Below are positions 1 through 64,000 of a DNA stretch of 64,000 nucleotides, piece after piece. Numbering within the stretch: position 1 is the first letter of the stretch; every line of letters begins with the position of its first letter. This stretch comes from an uncultured Pseudomonadota bacterium (GTDB lineage: Bacteria; Oederibacteriota; Muellerivitia; Muellerivitales; Muellerivitaceae), in contig CAWIIP010000001.1 in the NCBI GenBank assembly GCA_963836235.1, forward strand, positions 480,001-544,000, in the 5' to 3' direction. The notes under the pieces were generated by a model. The model worked only from the letters and a program-made list of their open reading frames with translations, was not told where the DNA came from and searched no databases. The translations under genes and the position numbers were made by a program.

Positions 1-126
1 TTTTATCGTTTCCAAAGCTTTTTCCCCATCTTCCGCTTCTAAAACATTACGTTGGTCGCTCTCTAGGGTTTGCCGAAGGACTTTTCTCATACTGGATTTA
101 TCATCTACCAATAATATTGTGCTCAT
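1..126 (-). CDS. Response regulator receiver domain, N-terminal part (runs off the window edge); probably NtrC/AtoC-type partner of the adjacent kinase
   Basis: Manual translation from ATG at 126: MSTILLVDDKSSMRKVLRQTLESDQRNVLEAEDGEKALETIK, with the receiver motif ILLVDD. The ATG overlaps the kinase TGA (ATGA). Confidence 0.85.
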   Translation of the reverse strand, partial: MSTILLVDDKSSMRKVLRQTLESDQRNVLEAEDGEKALETIK

Positions 127-2000
127 GAAACCGCCTCTCTCTTTATTTCGCTGATGGGTAAAATGATCAAAAACATCGCACCACCTTCTGAACGGCCAGC
201 CGCTGACACACTGCCTCCCAAAGATTCAATAATTTTTCGAGTGATCGACAAGCCTAAACCAAATCCTTCTGTTTTGGTCGTGAAAAATGGATTAAATAAT
301 TTTTTATAGTTTTCAGGCGCGATTCCGAAACCTTGGTCCAAAACCCAAACTCCGGCCCAATATCCCTCGGTTTCCGCCGGCACTAAATCTGTAAATCCTT
401 TTTCGAACAAAAAATCAATCAGTTCGACGCGAGTAAACCCCTCTATTCCAATTTGTATTTCTTTTTCTCGGGGCGAAGCCTGGATAGCGTTTAAAGCTAA
501 ATTTAAAATAGCTCTTCGAAATTGTTCAACGTCAAGTCTCAAAAACAATTCCTTCTTTTTTTTGAAAACCACTCTAATCTGCTTTGCTTCCGCTTCTTTT
601 TCAATCAGTGGAAGAACGCCTTGAACAGCCTCGGACAATTGGGTTTCCTGGGAATCCAAGGAAGTTGGCTTAGCAAAAACCAAGAAATTGGTTACGATTT
701 TATTCAAAATTTCAATTTCCGAAGCAATATCAGCAACCATCTCTTGGGCATCGGGTAATTGAACAAGTTTTTTTTGAAGAATCTCCGCAAAACCCTTCAT
801 TGCACCAAGAGGATTTCGGATTTCATGCGCAATTCCAGCCGCCAATTCACCAATCGTTGCCATTTTTTCGGTAGTTTTGATCTGTGTTTGAAGTCGCCGC
901 AATTGAGTTTCATCCGTAAAAATCATTTCGGTTCCCAACTCCTGGGAATCCGGACCTAACAGAGGCGCACTTCGAAGTCGGATGAATTTCGGGTTTTCTT
1001 CCGATAGATTAATTTCCTGATTTTCAAGACATTCGTGGGTCAAATGAGCGGTTTTAACGGCATTTAAAAAGTTTGGGAACTTGGAAAAAACCTCTTGAAA
1101 ATCTCGGCCCATAGCTATTTCCTTCGGGATTTCAAGGATTTGGGAAGCGGCCTGATTGAAGGTAGTAACCGTTCCGTTTAAGTCCAATACCAACAATCCA
1201 TTCGACATGCTTTCTAAAATATACTCGTTATGGCTTTGAAGTCGTTTTGTCATTTCATTGAAGGCATAGGCCAATGCCCCCAGTTCATTCGTGGAAGTTA
1301 CCGGAATTCGGAGGCTAAAATCGCCTTCCGCAATTTTTTGAGAAGCCCGAGCCATAGCCTCAATGGGTGAAATAAAACGCCTTCCGAATGCAAAAAGAAG
1401 ACCACCCATAAGCATTAGGCAGACAAGCCCGAAAGTGAACAATACTTTCGCAAATTGATCAAGCCCGTCAATGAATTTGGCACTTGCTTCGACTCCAAGG
1501 ACGGCGATGATTTTTTTATTTTTGTAAACCGGCGCGTACCCGATTTTGTATATGCCGCCGTCGCTTTCCGGAAACAGAATGGACGCAGATGGAACACCGT
1601 TTTTGGCTTGGGAAAAGGGTTCAGGATCTAAATCACGAAGCCAATTATTCTCATGAAAGTCATATTGTTCATTAGCGTCAACGAGAACCTGGCCGGATAA
1701 ATCCAGTATAAAAATATTTTTGGCCTGACTTTCTATTTTTTTTTCAGCTAAAAAATTACGAAATTTTTCATAAAGCTCCCCCTTTCCGTCAAGAAAAGGA
1801 AGCCATTCCGCCCGGGTTTGGCCTGAGGATAACCTAGCAATAGCTAAGAGACGGTCCCCCATTTCCCCATCAAAAGTTTTTTTGGATACGTAATAAGCGA
1901 ATCCTCCGTAGACAAAAAGAATGATGATTCCAACGAAGAGGGTACGGCTTACTAATTCGGCAAGGACGCTTCCATGAAAATATGGGGATGTTTTCTTCAT
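123..2000 (-). CDS. Membrane sensor histidine kinase (TM-periplasmic-TM-HAMP-PAS-HisKA-HATPase), NtrB/AtoS-like
   Basis: Two TM segments, HAMP (NELGALAYAFNEM), PAS (NGLLVLD..FNQAA), H-box AHEIRNPL, N-box NLALNAIQA, G boxes DQGFGI, FFTTK and GFGLGL. Start set at ATG 2000; the ORF track extends to 2027. Confidence 0.92.
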   Translation of the reverse strand: MKKTSPYFHGSVLAELVSRTLFVGIIILFVYGGFAYYVSKKTFDGEMGDRLLAIARLSSGQTRAEWLPFLDGKGELYEKFRNFLAEKKIESQAKNIFILDLSGQVLVDANEQYDFHENNWLRDLDPEPFSQAKNGVPSASILFPESDGGIYKIGYAPVYKNKKIIAVLGVEASAKFIDGLDQFAKVLFTFGLVCLMLMGGLLFAFGRRFISPIEAMARASQKIAEGDFSLRIPVTSTNELGALAYAFNEMTKRLQSHNEYILESMSNGLLVLDLNGTVTTFNQAASQILEIPKEIAMGRDFQEVFSKFPNFLNAVKTAHLTHECLENQEINLSEENPKFIRLRSAPLLGPDSQELGTEMIFTDETQLRRLQTQIKTTEKMATIGELAAGIAHEIRNPLGAMKGFAEILQKKLVQLPDAQEMVADIASEIEILNKIVTNFLVFAKPTSLDSQETQLSEAVQGVLPLIEKEAEAKQIRVVFKKKKELFLRLDVEQFRRAILNLALNAIQASPREKEIQIGIEGFTRVELIDFLFEKGFTDLVPAETEGYWAGVWVLDQGFGIAPENYKKLFNPFFTTKTEGFGLGLSITRKIIESLGGSVSAAGRSEGGAMFLIILPISEIKREAVS

Positions 2001-2190
2001 TGAATTTCCACAATGGCCTCTTGGCAAAAACTTTTAAACCATCTCGCCGTTGGTTTCCACATTCCTGGAGTTCTTGGAAAAGTCGTAGTTTGGTCAGGAA
2101 ATACGGGGAATCTCTTGTAAATGTGGAGTTATGAATTCCTACAAAGTGACTGAGACTCATAATCTGTCACTTAATTGACGATGTGGTTAA

Positions 2191-2219
2191 ATTATAACAC
2201 CAAGGATGGTATTTGTGAA
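2191..2219 (-). promoter_or_regulatory. Sigma-70-type promoter for the kinase/regulator operon
   Basis: Minus strand TTCACA-17 bp-TATAAT with an extended -10 TG. Confidence 0.55.
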
Positions 2220-2256
2220 ATTTTTGACGATAATTCCCGAGGTAAATTACTCAAGT

Positions 2257-4065
2257 TTATGCGTGAAAAGCCTTGAATAATTCATGGGCCAATTTCCTCG
2301 AAAAGCCAGGGACCGTCTCTAACTCCTCTAACGGAGCCTTTTCAATCTCTTTTACTGAATCAAAACGATTTAAAAGGGACCTCAAACGGCTGGGGCCGAT
2401 TCCTTTAACCTTTTGCAACAAGGAAGTCACTGCCTGACGGTCACGGATAATCCGGTGGTATCCCACGGCAAAGCGGTGAGATTCATCTCGAATTCGCTGG
2501 AGCAAATGCCTGGCTTTTAAATGTCCCGTGAAGTCAATGGGGTTGCTTTGTCCCGGCACAAAGACCTCCTCTTCCCTTTTGGCCAAAGAAGCGAGGCCAT
2601 AAATTTCCTTTAGTTCATCTTCTAAAACCAATTGAACCGCGCTTAACTGTCCTTTTCCGCCGTCGATTAAAAACAGGTCGGGTATAGGATTCCCTTCCCT
2701 TTCCAACAGGCGTAGGTAACGACGCATCATTTCCTGGTGGGAACGATAATCGTCCTGCCCTTCGATTTCTTTGATTTTGAACTTTCGATACCGGCTTTTT
2801 TCAGGCACTCCGTCTCTAAAAAAAATAGCCGAACCTACGTTGAAGGCGCCTTGAAGGGTTGAAATGTCAAAACAGGCAATATTCTGTGGAATACTTTTTA
2901 GATTCAGCAGGTTTTGGATTTCCTTTAATAATGATGTTTGAGCGACATCTTCTTTTAAAGCCATTAATACGTTTTTTTCGGCCATATTCATTAAATTAAG
3001 ACGCCATTCGTCGCGTGCGTTATTAACCTGAACTTGATTTCCCCTTTGTTGTGATAACAGGATTTCAACGCCGGATTCCAACGTCAATTCGGTGGAAATT
3101 AATATCTCTTCAGGGATAAAAACACCTTTGACGTAATACTGGGGGAAAAAAGCGGCCGCCACTTCCTCAAGGCCTAATTCCATTTCGTTGTCCAAAGTGA
3201 GTTTGATGTGATCAATCACTTTCCCTTGCCGAACCTGGAGGACGGAAACCAACACTTTCGCCAGTCCTTGGACAAAGGCAAAAACATCCAAATCTTTTTT
3301 TATCGGAATAATAACAGTGTATCCGGTTTGCATTTGTTGGATTGTTCCCAAAAGATCCCGGAATTTGGCCGCTTCCTCATATTCTTGGTGTTCCGCCGCT
3401 TTTAACATTTCTTTTTGAACATGGTCCATCAAGTCATCATGCTTACCTTCCAAAAACCACTGGAGCTTATCCACCAATTCACCGTAGGCTTTTTTTTCAA
3501 TAATCCCGATGCAGGGCGCGGGACATTGTTTGATCTGGTAACTCAAGCAGGCCCGGTCGGCTTTTCCGTCAATTTCAATGTTGCAATCCCTGATGTTGAA
3601 ATACCGGTAGATCATTTTGATAATCTCCCTGAGTTTCAAATTCGGGTAGGGGCCATAATATTTGGCGCCATCCGCCGAGGGTCGGCGGGAAATTAAAATC
3701 CGTGGAAATTCTTCTTGAGTCGTCAGCTTTAAATAGGGATAGCTTTTATCGTCCCGCAAAACCACGTTATACCGCGGACGATGGCGCTTGATGAGATTGC
3801 TTTCCAGAAGAAGGGCCTGTTTTTCATCCTCCGTCATGACATATTCGAGGTGAAACGCCTGCTCCACTAGGGAGCGGACTTTTGGACTGGACTGGGAGGC
3901 CAGGTTAAAATAGGAAGATGTTCTTTTTTTTAGAGAGACCGCTTTCCCCACATATAGGACGATGTTGGCGGCGTTCTTGAACAAATAGACACCAGGCGCG
4001 TCTGGAAAACCCGCTGCAGTCTTTTTCAACTCTTCCATTTTTCCGAGCGAATTGTTGTCAATCAC
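2257..4065 (-). CDS. uvrC: Excinuclease ABC subunit C
   Basis: GIY-YIG (PGVYLF..YVGKA..LLESNLIK..PRYN), Cys cluster, UVR domain, RNase H-like CFDIS and LIDGGKGQ, C-terminal HhH (GIGP). Confidence 0.97.
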   Translation of the reverse strand: MIDNNSLGKMEELKKTAAGFPDAPGVYLFKNAANIVLYVGKAVSLKKRTSSYFNLASQSSPKVRSLVEQAFHLEYVMTEDEKQALLLESNLIKRHRPRYNVVLRDDKSYPYLKLTTQEEFPRILISRRPSADGAKYYGPYPNLKLREIIKMIYRYFNIRDCNIEIDGKADRACLSYQIKQCPAPCIGIIEKKAYGELVDKLQWFLEGKHDDLMDHVQKEMLKAAEHQEYEEAAKFRDLLGTIQQMQTGYTVIIPIKKDLDVFAFVQGLAKVLVSVLQVRQGKVIDHIKLTLDNEMELGLEEVAAAFFPQYYVKGVFIPEEILISTELTLESGVEILLSQQRGNQVQVNNARDEWRLNLMNMAEKNVLMALKEDVAQTSLLKEIQNLLNLKSIPQNIACFDISTLQGAFNVGSAIFFRDGVPEKSRYRKFKIKEIEGQDDYRSHQEMMRRYLRLLEREGNPIPDLFLIDGGKGQLSAVQLVLEDELKEIYGLASLAKREEEVFVPGQSNPIDFTGHLKARHLLQRIRDESHRFAVGYHRIIRDRQAVTSLLQKVKGIGPSRLRSLLNRFDSVKEIEKAPLEELETVPGFSRKLAHELFKAFHA

Positions 4066-4213
4066 GTTTCAACCCCTAAACGGATTAAAAATAAAATAAT
4101 ATTTTATCGTCAAGTTCACCAAAGCCCGAGAAGGATGGAACGCAAAGAGGTTTTCAATTCCATAAACCCGACTTTATTTTTTTTGTGAACGTTGTGCCTT
4201 TAGTGGTTCAAAT

Positions 4214-6202
4214 TTAGTTTGGGCTTTTAATACGTTCCCGCAGCTTTCGAACCTCATCCCGCAACTCAGCGGCCTTTTCATATTCATATTTTTGCGCGAG
4301 TTCAACCATTTCTCTTTCCAGGGCCACTATTTTTCTTGGAACGGCTTCCGGCGTCAAATAAGTACCCGCTTCTTCCTCCGCGATGGGAACTGTATAGTAA
4401 TCCGCTTCATAAACAGTACCGAGGATTTCCCTTATTTCTTTTTTAATTGTCGATGGCGTGATTCCATGTTTTTGATTGTATGTATTTTGTACAGTTCGTC
4501 TGCGTTTAGTCTCCGAAATGGTTTTTCTCATGGACTCGGTTTCCTTATCGGCGTAAAAAATGACTTTTCCCTCAACGTTGCGGGCGGCACGGCCGGCAGT
4601 CTGCATCAAAGAGACTTCCGAGCGCAAAAAACCTTCCTTATCGGCATCCATGATGGCGACCAAACTGACTTCGGGCAGATCCAATCCCTCCCTAAGCAGG
4701 TTGACCCCTACCAAAACATCATAAACACCCAGCCGGAGGTCCCGAATGATACGGATACGGTCTAACGTTTCGACATCTGAATGGAGATAGGCCACTTTAA
4801 CGTTGATTTGTTTCAAATAATTAGTCAAATCCTCCGACATCTTTTTCGTCAAAGTGGTGACTAAAACCCGCTGTTGTTTTTTGACTTTTTCCCGTATTTC
4901 GCCGATGAGATCGTCCACCTGGGAAAGGGCGGGTCTGACCTCGATTTCCGGATCCATCAAACCAGTCGGGCGGATAATTTGTTCGATAATTTCGCCTTTC
5001 GAGAACTTCAGTTCCTCTTTGGCAGGTGTTGCCGAAACATAAACGACTTGGTTTATTTTTTTTTGAAACTCCTCAAACTTCAAGGGACGGTTATCAAAGG
5101 CGCACTTTAATCGGAAACCAAAGTCCACTAGGTTTTTTTTGCGGGCGAAATCCCCATTGAACATTCCATGGAGCTGGGGCAGTGTCACATGTGACTCATC
5201 GATAAAAGTGATAAAATCCTTCGGGAAATAGTCCAAAAGGGTATAGGGTGGCTCCCCAGGCTTGCGTCCCTCAAAATGCCTGCTGTAATTCTCAATCCCT
5301 TGGCAATAGCCCATTTCCTCAATCATTTCCAGGTCAAACATCGTGCGTTGTTCCAACCTTTGGGCTTCCACCAACTTTTCCCCTTTTTTCAGTTCTTGAA
5401 GCCTTTCTCGAAGTTCATCACGGATGTCCCCCAAGGACCTTTTGATCACCGATTCGGGCATAACGTAGTGTTTAGCCGGATAGATAGGAAATACCTTTCT
5501 CCGGTTGAGTGCTGTTCCGGTTACGGGATCAATTTCTGATATTTTTTCCACTTCATCCCCGAAAAACTCGATTCGGAAGGGATTCTCCTCATAAGCCGGA
5601 TAAACCTCGACCACATCCCCCTTCACCCGGAACTTGCCACGGCTGAAATCAATGTCATTTCGGGTATATTGAATCTCAACCAGTTCTTTCAATAACTTTT
5701 CCCGTGGGGTCTCCTGCCCTTCCCGGACCACCAGATGCATGGCCTTGTAGTTTTCCGGTGACCCTAACCCATAAATGCAGGAAACTGACGCCACGATAAT
5801 AACGTCGCGCCTTTCCTGTAGAAGGGCCGTTGCCTCAAGCCGAAGCCGGTCTAATTCCATGTTGATCGAAGCGTCCTTCTCGATGAAGGTATCGGTATGC
5901 GGTATATAAGCTTCCGGCTGGTAATAGTCGTAATAACTTACGAAATAGGCGACAGCGTTTTTGGGGAAAAATTCCTTGAACTCGCTGTACAGCTGGGCCG
6001 CCAGGGTTTTGTTGTGAGAAACAATGAGGGTAGGTCTCTGAAGCTTCTGAATAACATGGGCCATGGTGAAGGTCTTTCCCGAACCCGTCACACCCAAGAG
6101 GGTCTGGTGAGCGGTACCTTTTTCGATGTTCTTCGTGAGTTTCTGGATGGCTTGGGGCTGATCCCCGGTGGGTTTGAAGTCCGAAACGATTTGAAAGTCC
6201 AT
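4214..6202 (-). CDS. uvrB: Excinuclease ABC subunit B
   Basis: GDQPQAI, Walker [22 protein letters not shown] beta-hairpin, [22 protein letters not shown]-terminal UVR domain. Confidence 0.98.
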
Positions 6203-6277
6203 GGTTGGATTGTGGGATACCTGAAGAATTAATTCAAGGGATGAAGTGCTGGCTTGAAGTCAAAAGTTCCTGAAAAC

Positions 6278-6305
6278 AAAAAAGCCCGCCTTGAGGAGCG
6301 GGCTT
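6278..6305 (-). terminator. Rho-independent terminator after the lipoprotein gene
   Basis: AAGCCCGC-8 nt-GCGGGCTT hairpin followed on the minus strand by a U-run, about 16 bp after the stop at 6322. Confidence 0.75.
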
Positions 6306-6321
6306 CCTTAAGCCATTAGAG

Positions 6322-7788
6322 TTAATAAACTTCAATGTTGCCAACGACAATATCCCCGGCGGTATAAGGCCCAGGATAGCCACTTTCATTAACGTCGACT
6401 CCAACAGCTGTTATATCCGTCCCATCTGACCCTGCAAAAGCTGGTGCAAAAGTCGCCGTATGCCAGGCTGTTTGAGGGAATCCAGGATAATAACAACTTC
6501 CGGTTGCAGAACATTGCCCAGGCCAACCATTGTAGTCACCGCCATATCTCGTTGCACCAGAACCAGCAGTCACATAAGGATAGGCTGTCCCTCCGGTGGT
6601 GCTCGCACTAACCCAGAATTGGATACTAACCGTGGATAATCCCAAGGAAGTCCAGTTCCAGTTTGCCGGAACTGAAGGCGAACCAGACGCGGTATTACAC
6701 TCGGCTTGAATATCATTCACCGTAGCCCCACCCGGGAAAGAGAAATCCAAAGCACAAGTACTTGTACCGGTCCATCCAGTTGCTAATCCCGTTATAGTCG
6801 TTACTGCCATGTAACTGGGAGGTGCGGCCGGTGAAACTTGCGCCCAATAATCCACAGCGCAATCGGTGAAAGCCCAAGTTACTCCATTCGAAGACGGTGT
6901 TGGGGTCGGTACCGTATTATTCAAAATTTGCACATCAGCAATTTCAATTGTCACGGATTCCGCCCCGCCAGGATTAGGAGAACCTCCATAGAGTAATTGC
7001 AAACCGACCTGCGATACACCCAATGTGTCAGCGGTAAGGGTATAAGTGATCTGTGTCCAGGTAGTGGCCAGGGTATTTTGCCAACCACCTGAAATACCAC
7101 CTCCGGTTCCATTCGCGATAATCTGTGCGTTTTGATTGCCTGTCCCCGCACCGCTTGAAACTTGGTACCAAAGAGAAATGGTACTTCCGACATTCAGTTT
7201 AACACCCGTTGACCAGACAACCGAGACGACCACGGAATCCGTTATGGAAGAAAAAACAACACCTTCCTTTATTGAATTTTGACCAGAGTACGTATCTGTT
7301 GTATCCCATACGGGAGTCGCATCAAATGTCGGGCTTCCACTTCCCGAGGCCTGCCAGCATTCATTGTCACTGGGAAAGGTGTAGTTCGCTTGGAAAGTTG
7401 GATTGCATGCGACTGTAGCCGTTGGAGTGCTCGTTATCGTCGGCGTGAGCGTAAGGGTCGGGGAGCTCGTAATCGTGGCTGTGGGTGTGATCGTCAGTGT
7501 GTTCGTAATAGTCGCAGTTGGGGTGTTGGTTCCCGTATTGGTAGGGGTGCTAGTGGGACCAATAGGCGTATTAGTGATGGTTGAAGTCGCTGTAGCCGTT
7601 TGGGTGTGAGTGGGGGTGATTGTTGGTGAAGAGGTGGGTGTTGAAGTAATAGCTGGCGTTGCGGTAATGGCTACGAAGGAGGGGCTGACAGGAACCGAGA
7701 TTTGCCTTGTACAACCAACGAAAAAACCTGTTCCGGTTAATCCTGTTAAAAGAACTCCCACCAGCAAAACACGCCATGAATTCATCAT
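6322..7788 (-). CDS. Putative surface lipoprotein with a long Thr/Pro-rich stalk and two beta-rich, possibly carbohydrate-binding modules
   Basis: Hydrophobic N-terminus ending in lipobox-like FVG|C. About 85 aa of TPT/TAT repeats follow, then two Trp/Cys-containing beta-rich segments separated by VPTPTPS. Confidence 0.7.
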
Positions 7789-7823
7789 CGCCCCCTAAAA
7801 ATTAAGTAAGTGTTCCGATAATC

Positions 7824-7839
7824 TGCAAATTGGGTGCCA
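7824..7839 (-). promoter_or_regulatory. Sigma-54 (-24/-12) promoter
   Basis: Minus strand TGGCAC-CCAAT-TTGCA matches the TGGCAC-N5-TTGC consensus exactly, 36 bp upstream of the ATG at 7788. Confidence 0.75.
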
Positions 7840-7948
7840 ATCAAAGCGACCTAAATTACCACTTAAAAATGTTGAAATCAATTTCTATTTGGGCCAAAAC
7901 TGCCATTTTAACGGGAAATCAGTTTGGATTTTGACATGATATAAAAAT

Positions 7949-7987
7949 ACCTAAGTTAAACCCTTTTAGTCAGAGCTTAACTTAGGT
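7949..7987. repeat. 11-bp perfect inverted repeat with a 17-bp spacer
   Basis: ACCTAAGTTAA-N17-TTAACTTAGGT. Confidence 0.6.
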
Positions 7988-8370
7988 GAAAATAATTGGA
8001 ATGACATAGACCTTAATGGACAACAACTACCTTGCCCGTCTTACTCCGGACGGTTTGTCCATCGTTGGCTTGAATGGAATAAATATAAAGTCCGCTCGCC
8101 ACGACTCCATTCGATGAGTTGCGGCCTTGCCAGGGTAAGGAGTTGTTTCCAACCTGTCCCTCAAGCGTCGTCTGGAAGATCTGCTCTCCCAATAAGGTAA
8201 TGTAACGCCCGAAACCATCACGAAAGACTTAATTAAAAACCTAGGAAGGACGGCCGATTATGAGGAACGAAAAGGCATGAGAAAATTATTTAACGACTTC
8301 ATCAAATAGGCCTAAAACTAATTAACCGTTTTGGGCACCTGTGGTTCTATCGGTGTTATTTAGTATTTGG

Positions 8371-10584
8371 CTAAATACCCTTTAATCTCAATATGTCCCT
8401 TAACTTCTCCCGGACATCCTCATTGTGGGGTTCTTCGGTCAGGATTCTTTCGTAAATTTTCAGGGCTTCCAGGTAAAGGCCTTGTTTGGCGTAAATCTCA
8501 GCCAAGGTTTGACGGACAAAAGGATCATCCAAGGATTCCTGGGATTCATACTTTGGAGAAGGCGGAGGAGATTGGGCGGAAACGCTTTTAGGCGGCGGGG
8601 ACGTTGGGATGCTTTTCCCTTCCTTCTCTTTTTCAAACCGAAGCCTTTCCATGCCCTGCATAATTTCTTGGTTGATTTTGGCCTTGGCTACTTCCTGTTC
8701 TTTTTTTTGTTCGGTGTATTTCTTTCTTTCCTCTTCCTCCTGGCGCTGCTTCTCCTCCCCCAGCCTTAAAGCCTCTTTTAATTGGACTTCCCGCTCAGTC
8801 CGTTCCTTCAGTTCCTTTTCCACTTGATCACGGATATTGTGCTCAAGTGAATTCTTTGCCGCCTCAAGTTCATTTTGAAGACGGTTGAGGGATTCCGCCC
8901 TTTCTTTTTCAATTTTTTCCCGCTCGAAAGCCAGGCGCCTCTCTTTTTCCTCGAATTCCCTGGTAAACTGTTGTCGCAGTTCCTCTTCTTTGGAACGGTT
9001 AACGTGGGCCAAAATCACGGCTTCGGTTTTTTCTTTCTCAATTCGCTCGCGCTCGGCCGCCAACAGCTTTTGTTTTTCCTCAAACTCATAGGCGATTTTC
9101 TGGCGCAATTCCCCTTCTTTTGATTTTTGTACTTGTTCAAGGAGTTTGGATTCCAATTCCTGCTTCAACCTTATCTGGTCCAACTCTTGTTTATGTTCCA
9201 ATTCACGTTGGCGTTCTTGCGCGGCCCGGGCCTGCTCTTCCAGTTCTTTGCGCATTTGTTCGCGCAGTTCTTTTTCTAATTCGGACTTTATTTCCTCGGC
9301 GGTGGGGTGTTTTTCCGCCGGCTCCATCGCCCGGGCGATTAAGGCGTAAACTTGCTGGAGGCGCATCCGGACCTCCGATGATTGGGGCCACCGCTTCAAC
9401 ATCTCCAAATAAACATCAATCGCTTGTTCGTACAAACCCCGATCCGCGAAAACTTGGGCCTGAACAAGGAAGCCCTGTTGTTCCTCCATTTCCAATTGGG
9501 CTTTTTCCTCAGCCGTTGGTTCGACGGGAGGGGGTAAATCAGGAGAAACTTCTGCCACAAAGACATTTTGGTCCAATGGATACTTTGCCACCATTTCATT
9601 ACTTGGATCTAATTCGAGGATGGTTTGCCGAACTTCACGGGCTTCATCCAGAAGATTTTCATTAAAATAGACGTCCAAAATTCTCAAATAGGCAAGAACG
9701 GCTTCGGGCGTCTGATTCAGGCGCAAATAAGTAAGGGCCAGGTATTTCAAGGCACCCACATGACCTTCCTGTAGTTGCAGGAATTTTTCAAAAGAAGCGC
9801 GGCTTTCCGGGTATTTCTGTTGGTTAAAAAAAATGACGCCCAAATGGTATTGGGTGCTTGGATCGCCTAATTCGATCGCCTTTTGAGCCGCGGTTTCCGC
9901 CTTTAAAAAATCATTTTTACTGATATAAATTTCTATCAAATCTTGGAGGCTTTTCACCGCCGCGGATGTCTGTTTCGCCTTGATAAAAAGGCCAATCATT
10001 TTTTCCCGGGCCTCAATGTTCAAGGGATCCAGCTCGGTGGCCGCCTGTAAAACCTCAACCAGCTTCCCGGTTTGAGTTTCCTCATCCAAGTTAGATGCGA
10101 GGTTCATGAGGGCTTCCACGCCTTCGAATTTTTGTCCCTTTTTGGCGAGGAGTTTTGCGAATGGAATATTCGCGTCGATCCGGTTTGGTTCGGCCTTCAA
10201 AACCGATCGGTAGATTTCAATGGCTTTGTCCGGTTCCGTTTCCTCCAATTGAGTGGCGCGCGAAAGATATTTATCAATTAGATTTTTGACGGCATTCAAC
10301 AACTCGGGATCATTCGGAAGAAACTTCAGCATCCGCTTGTAAACTTGGAGGACTTTATCGACTTGGTTCTTTTGGTCGTACCCTTGGGCCACCAGGTCAT
10401 ACTGTTGGAGGGCTTCCTGGGCATCGCCCTTTTTGGCGTAAATGTCAGCAAGCATATTGTGGACGTTTAGGTCCTTGGTATCTAACTCGGCTAGTTTGTG
10501 ATATTCCTCAATTGCCCTATCCCAATCACCTTTTTGGTAATAGGAATAGGCCGTCTTAATGAGTACGGTTTTATCTTCAGACAC
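8371..10584 (-). CDS. Cytoplasmic tetratricopeptide-repeat protein with a long E/K/Q/R coiled coil and a C-terminal TPR
   Basis: Many TPR-like helices (AYSYYQKGDWDRAIEEY, LGVIFFNQQKYPES), about 220 aa of charged heptads, Pro linkers and terminal TLAEIYAKQGLYLEALKIY. No signal peptide. Confidence 0.8.
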   Translation of the reverse strand: MSEDKTVLIKTAYSYYQKGDWDRAIEEYHKLAELDTKDLNVHNMLADIYAKKGDAQEALQQYDLVAQGYDQKNQVDKVLQVYKRMLKFLPNDPELLNAVKNLIDKYLSRATQLEETEPDKAIEIYRSVLKAEPNRIDANIPFAKLLAKKGQKFEGVEALMNLASNLDEETQTGKLVEVLQAATELDPLNIEAREKMIGLFIKAKQTSAAVKSLQDLIEIYISKNDFLKAETAAQKAIELGDPSTQYHLGVIFFNQQKYPESRASFEKFLQLQEGHVGALKYLALTYLRLNQTPEAVLAYLRILDVYFNENLLDEAREVRQTILELDPSNEMVAKYPLDQNVFVAEVSPDLPPPVEPTAEEKAQLEMEEQQGFLVQAQVFADRGLYEQAIDVYLEMLKRWPQSSEVRMRLQQVYALIARAMEPAEKHPTAEEIKSELEKELREQMRKELEEQARAAQERQRELEHKQELDQIRLKQELESKLLEQVQKSKEGELRQKIAYEFEEKQKLLAAERERIEKEKTEAVILAHVNRSKEEELRQQFTREFEEKERRLAFEREKIEKERAESLNRLQNELEAAKNSLEHNIRDQVEKELKERTEREVQLKEALRLGEEKQRQEEEERKKYTEQKKEQEVAKAKINQEIMQGMERLRFEKEKEGKSIPTSPPPKSVSAQSPPPSPKYESQESLDDPFVRQTLAEIYAKQGLYLEALKIYERILTEEPHNEDVREKLRDILRLKGI

Positions 10585-10737
10585 CGGGGCAGGACTCCTT
10601 CAAGGAAAACTGTTAACAGGGCGCGGGAAAAGTATTACTAAACGCCCTGTCAAACCAGGTGAAATGCAATTTAACATACCCTTTTTGCTAGACCAAGGGC
10701 TTTGTCCTGAAGGTTTTGGGCGGTTGGGTTCCGCCGG

Positions 10738-13632
10738 TTATTTTGCGGGCGTCATTTCAATGCAAGTAATGGAATAAGGAGGGAAAGTGTATTCAAAGCG
10801 TCCCTTCACCACCTTGGAACCTTTTAAATGGGCGGGTCCAGAGTCGATGACCGCCCGGTAAAGATTCTCGCTCCATTGGTACTCTTTGGAACTCAATTCG
10901 TAAAAGTCTAAATGAAACTTATTTTTGAGGGGTGAGCCGAGATTGATGGCCGTTTGGAAGGCGTATTTCGGCGTTTTATTGATCACCAAAAGGTATTTTT
11001 TTCCTTCACCGGAACTGGCATAGGCGGAAAGCTCATCGGAATCGGAGACCGCTTGGAAAAGCGTGGTCCCAAAATAGTGCTCCATCATATAGAGAGCCCA
11101 ATAATGTGCCCTTGGAGCGAAAGGATGTTGCGGATCGTTGTTGGGGTCAATCATACCGTGTCCCCCGCCCTGTCCAGGCTTCTCGGTAAACATATCCCAA
11201 ATATTGGTTTGATTCACTCCCCAAACCATCATTTGAGCCAGATAATCGGCGCAAAAGATTCCGTTGATGAGTTTGGCCGTAGCGGGAACTTCGTCGCCCG
11301 AATTCCACTCGCTGACGGCGATTTCAATTTTATCCGCGCGGTCTGGAATGTTTTTGGCAATGGCTTCCCTGATTTTCGGGATGTATTCGGCCCAAAGACT
11401 TGTCTTGGATAAGAGGTTGGAGTCGCTGTCATTGCTCCAATAGGGATAAGTGTGAATTGAAACGACATCTACATAAGGTCCGCATTCTTCTAAGAACTTT
11501 TCTACCCACCAAGGCGCGGTTTCAGGCGCCAGCCAGGGAGAACCCTCTTTTCTTTCATGGTTCTGGAATTGAGCGGGGGTCGGTCCCATGATTTTGATGT
11601 CCGGGTATTTAGCCTTAATGGCTTTTGCGAATTCAATAAAATGCTGGCAATAATTGTCGATGACTGTCCAATATTGAGTCTGGCCGTTGTACTGCATGTC
11701 CGCCTCATAATCCGGCTCGTTTCCCAATTCGACATATTTGACCTTAAGGCCTTGGGCTTTGGCGTCCGCGATCCAATCGAGGGTATTCTGGACGTCCATG
11801 GTCATGATATTGGCGATATAGAGGAACTCCCCGTTAGGAAGCCGTTTAATGAAATCAACCATTTGTGGCCAACCAAAAGGCCAAACAGTTTGAACGGTCT
11901 TTCCGTCCTTTTGAAGGGATGAGCTGGTCTTCCACTGCCAGATGTTTCCGTACTCCCCGCCCGGAATTCGGACATAGGAGGTGATATCCGTCATTTCCTT
12001 CATAGCCGTGGGGTCCGTAAACCACTTAGGATCATGCCAAGCGGCGATATTGTTTCCAAACATATAATGGCGATTGATTGTCCGGATTTTTTTATCGAAG
12101 AAAACATCCACGGCAGCCCTTTTCACCAAAGACGTTTCGGGTTCCAAAGCCACCGCCCAATTGTTTGCCTTTGAAGCGGAAACAGTGACGCTCTCTTTAT
12201 CAAGTTTGTACCCAGGCGCGAAAACTTCAGCCGTATAGCTGTCTTCGGGTAAATCCATCTTGAAAGAACCGGCGTCGTCGGCCGTCACTAGTTTTTTGGC
12301 GATGGCCACTTGGGCGCCCGGAATAGGGTTCCCGGTGGTTTTGTTGGTGACTTTCCCTGACAAAGAGGTTGCGGCGCCTTTCATAATCCCACGAATGTTA
12401 TCCAAAACCACCGAACCGACAATGGGTCCGCCCGAATTGAAAACGAGATAAACCTTGTTCACTCCACCTTTAAACTGGGTTGAATCCACATCCTCCTTCA
12501 TGTGATTCCAGCCTTCCCGCATTTTCATCTTGATCTCATTCCAACTATTGGCCGGGCTCTGCGTAATGATGTAAAGTTCCCCGTAACCAGCCTTGGCCAA
12601 ACTCCCCTTGGGATAGTAAATATCAAAAGTAATCGCTTTAAAATTTTCCCACTTATCCCCCATGGGCACGGCGGAACAGATCGCTAAGCTTTGGTTCCAA
12701 CCTTGAGACCCATCGGTATCAATTCGCAAAGCTCCGGTTCCCTCGGTTACGGTCGTGGCTTCGGGTGACACCTTTCCTTCAAAACCACCGACATCACCAT
12801 TAAAACCCCAAATTAAAACACCCTCTGTAGAAGCCTCTTTCTTGCCAACTGTGGGATCCATCTCAGTAGATTGAGACCCCGGCATAGCTTGTTTGGGGGC
12901 GGTATTCGCATACACCGTCTGGCCGTTGAATTGAAGGGTTCCCCAACCGGATGGGTCCTGCCAGCTTTTGTCGCTTTGGGACCAGGATAATTGAAGTGTC
13001 CGGGTCTTCCCCGTAGCGCCCACGTCGTCTAAAGCTACATCAAACCCAATGGTTTTACCGGGCCCCACATTAATCTTATAAAAAAAGGAAAGGGGGATGG
13101 AAACTTCCATCGTATATCCTGTTTTGGTCATCTTAGTGGCGATCTTGGCGTTCGGAATATCCGCTTGGTCGGTCATGCTGTAAACTTCAGCCCCGTCTCC
13201 ATTCTTTCCGGGCGAGATAACAAATTGAACATCGGTTGGGGAGTAAGCCTTTCTTTCGGGATTAGATAAATCCGTGCCGACATAAAATTCCAATGCGTCA
13301 CCGTTATAGATGTCGCTGGCGTTCATGCTGTTGAATTGGGGATTTTTACTGGTGATATCCGCCCCGATATAAAGATTGGTCTGGTCGTAGGTGAGATAAA
13401 TTCGGGCGCTGGCGATATCAGGCCCGGTCCAATCACCCTGTCCGATAACGACATTTTCTTTTTTATCCAGTGTAATAGCCGGTTGAGCCGTCCAATCAGA
13501 CAAGTCCCCATCGACCTGAATAGGAGTGGCGATGTCGGAAATGGAAACGGTCGGGGCCGCGATAATTTTCGCTGGAAAATAAATCAAAACAGTTGCTAAG
13601 AAAAACCAATGGCACAATTTTAGGATTTTCAT
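10738..13632 (-). CDS. Secreted multimodular glycoside hydrolase: CBM9-like, second CBM-like, carboxypeptidase-regulatory-like, then a clan GH-A catalytic domain (GH44/GH51/GH79-like)
   Basis: Signal peptide; CBM9-like motifs (VDGDLSDW, YDQTNLYIG, GDALEFY, GYTMEVSIP, IGFDVALDD); SGKVT..GNPIPGAQV; catalytic RIPGG, ELGNEPD (acid/base) and IAVSEWN (nucleophile). Confidence 0.78.
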   Translation of the reverse strand: MKILKLCHWFFLATVLIYFPAKIIAAPTVSISDIATPIQVDGDLSDWTAQPAITLDKKENVVIGQGDWTGPDIASARIYLTYDQTNLYIGADITSKNPQFNSMNASDIYNGDALEFYVGTDLSNPERKAYSPTDVQFVISPGKNGDGAEVYSMTDQADIPNAKIATKMTKTGYTMEVSIPLSFFYKINVGPGKTIGFDVALDDVGATGKTRTLQLSWSQSDKSWQDPSGWGTLQFNGQTVYANTAPKQAMPGSQSTEMDPTVGKKEASTEGVLIWGFNGDVGGFEGKVSPEATTVTEGTGALRIDTDGSQGWNQSLAICSAVPMGDKWENFKAITFDIYYPKGSLAKAGYGELYIITQSPANSWNEIKMKMREGWNHMKEDVDSTQFKGGVNKVYLVFNSGGPIVGSVVLDNIRGIMKGAATSLSGKVTNKTTGNPIPGAQVAIAKKLVTADDAGSFKMDLPEDSYTAEVFAPGYKLDKESVTVSASKANNWAVALEPETSLVKRAAVDVFFDKKIRTINRHYMFGNNIAAWHDPKWFTDPTAMKEMTDITSYVRIPGGEYGNIWQWKTSSSLQKDGKTVQTVWPFGWPQMVDFIKRLPNGEFLYIANIMTMDVQNTLDWIADAKAQGLKVKYVELGNEPDYEADMQYNGQTQYWTVIDNYCQHFIEFAKAIKAKYPDIKIMGPTPAQFQNHERKEGSPWLAPETAPWWVEKFLEECGPYVDVVSIHTYPYWSNDSDSNLLSKTSLWAEYIPKIREAIAKNIPDRADKIEIAVSEWNSGDEVPATAKLINGIFCADYLAQMMVWGVNQTNIWDMFTEKPGQGGGHGMIDPNNDPQHPFAPRAHYWALYMMEHYFGTTLFQAVSDSDELSAYASSGEGKKYLLVINKTPKYAFQTAINLGSPLKNKFHLDFYELSSKEYQWSENLYRAVIDSGPAHLKGSKVVKGRFEYTFPPYSITCIEMTPAK

Positions 13633-13674
13633 AGGAAGGTTTCCTTTTTTCGGGTTGGGTTCGAGTAGCAGGCA

Positions 13675-13703
13675 TTTATAACATCAATCCCAAGGGCCTT
13701 CAA
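13675..13703 (-). promoter_or_regulatory. Sigma-70-type promoter of the glycoside hydrolase gene
   Basis: Minus strand TTGAAG-17 bp-TATAAA with an extended -10 TG. Confidence 0.45.
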
Positions 13704-13743
13704 CGCCTTTTCGGAATGTTTGGGCTCAGCAAAAAAGCGCTTT

Positions 13744-14784
13744 TTAGCTTTTTTGATTGTGGGAGTTTTTTAAATAATAGCCACAACTTTCACGTACTAC
13801 CAATTTGGTGGGGAAAAACCGGTGAGTGTATTCAAGGGGCCGTTTTTCAATTTGGGTCCAAAGCATTTTGGCGGCCTCATAACCCATGTCAAAAGCCGGT
13901 TGATGGACTGTTGTTAAATTATTGTCATTGGAGATGTCATCAAACCCGACGACGGCGACATCTTGTGGAACCCTTATACCTTGTTTGCGGAGTTGGCGGA
14001 TAGCTCCTAATGCCATGATATCACTGGAACCTATTATGGCCGTGGGAGGATGTTTGGTTTTCCAAAAGGCTTCAACCGCTTTGGCGCCAGCTTGTTCAGT
14101 CCAGTTACCGAAATAAACATGTTCCTCATGAAACGGAAGATTTCTTTTTTTAAGGATATATTTGAACGCATTAAACCGATCCAGCGAATTTTTAGAATAC
14201 TGGACATCACCCGCAATAAAGCCAATATGTTTGTGATCCAAAGAGACAAGGTGATCCACTACATCGATGATTCCTTGAGTATTCAAACAATCGACAAAAC
14301 AAACATCCGGATCATTGACCTGGTAATTCACCAATACATAAGGCAAGGCGCCTTGTTTAAGATCCTGGAAAAAGCGAGATTCAACTGGAGGCGCGATCGC
14401 GAGGACTCCGTCCACAAGACCGGAATTGATGAAATTCGCGTAAATGCCTTCGTTCTGGACTTGCCTGCTAAATGTGTTCATTAGAATGTTGTAACGTTTA
14501 TCGCTGATATAACTGATAACCCCGTCAAGAACCCGAGTGAGATAGAAATCGGTCAAGGACGGCTTTTCATACCAAAAGAAAACAACCCCAATATTAAAAG
14601 TCTTCCGGGTTTTGAGACCCCGGGCCATGCTATTGGGATAATAACCAAGTTCTTTTAGGATTTTCTCAATTCTTTGTTGAGTTTTAACACCCACCTTGTG
14701 AATGTCTTTTTGATTCACGACTCTCGAAACAGTCGCGACAGATACCCCGGCTTTTTGGGCAACATCTTTAATGGTAATTGCCAT
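13744..14784 (-). CDS. LacI-family transcriptional regulator
   Basis: TIKDVAQKAGVSVATVSRVVN HTH, YYPNSMARGL hinge, VPQDVAVVGFDD, LTTVHQP, LVVRES. Confidence 0.95.
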   Translation of the reverse strand: MAITIKDVAQKAGVSVATVSRVVNQKDIHKVGVKTQQRIEKILKELGYYPNSMARGLKTRKTFNIGVVFFWYEKPSLTDFYLTRVLDGVISYISDKRYNILMNTFSRQVQNEGIYANFINSGLVDGVLAIAPPVESRFFQDLKQGALPYVLVNYQVNDPDVCFVDCLNTQGIIDVVDHLVSLDHKHIGFIAGDVQYSKNSLDRFNAFKYILKKRNLPFHEEHVYFGNWTEQAGAKAVEAFWKTKHPPTAIIGSSDIMALGAIRQLRKQGIRVPQDVAVVGFDDISNDNNLTTVHQPAFDMGYEAAKMLWTQIEKRPLEYTHRFFPTKLVVRESCGYYLKNSHNQKS

Positions 14785-14869
14785 TTAGTTTCGCCTCTGG
14801 TTTTTAAATACTAAATTCTTTGGTCATTATAATCTTTATTCAACCCAAAGCCCCAATAACTTTTTACAC

Positions 14870-15343
14870 TTACTTCACCACTTTAACTTTTAACATTTTA
14901 TCGCCTTTTCGGAGTTTCAGAACATTGTCCATTCCATCTAAAACTTGGCCAAAAACAGTGTAACCATTGTCCAAAAAATAGGAGTCAGCCAAGCAAATAT
15001 AAAATTGGCAGGAGGCGGAATTGGGATTCTGCGACCGAGCCATTCCCAAAGCCCCCTTAACATGTTTATGATCCGTGATTTCCAAAGGAACCGTTTTATT
15101 CGATCCCCCCATTCCAGTTCCCGTGGGATCACCGCCTTGAATAACAAAGTTGGGTTCATACCGGTGAAAAATCAGGTCGTTGTAAAAACCCGCGGAAACC
15201 AAGCTGATAAAGTTTTCCGCATGAGCCTTCACATCGGAAAAAATCTCCGTTGTAAAAATTCCCTGAGTTGTTTCAAAATGCACTTTTTGATTTACAGGAC
15301 TTTTTTTACTGACTGGTTTAGCTTTTTTCTTTTTTTTCTTCAT
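14870..15343 (-). CDS. Cyclophilin-type peptidyl-prolyl cis-trans isomerase with a Lys-rich N-terminal tail
   Basis: FHRYEPNFVIQGGDPTGTG, GALGMAR, SASCQFYI, YTVFGQV. Start set at ATG 15343 (MKKKKKKAK), preceded by GGAG. Confidence 0.9.
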   Translation of the reverse strand: MKKKKKKAKPVSKKSPVNQKVHFETTQGIFTTEIFSDVKAHAENFISLVSAGFYNDLIFHRYEPNFVIQGGDPTGTGMGGSNKTVPLEITDHKHVKGALGMARSQNPNSASCQFYICLADSYFLDNGYTVFGQVLDGMDNVLKLRKGDKMLKVKVVK

Positions 15344-15544
15344 TTTTTCTCCCGATATTATCGCAGGTCGAAACCATCCAACCGTAAAAAAAACCACTGT
15401 AGAAGAAATCATAATAACGGAGACTCTTACAACCGTCATCTCACTTTCAAAAATTATATGTCATTGATAGACTCATTCAAACTCTCCGGAACGTACTCAA
15501 GGTGAAAAATGACACCTTTTACTTTAATTACGGTTCTTCCTTTC

Positions 15545-15573
15545 TTGACTTCCCAAGCCTCGTCCCCTAGAAT
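15545..15573 (+). promoter_or_regulatory. Sigma-70 promoter for tRNA-Glu
   Basis: TTGACT-17 bp-TAGAAT, 37 bp upstream of the tRNA. Confidence 0.7.
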
Positions 15574-15610
15574 TTGCTCTCTTTTAAAGGGCTTTTTCAA
15601 AAATCTAGTC

Positions 15611-15686
15611 GACCCCATCGTCTAGAGGCCTAGGACACCGGGTTTTCATCCCGGTAACACGGGTTCGACTCCCGTTGGGGTCGCCA
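15611..15686 (+). tRNA. tRNA-Glu (anticodon TTC)
   Basis: Acceptor stem GACCCCA/TGGGGTC, anticodon stem CCGGG/CCCGG with loop TT-TTC-AT, T-loop GTTCGACT, encoded CCA; 76 nt. Confidence 0.97.
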
Positions 15687-15763
15687 ATTACAAGTGGAAA
15701 TTCCAGGAATCTCTAAAGCGGTTGTAAACCCCACCTAAACATAATTAAAAAAGTGAGGATGAT

Positions 15764-16819
15764 ATGATTCGAGCGGGCATTTACGGTGCCACTGGATATA
15801 TGGGTGGCGAGGTTTTGCGGGTACTCATGGATCATCCGGAAGTTGAAATTGCCTGGGCCACCAGCCGAAGCGAAGCCCAAGTCGCCGATTATCACCCAAA
15901 TTTATTTGGTACCGATATTCAGTTTATTCGTCCTGAACACGTTACCCCTTGTGATGTTGTTTTTATGGCGCTTCCTACCGGCGTTCCAATGGAATTAGCT
16001 CCTAAATTTTTAAAAGAAGGAGCCAAAGTCATTGATTTGGGGTCGGATTTCCGTTTGAACGATCGATCGGCTTGGGAAAAGGTCTACAAGAAAAAGCATA
16101 AAAGCTGGAACCTCGCCAAGGAAGCGGTTTATGGGATTTCAGAATTGCACCGGGATGAAATAAAAAAGGCACGCGTTATCGCCAATCCCGGTTGCTTCGC
16201 TTCCGCCGCCATTTTAGGTCTCGCCCCTCTTGTTAAAGCCAATTTGATTGATACACAAAAAATCGCCGTCGACGGTCTTTCAGGAACAGCCGGGATTGGA
16301 GCGGATCTTTCGAGACCCGCGCACCATGCGGAAATCGGAAACAACCTAATTCCTTATAATGTAGTTGGGCACCGCCATACTTTTGAAGCCGAACAAGAAT
16401 TAAGCATTCTTGCGAAGAAAAAAGTAAAAATTGGTTTTACTCCGGTATATGTTCCGATCGTTCGCGGTATTTTGGATATCTGCCATTCTTTCCCCAAACG
16501 CAAGGTTACTCGGAAACAACTAATGGAACTTTACAAGGAATTTTACAAGAAGGAGTATTTCGTAAAAGTTTACGATTTACCTAAAGAAGAAAGTGCGTCC
16601 TGGCAATACAAACCTTACCCTTGGGTGAACAGCGTATCTGGAACCAATTTCTGTTTTATCGGCCTAGATGTGGATGAAGACCGGGGACGAATCGTGGTTT
16701 TCAGTGTTCTGGATAGCATCGGCAAAGGCGGATCGCACGTCGGGGTTCAGAATATGAACCTCATGTTTGGTCTGGATGAAAAAACCGGATTAACTCGCCG
16801 CGGGTTGCATCCGATCTGA
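15764..16819 (+). CDS. argC: N-acetyl-gamma-glutamyl-phosphate reductase family (ArgC/LysY)
   Basis: GATGYMG Rossmann motif, DVVFMALP, IDLGSDFRL, catalytic ANPGC, GHRH, KG..VQNMNLMFG. Confidence 0.85.
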   Translation: MIRAGIYGATGYMGGEVLRVLMDHPEVEIAWATSRSEAQVADYHPNLFGTDIQFIRPEHVTPCDVVFMALPTGVPMELAPKFLKEGAKVIDLGSDFRLNDRSAWEKVYKKKHKSWNLAKEAVYGISELHRDEIKKARVIANPGCFASAAILGLAPLVKANLIDTQKIAVDGLSGTAGIGADLSRPAHHAEIGNNLIPYNVVGHRHTFEAEQELSILAKKKVKIGFTPVYVPIVRGILDICHSFPKRKVTRKQLMELYKEFYKKEYFVKVYDLPKEESASWQYKPYPWVNSVSGTNFCFIGLDVDEDRGRIVVFSVLDSIGKGGSHVGVQNMNLMFGLDEKTGLTRRGLHPI

Positions 16820-16846
16820 TTATTTCTAGGTTATTTCCTAAAAGTT

Positions 16847-17236
16847 TTAGCGCTCCTCGCCCCAATCGATCTTTTCTATTTCCGCGTACAGAAACCCGTC
16901 TTTTTCCAAGATTGGAACTTGGTATAAAGAAGCTCCGCCACAAGGTCCACTTTCACATTGTCCGGTTACCGGGTGATAAAGTGCGCCATGATTTTTACAA
17001 ACAATCCATTCGGAATCTTCTGAAAAAAAATCATTGTCATCAAAATCAAGTCCCACTGTCCAATGACGGCAGAGATTCAGATAAGCGTGATAGTTGTTTT
17101 TTATTTTGATTAAAAACGCTTCGGTTTTACGATCAGGACGCTGGAGAATAAATTTTTTGGATTGTCCATTTTTCAAATCGTGAACAGACCCAATTTTCAA
17201 GAGTTTTAATTTTTTTTCAGGCATTAAAATCTTCAC
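16847..17236 (-). CDS. Rieske [2Fe-2S] ferredoxin-like protein
   Basis: CxH (NLCRHW) and CxxH (CKNHGALY) ligand motifs; GQCESGPC. Confidence 0.88.
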   Translation of the reverse strand: MKILMPEKKLKLLKIGSVHDLKNGQSKKFILQRPDRKTEAFLIKIKNNYHAYLNLCRHWTVGLDFDDNDFFSEDSEWIVCKNHGALYHPVTGQCESGPCGGASLYQVPILEKDGFLYAEIEKIDWGEER

Positions 17237-17246
17237 TCCCTATTTA

Positions 17247-18815
17247 TTACAACACTTGTCTGGTATTTCGATAGGCCCGGAAGCAAAAAATAGCAACGAT
17301 AACCCAACAAAGCCGGGGTAACCAGTTTCCCCATCGAGAATAAAGTGTAGGAGAACTATCCGCCAACAGAACATCCGCTTCTAATGTTGTTTCGTCAAAC
17401 AATGTCGTTGAACAAAGAATCTTTCCAAATGGGTTGGTAGCAAGACATACACCGGTGTTAGAAGCCCTTAGGAGCGGTTTTCGTTCTTCGGCAGACCTGA
17501 CCACTGCCATCATGGCATGCTGGTAGGCGGAAGCAGTTCGTCCATACCAGGCATCGTTGCTGATGTTGACCAATGCGTCAGCATTACTTTTAAAAGCCTG
17601 ATAAACATCGCCAGGGAAAATGACTTCATAACAAATCATGGGGGTGTATGAAAACCCAGAAACAGTGAACTTTTTGTATTCCTTTCCAAAATCAAAATTA
17701 CCTAAATCGCCAACAACGGGACCAAGAAAGGTGAGATATTTTTGGAATGGAACGAATTCACCAAAAGGCACTAAATGGCACTTGTGGTAAATGCCATCTG
17801 GTTTCCCTTTCGGTGTGAATTGAATGGCTGCGTTGTAATAATGGGTTCCCCCGCTCTTTTCTTGTGGGGCATCCAGACATCCGACCAGATGGGGTACTTT
17901 TGAATCCCTAACAATCGACTCAACACGGTTTAAGTCTTGGGATGTTCGCAAAAGGTATGAGGGGGCCGCCGTTTCCGGCCAAATTACCAAACTAGGGGTT
18001 AAATTTTTTGTTGTCTGAACAAGTTTTTTTAAACGATTGTAAGTGGCCGTCTCATTCTCCTTACTCCACTTCACGTCCTGGTCAATGCTTGGTTGCAATA
18101 AAACAACCGAACCGACTTTTTTAAGAGGGGTAGATTTTATTGTAAGTTCACCAAAAACGAGCACCACAAACAAAAGAATAAAAGGAAACGCAAAAGATTG
18201 CCATTTGACAGGTTGTGAATTTCCTGAGCTGTCTTTTGAAGATTCCAAAGCCTTAACCGCTAAATGGGCAAGCCAAACGTTGAACCAAACCATCAAGAAG
18301 GTAAGGCCATAAACTCCGGCCCAAGAAGTAAAGGTTAATATGATGGGATATGGAGCTTGGCTATAACCGAGTTCTCCCCATGAAAAACCACCCCATGGGC
18401 GACTTCCCCTAATATATTCCAATGCCACCCAAAGGAAAGGGGCACTCCAAACGCCCCAACCTGATTTCTCCACTAAAATCCTGTACATCCATCCAAATAA
18501 TAAAAAATAAAGGCTCAAATAAAAAACTAAAGCGGCCCAAGCCAATCCGCTTAGTGATTGCGCCGCCTCTAAGAAAGCGATCCAATAGAGAATTCCCCCA
18601 AATTGTACAAATCCGAATACCCAACCAAATAAAGCTCCTTGTCTTGGAGTCGTTTTGTGGAGGGCTATAAAAAAGGGTATTAAGCCAATCCACCCGAATG
18701 GTGCCGTAGAAGGTGTTAGGGTTTTTGCAAGAAAATTTGGAAAAGAAAAGCAGACAAGGAAGCCGCTCAACAGGCACAAAAGGAGCCGGTGAAAAAAGAA
18801 AATGTTAAATTTCAT
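17247..18815 (-). CDS. lnt: Apolipoprotein N-acyltransferase
   Basis: Multi-TM N-terminus, GGFSWGELGYSQ, and nitrilase triad motifs WPETA, K.HLVPFGE and ICYE; NDAWY, RASNTG. Confidence 0.95.
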   Translation of the reverse strand: MKFNIFFFHRLLLCLLSGFLVCFSFPNFLAKTLTPSTAPFGWIGLIPFFIALHKTTPRQGALFGWVFGFVQFGGILYWIAFLEAAQSLSGLAWAALVFYLSLYFLLFGWMYRILVEKSGWGVWSAPFLWVALEYIRGSRPWGGFSWGELGYSQAPYPIILTFTSWAGVYGLTFLMVWFNVWLAHLAVKALESSKDSSGNSQPVKWQSFAFPFILLFVVLVFGELTIKSTPLKKVGSVVLLQPSIDQDVKWSKENETATYNRLKKLVQTTKNLTPSLVIWPETAAPSYLLRTSQDLNRVESIVRDSKVPHLVGCLDAPQEKSGGTHYYNAAIQFTPKGKPDGIYHKCHLVPFGEFVPFQKYLTFLGPVVGDLGNFDFGKEYKKFTVSGFSYTPMICYEVIFPGDVYQAFKSNADALVNISNDAWYGRTASAYQHAMMAVVRSAEERKPLLRASNTGVCLATNPFGKILCSTTLFDETTLEADVLLADSSPTLYSRWGNWLPRLCWVIVAIFCFRAYRNTRQVL

Positions 18816-18906
18816 TTTTGCAGTATAGCAGTTGGGTCAATAAAATTTCGAACCCACTTGAGTTATGAGAATTCAGAAATTTCGGGGGAAAAAATAAAAC
18901 TCAATT

Positions 18907-19977
18907 TCACTTGGCGGATTTTCGGGGCTTTCCTGTGGATTCGCGGATGATCAATTCAACATCAAACCCACGATGGAGATATTCAATCGGTTTTTTATTC
19001 AAAAAAGCGTGGGCCAAGGAAACCGAGGCTTTCCCCATTTCAAGGAGTGGTTGATGGAGGGTGGTCAAAGAAGGATCGGCTAAACGGGCGACATAGGTGT
19101 CGTCAAACCCGACAATCGACATATCCTCCGGAACGGATTTCCCCCGATGACGGACGGCCTTAATCACCCCTATGGCCATCGTATCGGAAACACAGCAAAT
19201 CGCGGTTAGATCGGGAAAACCTTCCATTAATTCTTTGGCGACTTGGTATCCTGCGTCCATCGTAAAGGCATCGGGTTTTACATGGGAATATCCTACTTGG
19301 TTTTCCTGGTAAGGAATATTGTTATCCCTTAGAGCATCCCGGTAACCCGCCAACCGGTCTTGGCAAATTTTAAGATGTTCCGGACCATTGACGAATCCAA
19401 TTTTTTTGTGCCCAAGAGAAATTAAATAGTTTACCGCTTTATAAATTCCCTTTCTGTCTTCCGCGTGCAAGGTGGGGATTTTTTCCAAAAGATGATTGGG
19501 ACCTTCGATCGAAACTGGCTGGAGAATAATCAATGGGAGTTCTTCCTTTTGGAACCGATCAAGGACGGCATCTTCCATCGGCACCGACAAAGCAATGACT
19601 CCATCAATTCGCCTTTCACCCAATATCCGATCATAAAAATCGTTAAAGTCTTCCAAACTTCCATTGCAATTATAAATTTTCAAATCTACATTGGCGTGTC
19701 GACATTCCATTTCGATACCACGAATGATCTCGTTGTAATAGGGGGAATCAAACATGGTTCCAAAAATTCCAATGGTGTTTGTCCGGGACATCACTAAACT
19801 ACGGGCGGCCACATTGGGGTAATAATTAAATTTTTTAATCGCGGCCATTACCTTTTCACGAGTTTCCGCTGAAATCCTCGGATTTTGGTTGATGACCATC
19901 GAAACGGTAGTGTGGGAGACGCCACAGAATTTAGCTATTTGCTTTAGGGTAGCCCGAGTTTTACTTCCGCTTATCAT
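18907..19977 (-). CDS. LacI-family transcriptional regulator
   Basis: TLKQIAKFCGVSHTTVSMVIN HTH, YYPNVAARSL, VPEDMSIVGFDD, LTTLHQP, LIIREST. Confidence 0.95.
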   Translation of the reverse strand: MISGSKTRATLKQIAKFCGVSHTTVSMVINQNPRISAETREKVMAAIKKFNYYPNVAARSLVMSRTNTIGIFGTMFDSPYYNEIIRGIEMECRHANVDLKIYNCNGSLEDFNDFYDRILGERRIDGVIALSVPMEDAVLDRFQKEELPLIILQPVSIEGPNHLLEKIPTLHAEDRKGIYKAVNYLISLGHKKIGFVNGPEHLKICQDRLAGYRDALRDNNIPYQENQVGYSHVKPDAFTMDAGYQVAKELMEGFPDLTAICCVSDTMAIGVIKAVRHRGKSVPEDMSIVGFDDTYVARLADPSLTTLHQPLLEMGKASVSLAHAFLNKKPIEYLHRGFDVELIIRESTGKPRKSAK

Positions 19978-20023
19978 ATCGTTTTCATACCTTTTTAATT
20001 ATTTTGACCAGACTAAATAAAAG

Positions 20024-20428
20024 TTACTTGGTTGTTCCAGGTGCAGGTTCAACATTTTTCGAAACACCCGGCACACTTTGCGGCGCGGGATTCACCGGCA
20101 CTTTAGAATTGGGTGCCGATTGCGCGCCTGGAGCAGCAGCTTGAGCTGGCATCGGTGCCGCCTGTTGCTGTTGTTTTTCAATTATGTCCGTAACTGAGCT
20201 CGTTGGCTGTTGGAACCTGGGCAAAGCAGCCATTAACAAACAAAGAGCCATAAAAAAACCGGCCAAAATCGTCGTGAACTTAGTCCAAAAAGATTTTCCA
20301 CTAGTTCCCAAAAGACTTTGTCCTGTACCAGAAAACAACCCCCCCGCCGTTTTGGGTTGTTGAATCAGAACAACCCCTATTAAAAACAATGCGGTCAAAA
20401 CAAAAAGAAGGGTAACGAAGAAACTCAT
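20024..20428 (-). CDS. secG: Preprotein translocase subunit SecG with a Pro/Ala/Gln-rich C-terminal tail
   Basis: Two TM helices linked by LIQQPKTAGGLFSG..LLG..FWTKFT; located directly after tpiA. Confidence 0.9.
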   Translation of the reverse strand: MSFFVTLLFVLTALFLIGVVLIQQPKTAGGLFSGTGQSLLGTSGKSFWTKFTTILAGFFMALCLLMAALPRFQQPTSSVTDIIEKQQQQAAPMPAQAAAPGAQSAPNSKVPVNPAPQSVPGVSKNVEPAPGTTK

Positions 20429-20519
20429 ATAACTCCTTTAAACTGTTTAAGTGTTTTTATTTTAATTGAAACCCAGCCTAATATGCCAACAAAACTTTTC
20501 AACCACAAATGGTTTCCGC

Positions 20520-21272
20520 TTAAAACTGCACGATTGCGGTAAAAGAATCCACTTTTAAACTGGCTCCACCCACTAAAGCACCATCAATATCCGGCTGGGC
20601 CATCAATTGCTTTATATTTTCAGGTTTTACACTCCCCCCATATTGAATACGGATTTTTTCAGCCGCCTCCGAGTTGTACTTTTTGCTTATCAAATTTCGG
20701 ATATAGGCATGTACTTCATTAGCTTGTTCTGGTGTGGCGGTTTTTCCTGTTCCAATCGCCCAAACCGGCTCATAGGCGATTACAATGGAAGACAGGTCGC
20801 CTAACCCGATTCCCTCGAAACATCCATTTAATTGGGATTCAATCACTTTTTCCGTTTTATTCGCTTCCCTCTCCGGCCAAGTTTCCCCCACGCAAACAAT
20901 CGCCCTCATCCCAACGCGAAGCACGCTTTTCAACTTAGCGTTTATTCTTTCGTCCGTATCATTATCAAACTGACGCCTTTCCGAATGTCCTAATATGATG
21001 TATTTAACCCCCTCCGCTTTAAACATCGCAGGGCTCACGTTTCCAGTAAAGGCTCCTTCATGTTCCCAATGAGCGTCCTGGCACCCAACTTGAATACCGG
21101 AAAATCTTAAGACATCCGCAACCGCGGAAACCGCGAGAGCGGTTGGGCAAATTAAAACCTCCCTATCTTTTACATCTTTTAGTTTTTCAATTAGTTGTTT
21201 TGCAAAATCCACGGATTCCTTGACCGTCTTATACATTTTCCAATTACCGGCAATGATGGGAGTACGGAGCAT
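20520..21272 (-). CDS. tpiA: Triosephosphate isomerase
   Basis: AGNWKM, GHSERR, AYEPVWAIGTG, YGGSV, LVGGASL. Confidence 0.98.
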   Translation of the reverse strand: MLRTPIIAGNWKMYKTVKESVDFAKQLIEKLKDVKDREVLICPTALAVSAVADVLRFSGIQVGCQDAHWEHEGAFTGNVSPAMFKAEGVKYIILGHSERRQFDNDTDERINAKLKSVLRVGMRAIVCVGETWPEREANKTEKVIESQLNGCFEGIGLGDLSSIVIAYEPVWAIGTGKTATPEQANEVHAYIRNLISKKYNSEAAEKIRIQYGGSVKPENIKQLMAQPDIDGALVGGASLKVDSFTAIVQF

Positions 21273-21289
21273 TCTAAGATCCTTTCGAG

Positions 21290-22495
21290 TTATTGCTTAT
21301 CTGTCAAAGCTAAAATTCCAGGAAGTTCTTTACCTTCCATAAATTCCAAAGAAGCCCCGCCACCAGTTGAGATATGAGACATTTTGGAAGCCAAACCCAT
21401 TTGGGTTACCGCCGCGACGGAATCCCCGCCGCCCACAATAGTGATGGCTCCTTTTTCGGATGCCTCGGCCAACAACTTGGCAATGGCGAAAGTTCCCTTG
21501 GCAAAAGGTTCCATCTCAAAAACACCCACCGGCCCATTCCAGAAAAGGGTCTTAGCCGGGCGAATAAAATTCGCGTACTTTTCTACCGTTAATGGTCCAA
21601 TATCAACTCCTTCCCATTCCGGAAGAATTCCTCCGCGAGGAACCGTTTTCACGTTAGCCTTGGCGTCAAACTTATCGGCAATCACATGGTCAATCGGCAA
21701 AAGAAGGGGAACATCTGTATCGATGGATTGACCGAGTAATTCTTTGGCCAAATCCATCTTGTCGTTTTCGACAAGGGATTTTCCGATTTCAAATTTTCGG
21801 GCCTTCAAAAAAGTATAGGCCATACCGCCGCCGATAATGAGCACATCCACGATTTTCATCAAATTTTTAATCACATCAATTTTGGATGAAATTTTCGATC
21901 CACCAATAATGGCAACGAAAGGCCGGGCGGGATTCGACAAGGCGCCACCCATGTATTTGATTTCTTTCGTCATCAAAAAACCCGCCGCAGATTGAGAAAG
22001 ATATTTGGTAATTCCTTCGGTCGATGCGTGGGCCCGGTGGGCAGTTCCAAAGGCATCATTGACATAAATATCCGCCAAGGCAGCGAGTTTTTTAGCGAAT
22101 TCGGGATTATTTTTTTCTTCCTCCGAATGAAACCGAACATTTTCCAGAAGGAGAACATCACCACTCTTCATTGCAGAAACTTCCTTTTCTACTTCTGGCC
22201 CGATTGATTCCCTCAAACCCTTTACCGTTTTCTTCAACAATTCCGAAAGCCTATCGGCTACCGGTTTCAAGCGAAGCTTTTCATCAACGCCTTTCGGTCT
22301 TCCTAAATGGGAACAAAGAATGACTTTGGCTCCTTTTTCGATCAAATACTGAATCGTTTTCAAGGACTCTCTGATGCGGGTATCGTCGGTTATTTTCAAG
22401 TTCTCATCCAACGGAACATTGAAATCAACGCGAACTAAAACTCGCTTGCCAGCTGGATTGATGTCCTCAACAGTCAGTTTGTTATAGGAAGCCAT
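21290..22495 (-). CDS. pgk: Phosphoglycerate kinase
   Basis: [48 protein letters not shown]. Confidence 0.98.
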
Positions 22496-22532
22496 TCTTT
22501 TTCCTTTCGAAAAAAAGCGGTTTAAAATTTCA

Positions 22533-23459
22533 TTACTTGGATTTAGGTTTCAAATCCGTCTTGAATGCTTCGGCAATTGAACTGAGCGCACCTAATGTCC
22601 CAGATGCCTCCAAAGGAAGAAATATTTTAGTGGCTTGTCCATTTGCGACATTACCCAACATTTCCATATACTTTAAGGCCAATAAATCTTGAGTCGGATT
22701 GCCATCGTGGATCGCCTTAAACACCGTGAGAATCGCCTGACTGTCGCCCTCAGCTAAAGCAATTTTCTGGAACTTGTTGGCTGTAGCCACGTTTTGAATC
22801 GCTCCCGCCTCACCTTCGGCTTTCAGGATTGCTGATTGTTTATCTCCCTCGGCGCGCGTAATCGCAGCCTGTTTTACCCCCTCCGCTTCAATAATTGCGG
22901 CGCGCTTGGTCCGTTCGGCTTTCATTTGGGCGCTCATGGCATTAACGATGTCCGCCGGTGGATCAATTTTTTGGATTTCAACCCGGGTGACCTTTACGCC
23001 CCACTTGTCCGTCACTTCGTCCAATACTTCCCTCAGCTGGGTATTAATGCGCTCCCGACTGTTCAAAGTTTCGTCCAACGCCAGCTCTCCGATGGTATTT
23101 CGAAGATTGGTTTGGGCCAATTTCATGGCCGATTGCTCAAAATAAAGCACGTTGTAAGCGACTTTAAAGGGGTCGGTCACGTGGAAATAAATAATCGCGT
23201 CAACGGTCACCACCACGTTGTCTTTGGTGATGACTTCCTGGGGCGGTACGCTAATGAATTGCTCTCGCATATCGACTTTCTTCATTTTTTCAAAAGGGGG
23301 TATTAATATCGTAAGGCCTGAATCAGCCGTTCGCGTATATTTACCGAACCGTTCGATCAATCCCTTTTCATATTGCCTGACGATTCGGACGGCTCGGAAA
23401 GCGTAAAACAAGGCGAAAACAACGAGAACAATAAGGGCTGGCCCTGTGATAATATCCAT
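22533..23459 (-). CDS. SPFH/band 7 (stomatin/QmcA-like) membrane protein
   Basis: N-terminal [45 protein letters not shown]. Start set at ATG 23459, preceded by GGAG. Confidence 0.93.
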
Positions 23460-23483
23460 GTTCAAACTCCTTTCCATTAACTG

Positions 23484-23909
23484 CTAAATTTTAACGACTA
23501 AAGTATTTCCCTTCACCGCAACCACACTTACTTTTTCATCGACTTTAAGGGGTTTCTGGTCTTGAGATTCCGCCTTCCAGAACTCACCGCCTACTTTCAC
23601 ATAGCCCGTAAAAGAAGCATGGTCATCAACTTTGGTGATTATGCCTGTTTGGGTAATTAAAGCGTCAATATTGGCAGGTCGTTGGATCTTTCCGGACATA
23701 CGGGGAGCCCAGCGGCGGCTTAGCACGACCAAGAGGATGGAAGATCCGGCAAATGTCGTATATTCGATCCAAGCCGTGTTGACCATGAGGCTCAACAGTG
23801 CGGTTACAACGGCACCGGCACCAATCCAAAGGAAAAAAAAAGAAGCGGTTGTTAATTCAAGGATGAAAAAAACAACCGCTGTCGCTATCCACCAAACAAC
23901 TGGATGCAT
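23484..23909 (-). CDS. NfeD-family (YbbJ-like) membrane protein
   Basis: Hydrophobic N-terminus plus OB-fold motif GYVKVGGEFWKA..VSVVAVKGNTLVV; adjacent to the SPFH gene. Confidence 0.9.
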   Translation of the reverse strand: MHPVVWWIATAVVFFILELTTASFFFLWIGAGAVVTALLSLMVNTAWIEYTTFAGSSILLVVLSRRWAPRMSGKIQRPANIDALITQTGIITKVDDHASFTGYVKVGGEFWKAESQDQKPLKVDEKVSVVAVKGNTLVVKI

Positions 23910-23927
23910 AGTTCCCCCGAAAAGGCT

Positions 23928-24935
23928 TTAGCCCTTGGAGGCCATATATTCAATCAGGTCAACAACCCGGTTGGAATAGCCCCATTCATTGTCATACCAG
24001 GAAAGCACTTTGACCATGTTCCCACCAGTTACATACGTGGACAAAGAGTCCACGATGGAGGAATGCGGATTGCCCTTGAAGTCAGCCGAAACGAGGGGCT
24101 CGTCGGTCACGTCCAAGTACTTGTCCAACTTCGCACTCTTGGCGGCTTCCTTCAATGCGTTGTTGACGTCATCCTTGGTCACAGTCTTCCCTAGCTCCGC
24201 CACTAAATCCACCACCGAAACCACGGGGGTAGGGACACGAATGGACAATCCATCCAGTTTACCCTTGAGATCCGGCAAGACCAACCCGATGGCCTTGGCT
24301 GCCCCGGTTGAAGTGGGAATCATGTTCAGGCTGGCCGCCCTTGCCCGGCGCAGGTCTTTATGAGGAAAATCTAGTGTGACTTGGTCGTTCGTGAAGCTAT
24401 GAATCGTGGTCATCAAACCCTTCACAATCCCAAACTTGTCGTGTAACACCTTGGCGAAGGGCGCAAGACAGTTCGTTGTGCAGGAAGCGTTGGAAACTAC
24501 ATGGTGGTTCTTGGGATCATACTTATCTTCATTCACCCCTAAAACAATGGTCAAATCCTCACCCGATGCCGGAGCTGAAATGATGACTTTTTTCACAGAA
24601 TCTTTGAGGTGGGCCACTGCCTTGGCTTTATCAGTGAAATGACCGGTCGATTCGACCACAAATTCGGCGCCAACTCCTCCCCAAGGAATCTGAGCTGGGT
24701 CTCTTTGGGCGAAAACCTTAATTTCCTTGCCGTTGACGATCACGGAATTTTCACCCGCTTTAACGTCGGCATGTAGATTACCCAAAACCGAGTCATATTT
24801 AAGAAGATGAGCGAGGGTTTTAGCGTCGGTGAGATCATTGACCGCGACAATGTCTATGTTCTTGTTGCCCATTGATGCGCGGTACACATTGCGTCCAATA
24901 CGGCCAAAACCGTTGATGCCGACCTTGATTGCCAT
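23928..24935 (-). CDS. gap: Type I glyceraldehyde-3-phosphate dehydrogenase
   Basis: [37 protein letters not shown]. Start set at ATG 24935 after GGAGG. Confidence 0.98.
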
Positions 24936-24970
24936 AAAATTCCTCCGAAAAGTGTGGATAAGTGGGGGGT

Positions 24971-24999
24971 AAGCTAGCACAGGGGTTTTCGGGGGTCAA
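24971..24999 (-). promoter_or_regulatory. Sigma-70 promoter of the gap operon
   Basis: Minus strand TTGACC-17 bp-TAGCTT with an extended -10 TG. Confidence 0.55.
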
Positions 25000-25110
25000 G
25001 GGTTGTATGGAAGCTAAAAAGCCAATCTTAAGTTTGGAATTTTTAGTTCCAAATGATAGAAATTTGTAGCCAATGAATATGACGATAATTCAAAATTCAT
25101 GACTACAATA

Positions 25111-25869
25111 TTAAAAATTGGCGCTTTGGCGTGGCGTTCTTCCGAAAACAAGGGCTCCCACCCAGACAATACCGGCTTTCTTCAAAACCCTCGCGCATTC
25201 TTCTAATGTAGCTCCCGTTGTAAAAACATCGTCAACTAAGATAGCTTTCTTTATCGACGAACTCTGCTCCAAGGCATTATAAGCTCCCTTCGGATTCTTT
25301 AATCGCTCCGCCCTGTGAAGGGACATCTGGGGTATCGTTGATTTGATCTTTTGGAGGATCGGTCGCATCGGAATCCGGGTTTGAACAGAGATTTCATCCG
25401 CCAAAAGGGCAGCGGGGTTATACCCTCTTTCCCTTTCCCGTTCAGGGCTTAGGGGAACTGGAATCAAGACCTCCACCCCATCCCAGAATGAAGGAATAAC
25501 CGGACGAACCATTCTCCGGGCAATTTCCGTTTTCAAACTTTCCATACCCTCAAATTTGAATCCATGATGGGTTGTCCGTAAAGCACCGTCATAGGGCCCA
25601 AAAGCCCTAACCCGGTCTAAAAAATAGGGCTCATCGCCGCAGTCTTTACATCTTATAAGTACCGCGCCTTCAAATGCTCTCACCGGTAAAGAAATACCGC
25701 AATGCTCGCAAAGGGGATCCTCATAAGATTCCATGGTTTCAAAACAGGACCTGCACAGAATGTTTGATAGGCCGATATCAAAAAACTCACCGCAATGCTC
25801 GCATTTTTTTGGAAAAAATAGATCAACAAAATTGTTTTTAAGGTTTTCGAAAAAGACGTTTTTTAACAT
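25111..25869 (-). CDS. comF: ComF-family protein (double zinc ribbon plus phosphoribosyltransferase domain)
   Basis: Four CxxC pairs, IPVPL..RERGYN, LVDDVFTTGATL. Its ATG overlaps the TAA of the upstream gene (TAATG at 25867-25871). Confidence 0.92.
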   Translation of the reverse strand: MLKNVFFENLKNNFVDLFFPKKCEHCGEFFDIGLSNILCRSCFETMESYEDPLCEHCGISLPVRAFEGAVLIRCKDCGDEPYFLDRVRAFGPYDGALRTTHHGFKFEGMESLKTEIARRMVRPVIPSFWDGVEVLIPVPLSPERERERGYNPAALLADEISVQTRIPMRPILQKIKSTIPQMSLHRAERLKNPKGAYNALEQSSSIKKAILVDDVFTTGATLEECARVLKKAGIVWVGALVFGRTPRQSANF

Positions 25870-28800
25870 TACTTGATAACAGCAACTTTGCTGAATTCTT
25901 GGTGGCCACCCGGCGATTCGGTCGTGATGAGGTAAACCCCGGACGCCACCAGGTTTCCGTTCTTGTTATGGGCGTCCCAACTCGTCCAGTAGATTCCCGG
26001 CTGATAATAGACCTGGTTCACCAGGGGCTCAATAAAGGTCCCATCCAAGGTATAAACCTTGATAGTGACATTCCCCGGCGTGGTCACGACAAACCGGATC
26101 TTCACCAACTGCTCATTGCTGGCGCCAAAGGGCCGGATCGCGTTCCGGTCCAACGCCGTGTTGGGGCTAATGGGGTAACCTGTCACCGGATTGTAGCCGC
26201 TGAGGTGCACCAAATCCTCCGTCACCGCCTCGGAAAGAGGAACCGGAAGGTCAGGCGGATTATCAAAAGCTTGGACCAAATAGGTATAAGGAATTCCGTT
26301 GATCAAGGTTACCGGGTCAAAGTAACTGGCCGAAGCGGTGGGAAGTCCGTTTACAAAAGTCGCCGGAATGGTACCGATATTTTGGTAAACCCCGCCACCG
26401 TCCATGGACCGGGAAATAGAATAGCCTCCTAAGGGATACATGGTTTGGGGATTAAAGGTTTGGTCAGCCCCTCCCCAAGAAAGGGTGTTCCCTATCAGAG
26501 TCTGGGTATCGCTGGTGTTTTGAGTCAATGTGACCGGCGAACCAGTGACGAGAATGGTCGATCCACCCGATTCCGCGGTTTGTACGATTGGGAGAATAGG
26601 CGCCGCCGCAGGCAAGGCTATGGCTGACGCGTAAGCGTTTGAAGTCATACCTTGAGCATCCACCGTGTAAACATGATAAACATAGTAATTTTTGTCTTGA
26701 ACGCCTGTATCGATGAAGTTCGCGCCCTGGTACCTGTTGGCGATAGTTTGAAAAGACGCAGCTGAGGCTGGCCCCAATTTCCGTTGGATGATAACCGTGC
26801 TGTTGGTGACTCCCTCGGAATTCCAGCGTAATTGAACCAAACTATCACTTGAAACCGCAACGAGGTTGGAAACCGGCTTGGGATAAGTATTTTGGCCGAC
26901 GATGTTCGAAAAGGGGCCCAGGATATTATTTTGCGAGCTTGGGGCAATCTCATAAATATAAGAGACGCCATCGGTTAAATTCGACGTGTCGACATAATTA
27001 GTATTCGAGATTGGTTCGACAATTGATCCAATCGGAGCGAAATTCGGGGTTTGGCTGGGGGTCACCCCTGCCCGGTAAATGGCATATCCGGTCACCGGGC
27101 TGGTGGCGGCCACGGTTATGGGCATCCAAAAAAGCTGGTTACTTTCGGCGAGTGGAGTGAGGTAGAGGGTTGGCACCGGAGCGGGGATAAAGCTTTGGGG
27201 CGCGGAAAGGCCGCTATTCCCAGAGGCATTTTGAGCGTCCATCCAGTAGATATATGCCGTTCCCGTAGTGACTGCCGAATCGAAATAATTATTGATTGGC
27301 GGTGTACTGGAGACCAATGGTGTTGGATTGGGTGTCATCGTCGGATAGAGGCTCCGGTAAATATCATACCCGGTAACGTTCACGTTGTTCCCTGTCGGGG
27401 TGGCCCAGGACACCGTCACCGAGGTGGCGTTTCCCGCAAAGGAGAAATTAGTCGGATTGGGCCAAAGGGTGACCCCCCATTGGGCGGAAACCGCCGGGTT
27501 CGAGTTGAGGCCCAATCCATTATTCGCCACTACTTGGTAACTATTCACGTAACCGGGGGCAAACCCCGTATCGGAATAATAAGAAACCGGTGAATTGACC
27601 GACCCTATGGCGACATAAGTCGGGGTGGTGCTGGGCGTTGGAACGCTGAGCCGATTGATGGAATATCCGCCAACGGCATTGGAATAAGTCAGTCCTGTGA
27701 TCCAGACCGCCGGGTAAAAAGCGGGAGTTTGACTGGGAACCGGGGTCACATAGGGCGGCGGAGTTAATCCGATACTGGGCGTCACGGCAGGCGGCACCAA
27801 GACGCTGACGGCCTGGGAAAGGGTGCTGGGCCCGGCCGAGTTATTGGCCACCACTTGGTAAACCGAAAGATTCCCGGGAGTTTCCACGAAACCCACGGAT
27901 AAAGTGGGGCTTGGGGTGACGGTCATGGTGGGTGTTCCATTTTGATAAATCACGTAACTCAGTACATTTTCCTGGCTTGCGTTCCCCGCCCAATAGAGGG
28001 TCGTCTGATTGGCACCAGAAATGGACGTAAGCCCTGAAGGCGCATTGGGCCATATGAGTACGCTTCCCTGAGGATCCGGCGTCAAAACCGAGTAAAGAGG
28101 GCTTTCCGCCGATTGTCCCGACCTAGCTGTTACGCGATAGTAATAACTCACCCCCGCTGTGGCGGTGGGCGGCACATCCATATAGCCGGTAGTTGAAATC
28201 GGAACGGTCGTCACCGGCGTAAAATTGGCGTCAGGTGTCAGAGACCGGTAGATCCCATAAGAATCGATCACCGGGGTAACGGTCAAAGCCGGAACCAGGT
28301 TCCAACTCACCGAAACTTGCTGGGTTCCAGCCGGGATGACGGCAGTGACATTGTAGGCCGGAACCGGGATGCCATTCATTGTCGCTGGCTGGCTATTACC
28401 GACGGCGTTTTGGGCCACTAAGTAATAATTGTTGGCGGTCCAGGGGGTCGGCGTCGGGGCGAATGTAAAGACCCTTGTGGGTGTCCCGGTGGCTGGCGCC
28501 ACCAGGACGGGAGTTGGAGTGTTGCCGCTCACCGTAAGCCAATCCGAGCCATAAACCAGATAATTGGTCACACTATCGGCCCTTGGATTCGCGGCCCAAG
28601 AAAAGAGAATAGATGTGTCCGACCCCGTGAAAGGCAATACCCGGGGTGTTGCCGGAGGATTCGATAATAAAATGGTCGTAACGGGGTTGGAAGAAGCCGG
28701 GTCAGAGGTATTCCCCAAGGCGTCCGCCAAAGCAACCTGATAACCCAGGAGGGTTCCAGGGGTCAATTCGGGGGCAATATCGGTGTAGCTGAGTTGAGTC

Positions 28801-30506
28801 GCCGGGACCTTGGCGACGAACCGGGGGGTGGGCGTGGGTGTGGTGAAGTTTAAGCGGAAAATCACGTACCTCTGGGCGGAATCAAAAAAACCGGGCGTGC
28901 CGGCCTGCCAGGAGACAGCGATTTGATCATTTCCAACAGGCGCAGCGGCACCCACATTCGTGGGCGGTGTCGGGGCCAGATTCAATGCGGGGGGAACGGC
29001 GACTCCCACCAATCCTCCGTGTCCGGTCGAGTCCAGCGGTTGAACCCAATAGTTCATATGATTTTGGATAGGAGTGTCGATAACCGGAGTAATGGTGTAA
29101 CCGACCGTTGGGTTGAAGGTAACGACATAAAAGGGATTCGGAGTTGCCGTCGCACTGGCAATAGGCGTTGGATTATTCGCTGGCACCCCATACAGGCTCT
29201 TATAAACCTGATAGCCCCCCAACCCATAAGTTCCAGACGTCGCCGGTTGCCAGGTAACGGTAACGGCATTGGTGGTGGCATCAGGCGTGACGATGATGGA
29301 TGCCTCACTACATTCAGCCACAGTAATTGAAATCGGATTGGAATTAGTGGTTCCAAAGGCGTTAGTCGCCTGAACGGTGTAGACGACTGGCTGGCCGGTT
29401 CCCGGAATGGTATTGTCAAAATAAGAAACTGACCCTGAACCTGCGTATGGAATGGTTGTCAGGGTGATCGAACTGTTTTGCAAAACCTGGTAAGCCGTCA
29501 CGTTCTCCGTGGACAATGAACCCGTCCAGGAAAGGCTCACTCCGTAGGTGGTTGTTGAAAGAACCCCGGTAAGGGAGACTGGTCCCGGCGGCGACATATT
29601 TTGGGGCAAAGCGGGGTTGGAAGGAACGGATGGTTGGGCGCTTAAATTTCCCGGGTTATCGCTATCCGCGGCCATCACTACGTAATAATAAGCTTCCGGG
29701 CCCGGGGAACAGGTTGTGTCGGAGTAAGAGGTTCCCGTAACGCTTGCCGCGATTAGATTTATGGGAACAAAAATGGTAGCGACCGATATTGGAGCAATCG
29801 GCGAAAAAACAGCGGTTGCGGTTGAAGTCGGCGTAAATGGTGTGGGAGTGAACGTGGCCGTTGAGGTGTTCCAAGTGCCAATGGGGGTGGAAGTGGCTGT
29901 AGGCGTTATCGTAGGGCTATTTGTGGAAGTGGAAGTCGGAAGGAGTGTCGTCGCCATATAGGCGTACCGATAAACGGAGTAATAAGAAATGGGGTAGCTG
30001 GAGACCGGCACTCCCCAGAAAAGATCCAAGGCATTGGAATGAATGTTCAGGACGCTCACCGGCTGAACGGCCGCCGGAGCAAGGAAAGGAGCCGCCGTCA
30101 CCGCTGACGATATCCCTGGGCCGTTTAGGTCAATTCCCTGCACCTGGTAGAGGTAAACCCGGCCATTGGTCACCTGAAAATCCTGGAAAACAGGCGTTCC
30201 TGCCTCTGGCATCGCGGATAAAAGCACTGTCGCTATGGGGGTCGGGGTGGCATCGGGCGTAAAAGGCCCCGTGGGCGTCGGTGTCGGGGTACAGGTCAAA
30301 TTCAACAATTGCCGGGAAATCGCATAAGCCGTAACACCCGATCCAAGCGTGTCCGGGGTCCATTCCAGGTTTACTTGGCCGTTATAAGGGGAAAGTATGG
30401 TAACCCCACTGGGCGCCGGGGCCTGGGCCCATACCGGCAAAGGCGAAAAAGGCGATAAAAACAAAAAAAGCAACCCTGCCGATGACCAGAAATATGAAAA
30501 TTTCAT
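25869..30506 (-). CDS. Large secreted fibronectin type III repeat protein, Thr/Pro-rich, with a C-terminal FlgD-Ig / T9SS-sorting-like domain
   Basis: Signal peptide (..VWA|Q). Repeated FN3 signatures (VxLxW, YxIYR, YxD, YYYxVxA). C-terminus VKIRFVVTTPGNVTIKVYTLDG..WDAHNKNGNLVASGVYLI..KVAVIK. Confidence 0.82.
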   Translation of the reverse strand: MKFSYFWSSAGLLFLFLSPFSPLPVWAQAPAPSGVTILSPYNGQVNLEWTPDTLGSGVTAYAISRQLLNLTCTPTPTPTGPFTPDATPTPIATVLLSAMPEAGTPVFQDFQVTNGRVYLYQVQGIDLNGPGISSAVTAAPFLAPAAVQPVSVLNIHSNALDLFWGVPVSSYPISYYSVYRYAYMATTLLPTSTSTNSPTITPTATSTPIGTWNTSTATFTPTPFTPTSTATAVFSPIAPISVATIFVPINLIAASVTGTSYSDTTCSPGPEAYYYVVMAADSDNPGNLSAQPSVPSNPALPQNMSPPGPVSLTGVLSTTTYGVSLSWTGSLSTENVTAYQVLQNSSITLTTIPYAGSGSVSYFDNTIPGTGQPVVYTVQATNAFGTTNSNPISITVAECSEASIIVTPDATTNAVTVTWQPATSGTYGLGGYQVYKSLYGVPANNPTPIASATATPNPFYVVTFNPTVGYTITPVIDTPIQNHMNYWVQPLDSTGHGGLVGVAVPPALNLAPTPPTNVGAAAPVGNDQIAVSWQAGTPGFFDSAQRYVIFRLNFTTPTPTPRFVAKVPATQLSYTDIAPELTPGTLLGYQVALADALGNTSDPASSNPVTTILLSNPPATPRVLPFTGSDTSILFSWAANPRADSVTNYLVYGSDWLTVSGNTPTPVLVAPATGTPTRVFTFAPTPTPWTANNYYLVAQNAVGNSQPATMNGIPVPAYNVTAVIPAGTQQVSVSWNLVPALTVTPVIDSYGIYRSLTPDANFTPVTTVPISTTGYMDVPPTATAGVSYYYRVTARSGQSAESPLYSVLTPDPQGSVLIWPNAPSGLTSISGANQTTLYWAGNASQENVLSYVIYQNGTPTMTVTPSPTLSVGFVETPGNLSVYQVVANNSAGPSTLSQAVSVLVPPAVTPSIGLTPPPYVTPVPSQTPAFYPAVWITGLTYSNAVGGYSINRLSVPTPSTTPTYVAIGSVNSPVSYYSDTGFAPGYVNSYQVVANNGLGLNSNPAVSAQWGVTLWPNPTNFSFAGNATSVTVSWATPTGNNVNVTGYDIYRSLYPTMTPNPTPLVSSTPPINNYFDSAVTTGTAYIYWMDAQNASGNSGLSAPQSFIPAPVPTLYLTPLAESNQLFWMPITVAATSPVTGYAIYRAGVTPSQTPNFAPIGSIVEPISNTNYVDTSNLTDGVSYIYEIAPSSQNNILGPFSNIVGQNTYPKPVSNLVAVSSDSLVQLRWNSEGVTNSTVIIQRKLGPASAASFQTIANRYQGANFIDTGVQDKNYYVYHVYTVDAQGMTSNAYASAIALPAAAPILPIVQTAESGGSTILVTGSPVTLTQNTSDTQTLIGNTLSWGGADQTFNPQTMYPLGGYSISRSMDGGGVYQNIGTIPATFVNGLPTASASYFDPVTLINGIPYTYLVQAFDNPPDLPVPLSEAVTEDLVHLSGYNPVTGYPISPNTALDRNAIRPFGASNEQLVKIRFVVTTPGNVTIKVYTLDGTFIEPLVNQVYYQPGIYWTSWDAHNKNGNLVASGVYLITTESPGGHQEFSKVAVIK

Positions 30507-30621
30507 AAAAGTTCCTGAGTACCTTTTAAAATGGGGCTTCTCTTAAGTGAATTCTTCTCTTTTCCAGGCAAAGAAGACCCGGACAAGTTCCAGGTCCCGT
30601 ACCTTTTACCCGGCGTCAAAC

Positions 30622-33600
30622 TCAGAACCGCGCTTCCGCGGAAACCTCACCCTGCCACAAGGTATAGCTCAACTGGGAATTCAGGTCGTTCGTGAAATAC
30701 TCGTTGGCCAGGCTGAGGCCGATACGCAAATTTTTGAGGGCGTTGTAATTGAGGTTGATTGTAGCACGGTACCTTTGGGATTGAACCTCGTTGTAAATGT
30801 AGGTCGATTGGTTATTGATGAATTCCATAAGGAAGACCGCTTGCAACTCGATGGCGTCCTGAAGCTTGATCTTTAAATGAGTGAAAGGGATATGGATCTC
30901 CCCGTTGGGAGCGAACTTCTGGTCATATTCGATGGAAGCTTGGTCGTCATACTGAAAGGTCGGAATATTCGTGGTGGACAATCCATTCTGGTAACCAATG
31001 GTGCGTTGGAGCTTGATGTTGCCCTGGGCTTTTTTATTGATGTCATAGGGCAGGGTGATCGTGTAGGTATCGCTTTCGGTGTCGTTGGAAATATTGGCCG
31101 AAGTCGGGTCCGGAACCGAGCTATCGTATTGGATGGTGCCCGTGTGGGTGTACTGAACTTGGGCGGAATCCAGGGAAAAATTCACCAAAGGAAGGGTCAA
31201 TATCTTTTTGTTATAAATGGTGGTCAGTCCCAGGGTGTCCCCATCCTGTTTGACGGGGTTTGTGCCCTGTGACAAAAGGCTTAACTGGTCGGTCCAAGAG
31301 CCCGTGGGCCGGAAATCCCAAACATCGAAAAGGCGGAAACTGGCGTTCAATTGGTGGGCTACGGACTGGTTGCCGGTTAAGGCGACGTCAAAAGCGGGGG
31401 TAGTCAGCCACCGCTCGTTGAAACTTAGAGGTCGGACTTGATCGATATCGGGAATGGCGGCTGTGCCGCTTTCGGTGAGCCCGCCGAAGATGGTTAGGTT
31501 CATTTTCTGGAACAAAGAGAACCAACTGCCGGGAGTCAAGTTGAGGGAATAATTCACGTTGTTGGCGTTGTTGAACCGGGTCCCATCCGGATAGGAAACA
31601 TAGTCGTATTGGTTGCTTCCCGTAAAATCCACCGCGGGAATGAGCCCCGGTATTCCCCGGTAAACCACCCCAATCTTAGGCTGATATCTTTGATTGAAGG
31701 GGGTATAGCCGGAAACACTACCGGGAACTCCGGGCGAATTGGTATTCCCCGTCGCGTCCACCAGGGTCAAAGTATAGCCGGGGGTAAAGACAAGGTTTTT
31801 CACCAATTCGGTGGTGTTCGTCCAAGAATAGTTTTGCGACCGGGTGGTCCGGTCATAGGAAGACAAGGTGATGTTGTCAAAATACTGGGTGTCGTGAGTC
31901 AAACTGTAACTTTCCGTGAATTGGTTCGCGCCCCATGGGATAAAGAAGAAATTTTTCGGCGCGTCATAAGTGGAAGCCAATGTTTCGATCACCTCACCCT
32001 TTTGGGTATTACCTTGAACCCCCGGCTGGCTGAGATAGGCATCTTCGTAGGTATCATTTTCATAATTGGTACTCCCAGATAAGCGGAGGGTAGTTAATCT
32101 CCCAAAACTGGGGCCCAGGTCCTTTGTATAGCTGATACTTCCAGTGGCGTTGTCAATACGGCTGTTTGGAAGGGAAATATAATAGGGATTATTGAGTAAG
32201 GCGGCTTCGGTATAGAGGTCCTGCCTCGTGATGGAAGCTTGCGTGACCAGGGGTTGTTTAAAAAGAGTCACTCCGCTGGAGGTAAAATCCCCCCCCCATT
32301 GGGTGGAATGTTGGAAGTGGGTGGAAGTTTGGTCTATTTCGGTGAAGCCCGAGTCCACCTCCCGGTAGCGGGTATTGATGGTGGCGAAGTTCTTCCCGAG
32401 AACAAAGGCCGCGTCGGCGCGCCGGGCCACGCCGCTTCGCACATTGGCATTGGCAACACGGAGGTTATTGATCCAAAGATCACCTGTGTGCCCTGTGGAG
32501 GGGGCAGTGGGCGAAATCACGCCAAAACTGATCTGGGTGGCACGGTTGATGTAAGGAGTTCCCACTTGGAGCCGATTCCCCGCCGAACCATTGATCGGAA
32601 CATCGACCGTCCCCCAATTGTACAAACAGCTGACCGCAGCGGTGTCTAATTGGATGTTGTATTGGTAATAGTCCGCTTGATCGTTTCCAATCCGGACAAA
32701 AAGAACGTCCCCCGGCCGGTAAGAAAGCATGTAAAGATCCATCCGGATATCATCGTAATCCGTAAAGTCCAAGCCCTGGCTGAAAATACGGGTGGCGTAA
32801 TAAGCAGGAAGACCGCCGTAAATATCCCCATTGGAAAGGTTGTAAGTGATTTCCAGGGATTTTTCCTGGTACAAAATGGCCGATTGGTCCTGGCCCGCCT
32901 GGACGGTAATAAAACGCAAAGAAGGCACGTAGCTTTGGTTTTGGTTCTGGCTGATGGAATTGACGTCAAATTTGGAACTGTTAACCGTAACAGGCTCAGT
33001 GGCAGCCACTGTCGGGTCCACGGCCAATTGCCACAAGTTGTGGCTGAAACTGATATTTTGAATGTAAAAGTCCCCGCTGATCGGGGTGGAATTGACTCCC
33101 GTGGTCCAAACCCGAACCGTCCGGATAATCGTCGGGTTGGCCGCCGCTGGATTTTGTGTATGGAAAAAATAGGTAGTCCCATCTGGGGTAGTCGTTTCGT
33201 TATCTGCCGCGGTATAACTCACTGGAACCTTGACTTGTTTCCATCCAGTCCAATTAGCTTCAAAGCCATATTCGTAATAGGCATTATTGGTATTTATAAT
33301 TCCCGTTCCATCCATATTTTCAGTTACATAGGTGGTTCCGGTGCCAACGCTGACTCCTTCTTGAGAGGACGTTTCACCACCAGCGAGTAGGTTTGTCGGG
33401 GGGGATCCGATAGGAATGATTCCAGTTGGAAATGGTATCTCTGAACTTCCAGTCCATGGATTACCAGGATAATAATAAGTGGGGATGCCATAATCTGGAT
33501 TTGCTTGGACTTGGGGGATCGCTGTCAGTCCTGTGTCATAGTCTAGTATTCCATTCCCGTTGGAATCCTCGTCGATTACCCCAAAATCCACCATGATCCA

Positions 33601-36600
33601 CTTCGGATTTCCGTCGTTATAAATCCAGGATTGTAAAAAACTAACGTTGGAGTAATCCGATCCATTGGCGGAAATGACCGACCTTACACCCGCCCACTGC
33701 TGGTTGGTCAAATTGGAATAGGGAAATTGAAGGACGGGAACGGCATCGTTCGGTTGCTGGGTGTTGGCAAAAGTTTCTCCCCCATAGGCTGCCCCAACAC
33801 TTAAATAGTTTGTATAGCTCGTTGCAACTTGAGTTGTCGTCCCTATGGTTTGAAAAATGGTCATGGTGGGGTTAGAGGCTCCCGCGTTGTAAAACCGGGT
33901 GCGGTTGTTTGTCGGACCCGAAGCTGACATTGGAACAATCGGTAAAAAACCAATCGGTTGAATCGGCGCCGATGAAACCAGCCAGCTGCTTTGGTTCATG
34001 GAGGGCCCCGACACGCTATCGATACCTTCCATGTTGTCCACCATCGCCACGCCGTTTTCTCCCTCAGCGCTAAAGGTATCGGGATTGTAAAAACTCTGAG
34101 CGACTTCCCCGGATAATTTGATAGCCAAGGGGGGTTTCCAATTTTCCAGTCCAGGAACGATACCGGTCAGGGATTGGACATCCTCCGATAAAAGATCAAG
34201 TTTCGCGTCCGCGTCAAAGAGGGTCAAGGAATTGGGCGTGGAACCGATTTGCGGAACGTCGATGGGTTGTTGGGCGTCGCTTTCCAGAAAGGTAGAACCG
34301 ATAAAAAAGTGGTCGTTCACGTCATATTCCGCGCGGGCTCCGAGAATGTTGTTCGCGCTAAATGTACCAAAGGGGGCGTATTCATAGGTTACGACGACCT
34401 GGCTTGCGGGGGTCAGGATGCTCTTGTCGACGAAATCCAGGAAGCCAGAAGTGTAATCGAAGGTATAGTCCACGTCCCGCCGCAGTTTTCGGCCGTCCAG
34501 AAAAACCGACTCACTTCCACGGATGATGTTGAACCGCCCCATCTGGAAGAAATTCAACTGCGTTGAATAGTGGATATGCACCGAATAGAGGCTGTTAGGA
34601 GTTGTGGTTTGGTCATAAACGTCCGCCGGAGTATTGCTGGAACTGGAACCACCCGTCGTATCCAGGTTGGCAAAGGGCCGTTCCGGCCAGAGAAAAGAAG
34701 TGGCCGCATTGGGTACCGGGGGAGTGGTTCCAGGTGCGATATAAAAATTAGAATTGCTGACCGTCAATACGTTTAAATCTAAATTTACGTCATAAATCCA
34801 AGGATTGGGGGCACCGACTGTTGAGACCCCTTGCCCCGTTTGAAGGACATTATTGGTGCCTTGGGAGATGACCTGAAACACGAAATTGGGATCTTGTTGG
34901 GGAGGGATAATCTTATCCGTTCCCAAACTGAAGTAATTCACCAGATAGTTGGGGCTCAAAGCCGTGGCGTTGACCGAAGTTCCCCCCGTGCTGTTGTTGT
35001 TATCCTTGATTAAATGTCCCTCAACTGTTTTTCCGCTTCCAGGAGGAATCCTTCCCACAATACCGTCGTCCGGCACATATAAAGTATCGGGGGTTAGATC
35101 AATAGTGGTGGTCGACCCCGTAGTGAAACCGACATTATGCCCGTCCTTAGTTTGGAAACAGACCGCGATTCGGCACGATACGGATAAACCTCGGATGAAA
35201 GTGATGATGCCGGTGGAATAATCGACCGTGTAATCCCGGCCCGGGAGCCAGTGCTCGAAAAGCCCGTTGAAATTAGGCCCAATGGGGTTGATCACTCCCG
35301 TTCCCGGATCCACCCAAATCTGTTCCGTATTATTCGCGGGGAGGGCCCCATTCACGATTTGTCCCGACGTGGGATCGGTATAGGGCCGATAATCCCGGGT
35401 GATGAGGAAATAGCGGTAAGGCACATAGCTGATATCCTGGATGTATTTATCGATTTGGGAGGCGTTTCCCTGGAAAACTTTCGTCTCCGAAATCCCTTTT
35501 GTTTGGGCGAAAAAGGTGGTCAAGTTGAATTGGTCGAATTTCATCTTGGCCTGGAGCCCGAATAATTGTTTACTGAAACCCGCGAATTCCGTGTTGGGGA
35601 GGACAAGCTGTAAGTCCCCGAAGTCGACTTCCTGGATGGCGCTGTCCGTGTCCCCATGGTACTTAATGGAAATATCCTGCTTGGTCTGATCCACGCCACC
35701 GGCCCTATTGACGTCGCTATAATCCACATTCACGTCGACATTCCTGCCCACTTTTCCCTGCAAGGTCACGACCAATTCCTGGTTGACTGTCGTGGTGTTC
35801 ACAGATGGCAAAACTCCGTTAATAGGTGGACGATCAAAATTTTGAAAAGCCAATAGGATATCGACTTTTTTATATCCCTGAATGGCAAGTGAGGTTTCGG
35901 CAGGGAGTTGGAGGTTAATTCCATTGGTATCGGGAATTTTCAGGACTTGCTCTTCTACGGGTGTCGGCTTGGGTTTTGGTTTTTGGGCCGCCGCCTTTTC
36001 TTCCGCGGACTGCGGTATTTCCATGCCTTCGGGGGTTGCTGTAATTTCATCGGAATAGGGGCTGACATTGCCCTGGGAATCGCTGGAAGCGATGACGTAG
36101 AAGTAATCTTCACCATTAAGAGGAGGGGAAAGGCTGCCTTGGGCCCCATCCAGGAAATAAGGGGCCGAAAGGGGTTTTATATTGACCTGTTTATAACCAA
36201 AACCCGGCGTGGTGGAGCGAAAAACATTGTAGGCCGTGACAGGCGAATTGGACGGTGCCGCCGCCCAGGAAAGATAAACGCCTTCTTTTAAAATCAACAC
36301 ACTTAACCCCGTGGGAGCGGCAGGCGGAGCATAACTGGCCGCGGCGGCGGCCGGGGTGGTAACCGATGATGAATTGGAATTAAGCGTCGTAACGGACTGT
36401 CCTTGGTTGTTGGTGGATACAGTGGTTCCTTGTGATGGTGATGAACCCGCCGCACTTGTGTTGGATTGGGCTTCGATAGCGTCCAATATTTGGATCTCTT
36501 CTTGAGGGCTTACCGATAAATCGGTGGTGGGTGCCGAAGCGCTTTGGGCAGGGGTTGCCGGGACAGTGGAAGAGATTGTAGCGACCGGTGTTTGGGCTTC

Positions 36601-36708
36601 AAGTCTCGGAGTCGTCAAAACCATCAAAAAAAAGGCAAGCAGGCACCACAGACGCCAATGATTTTTGGCGGTGGTTATTGAATAACAGTGCCTATTGGGA
36701 AACCACAT
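30622..36708 (-). CDS. SprA/Sov-like very large outer-membrane beta-barrel protein (T9SS translocon-like) with an extra N-terminal FN3 domain
   Basis: Signal peptide, S/T/P linker and FN3. Then SprA-like motifs LQGKVG..VNVDY..IKYHG..IQEVDFGD..LFGLQAK, NIIRGSESVFLDGRKLRRDVDYTFDYTSG, ILGARAEY, VDNMEG, EDSNGNGILD and DLWINNL. Long amphipathic beta-strand C-terminal half ending in Phe (VSAEARF). Confidence 0.72.
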   Translation of the reverse strand: MWFPNRHCYSITTAKNHWRLWCLLAFFLMVLTTPRLEAQTPVATISSTVPATPAQSASAPTTDLSVSPQEEIQILDAIEAQSNTSAAGSSPSQGTTVSTNNQGQSVTTLNSNSSSVTTPAAAAASYAPPAAPTGLSVLILKEGVYLSWAAAPSNSPVTAYNVFRSTTPGFGYKQVNIKPLSAPYFLDGAQGSLSPPLNGEDYFYVIASSDSQGNVSPYSDEITATPEGMEIPQSAEEKAAAQKPKPKPTPVEEQVLKIPDTNGINLQLPAETSLAIQGYKKVDILLAFQNFDRPPINGVLPSVNTTTVNQELVVTLQGKVGRNVDVNVDYSDVNRAGGVDQTKQDISIKYHGDTDSAIQEVDFGDLQLVLPNTEFAGFSKQLFGLQAKMKFDQFNLTTFFAQTKGISETKVFQGNASQIDKYIQDISYVPYRYFLITRDYRPYTDPTSGQIVNGALPANNTEQIWVDPGTGVINPIGPNFNGLFEHWLPGRDYTVDYSTGIITFIRGLSVSCRIAVCFQTKDGHNVGFTTGSTTTIDLTPDTLYVPDDGIVGRIPPGSGKTVEGHLIKDNNNSTGGTSVNATALSPNYLVNYFSLGTDKIIPPQQDPNFVFQVISQGTNNVLQTGQGVSTVGAPNPWIYDVNLDLNVLTVSNSNFYIAPGTTPPVPNAATSFLWPERPFANLDTTGGSSSSNTPADVYDQTTTPNSLYSVHIHYSTQLNFFQMGRFNIIRGSESVFLDGRKLRRDVDYTFDYTSGFLDFVDKSILTPASQVVVTYEYAPFGTFSANNILGARAEYDVNDHFFIGSTFLESDAQQPIDVPQIGSTPNSLTLFDADAKLDLLSEDVQSLTGIVPGLENWKPPLAIKLSGEVAQSFYNPDTFSAEGENGVAMVDNMEGIDSVSGPSMNQSSWLVSSAPIQPIGFLPIVPMSASGPTNNRTRFYNAGASNPTMTIFQTIGTTTQVATSYTNYLSVGAAYGGETFANTQQPNDAVPVLQFPYSNLTNQQWAGVRSVISANGSDYSNVSFLQSWIYNDGNPKWIMVDFGVIDEDSNGNGILDYDTGLTAIPQVQANPDYGIPTYYYPGNPWTGSSEIPFPTGIIPIGSPPTNLLAGGETSSQEGVSVGTGTTYVTENMDGTGIINTNNAYYEYGFEANWTGWKQVKVPVSYTAADNETTTPDGTTYFFHTQNPAAANPTIIRTVRVWTTGVNSTPISGDFYIQNISFSHNLWQLAVDPTVAATEPVTVNSSKFDVNSISQNQNQSYVPSLRFITVQAGQDQSAILYQEKSLEITYNLSNGDIYGGLPAYYATRIFSQGLDFTDYDDIRMDLYMLSYRPGDVLFVRIGNDQADYYQYNIQLDTAAVSCLYNWGTVDVPINGSAGNRLQVGTPYINRATQISFGVISPTAPSTGHTGDLWINNLRVANANVRSGVARRADAAFVLGKNFATINTRYREVDSGFTEIDQTSTHFQHSTQWGGDFTSSGVTLFKQPLVTQASITRQDLYTEAALLNNPYYISLPNSRIDNATGSISYTKDLGPSFGRLTTLRLSGSTNYENDTYEDAYLSQPGVQGNTQKGEVIETLASTYDAPKNFFFIPWGANQFTESYSLTHDTQYFDNITLSSYDRTTRSQNYSWTNTTELVKNLVFTPGYTLTLVDATGNTNSPGVPGSVSGYTPFNQRYQPKIGVVYRGIPGLIPAVDFTGSNQYDYVSYPDGTRFNNANNVNYSLNLTPGSWFSLFQKMNLTIFGGLTESGTAAIPDIDQVRPLSFNERWLTTPAFDVALTGNQSVAHQLNASFRLFDVWDFRPTGSWTDQLSLLSQGTNPVKQDGDTLGLTTIYNKKILTLPLVNFSLDSAQVQYTHTGTIQYDSSVPDPTSANISNDTESDTYTITLPYDINKKAQGNIKLQRTIGYQNGLSTTNIPTFQYDDQASIEYDQKFAPNGEIHIPFTHLKIKLQDAIELQAVFLMEFINNQSTYIYNEVQSQRYRATINLNYNALKNLRIGLSLANEYFTNDLNSQLSYTLWQGEVSAEARF

Positions 36709-36820
36709 ACATCAATCCTTTTAAAAACTCGCGAGAAATCGTTATACCCAAAATAAAAAAATAGGCCCCCGGAAATTATTTTCCATTTCTTGTCACCACA
36801 AAAATTATTTTTCATGGCCT

Positions 36821-37570
36821 TCAATCCAAGTCTAATACCTTTTTCAAGTCATCCAATCGTTCCCGGCTGACAGGTAACCGGGTTTTGCCGGGATCGGCTA
36901 AAACCGCCAAATACTTTCGGTCACCTTCATGCTCCAATTCCTTGAGGAAATCCATATTGATGATGGCGCTGCGATGGATCCGCAAGAAGCGTCCGGTATC
37001 CAGCCTTTGGGCCAAAGTATCGAGACTATCATCCGCGAGAAGTTCCTGGCCTTCGACTAAAATAACGGCGTAATGGTCCCGCGCGATCACCGCGGAAACC
37101 TGAGTGGGATCAAATACCCGGTATTTAGACCCGCACTTAACCGCCATCCGCCGTTTCGCCCGTCCTTCTTCCAGCTTTTCAAGAAACCGCTGTAAGTTGG
37201 CCAATGGGGCTGGATTTTTTTGTTTCCGGACTCTTTCGATGGTTTCTGACAATCTTTCGGGGGAAACTGGCTTCACCAAGTAATCCAGCGCTGAAAGCTC
37301 AAAAGCCTTCAATGCGTGCTCACTGTAAGCCGTGACAAAAACAACCGCGGGGCCCTCAGTTCCCCAAGCTTCCGCCACTTCCAAACCGTTCAATTCTGGC
37401 ATTTCAATATCGAGAAAGGCTAGGTCCGGTTTTAGGTTTTCGGCAACCTGGAGGGCTTCCAATCCGTTGGCGGCCTCGGAAACCACTTGGATATCCTTGA
37501 AGTCAGAAAGCATCCTGACCAAACGGGAACGGGCCGGGGCTTCATCATCAACAATCAATACTCTGATCAT
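36821..37570 (-). CDS. LytTR-family response regulator
   Basis: IVDDEAPAR, FLDIEMP, FVTAY, DYLVKP, and LytTR motifs FLRIHRSAIIN and LPVSR. Confidence 0.95.
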   Translation of the reverse strand: MIRVLIVDDEAPARSRLVRMLSDFKDIQVVSEAANGLEALQVAENLKPDLAFLDIEMPELNGLEVAEAWGTEGPAVVFVTAYSEHALKAFELSALDYLVKPVSPERLSETIERVRKQKNPAPLANLQRFLEKLEEGRAKRRMAVKCGSKYRVFDPTQVSAVIARDHYAVILVEGQELLADDSLDTLAQRLDTGRFLRIHRSAIINMDFLKELEHEGDRKYLAVLADPGKTRLPVSRERLDDLKKVLDLD

Positions 37571-38718
37571 ATTTCCACCTCATCCGAAAAATCGGCGGGA
37601 ATCATGGGCAAACTTAAAAGAACCCTTGATCCCCCATTTTCCCGTGGTTTGATCTCCATCTTTCCTTCTTCTCCAAAACCCAATTCCAACCTTTTTCTGC
37701 AATTTTCCAAAGCCGTCCCCGACCCCGCGTAATGCGAATTTCCAAAGCCCACGCCATCATCCTCCACGCTTAAATTCATTATTCCGCCAGCGACGCCAGC
37801 ATTGATCCAAAGATGGCCTCCCGTCGCTCGGGATGAAAGACCGTGCTTGACGGCATTTTCAACTAAAGGTTGGAGCAATAAAACCGGAATAAAGAACCGA
37901 CTTGGATCCAACCCCTTTTCAATCACAATATGGGTTTGCAAACGCGATCCAAACCTGGCTTTTTCGATATCGAGATAGTCTCTGCAAAACTCCAGTTCCT
38001 TTTCCAAGGAATGATGAGTTTTCCGCGTTGCCGTTAAAACCCCTTGAAAAAGTGTGGAAAGCTTAACCACGACTTGCTCCGCCTTGGCCGGATCGGCCGG
38101 TATCAGGGAAGCAACGGTATTTAATGTGTTAAAGAGGAAATGCGGATTCATTTGATCTTTTAACTTGGTCAAGACGGCCTGAAGTCTCTCTTTTTCCAGT
38201 TCTTCCGCCCTCAGTTGATTACGTTGGGCCGAGTCGCGTAAATCCTGCCAGGACATAAACAAAAAACAAATTAGCAATAGCGCCCAAACCCAGAAAATCT
38301 CTGTTCCGTAATATTCCCATTGAAAGGTTGGGGCGATTGGCGCGCCGGCGTAAACAAGATTAATCCCGGCGACCATAACGTGAAGAGCCGCGAATAATCC
38401 TGGGGGGGCCAAAAAGGCCAGAAAAAACATATACCAACCCGTTCCGTGATGCGGTTGGTTTTTTGATGTTTTCACTACCCATATTTTTTCAACTAACAGA
38501 TATGTGCGGATCACCGACAAGCCCAGAAAACAAACAAGTGTAGCTTCCAAAAAGTTCCAGCACCAACGAAAAAGGATCGAAGCAAGAGAATGGTTTCCCA
38601 ATACGATGGTGACAATTAAAGTCCAAAGGGGATTCCAAACAAGAAGCAACTTTCCACCTGAAACCAAGAAAGATTTCTCAAAATCCAAAAAGAATACTTT
38701 CTGTAATTCTTTGTTCAT
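37567..38718 (-). CDS. LytS/YehU-family sensor histidine kinase (4 TM)
   Basis: QMNPHFLFNTLN, LLQPLVENAVKHG, VEDDGVG, GTALEN..RL; about four TM helices. Start set at ATG 38718 (38853 also possible). ATGA overlap with the regulator. Confidence 0.9.
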   Translation of the reverse strand: MNKELQKVFFLDFEKSFLVSGGKLLLVWNPLWTLIVTIVLGNHSLASILFRWCWNFLEATLVCFLGLSVIRTYLLVEKIWVVKTSKNQPHHGTGWYMFFLAFLAPPGLFAALHVMVAGINLVYAGAPIAPTFQWEYYGTEIFWVWALLLICFLFMSWQDLRDSAQRNQLRAEELEKERLQAVLTKLKDQMNPHFLFNTLNTVASLIPADPAKAEQVVVKLSTLFQGVLTATRKTHHSLEKELEFCRDYLDIEKARFGSRLQTHIVIEKGLDPSRFFIPVLLLQPLVENAVKHGLSSRATGGHLWINAGVAGGIMNLSVEDDGVGFGNSHYAGSGTALENCRKRLELGFGEEGKMEIKPRENGGSRVLLSLPMIPADFSDEVEI

Positions 38719-39210
38719 CGACCATTCTTTCCGTTGGATGGTGCCTTTGGATCTAAGAGTTGAAAAGCGGGAGGCTTCACCAGGAACAGACCCCACCTTC
38801 GAGATAATAGCAACCCTTGGAAAGTTCCACGGGCTAATTTTGGCCTTTTCCATTCTATATTCCTTATTTTTTACGGGAGGGAGGCATTGGAAAATAACGC
38901 CGGACCGATCTTTCAATCGGTCCGGACGCTGCCCAATATCAGCCCGTCCACCACCAGTTGAATCCGGAAGGCGGGGGGCTGATGCCCTGTAGTAAAAATA
39001 TCGCATCTTAGTGTCGAAAGATCCGAGGAACTCTCGAATGGACGGAAAAGGGACCTAAAATGGCGAAAATCCTATGTTATACTGACGCCGATTGCAGCTA
39101 TCAGCCCCCAGTCTTCGATCAAAAGCCTAACGCCAATTTTACTGAAGGCCAGGCACTTTAACATCAATCTATTCCCGGCCGCAGAAGGCCCTATTGCGCA
39201 AGGATTTTGG

Positions 39211-40374
39211 ATGAAAACCATCTACCGTTATGTCCTCATGGAAATGTTGCCGTCTTTCCTTTTATGCGTCGCCATCCTGACTTTTTTATTTATGACCAAC
39301 AAAATTTTCTTGTCCTTGGACTTAGTTCTCAATAAAAAAGTTTCCATTTCCGAGACTCTACTTTTATATCTCAGTCTCCTACCTTTAATACTTTCTTTGA
39401 CCATCCCCATGGCCATGATGGTAGGAACACTCCTCGCTTTCGGGCGATTAAGTTCCGATATGGAAGTCACGGCCTTCAAAAGCGGCGGAGGACACATATT
39501 TCACCTCATTTCCCCAATCTTGGTCTTTGGACTTCTCATGACCTGTCTGATGCTTTACTTCAACGATAAGGTCCTACCGGCCGCGCAGTTCATGGTTAAG
39601 AAAATTGAATTTAATATCATCAAAAAAAAGGCGGACGTGGCCATCCGAGAACGGGTTTTCATCGACCAGTTTGAGGGTCACCAGTTTTATATCGACCGGC
39701 GGGATCCAGACGGTCTTTTTTCTGACGTGAAGGTCTTCGACCATTGGTCTTCAAAACCTTCCGTACAAACAACTTTGGCTAAGACTGGTACGTTAGATAC
39801 AGATCAGAAATCCTATCAGGTTTTTTTCCACTTGAATAACGGCGTCATGAGTTGGGATAACAATCATTACAACACTTACAATCAGCTTTACTTTCAACAC
39901 TACATCATCCGGCTAAAACTAGAAAATCAATTGGCTGGACTCACTGATATCAAAAAGGATTACGAGGAAATGGATTTGCGCGAAATCAAACAATCTATCC
40001 CCGTGGAAACCGATCCTGGGCGGTTGAATTATTTAAAAACAGAATATCAAAAACGCCTTGCTCTCCCATTTGCTTGTTTAGTACTAACCTGGTTTTGCGC
40101 CCCCCTGGGTCTTTGGACCCGTTCCAAGGGATTTATGGGATTTGTATTGGGGCTCGCCATGATTTTTGTTTACTACTTAATGTTCATTTTCGGCCAGACT
40201 TTAAGCAATGTAGGAAAGGTCAATCCTTTTTGGGGTCTTTGGGGCGCCAATATAATTCTGGGCTTTGCGGGTTTTGTGATTTATTACATTGTCGTCTCAG
40301 AACATTCCGCCTTCAAACACTCTGTTCGATCCAGTCGAAAAAAACATCCGGTCGAAAAGCTGACCTTTAAATGA
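39211..40374 (+). CDS. lptF: LPS export ABC transporter permease LptF
   Basis: YjgP/YjgQ pattern: RYVLME..F, GRLSSDMEVTAFKSGG, three TM plus periplasmic jellyroll plus three TM, KRLALPFAC. Confidence 0.88.
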   Translation: MKTIYRYVLMEMLPSFLLCVAILTFLFMTNKIFLSLDLVLNKKVSISETLLLYLSLLPLILSLTIPMAMMVGTLLAFGRLSSDMEVTAFKSGGGHIFHLISPILVFGLLMTCLMLYFNDKVLPAAQFMVKKIEFNIIKKKADVAIRERVFIDQFEGHQFYIDRRDPDGLFSDVKVFDHWSSKPSVQTTLAKTGTLDTDQKSYQVFFHLNNGVMSWDNNHYNTYNQLYFQHYIIRLKLENQLAGLTDIKKDYEEMDLREIKQSIPVETDPGRLNYLKTEYQKRLALPFACLVLTWFCAPLGLWTRSKGFMGFVLGLAMIFVYYLMFIFGQTLSNVGKVNPFWGLWGANIILGFAGFVIYYIVVSEHSAFKHSVRSSRKKHPVEKLTFK

Positions 40375-41459
40375 AAGTTCTCACCCGATATATCTTAGTT
40401 GAATTTCTAAAACCCTTTTTATTAGCCACCGCTGGATTTTGCGTACTTTTTCTTCTTGTCCAAATTTTCAACGACATGCATCTCATAATGGAATTCAAAC
40501 CCCATTTCTGGGTAACTCTTAAATATTTTTCTTTTCATATTCCTGGTTTCATAATCCAAATTATTCCCATCGCCTGCTTGTTTGGCGTTCTTTTTTCGCT
40601 TAGCGCGCTTTCCAAAGGCAACGAACTTATCGCCATGAGAGCGGGCGGAATCAATATTTATTACGTGGCCTTACCTTTATTTTTGTCCGGGATAATTATT
40701 TGTATCGCGAGTATTTTCTTCAATGAACTGATGGTTCCCAAAGCCGAAGCCTTAAAGCGACGTATCAAGACAGTGGAAATACTGCATCAACCCGAAGCCG
40801 AAGCCAATAAATTTCGCCAGGATATTTCCATGATCGGCGTCGGAGGCCAGATCTATCACATCGGTGCTTTTGATGGAACCGTGAACACTCTATCGGATAT
40901 TCTCATTTTGGAATTCGGGCCCGACAGCCATTTGAAATCTCGTCTCGACGCCAAGGCGGCTAAATACGAAAACGATCAATGGACTTTTTATGATGGATAT
41001 TTAAGGGTCTTTGACGATACCGACACGGAAATATCCGCCCAACCTTTTGATAAAATGCCACTCGCCCTTCCCGAAAAACCCGGCGATTTCCTGAAAGAAC
41101 AAAAGGAACCGAACGAACTCAACATCACGGAACTATTGGCATATATTGGCCAGCTAAAGCGGAACGGTTCCGACTGTCACAAAGAATTAGTGGAACTTTA
41201 TTACAAATTCGCTTCTCCGTTCGGTTGTGTCATTTTGGCTATCTTAGGGGTTCCGTGGGGATGGACGATGAGGAAATACAGTGGGGTGGTTACCAGCTTC
41301 CTGATCAGTATGGCGGTGGGATTTGTTTATTTGGGAGGGATGCAAATTGGACAACATTTGGGAGAAGCAGGAGTCATTTCTCCATTTTTATCCGTGTGGA
41401 TCGTGAATGTTATTTTTGCCCTGCTGGTGCCCATAATGCTTATTTGGAAAAACCGGTAA
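40371..41459 (+). CDS. lptG: LPS export ABC transporter permease LptG
   Basis: LTRYILVEF, LSKGNELIAMRAGG, YKFASPF; ATGA overlap with lptF. Confidence 0.88.
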   Translation: MKVLTRYILVEFLKPFLLATAGFCVLFLLVQIFNDMHLIMEFKPHFWVTLKYFSFHIPGFIIQIIPIACLFGVLFSLSALSKGNELIAMRAGGINIYYVALPLFLSGIIICIASIFFNELMVPKAEALKRRIKTVEILHQPEAEANKFRQDISMIGVGGQIYHIGAFDGTVNTLSDILILEFGPDSHLKSRLDAKAAKYENDQWTFYDGYLRVFDDTDTEISAQPFDKMPLALPEKPGDFLKEQKEPNELNITELLAYIGQLKRNGSDCHKELVELYYKFASPFGCVILAILGVPWGWTMRKYSGVVTSFLISMAVGFVYLGGMQIGQHLGEAGVISPFLSVWIVNVIFALLVPIMLIWKNR

Positions 41460-41495
41460 AATAAAATTAATCACAATTCAATTATTTCACCAGAA

Positions 41496-42305
41496 TTAAA
41501 CCGCAAGAATAAATAATCCAGCTTTCTTTGCCGCAGCCAGACTTTCTTCTTTTTTCAACAGAAAGCTCTTTCCCGACTCTATTACTATTCCTTTGACCCT
41601 GGCCATTGCGAGCGTTTGAATGGTTTTTAAACCGATAGTAGGAACATCAAACCGCCAATCCTGCTTGGGGCTGGCTACCTTCACTACAATGCAATTCGCC
41701 CCGCCCCATTTTCCACTTCTGCGAATAGTTTCATCGGTCCCTTCCATACCCTCCACTGCCACCACGGCGTTACGCTTGACCACGAGTGTTTGACCGATTC
41801 CCGCCCGGGCTAAAATACGCGCATGTTGGAGACCATAGGAAATGGCCTTTCGTGTTTCCGAATCGCTTTTCCCTTGCACTAGCCAGCCTGATCGGGTGAC
41901 TATTTCTTCCATCAAATATCGGCTATCTAAAAGGTCAATGTTACTGTTCCCTAATTCCCCAGCGACAGCCTTCAAAAGGGATTCCCCCGATCTATCTTTT
42001 AACCGAGCCCATACTGACAGGGCCTTCCAATCCAGACGGAGGTTTTTGAAAATATTGGAATGTTGGACTTTACCGTGCATAACGGCGCGACGGACACCTC
42101 GTTTTTTGAAAAAGGAAAGCAACGATCCCAACTGGCCTAGAGACATCCACAAGGTTTCGTCACTTAATTTTTCGATGGCAGGCGAAGCCGCCCCTCGAAT
42201 GGCAGCAATTTTAAGGATTAACCCCCTTTTTTTTGTCTGACGGGCGAAGTGAAAAGGCAACTCTCCCGCACCCGCTATCAAACCTATCGCAGAAGACGCC
42301 GCCAT
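41496..42305 (-). CDS. lpxI: UDP-2,3-diacylglucosamine hydrolase LpxI family
   Basis: IGLIAGAGELP, IGQTLVV, VAVEGMEGTD, KPKQD-like SPKQDWRFDVPTIG; directly after lpxA. Confidence 0.9.
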   Translation of the reverse strand: MAASSAIGLIAGAGELPFHFARQTKKRGLILKIAAIRGAASPAIEKLSDETLWMSLGQLGSLLSFFKKRGVRRAVMHGKVQHSNIFKNLRLDWKALSVWARLKDRSGESLLKAVAGELGNSNIDLLDSRYLMEEIVTRSGWLVQGKSDSETRKAISYGLQHARILARAGIGQTLVVKRNAVVAVEGMEGTDETIRRSGKWGGANCIVVKVASPKQDWRFDVPTIGLKTIQTLAMARVKGIVIESGKSFLLKKEESLAAAKKAGLFILAV

Positions 42306-42307
42306 AT

Positions 42308-43093
42308 TTACCTGACGATTCCGCGTTCGGAAGTAAGAAGAAAATCGATAAGATGTTTTACCTCTTCTATTGGGGGAAAGTCCGTTGAAAGGACCCGAAG
42401 CGCTTCTTTCATCGTTAATTTTTGCCGAAAGATGATCTTATGGGCTTTTTTTAACAGTTCTATCGATTCTTTTGAAACATTGTTTCGTTCTAGACCAATT
42501 TGATTTAAACCATAAATACGCAAAGGTTCGTCTCCGGCCATCATAAATGGGACGACATCTTGAACCACACGAAACCCGCCCCCAATCATCGCAAAACGCC
42601 CAACTCGGACAAATTGATGTATTGGAGTCCCTCCGCCGACAGTGGCATAATCCTCAATTACCGCGTGCCCACCCAACATCACACCATTGGCGAGCTTAAC
42701 ATGGTTTTGAATGATGCAATTGTGTCCCACATGGGCTTGGATCATGATCCAGTTATCGTTTCCAATAGTGGTTTTTGAGCCCTCACCCGTTCCAGGATTA
42801 ATCGTGACATATTCCCGAATGACGTTTTCATCACCAATCTCGAGATAAGTTTCTTCCCCGTGGTATTTCACATCCTGGGGTTCACTACCAACGACCGCTC
42901 CCGTAAAAAACCTATTTTTTTTGCCGATAACCGTGTGACCCGTAATGACGCAATGGGCCCCAATCAAGGTCCCTTCTCCAATCGAAACCTGCCCATCAAT
43001 GATCGAATAAGGCCCTACATTGACACCCTCTTCTAGCTTTGCATTCGAATTGACGATTGCTGTCGGGTGTATTTTGACCGATGATACAGGCAC
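42308..43093 (-). CDS. lpxA: Acyl-ACP--UDP-N-acetylglucosamine O-acyltransferase
   Basis: IHPTAIV, hexapeptide repeats, PQDVKY, IREYVTI, HVGHNC, HQFVRVG. Start set at GTG 43093. Confidence 0.95.
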   Translation of the reverse strand: MPVSSVKIHPTAIVNSNAKLEEGVNVGPYSIIDGQVSIGEGTLIGAHCVITGHTVIGKKNRFFTGAVVGSEPQDVKYHGEETYLEIGDENVIREYVTINPGTGEGSKTTIGNDNWIMIQAHVGHNCIIQNHVKLANGVMLGGHAVIEDYATVGGGTPIHQFVRVGRFAMIGGGFRVVQDVVPFMMAGDEPLRIYGLNQIGLERNNVSKESIELLKKAHKIIFRQKLTMKEALRVLSTDFPPIEEVKHLIDFLLTSERGIVR

Positions 43094-43094
43094 T

Positions 43095-44432
43095 TTAATT
43101 TTCCTTTTTAGAGGCGTCCTTCTCAACAATAGCGCAAGTGATTTCCGCTTCCACCGCCAATTGGTCGTCCACCAGTGCTTTACCTGAAACCTTGGCAATT
43201 TTTCCGCGATTAAACAGAACGTCTATTTCAAAACGAATCTGATCTCCGGGGGTAATGGGTTTTCGAAATCGGGCATTATCAATACCCGCAAGGTATAATA
43301 TTTTTTCGGAATTCCCCTCTACACCCGTCAAAAGAGCCATTCCACCAACCTGGGCCATAGCCTCAATAATCAAAACTCCTGGCATGATGGGATGACCCGG
43401 AAAATGACCTTGAAAAAAAGGCTCGTTGGCCGTGACATTCTTAATTCCCACTACTCGCTTATTGGGTTCCAATTCCAAAATCCGGTCGACCAGTAAAAAT
43501 GGATACCGATGTGGAAGAATTTTCTGGATTTGAAGGATATCTAACATAGTCTCCTCTTTTGAAGCGGTTTTTATACCTTCGGTACCATTTCCGAATTTTT
43601 TTAAAATAGCCTTGGCTAATTCAACATGGTAACGGTGCCCGGCCTTCCTCACTGTGATCTTCGCCAATAAGGGGCGATTTAAGAGCATTAAGTCACCCAA
43701 TAAATCAAGGGTTTTATGCCGAACTATCTCATCTTCAAAACGATAAGGGCCGTTTAGAATTCCTTTTTTTCCAATTACTAAGGCGCACTCCAAATCCCCA
43801 CCCTTTATCAATCCTTGCCGACGAAGTTCCTCAATCTCTTCCTCAAAACAAAATGTTCGGGCAGAAGCCAATTCACATTCAAAATTTTTTTCCGAAAGAA
43901 AAAAAACTTTTTTCTGATTTTCCAGACCCGGATAAGGGAAGGATGTTGTCACGTCCAGTTCAAGTGCTTCTGCAGGTTCCGCTTTTAAATAAACATCGCC
44001 AAAACTCAGTTCAATAGTTTCCGTGACCCTCAAAGGCAATATTGGTTTATTCTGTTCCAACAAACCTGCTTTTTTAAAAAGTTCAAAAAAGGGGGCGGCG
44101 CTGCCGTCGAATATTGGCATCTCTTCCGAATCCATTTTGACTTTGATATTGTTGATGCCGCAGCCATTGATCGTCGCCAAAAAGTGCTCAATTGTGTGGA
44201 TAGTTGCTCTTTTTTCACCCAGGAGAGTCGTTCCCCGGATCGTATTGGAAACAGCTTCAGGCGTTACGGGAATTTCAGCGTTTAAATCAGAACGAAAAAA
44301 ACGAATACCCGATCCCTCTGACAATGGGGAGACGTCCACCCGACATTTTTTGCCTGTATGCAATCCCACCCCCTCGAAAGAAAACGAATGAGCAATCGTT
44401 TTTTGGGGTTTTGCTTTAAAATTACTTTTCAT
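43095..44432 (-). CDS. lpxC: Bifunctional LpxC deacetylase / FabZ dehydratase fusion
   Basis: LpxC motifs [34 protein letters not shown], then FabZ motifs [12 protein letters not shown] and [23 protein letters not shown] in one frame. Confidence 0.95.
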
Positions 44433-45471
44433 CAGTTTTCACACTACCAAGTTTTTCAAGGGCCCTTTCCAATTGACGAATTCGCTTCAACAATCCTGGC
44501 AACTGCCGATAAGCGGCAACGTTTTTCATCTCAGAAGTCATATCAGTAGAAGGTGAACCCCAATAGACTCCTTTTTTTACGACATCATCCATCACCCCTG
44601 TACTTGCGGCTAAAACCACATCGTCAGCAATCTTGAGGTGTCCCGCAATACCCACCTGACCGCCGATCATAACGTTTTTTCCCACCTGGGTGGAGCCCGA
44701 AATTCCACTCAAGGCCGCTATGACTGTGTGGTCACCAATCACAACGTTGTGTCCGATTTGAATTAAATTATCCAATTTACTTCCTTTGCCAATACGGGTA
44801 GTCCCAAGAACAGCTCGGTCGACGCAAGTATTGGCACCCAACTCAACATCGTCTTCTATGATCACGTTACCAACTTGGGGTATTTTTCGGTAGCTCTTAC
44901 CGTCTTTAGCAAAACCAAACCCATCGGAGCCAACAACCACTCCAGGTTGGAGAATGACTCGGTTTCCTAGCACACAATTTTCTCTTACCGTGACATTTGG
45001 ATAGAGGTGACAATCTTCTCCCACAACCGCATTTTCTCCGATAAAAACGCCGGGGTATAAAATCGAACGGGGACCTACTTTGGCTCCGGCTGAAACCGTG
45101 GCCCCATTGGCAATACTGGCCAGAGAATCTACAAAGGCCTTGGAGTGAACAAAGGCTCCATTTTCAATCCCGGGGAGAGGAGAGACAATAGGATGAAACA
45201 AGGCGATGATCTTGGAAAGGGCGGCATAAGGATTGGCACTTAACAAGCAGGCCTTGAAAACCCCCGGAATAGGCGCTTCACATAAAATAGCAGAAGCGCG
45301 GGTTTCCGTGGCCGCTTTCATATAACGAGAATTCGTGACGAAGGTAATATCCCCTTCCTTCGCCGCACCTAATGTTTCAATGCCGAAAATTCTCATAGAC
45401 CCATCCCCTTGTAGGATGGCCCCAATCTCCTGCGCCAATCTCTCCAGCGAATAAGAAACTTCCATACTCAC
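44422..45471 (-). CDS. lpxD: UDP-3-O-(3-hydroxyacyl)glucosamine N-acyltransferase
   Basis: [37 protein letters not shown], hexapeptide repeats. Confidence 0.96.
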
Positions 45472-45489
45472 CGTTTTTTATCCAATTCG

Positions 45490-46023
45490 TTACTTTTTAG
45501 AATCAGGGTTGTCTTTAGAATCCGCAGCGGCTGCTTTTTTAAATTGGTCAAGGATATCGTTTGTTAAATCGATCGGATTATTAACATAAACAGTTTTGTC
45601 CGAATCCAAGACAAGATCTATTCCTTTATCGCTAGATACGGAGGAAACAATTTTCTTGATTTGATCGACAATATCTTGGGTCATTTCACTTTCATCTGCC
45701 ATCAGCTCTTTCTGGACTTGTTCGGTGGCCTGATTGTAAGCGCCTAACTTATCGTTATACTCTTTTTCCTTTTTCAACCGTTGTTTTTCCGAAAGAATCG
45801 AGCCACCTTCGCTCAACTCTTTTTGCAGATCAATCAATTCCTGTTTTGAATCTGCCAAGTCCTCTTTTTTCTTTTCTTCCAAGTCGCCTAACTTCTTTTT
45901 GGCTTTTTCATATCCGGGGTAACTTGTAAAAAGTTTCTGCATATCAACCGTCGCAATTCTAAAGTCTCTTGCCGAAACCACGGAGGCTGCTAAAAAACAA
46001 CACAACAAAGTTATAATGCGCAT
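45490..46023 (-). CDS. skp: Skp/OmpH periplasmic chaperone
   Basis: Signal peptide, RIATVDMQKL, coiled coil, GIDLVLD..DLTNDI. Confidence 0.88.
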   Translation of the reverse strand: MRIITLLCCFLAASVVSARDFRIATVDMQKLFTSYPGYEKAKKKLGDLEEKKKEDLADSKQELIDLQKELSEGGSILSEKQRLKKEKEYNDKLGAYNQATEQVQKELMADESEMTQDIVDQIKKIVSSVSSDKGIDLVLDSDKTVYVNNPIDLTNDILDQFKKAAAADSKDNPDSKK

Positions 46024-46150
46024 GCTAGCTCCTTGTTTGTTTCCTGCACTGTTACGAACAGGCCGGATGAAATTGAAGCGAAATCTTACACGAAGCAGCA
46101 GAAGAGAACAATGGAAGGTTTTAAAAAGGGCTATAATCCTGATTTTTAAA

Positions 46151-46576
46151 TTATCCTTCAGCTGATTTCGATAATTTTTCTAAGAGTTCTCTAAAATGAG
46201 GATGCATGACCAGGAACTGAAGGCCATACTCATACCTCCCTTGGTTTGGATAATTAGCATGGTTGGCGCGGACTACTTTTGCCTCAGCTCGGACTATTTC
46301 TTTAAAGCTTTCCAAAGGAAACTCCACTTCAACCCGGGAATCGACTTCCAGGTAATTTTTTGTGGATAGGAAAAACCCTGTTCGGCTTATATTCGAAATA
46401 ATGTTGTTCCCGTTGTGGAGTTCCGACTCTGGTCTTTCTCCTGAAGGTGATTCCAGAAGACGAAAGCGCAAATGTATCCTCACCCAAAACCGTTGGGCAA
46501 TGCGTTTATCCGAAGGGAGAGAAAATGTCATTATGATTCCCGGCTTCAGAAATGTAATCCTCGAAATTGTCTCCAA
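46151..46576 (-). CDS. Single-domain PilZ (c-di-GMP-binding) protein
   Basis: RxxxR (KRIAQR) and NxSxxG (NISRTG) motifs, AKVVR, YGLQF. The true start may lie about 15 codons downstream. Confidence 0.8.
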   Translation of the reverse strand: METISRITFLKPGIIMTFSLPSDKRIAQRFWVRIHLRFRLLESPSGERPESELHNGNNIISNISRTGFFLSTKNYLEVDSRVEVEFPLESFKEIVRAEAKVVRANHANYPNQGRYEYGLQFLVMHPHFRELLEKLSKSAEG

Positions 46577-46751
46577 GAAGATCGACTGAAGCTCTGCGTC
46601 GTAATTGGATTGAAACTACCGGGACTCTCAATGTGCCTTTTGTTTTCCAAAATATGGTAGCACAATCAAAAAAAGGCAATCCTGCCAAAAAGTATTATGG
46701 TTAGAGAAATCACCATTTATTGCTTTTTTGAATAAATTTTAGCTTTGGAGA

Positions 46752-47789
46752 TTAAAGAAATAACAGGACTACTGTCACTACAGCCGTGGCGCCCACCGCC
46801 AAAACTTTTACCGTATTGGAAGGTTTTTTCTTTTGGACATCCACATTGCTTATTTTCATTGCGTCGAAAGGTCTACCATAACTCCAGAAATCCTCTTCCT
46901 GAATTTTAGGCTTCTCCTGATTGGTGGCTGCTGGTTGAGCGCTGACAACTGTTTGTTGGGACTGTCCTACGGACATTCCTATGTAGGGCATAACATTAAT
47001 TCGACCCAAACTGGGGTTATACAAACCATCATAAATAGTTCGAACGATTTGTTGGGCGTCAAGAACACGAAAATCGTTGTTAGGGGCAGTCATGGATTTC
47101 GCTGATGAATTAACGATATTAAATTTAATGTTATTGTAAATTTTGTTACCCGAAATATTTGGCGTTCCAAAATCCTTCAAATAAAACCCGTAATTATTAT
47201 TATAGATTTCATTTCCCGTAACGATAGGACTCGCCGTATCTGACAAAAGATTTATTCCGTAACCATCCGCCGTAATCCGGTTTCCAATAATCTGAGGTTG
47301 TGAATTCGCACCTATTTCCACTCCACTCCGAGCTCCATAAATTGCGCTTTGTGTAATGATCGGCGAAGATCCATTGCAAACAACCCTTCCGCCTTTAATC
47401 ATGCAACTTTGTATAATCGAATTTGCAGAATCAGAATTATAAAAGTAGATCGCTCCCCACAAGGAACCTTGAACCGATGGATTGAAAGAAATCGGCATCG
47501 TGGAATTACCAACCGCTTTTAACCCACCTTGAATAACTAAGTTGGGTCCAGCTCCCTGCTTTGTCGTATCCGAAGCCGCAAACTGAACTTCAACCCCAGG
47601 GTCTATGGTAAGAATAGCGCCCTTGGAAACAATGACATCATTTTGAATTACATAAGGACTATTATCTTTGGTCCATTCGCTAGAAGCTGCGATCACTGTA
47701 TCCTTAACAAAAGTGGGACCGGTTCCCCAAGCGAATTGGGAACCCATCATTAGAAATAATCCGGTCAAGAAAAATAGAAAATGTTTCAT
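46752..47789 (-). CDS. Secreted right-handed parallel beta-helix protein with a C-terminal hydrophobic anchor
   Basis: Signal peptide, WTKDNSPYVI..LTIDPGVEV, Asn-ladder repeats (PxIxGNxI), terminal VLAVGATAVVTVVLLFL. Confidence 0.7.
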   Translation of the reverse strand: MKHFLFFLTGLFLMMGSQFAWGTGPTFVKDTVIAASSEWTKDNSPYVIQNDVIVSKGAILTIDPGVEVQFAASDTTKQGAGPNLVIQGGLKAVGNSTMPISFNPSVQGSLWGAIYFYNSDSANSIIQSCMIKGGRVVCNGSSPIITQSAIYGARSGVEIGANSQPQIIGNRITADGYGINLLSDTASPIVTGNEIYNNNYGFYLKDFGTPNISGNKIYNNIKFNIVNSSAKSMTAPNNDFRVLDAQQIVRTIYDGLYNPSLGRINVMPYIGMSVGQSQQTVVSAQPAATNQEKPKIQEEDFWSYGRPFDAMKISNVDVQKKKPSNTVKVLAVGATAVVTVVLLFL

Positions 47790-47973
47790 AAAAGATCGCC
47801 TCTTTTTAGAAAAGTGGAAAGCGTTATCAGTCTAACAAAAGGCTAATCCTTTGCAAAGTTAATTCCCGAAAGGACATTGATCATGTTGTCCAGCTGTGGT
47901 TTCTAACAACAATCCATTTCAAAATCGGGAAGGTTTAAAACGTTAAAGCCGGGGAAAGTAAAAAAAATTAACT

Positions 47974-49025
47974 GCTGAATTCAACCAGTAAGTGCAACAC
48001 CTAGACGAAAGACCTGCTCCGGCGTTTTGAAGCGAAGGCACTTGCGTGGACGGCTGTTGAGAGCCCGCTCCACACGTCGCACGTTCGCTGGAGTTATGGT
48101 AGCAAAATCGGTTTTCTTTGGATAGAAGCGCCGCACCAAACCATTAGTGTTTTCGACGGTTCCCTTTTCCCAACTGTGGAAAGGAAGACAGAAAAAGGAA
48201 CGGGTTCCTAAGAGATTGTTAACTTGAAGATGCTCGATGTTTTCAGAGCCGTTGTCGTAAGTAATGGTCCGGCGTAACCCCTTCGGAAAGAGGGTGAGCC
48301 GTCGATTGATAGCTGCTCGTGTTTTCGAAGCGGACTTTTGAGGCAACCAGGCGAGTTTCACGAGGCGGCTTTTTCGTTCGACCATCACCAAAAGGGAGGC
48401 TTTACTTTTTCTGGAGATGATGGTGTCCGCTTCCCAGTGACCAAATTGACGCCGCGTCTGCACGATGGCGGGTCGTTGAGTGATCGGAGTTCGTTCTGGA
48501 ATATGGCTTTTTCGATGTTTGTGCGAATGCCATCGGCGAAGCCGCTTTCGATGGGAACGAGCCAAGAGAGGGATGAGGTTTCGGGCTTCGGAATAAATGA
48601 ACTGGTAGACGGCCTCGTGGGAAATGAATAGTTTGGAGTTCTCAAGGCGAAGCTGACCAGCAATTTGTTCGGGAGAAAACCCCTGATGAAGCTTACGCAA
48701 AACATGTTGTCGGATCCCTGGTTTTTTGAGACGCAGATGGGTCCGAGAGAGTTGGTTACGCTGGGTAGATCGCAGGTGAGCCCGAGCTGGTAGATAACGG
48801 CCAGGACGTAAAGGTGGTGCGTTACGCTTCAACTCTCGGGAAACACTGGACACATCACGTTCGAGGCGTCGGGCGATTTCTCGTATGGAGAGGCCTTCTG
48901 CCTTCCAAACTGCGATTTCTTCAGGTTCGGCCAACGACAGGTGCTTGTAGGATTGTTTCATAAAACTTAGGATAACCCCCGGATTCTGCCGGGGCTAAGT
49001 GTTGCACTTCGCTATTGAACTGGGG
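47974..49025 (-). mobile_element. IS30-family insertion sequence, about 1052 bp
   Basis: 26-bp imperfect terminal IRs (GCTGAATTCAACCAGTAAGTGCAACA / CCCCAGTTCAATAGCGAAGTGCAACA), flanked by a 3-bp direct repeat ACT (47971-47973 and 49026-49028). Confidence 0.9.
47981..48961 (-). CDS. IS30-family transposase
   Basis: HTH (SIREIARRL..SVSRELKRN), SPEQIAG, DDE motifs GHWEADT, TYDNGSE and WEKGTVENTN, NSRPRKCL. The stop codon lies inside the IR. Confidence 0.95.
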   Translation of the reverse strand: MKQSYKHLSLAEPEEIAVWKAEGLSIREIARRLERDVSSVSRELKRNAPPLRPGRYLPARAHLRSTQRNQLSRTHLRLKKPGIRQHVLRKLHQGFSPEQIAGQLRLENSKLFISHEAVYQFIYSEARNLIPLLARSHRKRLRRWHSHKHRKSHIPERTPITQRPAIVQTRRQFGHWEADTIISRKSKASLLVMVERKSRLVKLAWLPQKSASKTRAAINRRLTLFPKGLRRTITYDNGSENIEHLQVNNLLGTRSFFCLPFHSWEKGTVENTNGLVRRFYPKKTDFATITPANVRRVERALNSRPRKCLRFKTPEQVFRLGVALTG

Positions 49026-49338
49026 ACTTTTATCTTCACAGATAATTTTCAACGATCAGACTCCGTTTTAAGTAAACTAAATTTTAATCACGTCATTTAG
49101 TATATCGAGCGATCACATGCTATTAATAGATTTTAAACCTGTTAATTTTACATTCCTAATAGAAGTTTTGGTCGAATTTCCCAAATGGTCAAAGCAATTC
49201 CACGAAGGCAGTGAATCGAAAATGAAGGATTAGAGGGCAAGCAAGAAATGATATTTTAATATTATTCGAACAATGCTTCTTCTACTGAAAATATATAAAA
49301 ACTGTCATTGTACTTCGTTTTCGACATCGAGCAAAATA

Positions 49339-49680
49339 TGGTGGAGGTGGTGGGAATCGAACCCACGTCCTGAAAAACATCCGTAATGGGCCCTACGTGC
49401 GTAGCTCAAGAAAGGGTCTCGCCCCCCGCTCGCTCCCGAGCAGCCGGCGGAGAGCCAGTTCCTTTGTTTCTCGTCCGCCCATCGGTGGAACAACCCTGTT
49501 GCGAACCAGCCTACTGCATACGTTCCCTCCCCTTAATAGGCATCAAGGGCGAAACGCTAACCGCTTAAGCGGCCAGAGCTAACTGATTGTCGGCAGTTAA
49601 ACCGTTGCCATGTTTGACGAGCGATGGCGCCTCGACACGCTCCCAAAAGTTCAGCTTCCCAGTCGAAACCGGTCACCCCC
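49339..49680 (-). ncRNA. ssrA: tmRNA
   Basis: 5' GGGGGTGACCGGTTTCGAC and 3' TTCGATTCCCACCACCTCCACCA, with a G3-U acceptor pair. Resume signal TTTAACTGCC gives tag (A)ADNQLALAA*. Confidence 0.96.
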
Positions 49681-49708
49681 ACGTTTAAATTCACCAGCAG
49701 ACCGCATG

Positions 49709-50005
49709 CTAAGGCTTAATCCCCAACTTTTCAAGGATCGCCGGAATATCCGATATTTCCACCTTCGTAAACCACAGGTTATCCGGATAGAGCAGCACAT
49801 TGGCGCCTTCTTCACAGACATCGAGACATTTGCTTTTAGAAACGCGGATGTGCTTTGCCTGGCCCGCCGTCTTAACCGCTTCTTTCAGTTTTTCGGAAAC
49901 CTCCTTTCCACAAAAGGTACCTCCACAGGAAACCCGTTCACCTTCGGGTCTTTCATTGACGCAAACAAAGACATACTTTTCAAATTCGGGTTTCGAGCTC
50001 TCCAT
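49709..50005 (-). CDS. Thioredoxin-like [2Fe-2S] ferredoxin
   Basis: VFVCVNER..SC..KSKCLDVCEEG..YPDNLWF. Confidence 0.85.
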   Translation of the reverse strand: MESSKPEFEKYVFVCVNERPEGERVSCGGTFCGKEVSEKLKEAVKTAGQAKHIRVSKSKCLDVCEEGANVLLYPDNLWFTKVEISDIPAILEKLGIKP

Positions 50006-50418
50006 TATTCCCCCATCACCTTGATAATCAGCCTCTTCTTCCGCTGTCCGTCGAACTCGGCGTAATAAACCTGCTGCCAGGGACCAAAGTCCAACTTTCC
50101 GTCCGTCACGGGCACAACCACCTCATGATGAACGAGAAGGCTTTTCAAATGAGAATCCCCGTTGGTCTCGCCCGTCTGATGGTGCCGGTAGCCTTCTTTG
50201 TAGGGTGCCACCTTTTCCAGCCACTCGTCAATATCGGAAATCAGACCATCCTCGGCATCATTGACGTAAACCCCGGCTGTTATGTGCATGGCGGAGACGA
50301 GGACCATGCCTTCCTTGATTCCGCTTTTCTTGACTGCCTTTTCCACATCCGCGGTAATGTTTATATATTCACGGTGCTTTTTGGTATTGAACCACATGTA
50401 TTCAGTTAAGAACTTCAT
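50005..50418 (-). CDS. yjbQ: YjbQ/UPF0047 family protein
   Basis: [42 protein letters not shown]. Confidence 0.92.
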
Positions 50419-50427
50419 CGTGTCTCC

Positions 50428-51246
50428 TTAACGTTCCCATATTACCAAAAGAATACCCAGAACAATGAAAAGCGCCCCCAAACCACGCCCTTTCCAATCA
50501 TGCTGTTCTTTGAGATGAAATACACTTAATAAAAACGCGACCACCATATTGATTCGAATCAAGGGACTCATGCGGCTTAAGGGAGCCAGGAAGAGAGCTA
50601 AATAAAAACAGTAAGTCGCCAAAACTGACCCCAGCGTCAAATAGCGGTGGGCCCAAATATTAACCGCGATCCGGCTGATCACCTTTCCCGGTTTATTCCC
50701 CAAGGAAAGAACAGTGCAAAAAATCGCGCCAACCAAAAAGGACACACAGGCATGTTGTATTGGATCGGCCTGTCCAATCACCCATTTACTGGAAAGACTG
50801 CTGAAGGCCCCGATCACCGAAGCCGAAAAACCCCACCAGGACCAATGCCCCCGGTAATAAAGCCATAGCGCTCCAACCACAACTAGGCCAACACCCGCGC
50901 CCAATGCCGCATCCATTTTTTCATTTAAGAACTGGTATCCCAAAAAGAAAACAAAGATAGGGGTCAAATTACTCAAGGCGTAACTAGAGTAATAATCTTT
51001 TTTGGCTCCCCGAGCCAACGTCCAAATGCCTAACGACTCAAAGATTCCGCTAAAAACCGTATAAACCCACCACTCGATTGAAACAGGACTCCATTTCAAT
51101 AGGGCGATAGGCGAAAGAAGAGCCACGACACCCCAGCGAATCGAAGCGGTAAAGGGTAAAGCGCCTTCCTTTTGAACCTTTCCCTTGATTTGGGAAGTCC
51201 ATAAGGCGTTAAAGATTCCCGAGCCTAAGGAATAGATGACCCACAT
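50428..51246 (-). CDS. EamA/DMT-family transporter
   Basis: About 10 TM in two repeats (LTPIFV..FLNE; P..RIN..LKE). Start set at ATG 51246, overlapping the upstream TGA. Confidence 0.75.
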   Translation of the reverse strand: MWVIYSLGSGIFNALWTSQIKGKVQKEGALPFTASIRWGVVALLSPIALLKWSPVSIEWWVYTVFSGIFESLGIWTLARGAKKDYYSSYALSNLTPIFVFFLGYQFLNEKMDAALGAGVGLVVVGALWLYYRGHWSWWGFSASVIGAFSSLSSKWVIGQADPIQHACVSFLVGAIFCTVLSLGNKPGKVISRIAVNIWAHRYLTLGSVLATYCFYLALFLAPLSRMSPLIRINMVVAFLLSVFHLKEQHDWKGRGLGALFIVLGILLVIWER

Positions 51247-52072
51247 CAGGCTATCGCCACAAAGATGAGCCCGGCGAAGATGAGACCACCCCCTAAAGCT
51301 TTGGATTTCCAACCGGACTTTTCTTTTAACAGATAATAGCTGAAGAAAAAGCCAAACAATAAGTTGGCCCGGACCAGTGGATTAATTTTTGAGACCGGCA
51401 CGTATTTTAAGGCGATGTAAAACAAGAGCGATGCCAAGAAAGATAAAAAGGCGACCGGCAAGACTTCCATCCAATCCTTTTTGATTACACGCCTCTTACC
51501 CTTCATTTGTTTTGACTCCAAATGTTCCTGGGGAATAAGCACCAAAGCGGCGACCAAAAAAGAACAAAAAGTGAAAAACAACGGTGGTGAATCCATCAAG
51601 GCTTTTTTGCTTAGAACCGCCGCGACCGTCGAGAAAACCGCGCCAATTAACCCCGGCCAGGACCATCGGCCCATTTGATGAAAGACAAAAGCACCAACCG
51701 CGATAAGGATTCCACCGGCCAACAAGGCGGGCGGTTGAGCCTCAGATAACAACCAGGGCGCGGTCAAGACCGTAAAAAGGGGGTTAAATTATAAAAAGCG
51801 TAGGTTGAGTAATAATCTTTTTTGATGCCGGTGGTGAGAAGGCAGATTCGGCCACCCTCAAAAACACCGGCCGCTGCCGTTAATGCCCACCAATGCCAGG
51901 AAGTGATCCAGGACCATTGGTAAAGGGCGAAAGGCAGCAACATCAAACAAACCAGGGTGCGGAAAACCATCGTGAATTCACGTGAGGAGATGTGGTTTAA
52001 AACTTTCTTGGATAGCGCGGTCCAAAAGGCGTTAAAGAAACCGGCGATAACCGCCATTCCGAGCCAAATCAT
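51246..52072 (-). pseudogene. EamA/DMT transporter paralog split by a single-base frameshift (or sequencing error)
   Basis: ORFs 51764-52072 and 51246-51767 together are colinear with the downstream paralog (KKDYYS.YA..NLTP, WSW.G, P..R.N..LKE). The break is at minus-strand CCCCCTTTTT (51774-51783); one extra T restores NLTPFFTVLTAP. Confidence 0.75.
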
Positions 52073-52078
52073 AACCGC

Positions 52079-52489
52079 TTAGTGTATCGGTTCTTCGTCA
52101 AATTGGGAGGTTTCGTTTAAGACCCAGGACTTCATCGAAGCGAACTTGCCTTTTTGAATCGACATGATCACATAAGAAAATCCAGGCCAAGCGGCCTGCC
52201 GGTCCGTCTCGGAAGCCCTATCCGGGTGATCGGGATGGGAATGGAAAATGCCCACCACATCCAATCCCTTCTGCCGGGCTAAGGCTTCTCCCTTCATATA
52301 ATCTTTAGGATCCATGTCATAGCGGGTTTCAGGTTTGAGTTTATTTAAATTTCCACACTCAAATACCTCGGTCACAGTCCTGCTCTCTCCCGCTTTACCG
52401 AATATCAAACCACAGATTTCATGGGGATATCCACGTTCTGCAATGGTGATCATTCGGGTTTTAGCTTCCGATTCAAATGAAATCATCAA
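52079..52489 (-). CDS. JAB/MPN (M67) metallopeptidase, Mec-like
   Basis: YPHEICGL and JAMM motif GIFHSHPDHPDRASETD. Confidence 0.9.
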   Translation of the reverse strand: MMISFESEAKTRMITIAERGYPHEICGLIFGKAGESRTVTEVFECGNLNKLKPETRYDMDPKDYMKGEALARQKGLDVVGIFHSHPDHPDRASETDRQAAWPGFSYVIMSIQKGKFASMKSWVLNETSQFDEEPIH

Positions 52490-53410
52490 TTACTCCCAGA
52501 CCCTAGTGGAAAGATACTTATCCCCTGAATCGGGGAATATCGTCACAATACAGCCTTTTTGAGTCCGCTTGGCCAATTGGACACAACCCGCCATGGCGCC
52601 ACCGCTGGAAAGGCCTACCAGCACGCCTTCCCCTTGGGCTAATTTTTTAACCCATTCATAGGCTTCATCCGTATCAACAGGGATATTCTCGTCATAAGCA
52701 CTGGGATCGTATATTCCGGGAACAATGGAGGAGGCCATGTGCTTTAATCCCTCTAAGCCGTGAAAAGGCTGTGCCGGTTCCAATGCGACGATTTCCACCG
52801 AAGGCTTTATTTCTTTGATCCTTTTGCCCGTGCCCATGAGCGTGCCGCTGGTTCCAATGGTCGCTGCGAAATGGGTTATCTTCTCCCCCAAATGCTCCAT
52901 GATTTCTTCCGCCGTGGAGAGCACGTGGGCTTTAGGATTTTCGGGATTGTTATATTGGTCGGGAACAAAGTATTTTTCCGGATTATTTTTATAAATTTCC
53001 CGGGCTAGACGTATCGCCCCATCCGAACCTTCCATGTCGCTTGAGTAATGGACTTCCACATTGAATGATTTAAGAATGCGCTTTCGCTCGTCGCTGACAT
53101 TGGCGGGTATGGCTAAAGCCACCTTATAGCCCATTGCCGCCCCAATCCAACCATAGGCAATTCCCGTATTGCCCGAAGTGGCATCCAATATGATTTTATC
53201 TTTAGTAAGTTTTCCAGTACGGACGCCTTCCTGAATCATTCGAAGGGCGGGCCGATCCTTAACCGAACGGCCTGGGTTGTAAGCTTCTAATTTCGCCCAT
53301 AATTCCACTCCCGGAACAGCATGGCTATGAATTTGGATAAGAGGCGTTCTCCCAACCAATTGGGTAACATTATCGTAAATACGAGGAGGATTGGAGAGAG
53401 TCGGCGGCAA
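52490..53410 (-). CDS. cysM: PLP-dependent cysteine synthase (CysM-like)
   Basis: GRTPL, KLEAYNPGRSVKDR, ATSGNTG, DQYNNP, GTSGT, GLSSG, FPDSGDKYLS. Confidence 0.88.
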   Translation of the reverse strand: MPPTLSNPPRIYDNVTQLVGRTPLIQIHSHAVPGVELWAKLEAYNPGRSVKDRPALRMIQEGVRTGKLTKDKIILDATSGNTGIAYGWIGAAMGYKVALAIPANVSDERKRILKSFNVEVHYSSDMEGSDGAIRLAREIYKNNPEKYFVPDQYNNPENPKAHVLSTAEEIMEHLGEKITHFAATIGTSGTLMGTGKRIKEIKPSVEIVALEPAQPFHGLEGLKHMASSIVPGIYDPSAYDENIPVDTDEAYEWVKKLAQGEGVLVGLSSGGAMAGCVQLAKRTQKGCIVTIFPDSGDKYLSTRVWE

Positions 53411-53430
53411 TTTTAAACCTCACTTGATAA

Positions 53431-53463
53431 AACAAAAGAGCGGGAAAAACCCGCTCTTTTGTT
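53431..53463. terminator. Bidirectional-type rho-independent terminator after eno
   Basis: AACAAAAGAGCGGG-AAAAA-CCCGCTCTTTTGTT perfect hairpin with A/T tails. Confidence 0.85.
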
Positions 53464-53495
53464 AAAACCACAATTCACATTAACCACCCGGTCAA

Positions 53496-54869
<1,374 letters not shown>

Positions 54870-54894
54870 CTAATAAAAGTATTGCCGCAAAGCC

Positions 54895-56205
54895 TTAAAA
54901 AGAATCCAAGCTGTTAATGACGAGGCCCGTTACAAGCTTGGGGTAAAAATAAGTGGACTTTTGAGGCATCCGTTCTTGTTTCAAGGCCACTTCCCTTAAC
55001 TGCCCAATGCGCGTTGGATTTAAAAAAAAGGTCGCGGCAAATTCCTTTTCACGAAGTTTTTTCACCGCTTCCTCCGCCTTGCTGGTAAAGGAAAGTTCGT
55101 GTTCCACTTTTTCTTTGGTGATACCGAAGAAAGGTTCCAGGATCAACCGATGCAAAAGTGTCACGTCCAGTTTCTTTTGGGCGTCCGAAACATCTTTTAA
55201 CAGGGGAGAATGGACAACCAAATTTGAAAACTGAAGTGCAAAAAGTTTTTTCCCATCAAAGGAAAGCCCAATCGTGGGTTGTTTTTTACCCAATTTTTCC
55301 ATCCACTGCCAGGGCGCCAAACCATTTAAGGGTTTTTTAAACTCGTGAATTTCTCCCAATGATGATAGACGGCTCAATAAAAGCGCTGAAGAGGAGATCA
55401 GTCTTTTCGGAAGCATTCGATGTGTCGGAAGAATTATCAATCCTGGATCTTCCATCGCGACAAACATCATCTGAACAAAATCAAAAGGCCGAGTTCCCCA
55501 TTTACCTTTTGAGCCCTTGGACCGAAAGGCCTGATAAGCCAGGGCCGTTTCATACCGATGATGACCATCGGCGATAAAAAGGGTAGCGTTTTTCATTTTT
55601 CTCCGGACTTGCGCGATCACATCGGAATCCGAAACTTTCCAAATTCGATTCCGTATGTCCCTTGGAAAATCCACGATGATGTCGGCTTTTTGTGCGGTAA
55701 TCCTTCTCAACAATTTCCCCACCCCTTCCTTATCTGGATACAGGGAAAAGATGCAGCTGAAATTAGCCCGGCAGGCTTTCGTCAATTTAAGCCGATCGGC
55801 TTTAGGCCCGCTTAACGTGTGTTCGTGAGCCAGGATACCGCCCTTTTTATTTCCGAAAGGCGTTAACTGAGACAAAGCCACAAATCCTGTACGATGGTAG
55901 GTTTTTCCATGGATATCGAAAGTCTGTTGGTACACGTAAATCGATGGTCCCCCATCGCGCCGCAGGATTCTTTTTTTTTGCCAAGCGTTAAAGGCTTTTT
56001 TCGCCGATTGGTAATCCAAGAAACTGTGTGTCTCGTGACTTGGATTTCCGATAATCAGCCTTATGACGTTATAAAGGTCAGCCGCCTTCAATTCTTTTTT
56101 TTGCTGGTTGGAAATAACATCATAGGGCGGGGCCATCACCTTCGTTAGTTTTTTAGAATCGGTCACTGCGTAACGAATCCCACGAAATGGAATAATGTTC
56201 GCCAT
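54895..56205 (-). CDS. DUF1015 family protein
   Basis: IIPFRGIRY, APPYDVI, HEHT, IADGHHRYETA, ILPTHR, MPQKSTYFYPK. Confidence 0.9.
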   Translation of the reverse strand: MANIIPFRGIRYAVTDSKKLTKVMAPPYDVISNQQKKELKAADLYNVIRLIIGNPSHETHSFLDYQSAKKAFNAWQKKRILRRDGGPSIYVYQQTFDIHGKTYHRTGFVALSQLTPFGNKKGGILAHEHTLSGPKADRLKLTKACRANFSCIFSLYPDKEGVGKLLRRITAQKADIIVDFPRDIRNRIWKVSDSDVIAQVRRKMKNATLFIADGHHRYETALAYQAFRSKGSKGKWGTRPFDFVQMMFVAMEDPGLIILPTHRMLPKRLISSSALLLSRLSSLGEIHEFKKPLNGLAPWQWMEKLGKKQPTIGLSFDGKKLFALQFSNLVVHSPLLKDVSDAQKKLDVTLLHRLILEPFFGITKEKVEHELSFTSKAEEAVKKLREKEFAATFFLNPTRIGQLREVALKQERMPQKSTYFYPKLVTGLVINSLDSF

Positions 56206-56242
56206 TTTTTCACCTAGTATTTATTTTGTTTTAATTTCCGAA

Positions 56243-56701
56243 TCAGTTTTTTCGGGCCAAAACCTTTTTAACCACATCCATGAAGGCATTAATATCTTTG
56301 AACTGGAGGTAAACACTAGCGAATCGCACGTAAGCCACATCATCCAGGTCCTGCAAGCGGCGGATGACCATTTCCCCAACCTCAGTGGAATTAATTTCCT
56401 TCGCAGCCCGCTCCATCAGTGTGTTTTCGATGTCATCCACCAGCGCTTCGATTTTTTCGGAGGAAACCGGCCTTTTTTCCACCGCCTTGCGGATCCCGGC
56501 CACGATCTTCAGACGATCAAAAGGTTCCCGGCGGCCATCCCGCTTGACCACCATCGGAAGAATCTCCTCAATCTGTTCATAAGTAGTGAACCGCTTCTCA
56601 CACTTTAAACATTCACGCCGACGGCGAATGGCCGAACCGCCCTTACTGGGCCTCGAATCCATGACTTTATCTTCTTGATGTCCACAAAAAGGGCACTTCA
56701 T
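56243..56701 (-). CDS. nrdR: Transcriptional repressor NrdR
   Basis: MKCPFC..DSR..IRRRREC..C..RFTTYE zinc ribbon plus ATP cone, [10 protein letters not shown]. Confidence 0.97.
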
Positions 56702-56835
56702 GTACTACTCCTCAACAGGTTGTGGCAAATACAACGGGGCGAATTATACCATAGGTGGGTAGCATCAATAAATGAACTATCAAGCACTTGATAGCATTTC
56801 GGTCGAAGTAGGTTTTTTAGCTTTTATTGTAAGGT

Positions 56836-57699
56836 TTATGGAACTATTTCTGTTCCAACCCCTTTAGGTGTGAAAACTTCCAAAAGCAAGGCATGGGGTA
56901 AGGTACCGTCAATAATATGGGTTTTATGAACACCCGATTTCAACGCATGAAGACAGGCTTCAATCTTTGGAATCATTCCTCCGGATATAATGCCATTTCT
57001 TAATAATTTGGGAACTTCTTTGACTTTAACAGTTGAGAAAAGAGTCTTAGGGTCATCCTTCTTTTTACATATGCCAGGAACATCCGTTAAAAAAACCAAT
57101 TTTTCAGCCTTCAACGCCCCGGCAATAGCGCCAGCCGCCTCATCCGCGTTCACATTATAGGTGTGACCATCCTTACCAAGGCCCAATGGGGCTATTACCG
57201 GTATGAACTGTTCACGATCAATCGCTTCCAAAACTTTCGTATTCACTTTGGCGACTTTACCGACAAAACCAATATCCTTTCCAGATTTGGATTTAATTCG
57301 AAAAGCTTCCAACATGGCACCGTCCTTTCCGGAAAGGCCAACTGCTGAACCACCTAATCGTTGGATAACGCTCACCAATTCTTTGTTGATTTTACCACCC
57401 AACACCATTTCTACTATTTCCATTGTCGGTAAATCCGTCACTCGTAACCCATCCACGAACTTAGAGCGGATCCCCATTTTTTCCGTCAATAGTGTTATAT
57501 CTTTTCCACCTCCATGGACAACTACTGGCCGCATTCCGACAAATTTCATCAGGACGATATCCTGAAGAGTGGTTTTAAGTTCCTCGGCACCCGATCTTGT
57601 ACTTCCTCCATATTTAACAACGACCGTGGAACCATACCATTGCCGAATATAGGGAAAAGCTTCCACGAGGATTTGGGCTTTTTGAATGGATTCTTTCAA
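56836..57699 (-). CDS. argB: Acetylglutamate kinase
   Basis: LVEAFPYI, VVKYGG, VVHGGG, GLRVTD, YNVNAD, LTDVPG, GGMIPK. Start set at TTG 57699 after GAGGGA. Confidence 0.95.
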   Translation of the reverse strand: MKESIQKAQILVEAFPYIRQWYGSTVVVKYGGSTRSGAEELKTTLQDIVLMKFVGMRPVVVHGGGKDITLLTEKMGIRSKFVDGLRVTDLPTMEIVEMVLGGKINKELVSVIQRLGGSAVGLSGKDGAMLEAFRIKSKSGKDIGFVGKVAKVNTKVLEAIDREQFIPVIAPLGLGKDGHTYNVNADEAAGAIAGALKAEKLVFLTDVPGICKKKDDPKTLFSTVKVKEVPKLLRNGIISGGMIPKIEACLHALKSGVHKTHIIDGTLPHALLLEVFTPKGVGTEIVP

Positions 57700-57709
57700 A
57701 AAAATTCCC

Positions 57710-60061
57710 TCAGGTGACCGGCGCGGCTTCTGCGGGGGCAGCTTCCGATTTGGGGAATTCTTTATAATCACACTCCTTGTTTGGGCAGGAGATATGGGGA
57801 CCAAGGGTTTTAAGGTATTTATCCACCAAGTAAGGATTCGAGCACTGGGGGCAGGCCCGATTAACCGGTTTATACCAGGAGATGAATTTGCAATCGGGGT
57901 ATTTATTACAGCCATAAAAAACTCCCCGGCGTGAACCGCGCGAAACCACTTCCCCGCCGCAACCCAAAGGGCATTTTATCCCCAAGGAAATGGGCTTGGC
58001 GGTCTTGCACTCCGGATATTTGGAACAAGCAAGGAACTTACCAAACCGTCCCATTTTCACAACCATATCGGCCCCGCATTTCGGGCATTTTTCATCTGTT
58101 TTGGTATCAACATCGACTTGTATAGAGCCGTCTGTCGTTTCTTTGAGACTCTTGGTGCTCTGGCATTCGGGATATTTTGAACAGGCTAAAAATTTACCGT
58201 GACGACCCCACTTCACAATCATCATCTGGCCGCATTTTTCGCAGGGAATATCAGTCACTTGTTCGATTTTGCTTTTTTCCTCACCGATAAGCTTCTCGGC
58301 TTCCGCCAATGTATCTTTGAAGGGGGTGTAGAACTCTTGAATAACCGTTCGCCATTCCCTTTCACCCGATTCTACTTGGTCCAACTCCCCTTCCATTTTG
58401 GCGGTAAAGGCATAGTCCAAAATAACCGGAAAGTTTTTCATCAATATTTCGAGAACAAGGTTTCCTAGCTCGGCCAGAAAGAACCGGCCATTTTCTTTTT
58501 TGACATAATGCCGAGTTTGGATGGTTTCAAGCGTCGGAGCATATGTGGAAGGTCTCCCGATCCCCATTTCTTCGAGTATTTTAACCATTGACGCATCCGT
58601 AAACCTAGGAGGAGGCTGGGTGAAATGCTGTTCAGGAAACGGTTCTTTCCAAATAGCTTTCTGCCCTTCGTTAATGCCAGCAAGTTTGTTGGGGTTAACC
58701 TGTCCTACTTCATCGCCATCACCCTGGCCTTCTTTTTTATCCTCGTCCGCCGCTTCCTCATAAACCTTTGTATAACCGTCGAAAACCGTTTCGGTTCCCG
58801 TAGCCCGAAAAACCACATTATTTCCACCAATTTCCACGCTCGTTTCCCGATAAAGGGCGTTGCTCATCTGGCTGGCAAGGAAGTCTTCCCAAATGAGTTG
58901 ATAAAGTTTGAACTGTTCGGGCGTCAAAAAGGTCTTCATTTGATCCGGAGTACGGAAAACCGAAGTCGGTCGAATGGCCTCATGCGCATCTTGGATTTTT
59001 CCCTTGCTGGAAGTATCCCTATCGCCTGGACTTAAGTACTTTTCACCGTAAGTTTGGCCGATAAATTTAGCGGCCTCGATCTTCGCATCAGGGGAAATGC
59101 GTTTGGAATCGGTACGCATATAGGTAATCAACCCCACGGGTGCCGATTCCCCGATTTCGATACCTTCATAAAGCCCTTGCGCAACGGACATGGTTTTACG
59201 CGCTCCAAACCGCAATTGTTTATAAGCTTCTTGTTGGAGTTTCGAGGTTGTAAAGGGCATCGGGGGTTTTTTGGACTTATCCCGGTGTAAAACGGCCGAG
59301 ATTTTAAAATCGGCGCTTTTAATTCGATCAATTAGTCCTTGAGTAGCCTCCTGAGTAATCAGTTCGGGCTTTTCTCCATCTATCTTGGCGAGTTTGGTAC
59401 GAACTATCCGGCTATCCTCCATTATAAAGTCGGCTTCCAATGTCCAATATTCAACTGGCTTGAATCCTTCTATTTCCTTTTCCCGCTCATAAATAAGCCT
59501 CAACGCGACAGATTGAACACGTCCAGCCGATAGTCCCCTACGAATGTTTTTCCAAAGCAAAGGACTAATTCCATAACCCACCAACCGGTCCAAAACCCGG
59601 CGAGCTTGCTGGGCATTCACCATATTCAAGTCAACTTCGCTCGGAGCGTTGATGGCTTCTTCTATCGCCGTTTTAGTAATCTCATTAAGCCTGAGCCGAT
59701 AAATGGTCGGCACGGTTTCCATGGCGCTGAGGAAATTTCGAATATGCCAGCCAATCGCTTCCCCTTCTCGATCGGGGTCAGCCGCGAGGTAAACCGCCGT
59801 AGATTTTTGAGCGGCCTTCTTCAGTTCCTTAATAATGGAGGCCTTACCCCGAATCGGGATGTATTTAGGTTCGAAATTGTTATCCACATCAACGCCCAAC
59901 TTACTTTTAGGAAGATCGATTAAATGCCCTTTTGAGGCCAAAACAACGTAATCCGATCCCAAATATTTATTAATGGTTTTCGCCTTGGAAGGCGACTCAA
60001 CGATGACTAATTTTTTGTTGGGTGCTTTTTTCGCTTTGGCTTTTGCCACAGAACTCTCCAA
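57710..60061 (-). CDS. topA: DNA topoisomerase I with C-terminal zinc ribbons
   Basis: LVIVESPSKAK, DPDREGE, SAGRVQS, catalytic ITYMRTDS, GIGRPSTY, repeated C4 zinc ribbons. Confidence 0.98.
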   Translation of the reverse strand: MESSVAKAKAKKAPNKKLVIVESPSKAKTINKYLGSDYVVLASKGHLIDLPKSKLGVDVDNNFEPKYIPIRGKASIIKELKKAAQKSTAVYLAADPDREGEAIGWHIRNFLSAMETVPTIYRLRLNEITKTAIEEAINAPSEVDLNMVNAQQARRVLDRLVGYGISPLLWKNIRRGLSAGRVQSVALRLIYEREKEIEGFKPVEYWTLEADFIMEDSRIVRTKLAKIDGEKPELITQEATQGLIDRIKSADFKISAVLHRDKSKKPPMPFTTSKLQQEAYKQLRFGARKTMSVAQGLYEGIEIGESAPVGLITYMRTDSKRISPDAKIEAAKFIGQTYGEKYLSPGDRDTSSKGKIQDAHEAIRPTSVFRTPDQMKTFLTPEQFKLYQLIWEDFLASQMSNALYRETSVEIGGNNVVFRATGTETVFDGYTKVYEEAADEDKKEGQGDGDEVGQVNPNKLAGINEGQKAIWKEPFPEQHFTQPPPRFTDASMVKILEEMGIGRPSTYAPTLETIQTRHYVKKENGRFFLAELGNLVLEILMKNFPVILDYAFTAKMEGELDQVESGEREWRTVIQEFYTPFKDTLAEAEKLIGEEKSKIEQVTDIPCEKCGQMMIVKWGRHGKFLACSKYPECQSTKSLKETTDGSIQVDVDTKTDEKCPKCGADMVVKMGRFGKFLACSKYPECKTAKPISLGIKCPLGCGGEVVSRGSRRGVFYGCNKYPDCKFISWYKPVNRACPQCSNPYLVDKYLKTLGPHISCPNKECDYKEFPKSEAAPAEAAPVT

Positions 60062-60117
60062 TGCAGGGTGGATTTCGGATAAAGAACCGTTTTAAAAGCG
60101 GTTCGTTCAATTGGGCA

Positions 60118-60146
60118 AGAATAGGCAGTACACTAGGGTTTGTCAA
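60118..60146 (-). promoter_or_regulatory. Sigma-70 promoter of topA
   Basis: Minus strand TTGACA-17 bp-TATTCT. Confidence 0.65.
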
Positions 60147-60282
60147 GTTTTCGGCTTTTTCTGTCCGCTAAAATTCGGTCGGAAAAAATCGCAAAACCCT
60201 TTTAAACACTTTCATTTGACGTTTTCAACCCGGGAAAAGATTCTTCGCACAATCAAAAAGGATTATCTTACAAAATCGAATT

Positions 60283-61404
60283 TCAGATCTTGAAGTAACA
60301 ATGTCCAGGTGCCTGTTGGACCAAACCCTTCATCTCGAGTGTCAAAAGTAATTCATTAATGCGCCTCAAGGCCATTTGAGTTTCTCGAACCAAAAGATCC
60401 ACATGAACGGGGGAATAGGAAATTTTTTCAAGCAACAAAATTTCTTCTTCGGTTAAATCTTTGTCCGATGTCACTAAGGCCTTTTTCGTTTTTCGGGATT
60501 TAAAGACCGTTTCGGCCCGAATGTCATGCAATTCGTGAAAAATATCTTCCACACCCATGACAAGTTTGGCTCCCTGTTGGATCAGGGCATGAGCTCCCTC
60601 CGACTCGGTATGAGTGATGGGTCCGGGAACGGCGAAAACGGGCTTTCCCTGGTCAATAGCGTGATCCACTGTTATGAAGGAGCCACTATCTTTTTTGGCT
60701 TCCACGACAAGAACGCCCTTGGAAGAACCACTGATCAATCTGTTTCTCTGGGGAAAGTGAAGGGCAAGAGGCTTGGCATGGAGGGGATACTCGCTGAAAA
60801 CGGAACCGCGTTCACTGATTTCTTGGGCCAATTCCCTGTTTTCCGCCGGATAAAGGTTCAATAACCCACTTCCCAAGAAAGCTAATGTCCTGCCCTTGGG
60901 ATAGCGTAGAGCACCAAGATGAGCAAAGGAATCAATGCCTCTAGCCAATCCCGAAACCACGGTATAACCAGCTTTAGCAACGTCTTCCGCTAGTTTGAGT
61001 GCGGCGGTTTTACCATAAGCGCTCGGTTTGCGGCACCCAATAACGGCAATAGCGTTTTCGTCCTCTGGAAAATAACTTCCGGCTTGCCACAAAACAAACG
61101 GCGGGTCATACAGATTTTCAAATACTCGAGGAAAAGATTTATCACTTTCCACAAAAACAGAAATTCCCATTTTTTCAGCAGTTTCAAGCTCTTGTTCTAC
61201 TCGAGCGAGAGGCGTCTTGAAGGAAATAATCTTTTGAACGCAGGATGAAGTCCAATCGGGTAATAGAAGTAACTGTTCCTCGGATGCTCCAAAAACATCG
61301 GACAAATCGGAGAAAACGTCTTTTGCCGACTTCAGCCGGCGGGGGCCAATAACACCGGTGAGATGTAAGGCAAGAAGGGCTTCGCGGTAATTCATGCGGA
61401 ACAC
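60283..61404 (-). CDS. dprA: DNA-processing protein DprA
   Basis: DPPFVL, VVSGLARGID..AH, FPQRNRLISG, VVEA..SGSFIT, VFAVPG, C-terminal winged helix; conserved position upstream of topA. Confidence 0.95.
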   Translation of the reverse strand: MFRMNYREALLALHLTGVIGPRRLKSAKDVFSDLSDVFGASEEQLLLLPDWTSSCVQKIISFKTPLARVEQELETAEKMGISVFVESDKSFPRVFENLYDPPFVLWQAGSYFPEDENAIAVIGCRKPSAYGKTAALKLAEDVAKAGYTVVSGLARGIDSFAHLGALRYPKGRTLAFLGSGLLNLYPAENRELAQEISERGSVFSEYPLHAKPLALHFPQRNRLISGSSKGVLVVEAKKDSGSFITVDHAIDQGKPVFAVPGPITHTESEGAHALIQQGAKLVMGVEDIFHELHDIRAETVFKSRKTKKALVTSDKDLTEEEILLLEKISYSPVHVDLLVRETQMALRRINELLLTLEMKGLVQQAPGHCYFKI

Positions 61405-61436
61405 TGACCGTGAACCAAGAATCTCACTTTCACAAT

Positions 61437-62534
61437 CTACTCCGGTAGTACGGCCTTATTGGGCCCCACATCTTGTGCTTGAGTCAATAATTTTTCAGCA
61501 TTCTCAAGAAGAGAATGATGATCCTCAGCATGTTTCGGATAAGTTGAGGCGCTAATATTGAGGAAAACGGAGGGCGCATCCCCCATGATTTGCTTAAAAT
61601 ACTTGAAAATTCTTTTCGCAATAATTCCATAGGTGTTATTAGCGGTGTCCGGAAGGATAATTCCATACTTGTTTTGATCCAATCGACAAATCACATCCAC
61701 TCGGCGAAGACTTTTGGAAAGAATTTCGGCCACTTGCGTGGCTACTTGATTTTCTTCCGATTGACTCGCCACCCCACTCACGGGCGAAACTTTCAGAAAC
61801 ATGAGACTCATCAACCGGGAGTACCGTTTGGCCCTTTCAACCTCAATAGAAAGACACTCAGCAAAATAGTCTTTGTTAAAAAGACGAGTCACTTCATCCA
61901 CAAGGACAATGGGGCGCCGCCCATCAGTTTTAATTTCAAGAGATGGGACCGCCACAAATGGGTCCATCATCGGCGTCAAGGGGATATCTACTTTGCCAAC
62001 CGTTTCATCAACAAGATGGTTGCCCTTCCCTTCTTTCGCAGTATTCACAACTTGCAATATCGCTTTTTCCAAGGGTTCTTGCCAACGTTTCCAAAGCGCG
62101 GAAAGCTCTTCCAGTGTTTTATTATCGTAAGCTTGTGAATTCTGGTGCGCACATCCAAACAATAGATAATTTTTTTTCGCCCTATTTAATACCATAAACA
62201 CACCACTGTTGGGTTTTTGAATGCGAAGAGAACCCGACTTGTTAAAAACAGGTTTTCCCGTAATGTCTAAATAAGTCTTTAGGGGAAGTTTTGAAAGTGC
62301 GTTTCGCTCCTCCACTCCCAAACGATAAAGACAAGTGTCCATTACTTCTTCTTTTCCGTCCAACGCCACAATCGAAAGAGGCTCCTCAGGGCTGGCAGCA
62401 CAAGCTAAAAAAACACAATCAAACTTAAGGTTTTCCAGAATATCTTTGCAGCAATTAACCAAATTTGATTGGTCGATGGGCTGTTTAGTACATCTTGAAA
62501 TGAGTTGTTCAATCAAGGAACCGTTTAAAATCAC
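61437..62534 (-). CDS. Degenerate GGDEF-domain protein, likely a c-di-GMP receptor
   Basis: DEVTRLFNK..EVERAKRY GGDEF entry. I-site RRVD is retained while the GGDEF position reads DQNKY. N-terminal region unassigned. Confidence 0.75.
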   Translation of the reverse strand: MILNGSLIEQLISRCTKQPIDQSNLVNCCKDILENLKFDCVFLACAASPEEPLSIVALDGKEEVMDTCLYRLGVEERNALSKLPLKTYLDITGKPVFNKSGSLRIQKPNSGVFMVLNRAKKNYLLFGCAHQNSQAYDNKTLEELSALWKRWQEPLEKAILQVVNTAKEGKGNHLVDETVGKVDIPLTPMMDPFVAVPSLEIKTDGRRPIVLVDEVTRLFNKDYFAECLSIEVERAKRYSRLMSLMFLKVSPVSGVASQSEENQVATQVAEILSKSLRRVDVICRLDQNKYGIILPDTANNTYGIIAKRIFKYFKQIMGDAPSVFLNISASTYPKHAEDHHSLLENAEKLLTQAQDVGPNKAVLPE

Positions 62535-62654
62535 AAAACCTCTTAGTCCGAAGTAATATTTAACTAATTTAGAATCACTAAATTCGAAGAGTCTTCTCGA
62601 ATCTTATATCCGAGCGATTTAAATAACTTTTAAAGAATAATAAAAACACCAATA

Positions 62655-63269
62655 TTATTTGACCTTGATCGCTTGAAAAATAGCACGCAACGAAACCGCG
62701 TCCGGTACCAAAATAAAATAACCGCCTATTTCTTTGTTGTCGTCAACAAACCTGGTTTCAATTGAAATAACTTTTGTCGCGTCATCCAAACCTTGAGTAA
62801 CGGTTGCCAAGAGCGCACCGGCCATGTCAAACACCAATGTGGGAACTGAAATCAGTAACAACATTCCTAAAAATTCGTTCAATGCGCTTAAATATGCACC
62901 TGTCAAAATATTTCCAGCTTCCTTGATTGCAGAATGTCCCATTTCAGTAAGAATCTTGCTGGAACCAATCGGTTGTTTTAAAAGCATATCCGCAAGATGA
63001 AGCGCCGAATCACGCGGGAATAAAAGAAGGATTTTCCCCGTTGCGTCTCCTAAGATAGATAAAGTAAGCCCCGCTACTAGCGTATTTGGATCTCCTACTA
63101 ATTTCGGAACTTCCGATAAAGGAATAACGTTAGCTTTCGGAACAGTAATAAATATTCTTTTTCCTAAAAGCTGGGAAAGTGCTGTCGCGCCATGGCCCGC
63201 GCCAATATTTCCGACTTCCTTCATCGCATCCAGTTGAGTTGGACTTAATTCATCAAGATTGAGCAGCAT
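62655..63269 (-). CDS. cheC: Chemotaxis phosphatase CheC
   Basis: Two CheC motifs, DAMKEVGNIGAGHGATALSQL and SAIKEAGNILTGAY; ISVP. Confidence 0.92.
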   Translation of the reverse strand: MLLNLDELSPTQLDAMKEVGNIGAGHGATALSQLLGKRIFITVPKANVIPLSEVPKLVGDPNTLVAGLTLSILGDATGKILLLFPRDSALHLADMLLKQPIGSSKILTEMGHSAIKEAGNILTGAYLSALNEFLGMLLLISVPTLVFDMAGALLATVTQGLDDATKVISIETRFVDDNKEIGGYFILVPDAVSLRAIFQAIKVK

Positions 63270-63999
63270 TTACGTCTTCCTTGTTATAAAAAGGGTGTTC
63301 AACCTTAAACCGTTTGTCCTTTAAATCTTCGATCAAGCTATTCACATCCAAGATGAGCGCTATCTTACCACTCCCAAGAATAGTTGCGCCCGAAAAACCG
63401 CGTATACCTTTCAAAATTCGATCCAATGATTTGATGGCAATTTCTTGTTGACCTATTACCTCATCCACCCGTAAACCCACTCGGGATTCACCTACTTCAA
63501 CAACAAGAACAGTCTCGAGCCCAGTCGAGTTTGTAACAGCTTGAATCGGCAATTCCAACAACTCTTGAAGTGGATAAAGGGGAATAACATCTCCCCGTAA
63601 AACTATTGTTTCTTGTTGTTGAATTTTCTTTTTATCTTCCGGGAAAACATCAAGTGTTTCAATAATGTTGACAACAGGTATGGCAAATATTTCATGATTG
63701 CACTTAACTAAAAGGGCCTTAATGATAGCAAGGGTAAGCGGAAACCTTAGGATAAAAGTCGTCCCTTGCCCCTTCTTGCTCAGAATTCGAAATGTTCCTC
63801 CCAAACTTTCAATCTTTGTTTTAGCGACGTCAACTCCAACGCCTCTTCCAGAAATCTCCGTAGCATTCTCAACGGTTGAAAACCCAGGTAATGCAATCAA
63901 GCGTATAGCTTCTTCGTCGGTTAATTTTGCCACATCCTCCGAAGACACGAGCCCTTTCGCAACGGATTTTTGGCGGATAACATCCGGATCTACTCCTCG
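63253..63999 (-). CDS. cheA: Chemotaxis histidine kinase CheA, C-terminal part (5' end outside the window)
   Basis: Frame is open to the window edge (RGVDPDVIRQK..). PGFST..ISGRGVGVDV, GTTF.LRFPLTLAII, and a CheW-like P5 domain (GQQEIAIKSL, GATILGSG). Confidence 0.95.
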   Translation of the reverse strand, partial: RGVDPDVIRQKSVAKGLVSSEDVAKLTDEEAIRLIALPGFSTVENATEISGRGVGVDVAKTKIESLGGTFRILSKKGQGTTFILRFPLTLAIIKALLVKCNHEIFAIPVVNIIETLDVFPEDKKKIQQQETIVLRGDVIPLYPLQELLELPIQAVTNSTGLETVLVVEVGESRVGLRVDEVIGQQEIAIKSLDRILKGIRGFSGATILGSGKIALILDVNSLIEDLKDKRFKVEHPFYNKEDVNAAQS

Positions 64000-64000
64000 A

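Follow-up and report, generated by a model that had tools for sequence, protein, structure and literature searches.

Can a type IX secretion system (T9SS) be a core trait of bacteria outside the Bacteroidota? The question is raised by a 64,000-nucleotide stretch of DNA from an uncultured bacterium (hereafter the window), in which an SprA-like translocon had been predicted next to a cargo with a T9SS-like tail, in a host that did not look like a member of the Bacteroidota and with a pathway that was possibly motor-less. In the accessible text of three articles, the T9SS is said to be driven by the GldLM/PorLM motor and to be restricted to the Bacteroidota or the FCB superphylum (PMC10994853, PMC11205867, PMC5837995). 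Our analysis supports the interpretation given in the original prediction, namely that the locus belongs to a real, phylum-wide T9SS variant, and we consider it probable that the FCPU426 lineage has, as one of its core traits, a type IX-like secretion pathway in which sprA encodes the core translocon and the adjacent gene, for a 1545-aa protein, a dedicated and conserved cargo.

The candidate translocon gene (30622..36708, minus strand) encodes, as predicted, a protein of 2028 aa, and all the quoted motifs as well as the terminal Phe are present in its translation. When scanned as a protein, it matched the NCBIfam model TIGR04189 in five stretches with 226.6 bits (E 4e-67), a narrow pass given the cut-off of 200. 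A six-frame search of the genome with the same model recovered sprA in three pieces of 112, 72 and 29 bits, which are below the cut-off, and identified this locus as the sole SprA locus of the genome. The whole protein matched no Pfam family at E≤0.1, SprA_N (PF14349) included, and the single sequence had no match in the PDB by phmmer; according to precomputed annotation, PF14349 is present in some relatives at 22–46% identity. Profiles built from the family gave far stronger matches. Profile A2 matched 6H3I at E 7e-38 (residues 295–1340 on chain 151–1442) and profile A3, covering residues 829–2028, matched the SprA of the PDB at E 1.3e-37, where it aligned to chain 858–1895. Alignment with hhalign to 14 FCB-type SprA proteins gave a probability of 100% with E values of 1.6e-106 and 1e-78, pairing profile positions 283–1469 with 188–1497 and 13–1136 (the end) with 778–2224 of 2225, so that the spans of the 2028-aa protein are 283–1469 and 829–2028 and reach its last residue. 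In the ESM Atlas, the best clusters scored 0.87 and carried SprA_N in 12–20% of their members, which we treat as a lead only. On the strength of these profile comparisons, we assign the 2028-aa protein to the SprA/Sov family as a divergent homologue.

Compared with the SprA–PorV translocon of Flavobacterium johnsoniae (6H3I/6H3J and the substrate-bound 8GL6 series), the protein is a homologous giant outer-membrane protein that is collinear over most of its length. The motifs cited in the original prediction fall on columns common with F. johnsoniae SprA in the profile alignment, and the two share GKxG..V..Y, Q.V.FG, GS..V..DGR.L..D.DY..DY..G and VD.MEG. Unlike the F. johnsoniae protein of 2403 aa, with which it shares about 20% identity, it lacks an SprA_N match and has an N-terminal FN3 domain, for which a profile search of the PDB returned the FN3 of chitinase A1. 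Its layout comprises a signal peptide (predicted cleavage between LEA and QT near residue 38, as read from the sequence), a Ser/Thr-rich linker, the FN3 domain at about 130–230 and the SprA-homologous body, which begins at about residue 265 and extends to the C-terminal Phe.

Directly downstream, the predicted 1545-aa FN3 protein is encoded at 25869..30506 on the minus strand, and its translation ends in KVAVIK as described. A signal peptide with cleavage between VWA and QA, read from the sequence, is followed by 13 tandem FN3-like domains (residues 24–1421; Pfam fn3 match) and a C-terminal sorting domain; 13–14 such units were counted in each of 14 orthologues, and the protein is rich in Thr (12.7%) and Pro (10.9%). 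A Gln after the signal-peptide cleavage site was seen by eye in SprA, in the 1545-aa cargo and in 8 of 15 PorV-like N-termini; a genome-wide version of this 'Q-rule' was dropped, as a crude regular expression found it in 8 of 104 ORFs with the C-terminal domain. Close loci were gathered with the 13-row alignment A2; in 22 of 26, sprA is immediately followed by a homologue of the cargo gene, and the other four are contig ends. The protein is a rod of 13 FN3 domains and is most likely displayed as a long surface fibril.

The last 95 aa of this cargo (25872..26156, minus strand) form a T9SS type-A-like domain of the FlgD_ig/Por_Secre_tail superfamily. Its match to Pfam FlgD_ig (E 0.08, 13.4 bits) is below the cut-off of 27, it matches the NCBIfam PorZ C-terminus at E 2.8e-4, and the cargo is absent from the 47 TIGR04183 (Por_Secre_tail) matches of the genome. 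Since the domain itself passes no curated model, its family membership is transitive, through an HMM seeded with these 95 aa and run over the ORFs of the genome. This HMM found the domain in 112 ORFs, among them 110 with a C-terminal copy, which include 45 of the 47 TIGR04183 matches. The predicted T9SS-like tail is thus common to 110 proteins rather than unique to the 1545-aa protein. Together, these 110 ORFs amount to 120,334 aa, or about 9% of the genome length, and 79 of them have N-termini that resemble signal peptides by a crude check.

In a Pfam scan covering 47 of the 110 ORFs, glycoside hydrolases, proteases and propeller proteins predominated. Fifteen of the 47 carried GH5/8/9/12/16/18/28/30/43/62, PL4-associated or CE4 domains, some together with CBM3/6; there were furthermore two S8 subtilases, six DUF7948+SBBP proteins, three giant NHL/propeller proteins and 13 proteins without a family. 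Enzymes that act on insoluble polymers have to leave the cell, and the attachment of the domain to such hydrolases argues against the idea that the SprA homologue serves a non-export task, for example in outer-membrane or LPS biogenesis, with the C-terminal domains being ordinary FlgD_ig-type modules. This idea could draw on the fact that the domain of the 1545-aa cargo scores best with FlgD_ig, on the internal copies of the domain that occur in some proteins, and on the synteny of lptG-lptF with sprA described below. Yet in 110 of the 112 ORFs no more than 25 aa separate the domain from the C-terminus, 88 of these 110 end in R, H or K, and all 18 complete orthologues of the 1545-aa cargo have kept the domain with the ending K[VI]AV[IV]K. 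Within these orthologues, the domain is also better conserved (57–83% identity) than the remainder of the protein (36–56%). We therefore regard the non-export alternative as very improbable, a judgement to which the carrier genes contribute as well.

It had been noted that no PorV gene appears in the window. This holds for the window itself; elsewhere in the genome, carriers of the PorV/PorQ family are present and greatly expanded. We found 21 such ORFs, 16 of them above the cut-off (90 bits) of NCBIfam NF033709, a model for which the Bacteroides thetaiotaomicron positive control gave a signal. Seven of the ORFs scored 108.6–171 bits when scanned as proteins and two passed Pfam PorV (PF19572), while none of the scanned proteins passed the narrower NCBIfam equivalog cut-offs for PorV (250) or PorQ (220). 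For 12 of the 21 genes, a same-strand gene with the C-terminal domain ends at most 1.5 kb upstream; the background is 69 of 1871 ORFs (binomial P about 1e-12), and a pairing so far above chance again speaks against a non-export role. It resembles the situation of SprB–SprF in the Bacteroidota, where, according to the parts of two articles available to us, type-B C-terminal-domain cargo have cognate PorP/SprF-like carriers (PMC9143113, PMC12618676) and the cargo gene is followed by the gene of its own carrier or anchor barrel. As far as those parts allow the comparison, the genome studied here differs in that the carriers are of the PorV/PorQ rather than the PorP/SprF family, that the C-terminal domains are type-A-like (TIGR04183) and not type B, and that a number of carriers are fusion proteins with TPR, OmpA or FN3 modules.

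One of the PorV genes has an orthologue, 59–79% identical, in 26 of 30 other genomes of the family. A complex between this conserved PorV and the C-terminal domain of the 1545-aa cargo, predicted with ESMFold2, scored 0.83, whereas the best of three controls scored 0.00; the runs showed a contact agreement of at least 94% and a partner pLDDT of at least 83. Of 157 solved complexes, 116 attained the mark applied, as did 2 of 215 mismatched pairs; these counts hold only approximately, since our own alignments were used for the prediction. The predicted complex is like the Flavobacterium PorV–substrate complex that has already been solved (8GL6 and other entries; PMC10994853, available in part), and the prediction may hence reflect this likeness rather than binding of this particular copy. 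The model is nonetheless a further point against a non-export role of SprA, and suggests that PorV may recognise the type-A-like C-terminal domain of the 1545-aa cargo. The presence of PorV-family carriers is a point in common with F. johnsoniae.

To which host does this system belong? The genome is 99.4% complete with 0.14% contamination, and the window is part of a contig of 576 kb. Its closest relatives are metagenome-assembled genomes (MAGs) labelled candidate division FCPU426, which NCBI files under 'Bacteria candidate phyla' and not in the FCB group, in agreement with the earlier impression of a non-Bacteroidota host and with the guess that named FCPU426. A soil-metagenome DNA run contains 0.36 of the sampled words, and no RNA run was listed. 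Across a set of 99 genomes of the phylum, SprA was detected in 92 (58 of the 60 of high quality) and PorV/PorQ-family barrels in all 99. In a SprA tree built from a fast alignment, FCB-type and non-FCB-type rows were split at 100% SH-aLRT, and the Poribacteria, Elusimicrobiota and Firestonebacteria labels each formed one clade, which fits vertical descent. In the largely open-access literature searched, no article was found that reports SprA or a T9SS from FCPU426, Goldbacteria, Firestonebacteria, Elusimicrobia or Poribacteria; in the accessible part of an article on cellulose in Goldbacteria, type IX secretion is named only in a reference title (PMC7031533).

These data also bear on whether the locus was recently transferred from the Bacteroidota or sits on a mis-binned contig. 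Some close MAGs are labelled Proteobacteria, and the region of 26–36 kb has a GC content of 0.50–0.55 and a reversed GC skew, compared with 0.44–0.48 in the flanks, but this composition fits Thr/Pro/Ser/Ala-rich coding. Because of the long contig in a genome of such low contamination, the recurrence of the gene order, including a GAPDH gene with 75–96% identity, in close loci, the distribution of SprA over the phylum and its position in the tree far from the FCB type, recent transfer or mis-binning is already contradicted, and we deem it the least credible of the readings discussed here.

The neighbouring genes were conserved as well. A LytTR-type response regulator (36821..37570, minus strand; Response_reg and LytTR domains, BtsR/LytR-like), located 112 bp upstream of sprA, is kept in most close loci and overlaps by 4 bp with the gene of a LytS-type sensor histidine kinase (37567..39006, minus strand), which was assigned by His_kinase (PF06580), HATPase_c and synteny. 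This pair is a possible regulator of the sprA operon. On the other side, a ComF-family phosphoribosyltransferase-like gene (25111..25869, minus strand; DZR_2 and Pribosyltran domains, with TIGR00201 comF below its cut-off) overlaps the stop codon of the cargo gene by 1 bp; in loci labelled FCPU426, Firestonebacteria and Elusimicrobia, such a gene is found after either sprA or the cargo gene. Divergent from the kinase–regulator–sprA unit are context genes for the LPS export permeases LptF and LptG (39211..41459, plus strand; Pfam LptF_LptG); most loci have lptG-lptF upstream of sprA, over a range of MAG labels that runs from FCPU426 to Elusimicrobia and includes Firestonebacteria and Goldiibacteriota. 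Of the features that had been listed as atypical of the Bacteroidota, LpxI, CheC and a CheA C-terminus were confirmed, and the GGAG-type ribosome-binding sites were recovered as AGGA/AAGGA 8–9 nt upstream of the sprA and cargo start codons. The canonical promoters did not hold up: nine sites were found against 13.6 ± 3.7 in shuffled sequences, and neither promoters nor terminators exceeded shuffles in a scan of positions 24800–39400.

We then turned to the energising motor, the ring and the sortase. The observation that no PorK/L/M/N or PorU gene appears in the window was correct, and the window's TPR protein at 8371–10584 and the ORF at 6322–7788 matched neither PorW/SprE nor another T9SS family. 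In the 99.4%-complete genome, GldK/L/M/N, PorU, PorW/SprE and PorP/SprF were not detected by HMM searches, most of which were run with models lacking a responding positive control: the 14 control genomes are all devoid of a T9SS, and no positive control gave a signal for GldL, GldM, GldN, Peptidase_C25 or PorP_SprF. With this limit, Peptidase_C25 (PF01364) and PorP/SprF (PF11751) had no matches in the genome. PorU (NF033707) was matched solely by C-terminal-domain tails (model positions 962–1095), the same being true of PorZ, the body of which was not found, and PorW/SprE (NF052312) scored no higher than 41 bits (cut-off 250), with a generic TPR protein. GldN was found in none of 31 genomes of the family nor in the genome itself, again without a control. 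GldK exceeded its cut-off in none of these 31 genomes and had no match in the genome studied here. GldK-like matches in 15 of the 31 were rejected as generic FGE-sulfatase domains (at most 86 bits against a cut-off of 350, patchy), and the same model responded to distant FGE-sulfatase proteins in three control genomes.

Could a complete, canonical T9SS be present whose PorLM, PorKN, PorW and PorU have diverged beyond the TIGRFAM, NCBIfam and Pfam models? SprA itself escaped both Pfam and a phmmer search with the single sequence, such that motor or ring proteins of similar divergence could be missed, a concern that the silent controls for GldL/M/N, C25 and PorP reinforce. In Flavobacterium, moreover, the motor is needed for release of the carrier–substrate complex, according to the accessible part of PMC10994853. 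Weak GldL matches (E 7e-4 to 7e-3) were indeed seen in 5 of the 99 genomes, but they were scattered, fell on the model tail (74–239) and included only one of the 60 high-quality genomes; none of the 99 had GldL over the cut-off. GldM was found in none of the 99 at E≤0.01, nor in five further SprA-bearing genomes reached via loci, which may overlap with the 99, and the patchy GldK-like matches were absent from this genome. SprA, PorV and the C-terminal domain, on the other hand, were detected with the same kind of model in nearly every genome. We thus judge a hidden complete system to be unlikely, with a chance well above that of the non-export and transfer readings. Regarding alternative energisers, five MotA/ExbB-family genes were considered and rejected, as no link to the T9SS-like system was seen; the two closest to cargo clusters belong to ordinary ExbB–ExbD–TonB or Tol-like clusters that also encode a TonB-dependent receptor or a TPR protein resembling YbgF/CpoB. 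The suggested 'motor-less' nature is accordingly upheld insofar as motor genes went undetected in the genome and in the 99-genome set, and is otherwise a matter of likelihood, given the silent controls: the motor is likely absent.

Under the favoured reading of a type IX-like export pathway, cargo would be exported to the periplasm by Sec via their N-terminal signal peptides. There, a carrier of the PorV/PorQ family, sitting on the giant barrel of SprA, would bind the Ig-like C-terminal domain of about 90 aa, and cargo and carrier would exit the SprA pore together, as in Flavobacterium. As far as homology searches can tell, the system departs from the Bacteroidota machine by having no detectable GldLM/PorLM, GldKN/PorKN, PorW/SprE, PorU or PorP/SprF, by its 16–21 carrier paralogues and by the FN3 domain of SprA. 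It shares with the P. gingivalis T9SS (Sov, PorV, PorKLMN and the attachment complex PorQ/U/V/Z) the Sov/SprA homologue, the PorV/PorQ-family barrels and the many cargo with a C-terminal domain. Unlike in P. gingivalis, the PorU (C25) sortase and the PorZ body were not found, so that domain cleavage and attachment to anionic LPS in the P. gingivalis manner are not expected to work alike; also, there are no PorX/PorY-type regulators at the locus, where the LytS/LytTR pair stands upstream instead. Similarly, GldLM, GldKN, SprE, PorU and SprF of F. johnsoniae were undetectable here, in a host outside the FCB group.

Given that release in Flavobacterium needs the motor, as far as the consulted part of that work shows, a system that functions without one would have to release its cargo by other means. 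In such a reduced form, the driving force might come not from the proton-motive force but from the folding of the cargo or from PorV paralogues specific to particular cargo, some of them anchored to peptidoglycan or to TPR scaffolds. We tentatively propose, as a scenario with somewhat less than an even chance, that the SprA–PorV–C-terminal-domain translocon is an older, self-sufficient exporter without GldLM/PorLM, to which the Bacteroidota added the motor, ring and sortase later, perhaps for gliding and LPS anchoring. This older exporter would, with the same reservation, span FCPU426- as well as Goldiibacteriota-, Firestonebacteria-, Elusimicrobia- and Poribacteria-labelled MAGs.

If the absence of the motor is true, the system would represent a minimal transport unit set apart from the energy chain, the role of the motor would become testable by comparison, and the origin of type IX secretion would move outside the FCB group. 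Translocon, carriers and a cargo set of great size belong to the core genes of a separate, polysaccharide-degrading candidate phylum, and they provide an explanation of how these uncultured soil and peat bacteria could export cellulases and other hydrolases.

The original prediction had taken a 2028-aa protein of the window for a SprA-like T9SS translocon. This long ORF (P0001) lies on the minus strand at 30622-36708, and the quoted motifs and the terminal Phe are all present in its translation. A Pfam scan of P0001 matched no family and a single-sequence phmmer search against the PDB gave no match. P0001 scored 226.6 bits (E 4e-67) against the NCBIfam model TIGR04189 (T9SS translocon Sov/SprA), a narrow pass of the cut-off of 200, with a six-frame search yielding three pieces (112, 72 and 29 bits), none of which counted over the cut-off. 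A 13-sequence profile matched Flavobacterium johnsoniae SprA (6H3I/6H3J) at an E of 7e-38, with residues 295-1340 on chain positions 151-1442 and common motifs visible in the alignment, and a 47-sequence profile placed residues 829-2028 on chain positions 858-1895 (E 1.3e-37). In addition, hhalign against 14 FCB-type SprA proteins (among them ones with Krumholzibacteria and Bacteroidota names) returned a probability of 100%, first over 283-1469 on 188-1497 (E 1.6e-106) and then in a second alignment (E 1e-78) reaching the last column of both profiles. These profile searches bear out the SprA/Sov identity and decide the matter: judged by its sequence, P0001 is SprA. Its N-terminus carries a signal peptide, by reading of the sequence, and an FN3 domain, and a six-frame search of the host genome identified its gene as the only SprA locus.

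The proposed cargo was likewise found in place, as a 1545-aa long ORF (P0002; 25869-30506, minus strand) that ends in KVAVIK. It comprises a signal peptide, 13 FN3-like domains (24-1421; 13-14 per protein in 14 orthologues) and a C-terminal domain (CTD). This tail passes no curated model (E 0.08 with FlgD_ig, E 2.8e-4 with the PorZ tail), nor is P0002 one of the 47 TIGR04183 matches of the host genome. An HMM seeded with the last 95 aa of P0002 and then applied iteratively to 15,835 six-frame ORFs of this genome matched 112 ORFs, in 110 of which the CTD lies at most 25 aa from the C-terminus; the tail likened to a T9SS sorting domain is thus not unique to P0002. These 110 ORFs sum to 120,334 aa, and 88 of them have a terminal R, H or K. 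Since 45 of the 47 TIGR04183 matches fall inside CTD ORFs, profile evidence places the P0002 CTD in the type-A CTD family, of which it is a diverged representative. It is kept in 18/18 complete P0002 orthologues (57-83% identity, ends K[VI]AV[IV]K), which marks P0002 as a predicted conserved cargo.

What the CTD proteins might do was approached with a Pfam scan of 47 of the 110, taken from 58 situated in the loci examined. Fifteen of these 47 carry GH5, GH8, GH9, GH12, GH16, GH18, GH28, GH30, GH43, GH62, PL4-associated or CE4 domains, two have lectin-like F5/8 domains, two are S8 subtilases, six are DUF7948+SBBP proteins and three are giant NHL/propeller proteins. FlgD_ig alone was found in six, one of them also with a sortilin repeat, and 13 of the 47 matched no Pfam family. 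Two regions of about 50 kb (contig C2:1053591-1105314 and contig C1:189601-234205) are dense in CTD genes; one has 14, among them genes for GH5, GH8, GH9, GH28, GH30 and GH43 enzymes, and the nine of the other include genes for GH30 and GH62 enzymes with CBM3. Within the window, a 964-aa protein without a CTD (10738-13632, minus strand) combines CBM9 and carboxypeptidase-regulatory-like domains, adjoins two LacI-type regulators and may belong to a glycan-use locus.

The original prediction had also pointed to the rest of the genome for PorV, and the PorV/PorQ-family model NF033709, which matched its positive control B. thetaiotaomicron, detected 21 ORFs, of which 16 exceeded the cut-off. Whole-protein scans of seven gave 108.6-171 bits, and none of these seven passes the narrower PorV or PorQ equivalog models; Pfam PorV is passed by two carriers of the genome. 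For 12 of the 21 genes, a CTD gene on the same strand ends at most 1.5 kb upstream (at most 151 bp in nine), against a background of 69/1871 ORFs (enrichment P about 1e-12). Among six long paralogues scanned (C4:87761-89962, C2:1635231-1637168, C4:670057-671880, C2:132398-133921, C1:191785-193203 and C4:590028-592001), four carry C-terminal TPR repeats, one FlgD_ig, OmpA and TPR, and one three FN3 domains. Relatives also have ORFs of similar length (580-730 aa). An 'orphan' PorV (C1:42982-43956) has an orthologue in 26/30 other family genomes (59-79% identity). Its predicted complex with the P0002 CTD (alignments of 27 and 19 rows) scored 0.83, the best of three controls reaching 0.00; because a similar complex is already solved, this score indicates likeness rather than proven binding. 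The 0.83 mark is reached by 116/157 solved complexes and 2/215 mismatched pairs, counts that are rough with own alignments. At least 94% of contacts agreed between runs, and partner pLDDT was at least 83. We regard a non-secretory role of the SprA homologue as very improbable. Gln is the first residue after predicted signal-peptide cleavage in SprA (LEA-Q; 36595-36708), in the cargo (VWA-Q; 30420-30506) and in 8/15 PorV-like N-termini (by eye), and in only 8/104 CTD ORFs (crude regex); these residues recall the 'Q-rule' of Bacteroidetes signal peptides (PMC5837995).

Of the machinery expected elsewhere in the genome, only the PorV family was recovered. GldK, GldL, GldM, GldN, Peptidase_C25 and PorP_SprF had no matches in the host genome, its PorU match (NF033707) was confined to the CTD tail of the model, and PorW/SprE scored no higher than 41 bits (cut-off 250). 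Across a phylum set of 99 genomes (62 genera, 23 families, host included), GldM was found in none and GldL over the cut-off in none, with five weak tail matches. Similarly, none of the 31 family-set genomes had GldN or GldK over the cut-off, generic FGE-sulfatase matches occurring in 15. GldM likewise had no match in five further genomes reached through sprA loci, which may overlap the 99. The models for GldL, GldM, GldN, C25 and PorP matched no control genome either, so that absence is not proven; this speaks for a canonical machine with parts diverged beyond detection, an explanation we consider unlikely. Our preferred reading is a T9SS variant without detectable motor, ring, PorW or sortase.

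The guess that the host might be related to FCPU426 agrees with the closest loci. The 40 proteins closest to P0001 share 43-67% identity with it; beyond these, at 26-29%, the named proteins include FCPU426 and Firestonebacteria. The 26 closest of 79 sprA genome loci (42-82%) are mostly labelled candidate division FCPU426, which NCBI taxonomy files under 'Bacteria candidate phyla'; three are labelled proteobacteria and several uncultured bacterium. More distant loci bear the labels Firestonebacteria, Goldiibacteriota, 'Spirochaetia', Elusimicrobia, Turneriellaceae and Poribacteria. The order lptG-lptF / HK-LytTR / sprA / FN3 cargo / comF / GAPDH / nfeD / SPFH is repeated in close loci, whose GAPDH is 75-96% identical. 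A cargo gene directly follows sprA in 22 of the 26 (the other four stop at or just past sprA), and a CTD gene does so in 7/53 more distant loci. The order lptG-lptF / sprA / comF (39211-41459, 25111-25869 in the window; L050-L104 in relatives) is kept from FCPU426- to Firestonebacteria-, Goldiibacteriota- and Elusimicrobia-labelled MAGs.

SprA was detected in 92/99 phylum-set genomes and in 58/60 of the high-quality ones, those lacking a match being 63, 65, 66, 84, 89, 91 and 99% complete, and PorV-family proteins passed the cut-off in 99/99 (5-20 matches each). The five further genomes, labelled Poribacteria, Elusimicrobia, Turneriellaceae, Firestonebacteria and Goldiibacteriota, have the PorV family in four cases, the Turneriellaceae genome lacking it. 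A SprA tree (49 rows, 1512 columns; IQ-TREE quick, LG+G4, support by SH-aLRT only) separates 14 FCB-type from 35 non-FCB rows at 100%, with one clade each for the Poribacteria, Elusimicrobiota and Firestonebacteria labels and Turneriellaceae as one long, uncertain branch. This topology is in keeping with a long history of vertical descent and not with a recent transfer. The 26000-36000 region has a GC of 0.50-0.55 and a GC skew opposite to that of flanking same-strand genes, which fits the Thr/Pro/Ser/Ala-rich coding of P0001 and P0002 and not foreign DNA. Transfer or mis-binning is thus scarcely credible as the origin of the locus.

The window occupies C1:480001-544000 of the host genome, which spans 3.97 Mb in five contigs (99.4% complete, 0.14% contaminated). 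LpxI, CheC and the CheA C-terminus are present in the window as reported, together with LpxA, LpxD, LptF/G, Skp and an LpxC-FabZ fusion, so that the host is, by its gene content, an LPS diderm carrying chemotaxis genes. The fusion joins LpxC and a FabA/FabZ dehydratase domain in one 445-aa ORF (43095-44432, minus strand), an arrangement typical of Bacteroidota. An IS30-like transposase (HTH_38 + rve; 47981-48961, minus strand) separates the LPS gene cluster from the next block. A complete two-domain EamA gene (50428-51312) adjoins two EamA half-transporter ORFs (51246-51767 and 51764-52072, minus strand; 173 and 102 aa, 4-bp overlap), a pair that results from gene splitting or from a frameshift. 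The start codons of P0001 and P0002 are preceded, at 8-9 nt, by ribosome-binding-like AGGA and AAGGA. The canonical promoters originally proposed did not exceed chance, a scan of 24800-39400 giving 9 versus 13.6 +/- 3.7 in shuffles; terminators there were not above shuffles either (15 versus 21.3 +/- 5.8).

In Flavobacterium, according to PMC10994853, loading is energy-free and brings the substrate CTD into contact with PorV loops within the pore of SprA, and release of the carrier-substrate complex requires GldLM and SprE/SkpA. The loading parts (SprA, PorV family and CTD) are common to both systems, whereas the release motor of Flavobacterium is not detectable in the host genome. By this homology, the host would load a CTD onto PorV in the SprA pore in the same manner, and the proposed carriers or anchors are the PorV paralogues, some of them general and others specific to one cargo. 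The literature searched, with most subscription journals and supplements outside it, held no description of T9SS or SprA in these lineages; PMC11205867, PMC5837995 and further abstracts restrict T9SS to Bacteroidota or to the FCB group, and the portion available of a paper on Goldbacteria/FCPU426 cellulose degraders does not discuss secretion (PMC7031533). Homology points to a real, phylum-wide T9SS variant, made up of SprA, an expanded PorV family and, in this host, about 110 putative CTD cargo proteins.
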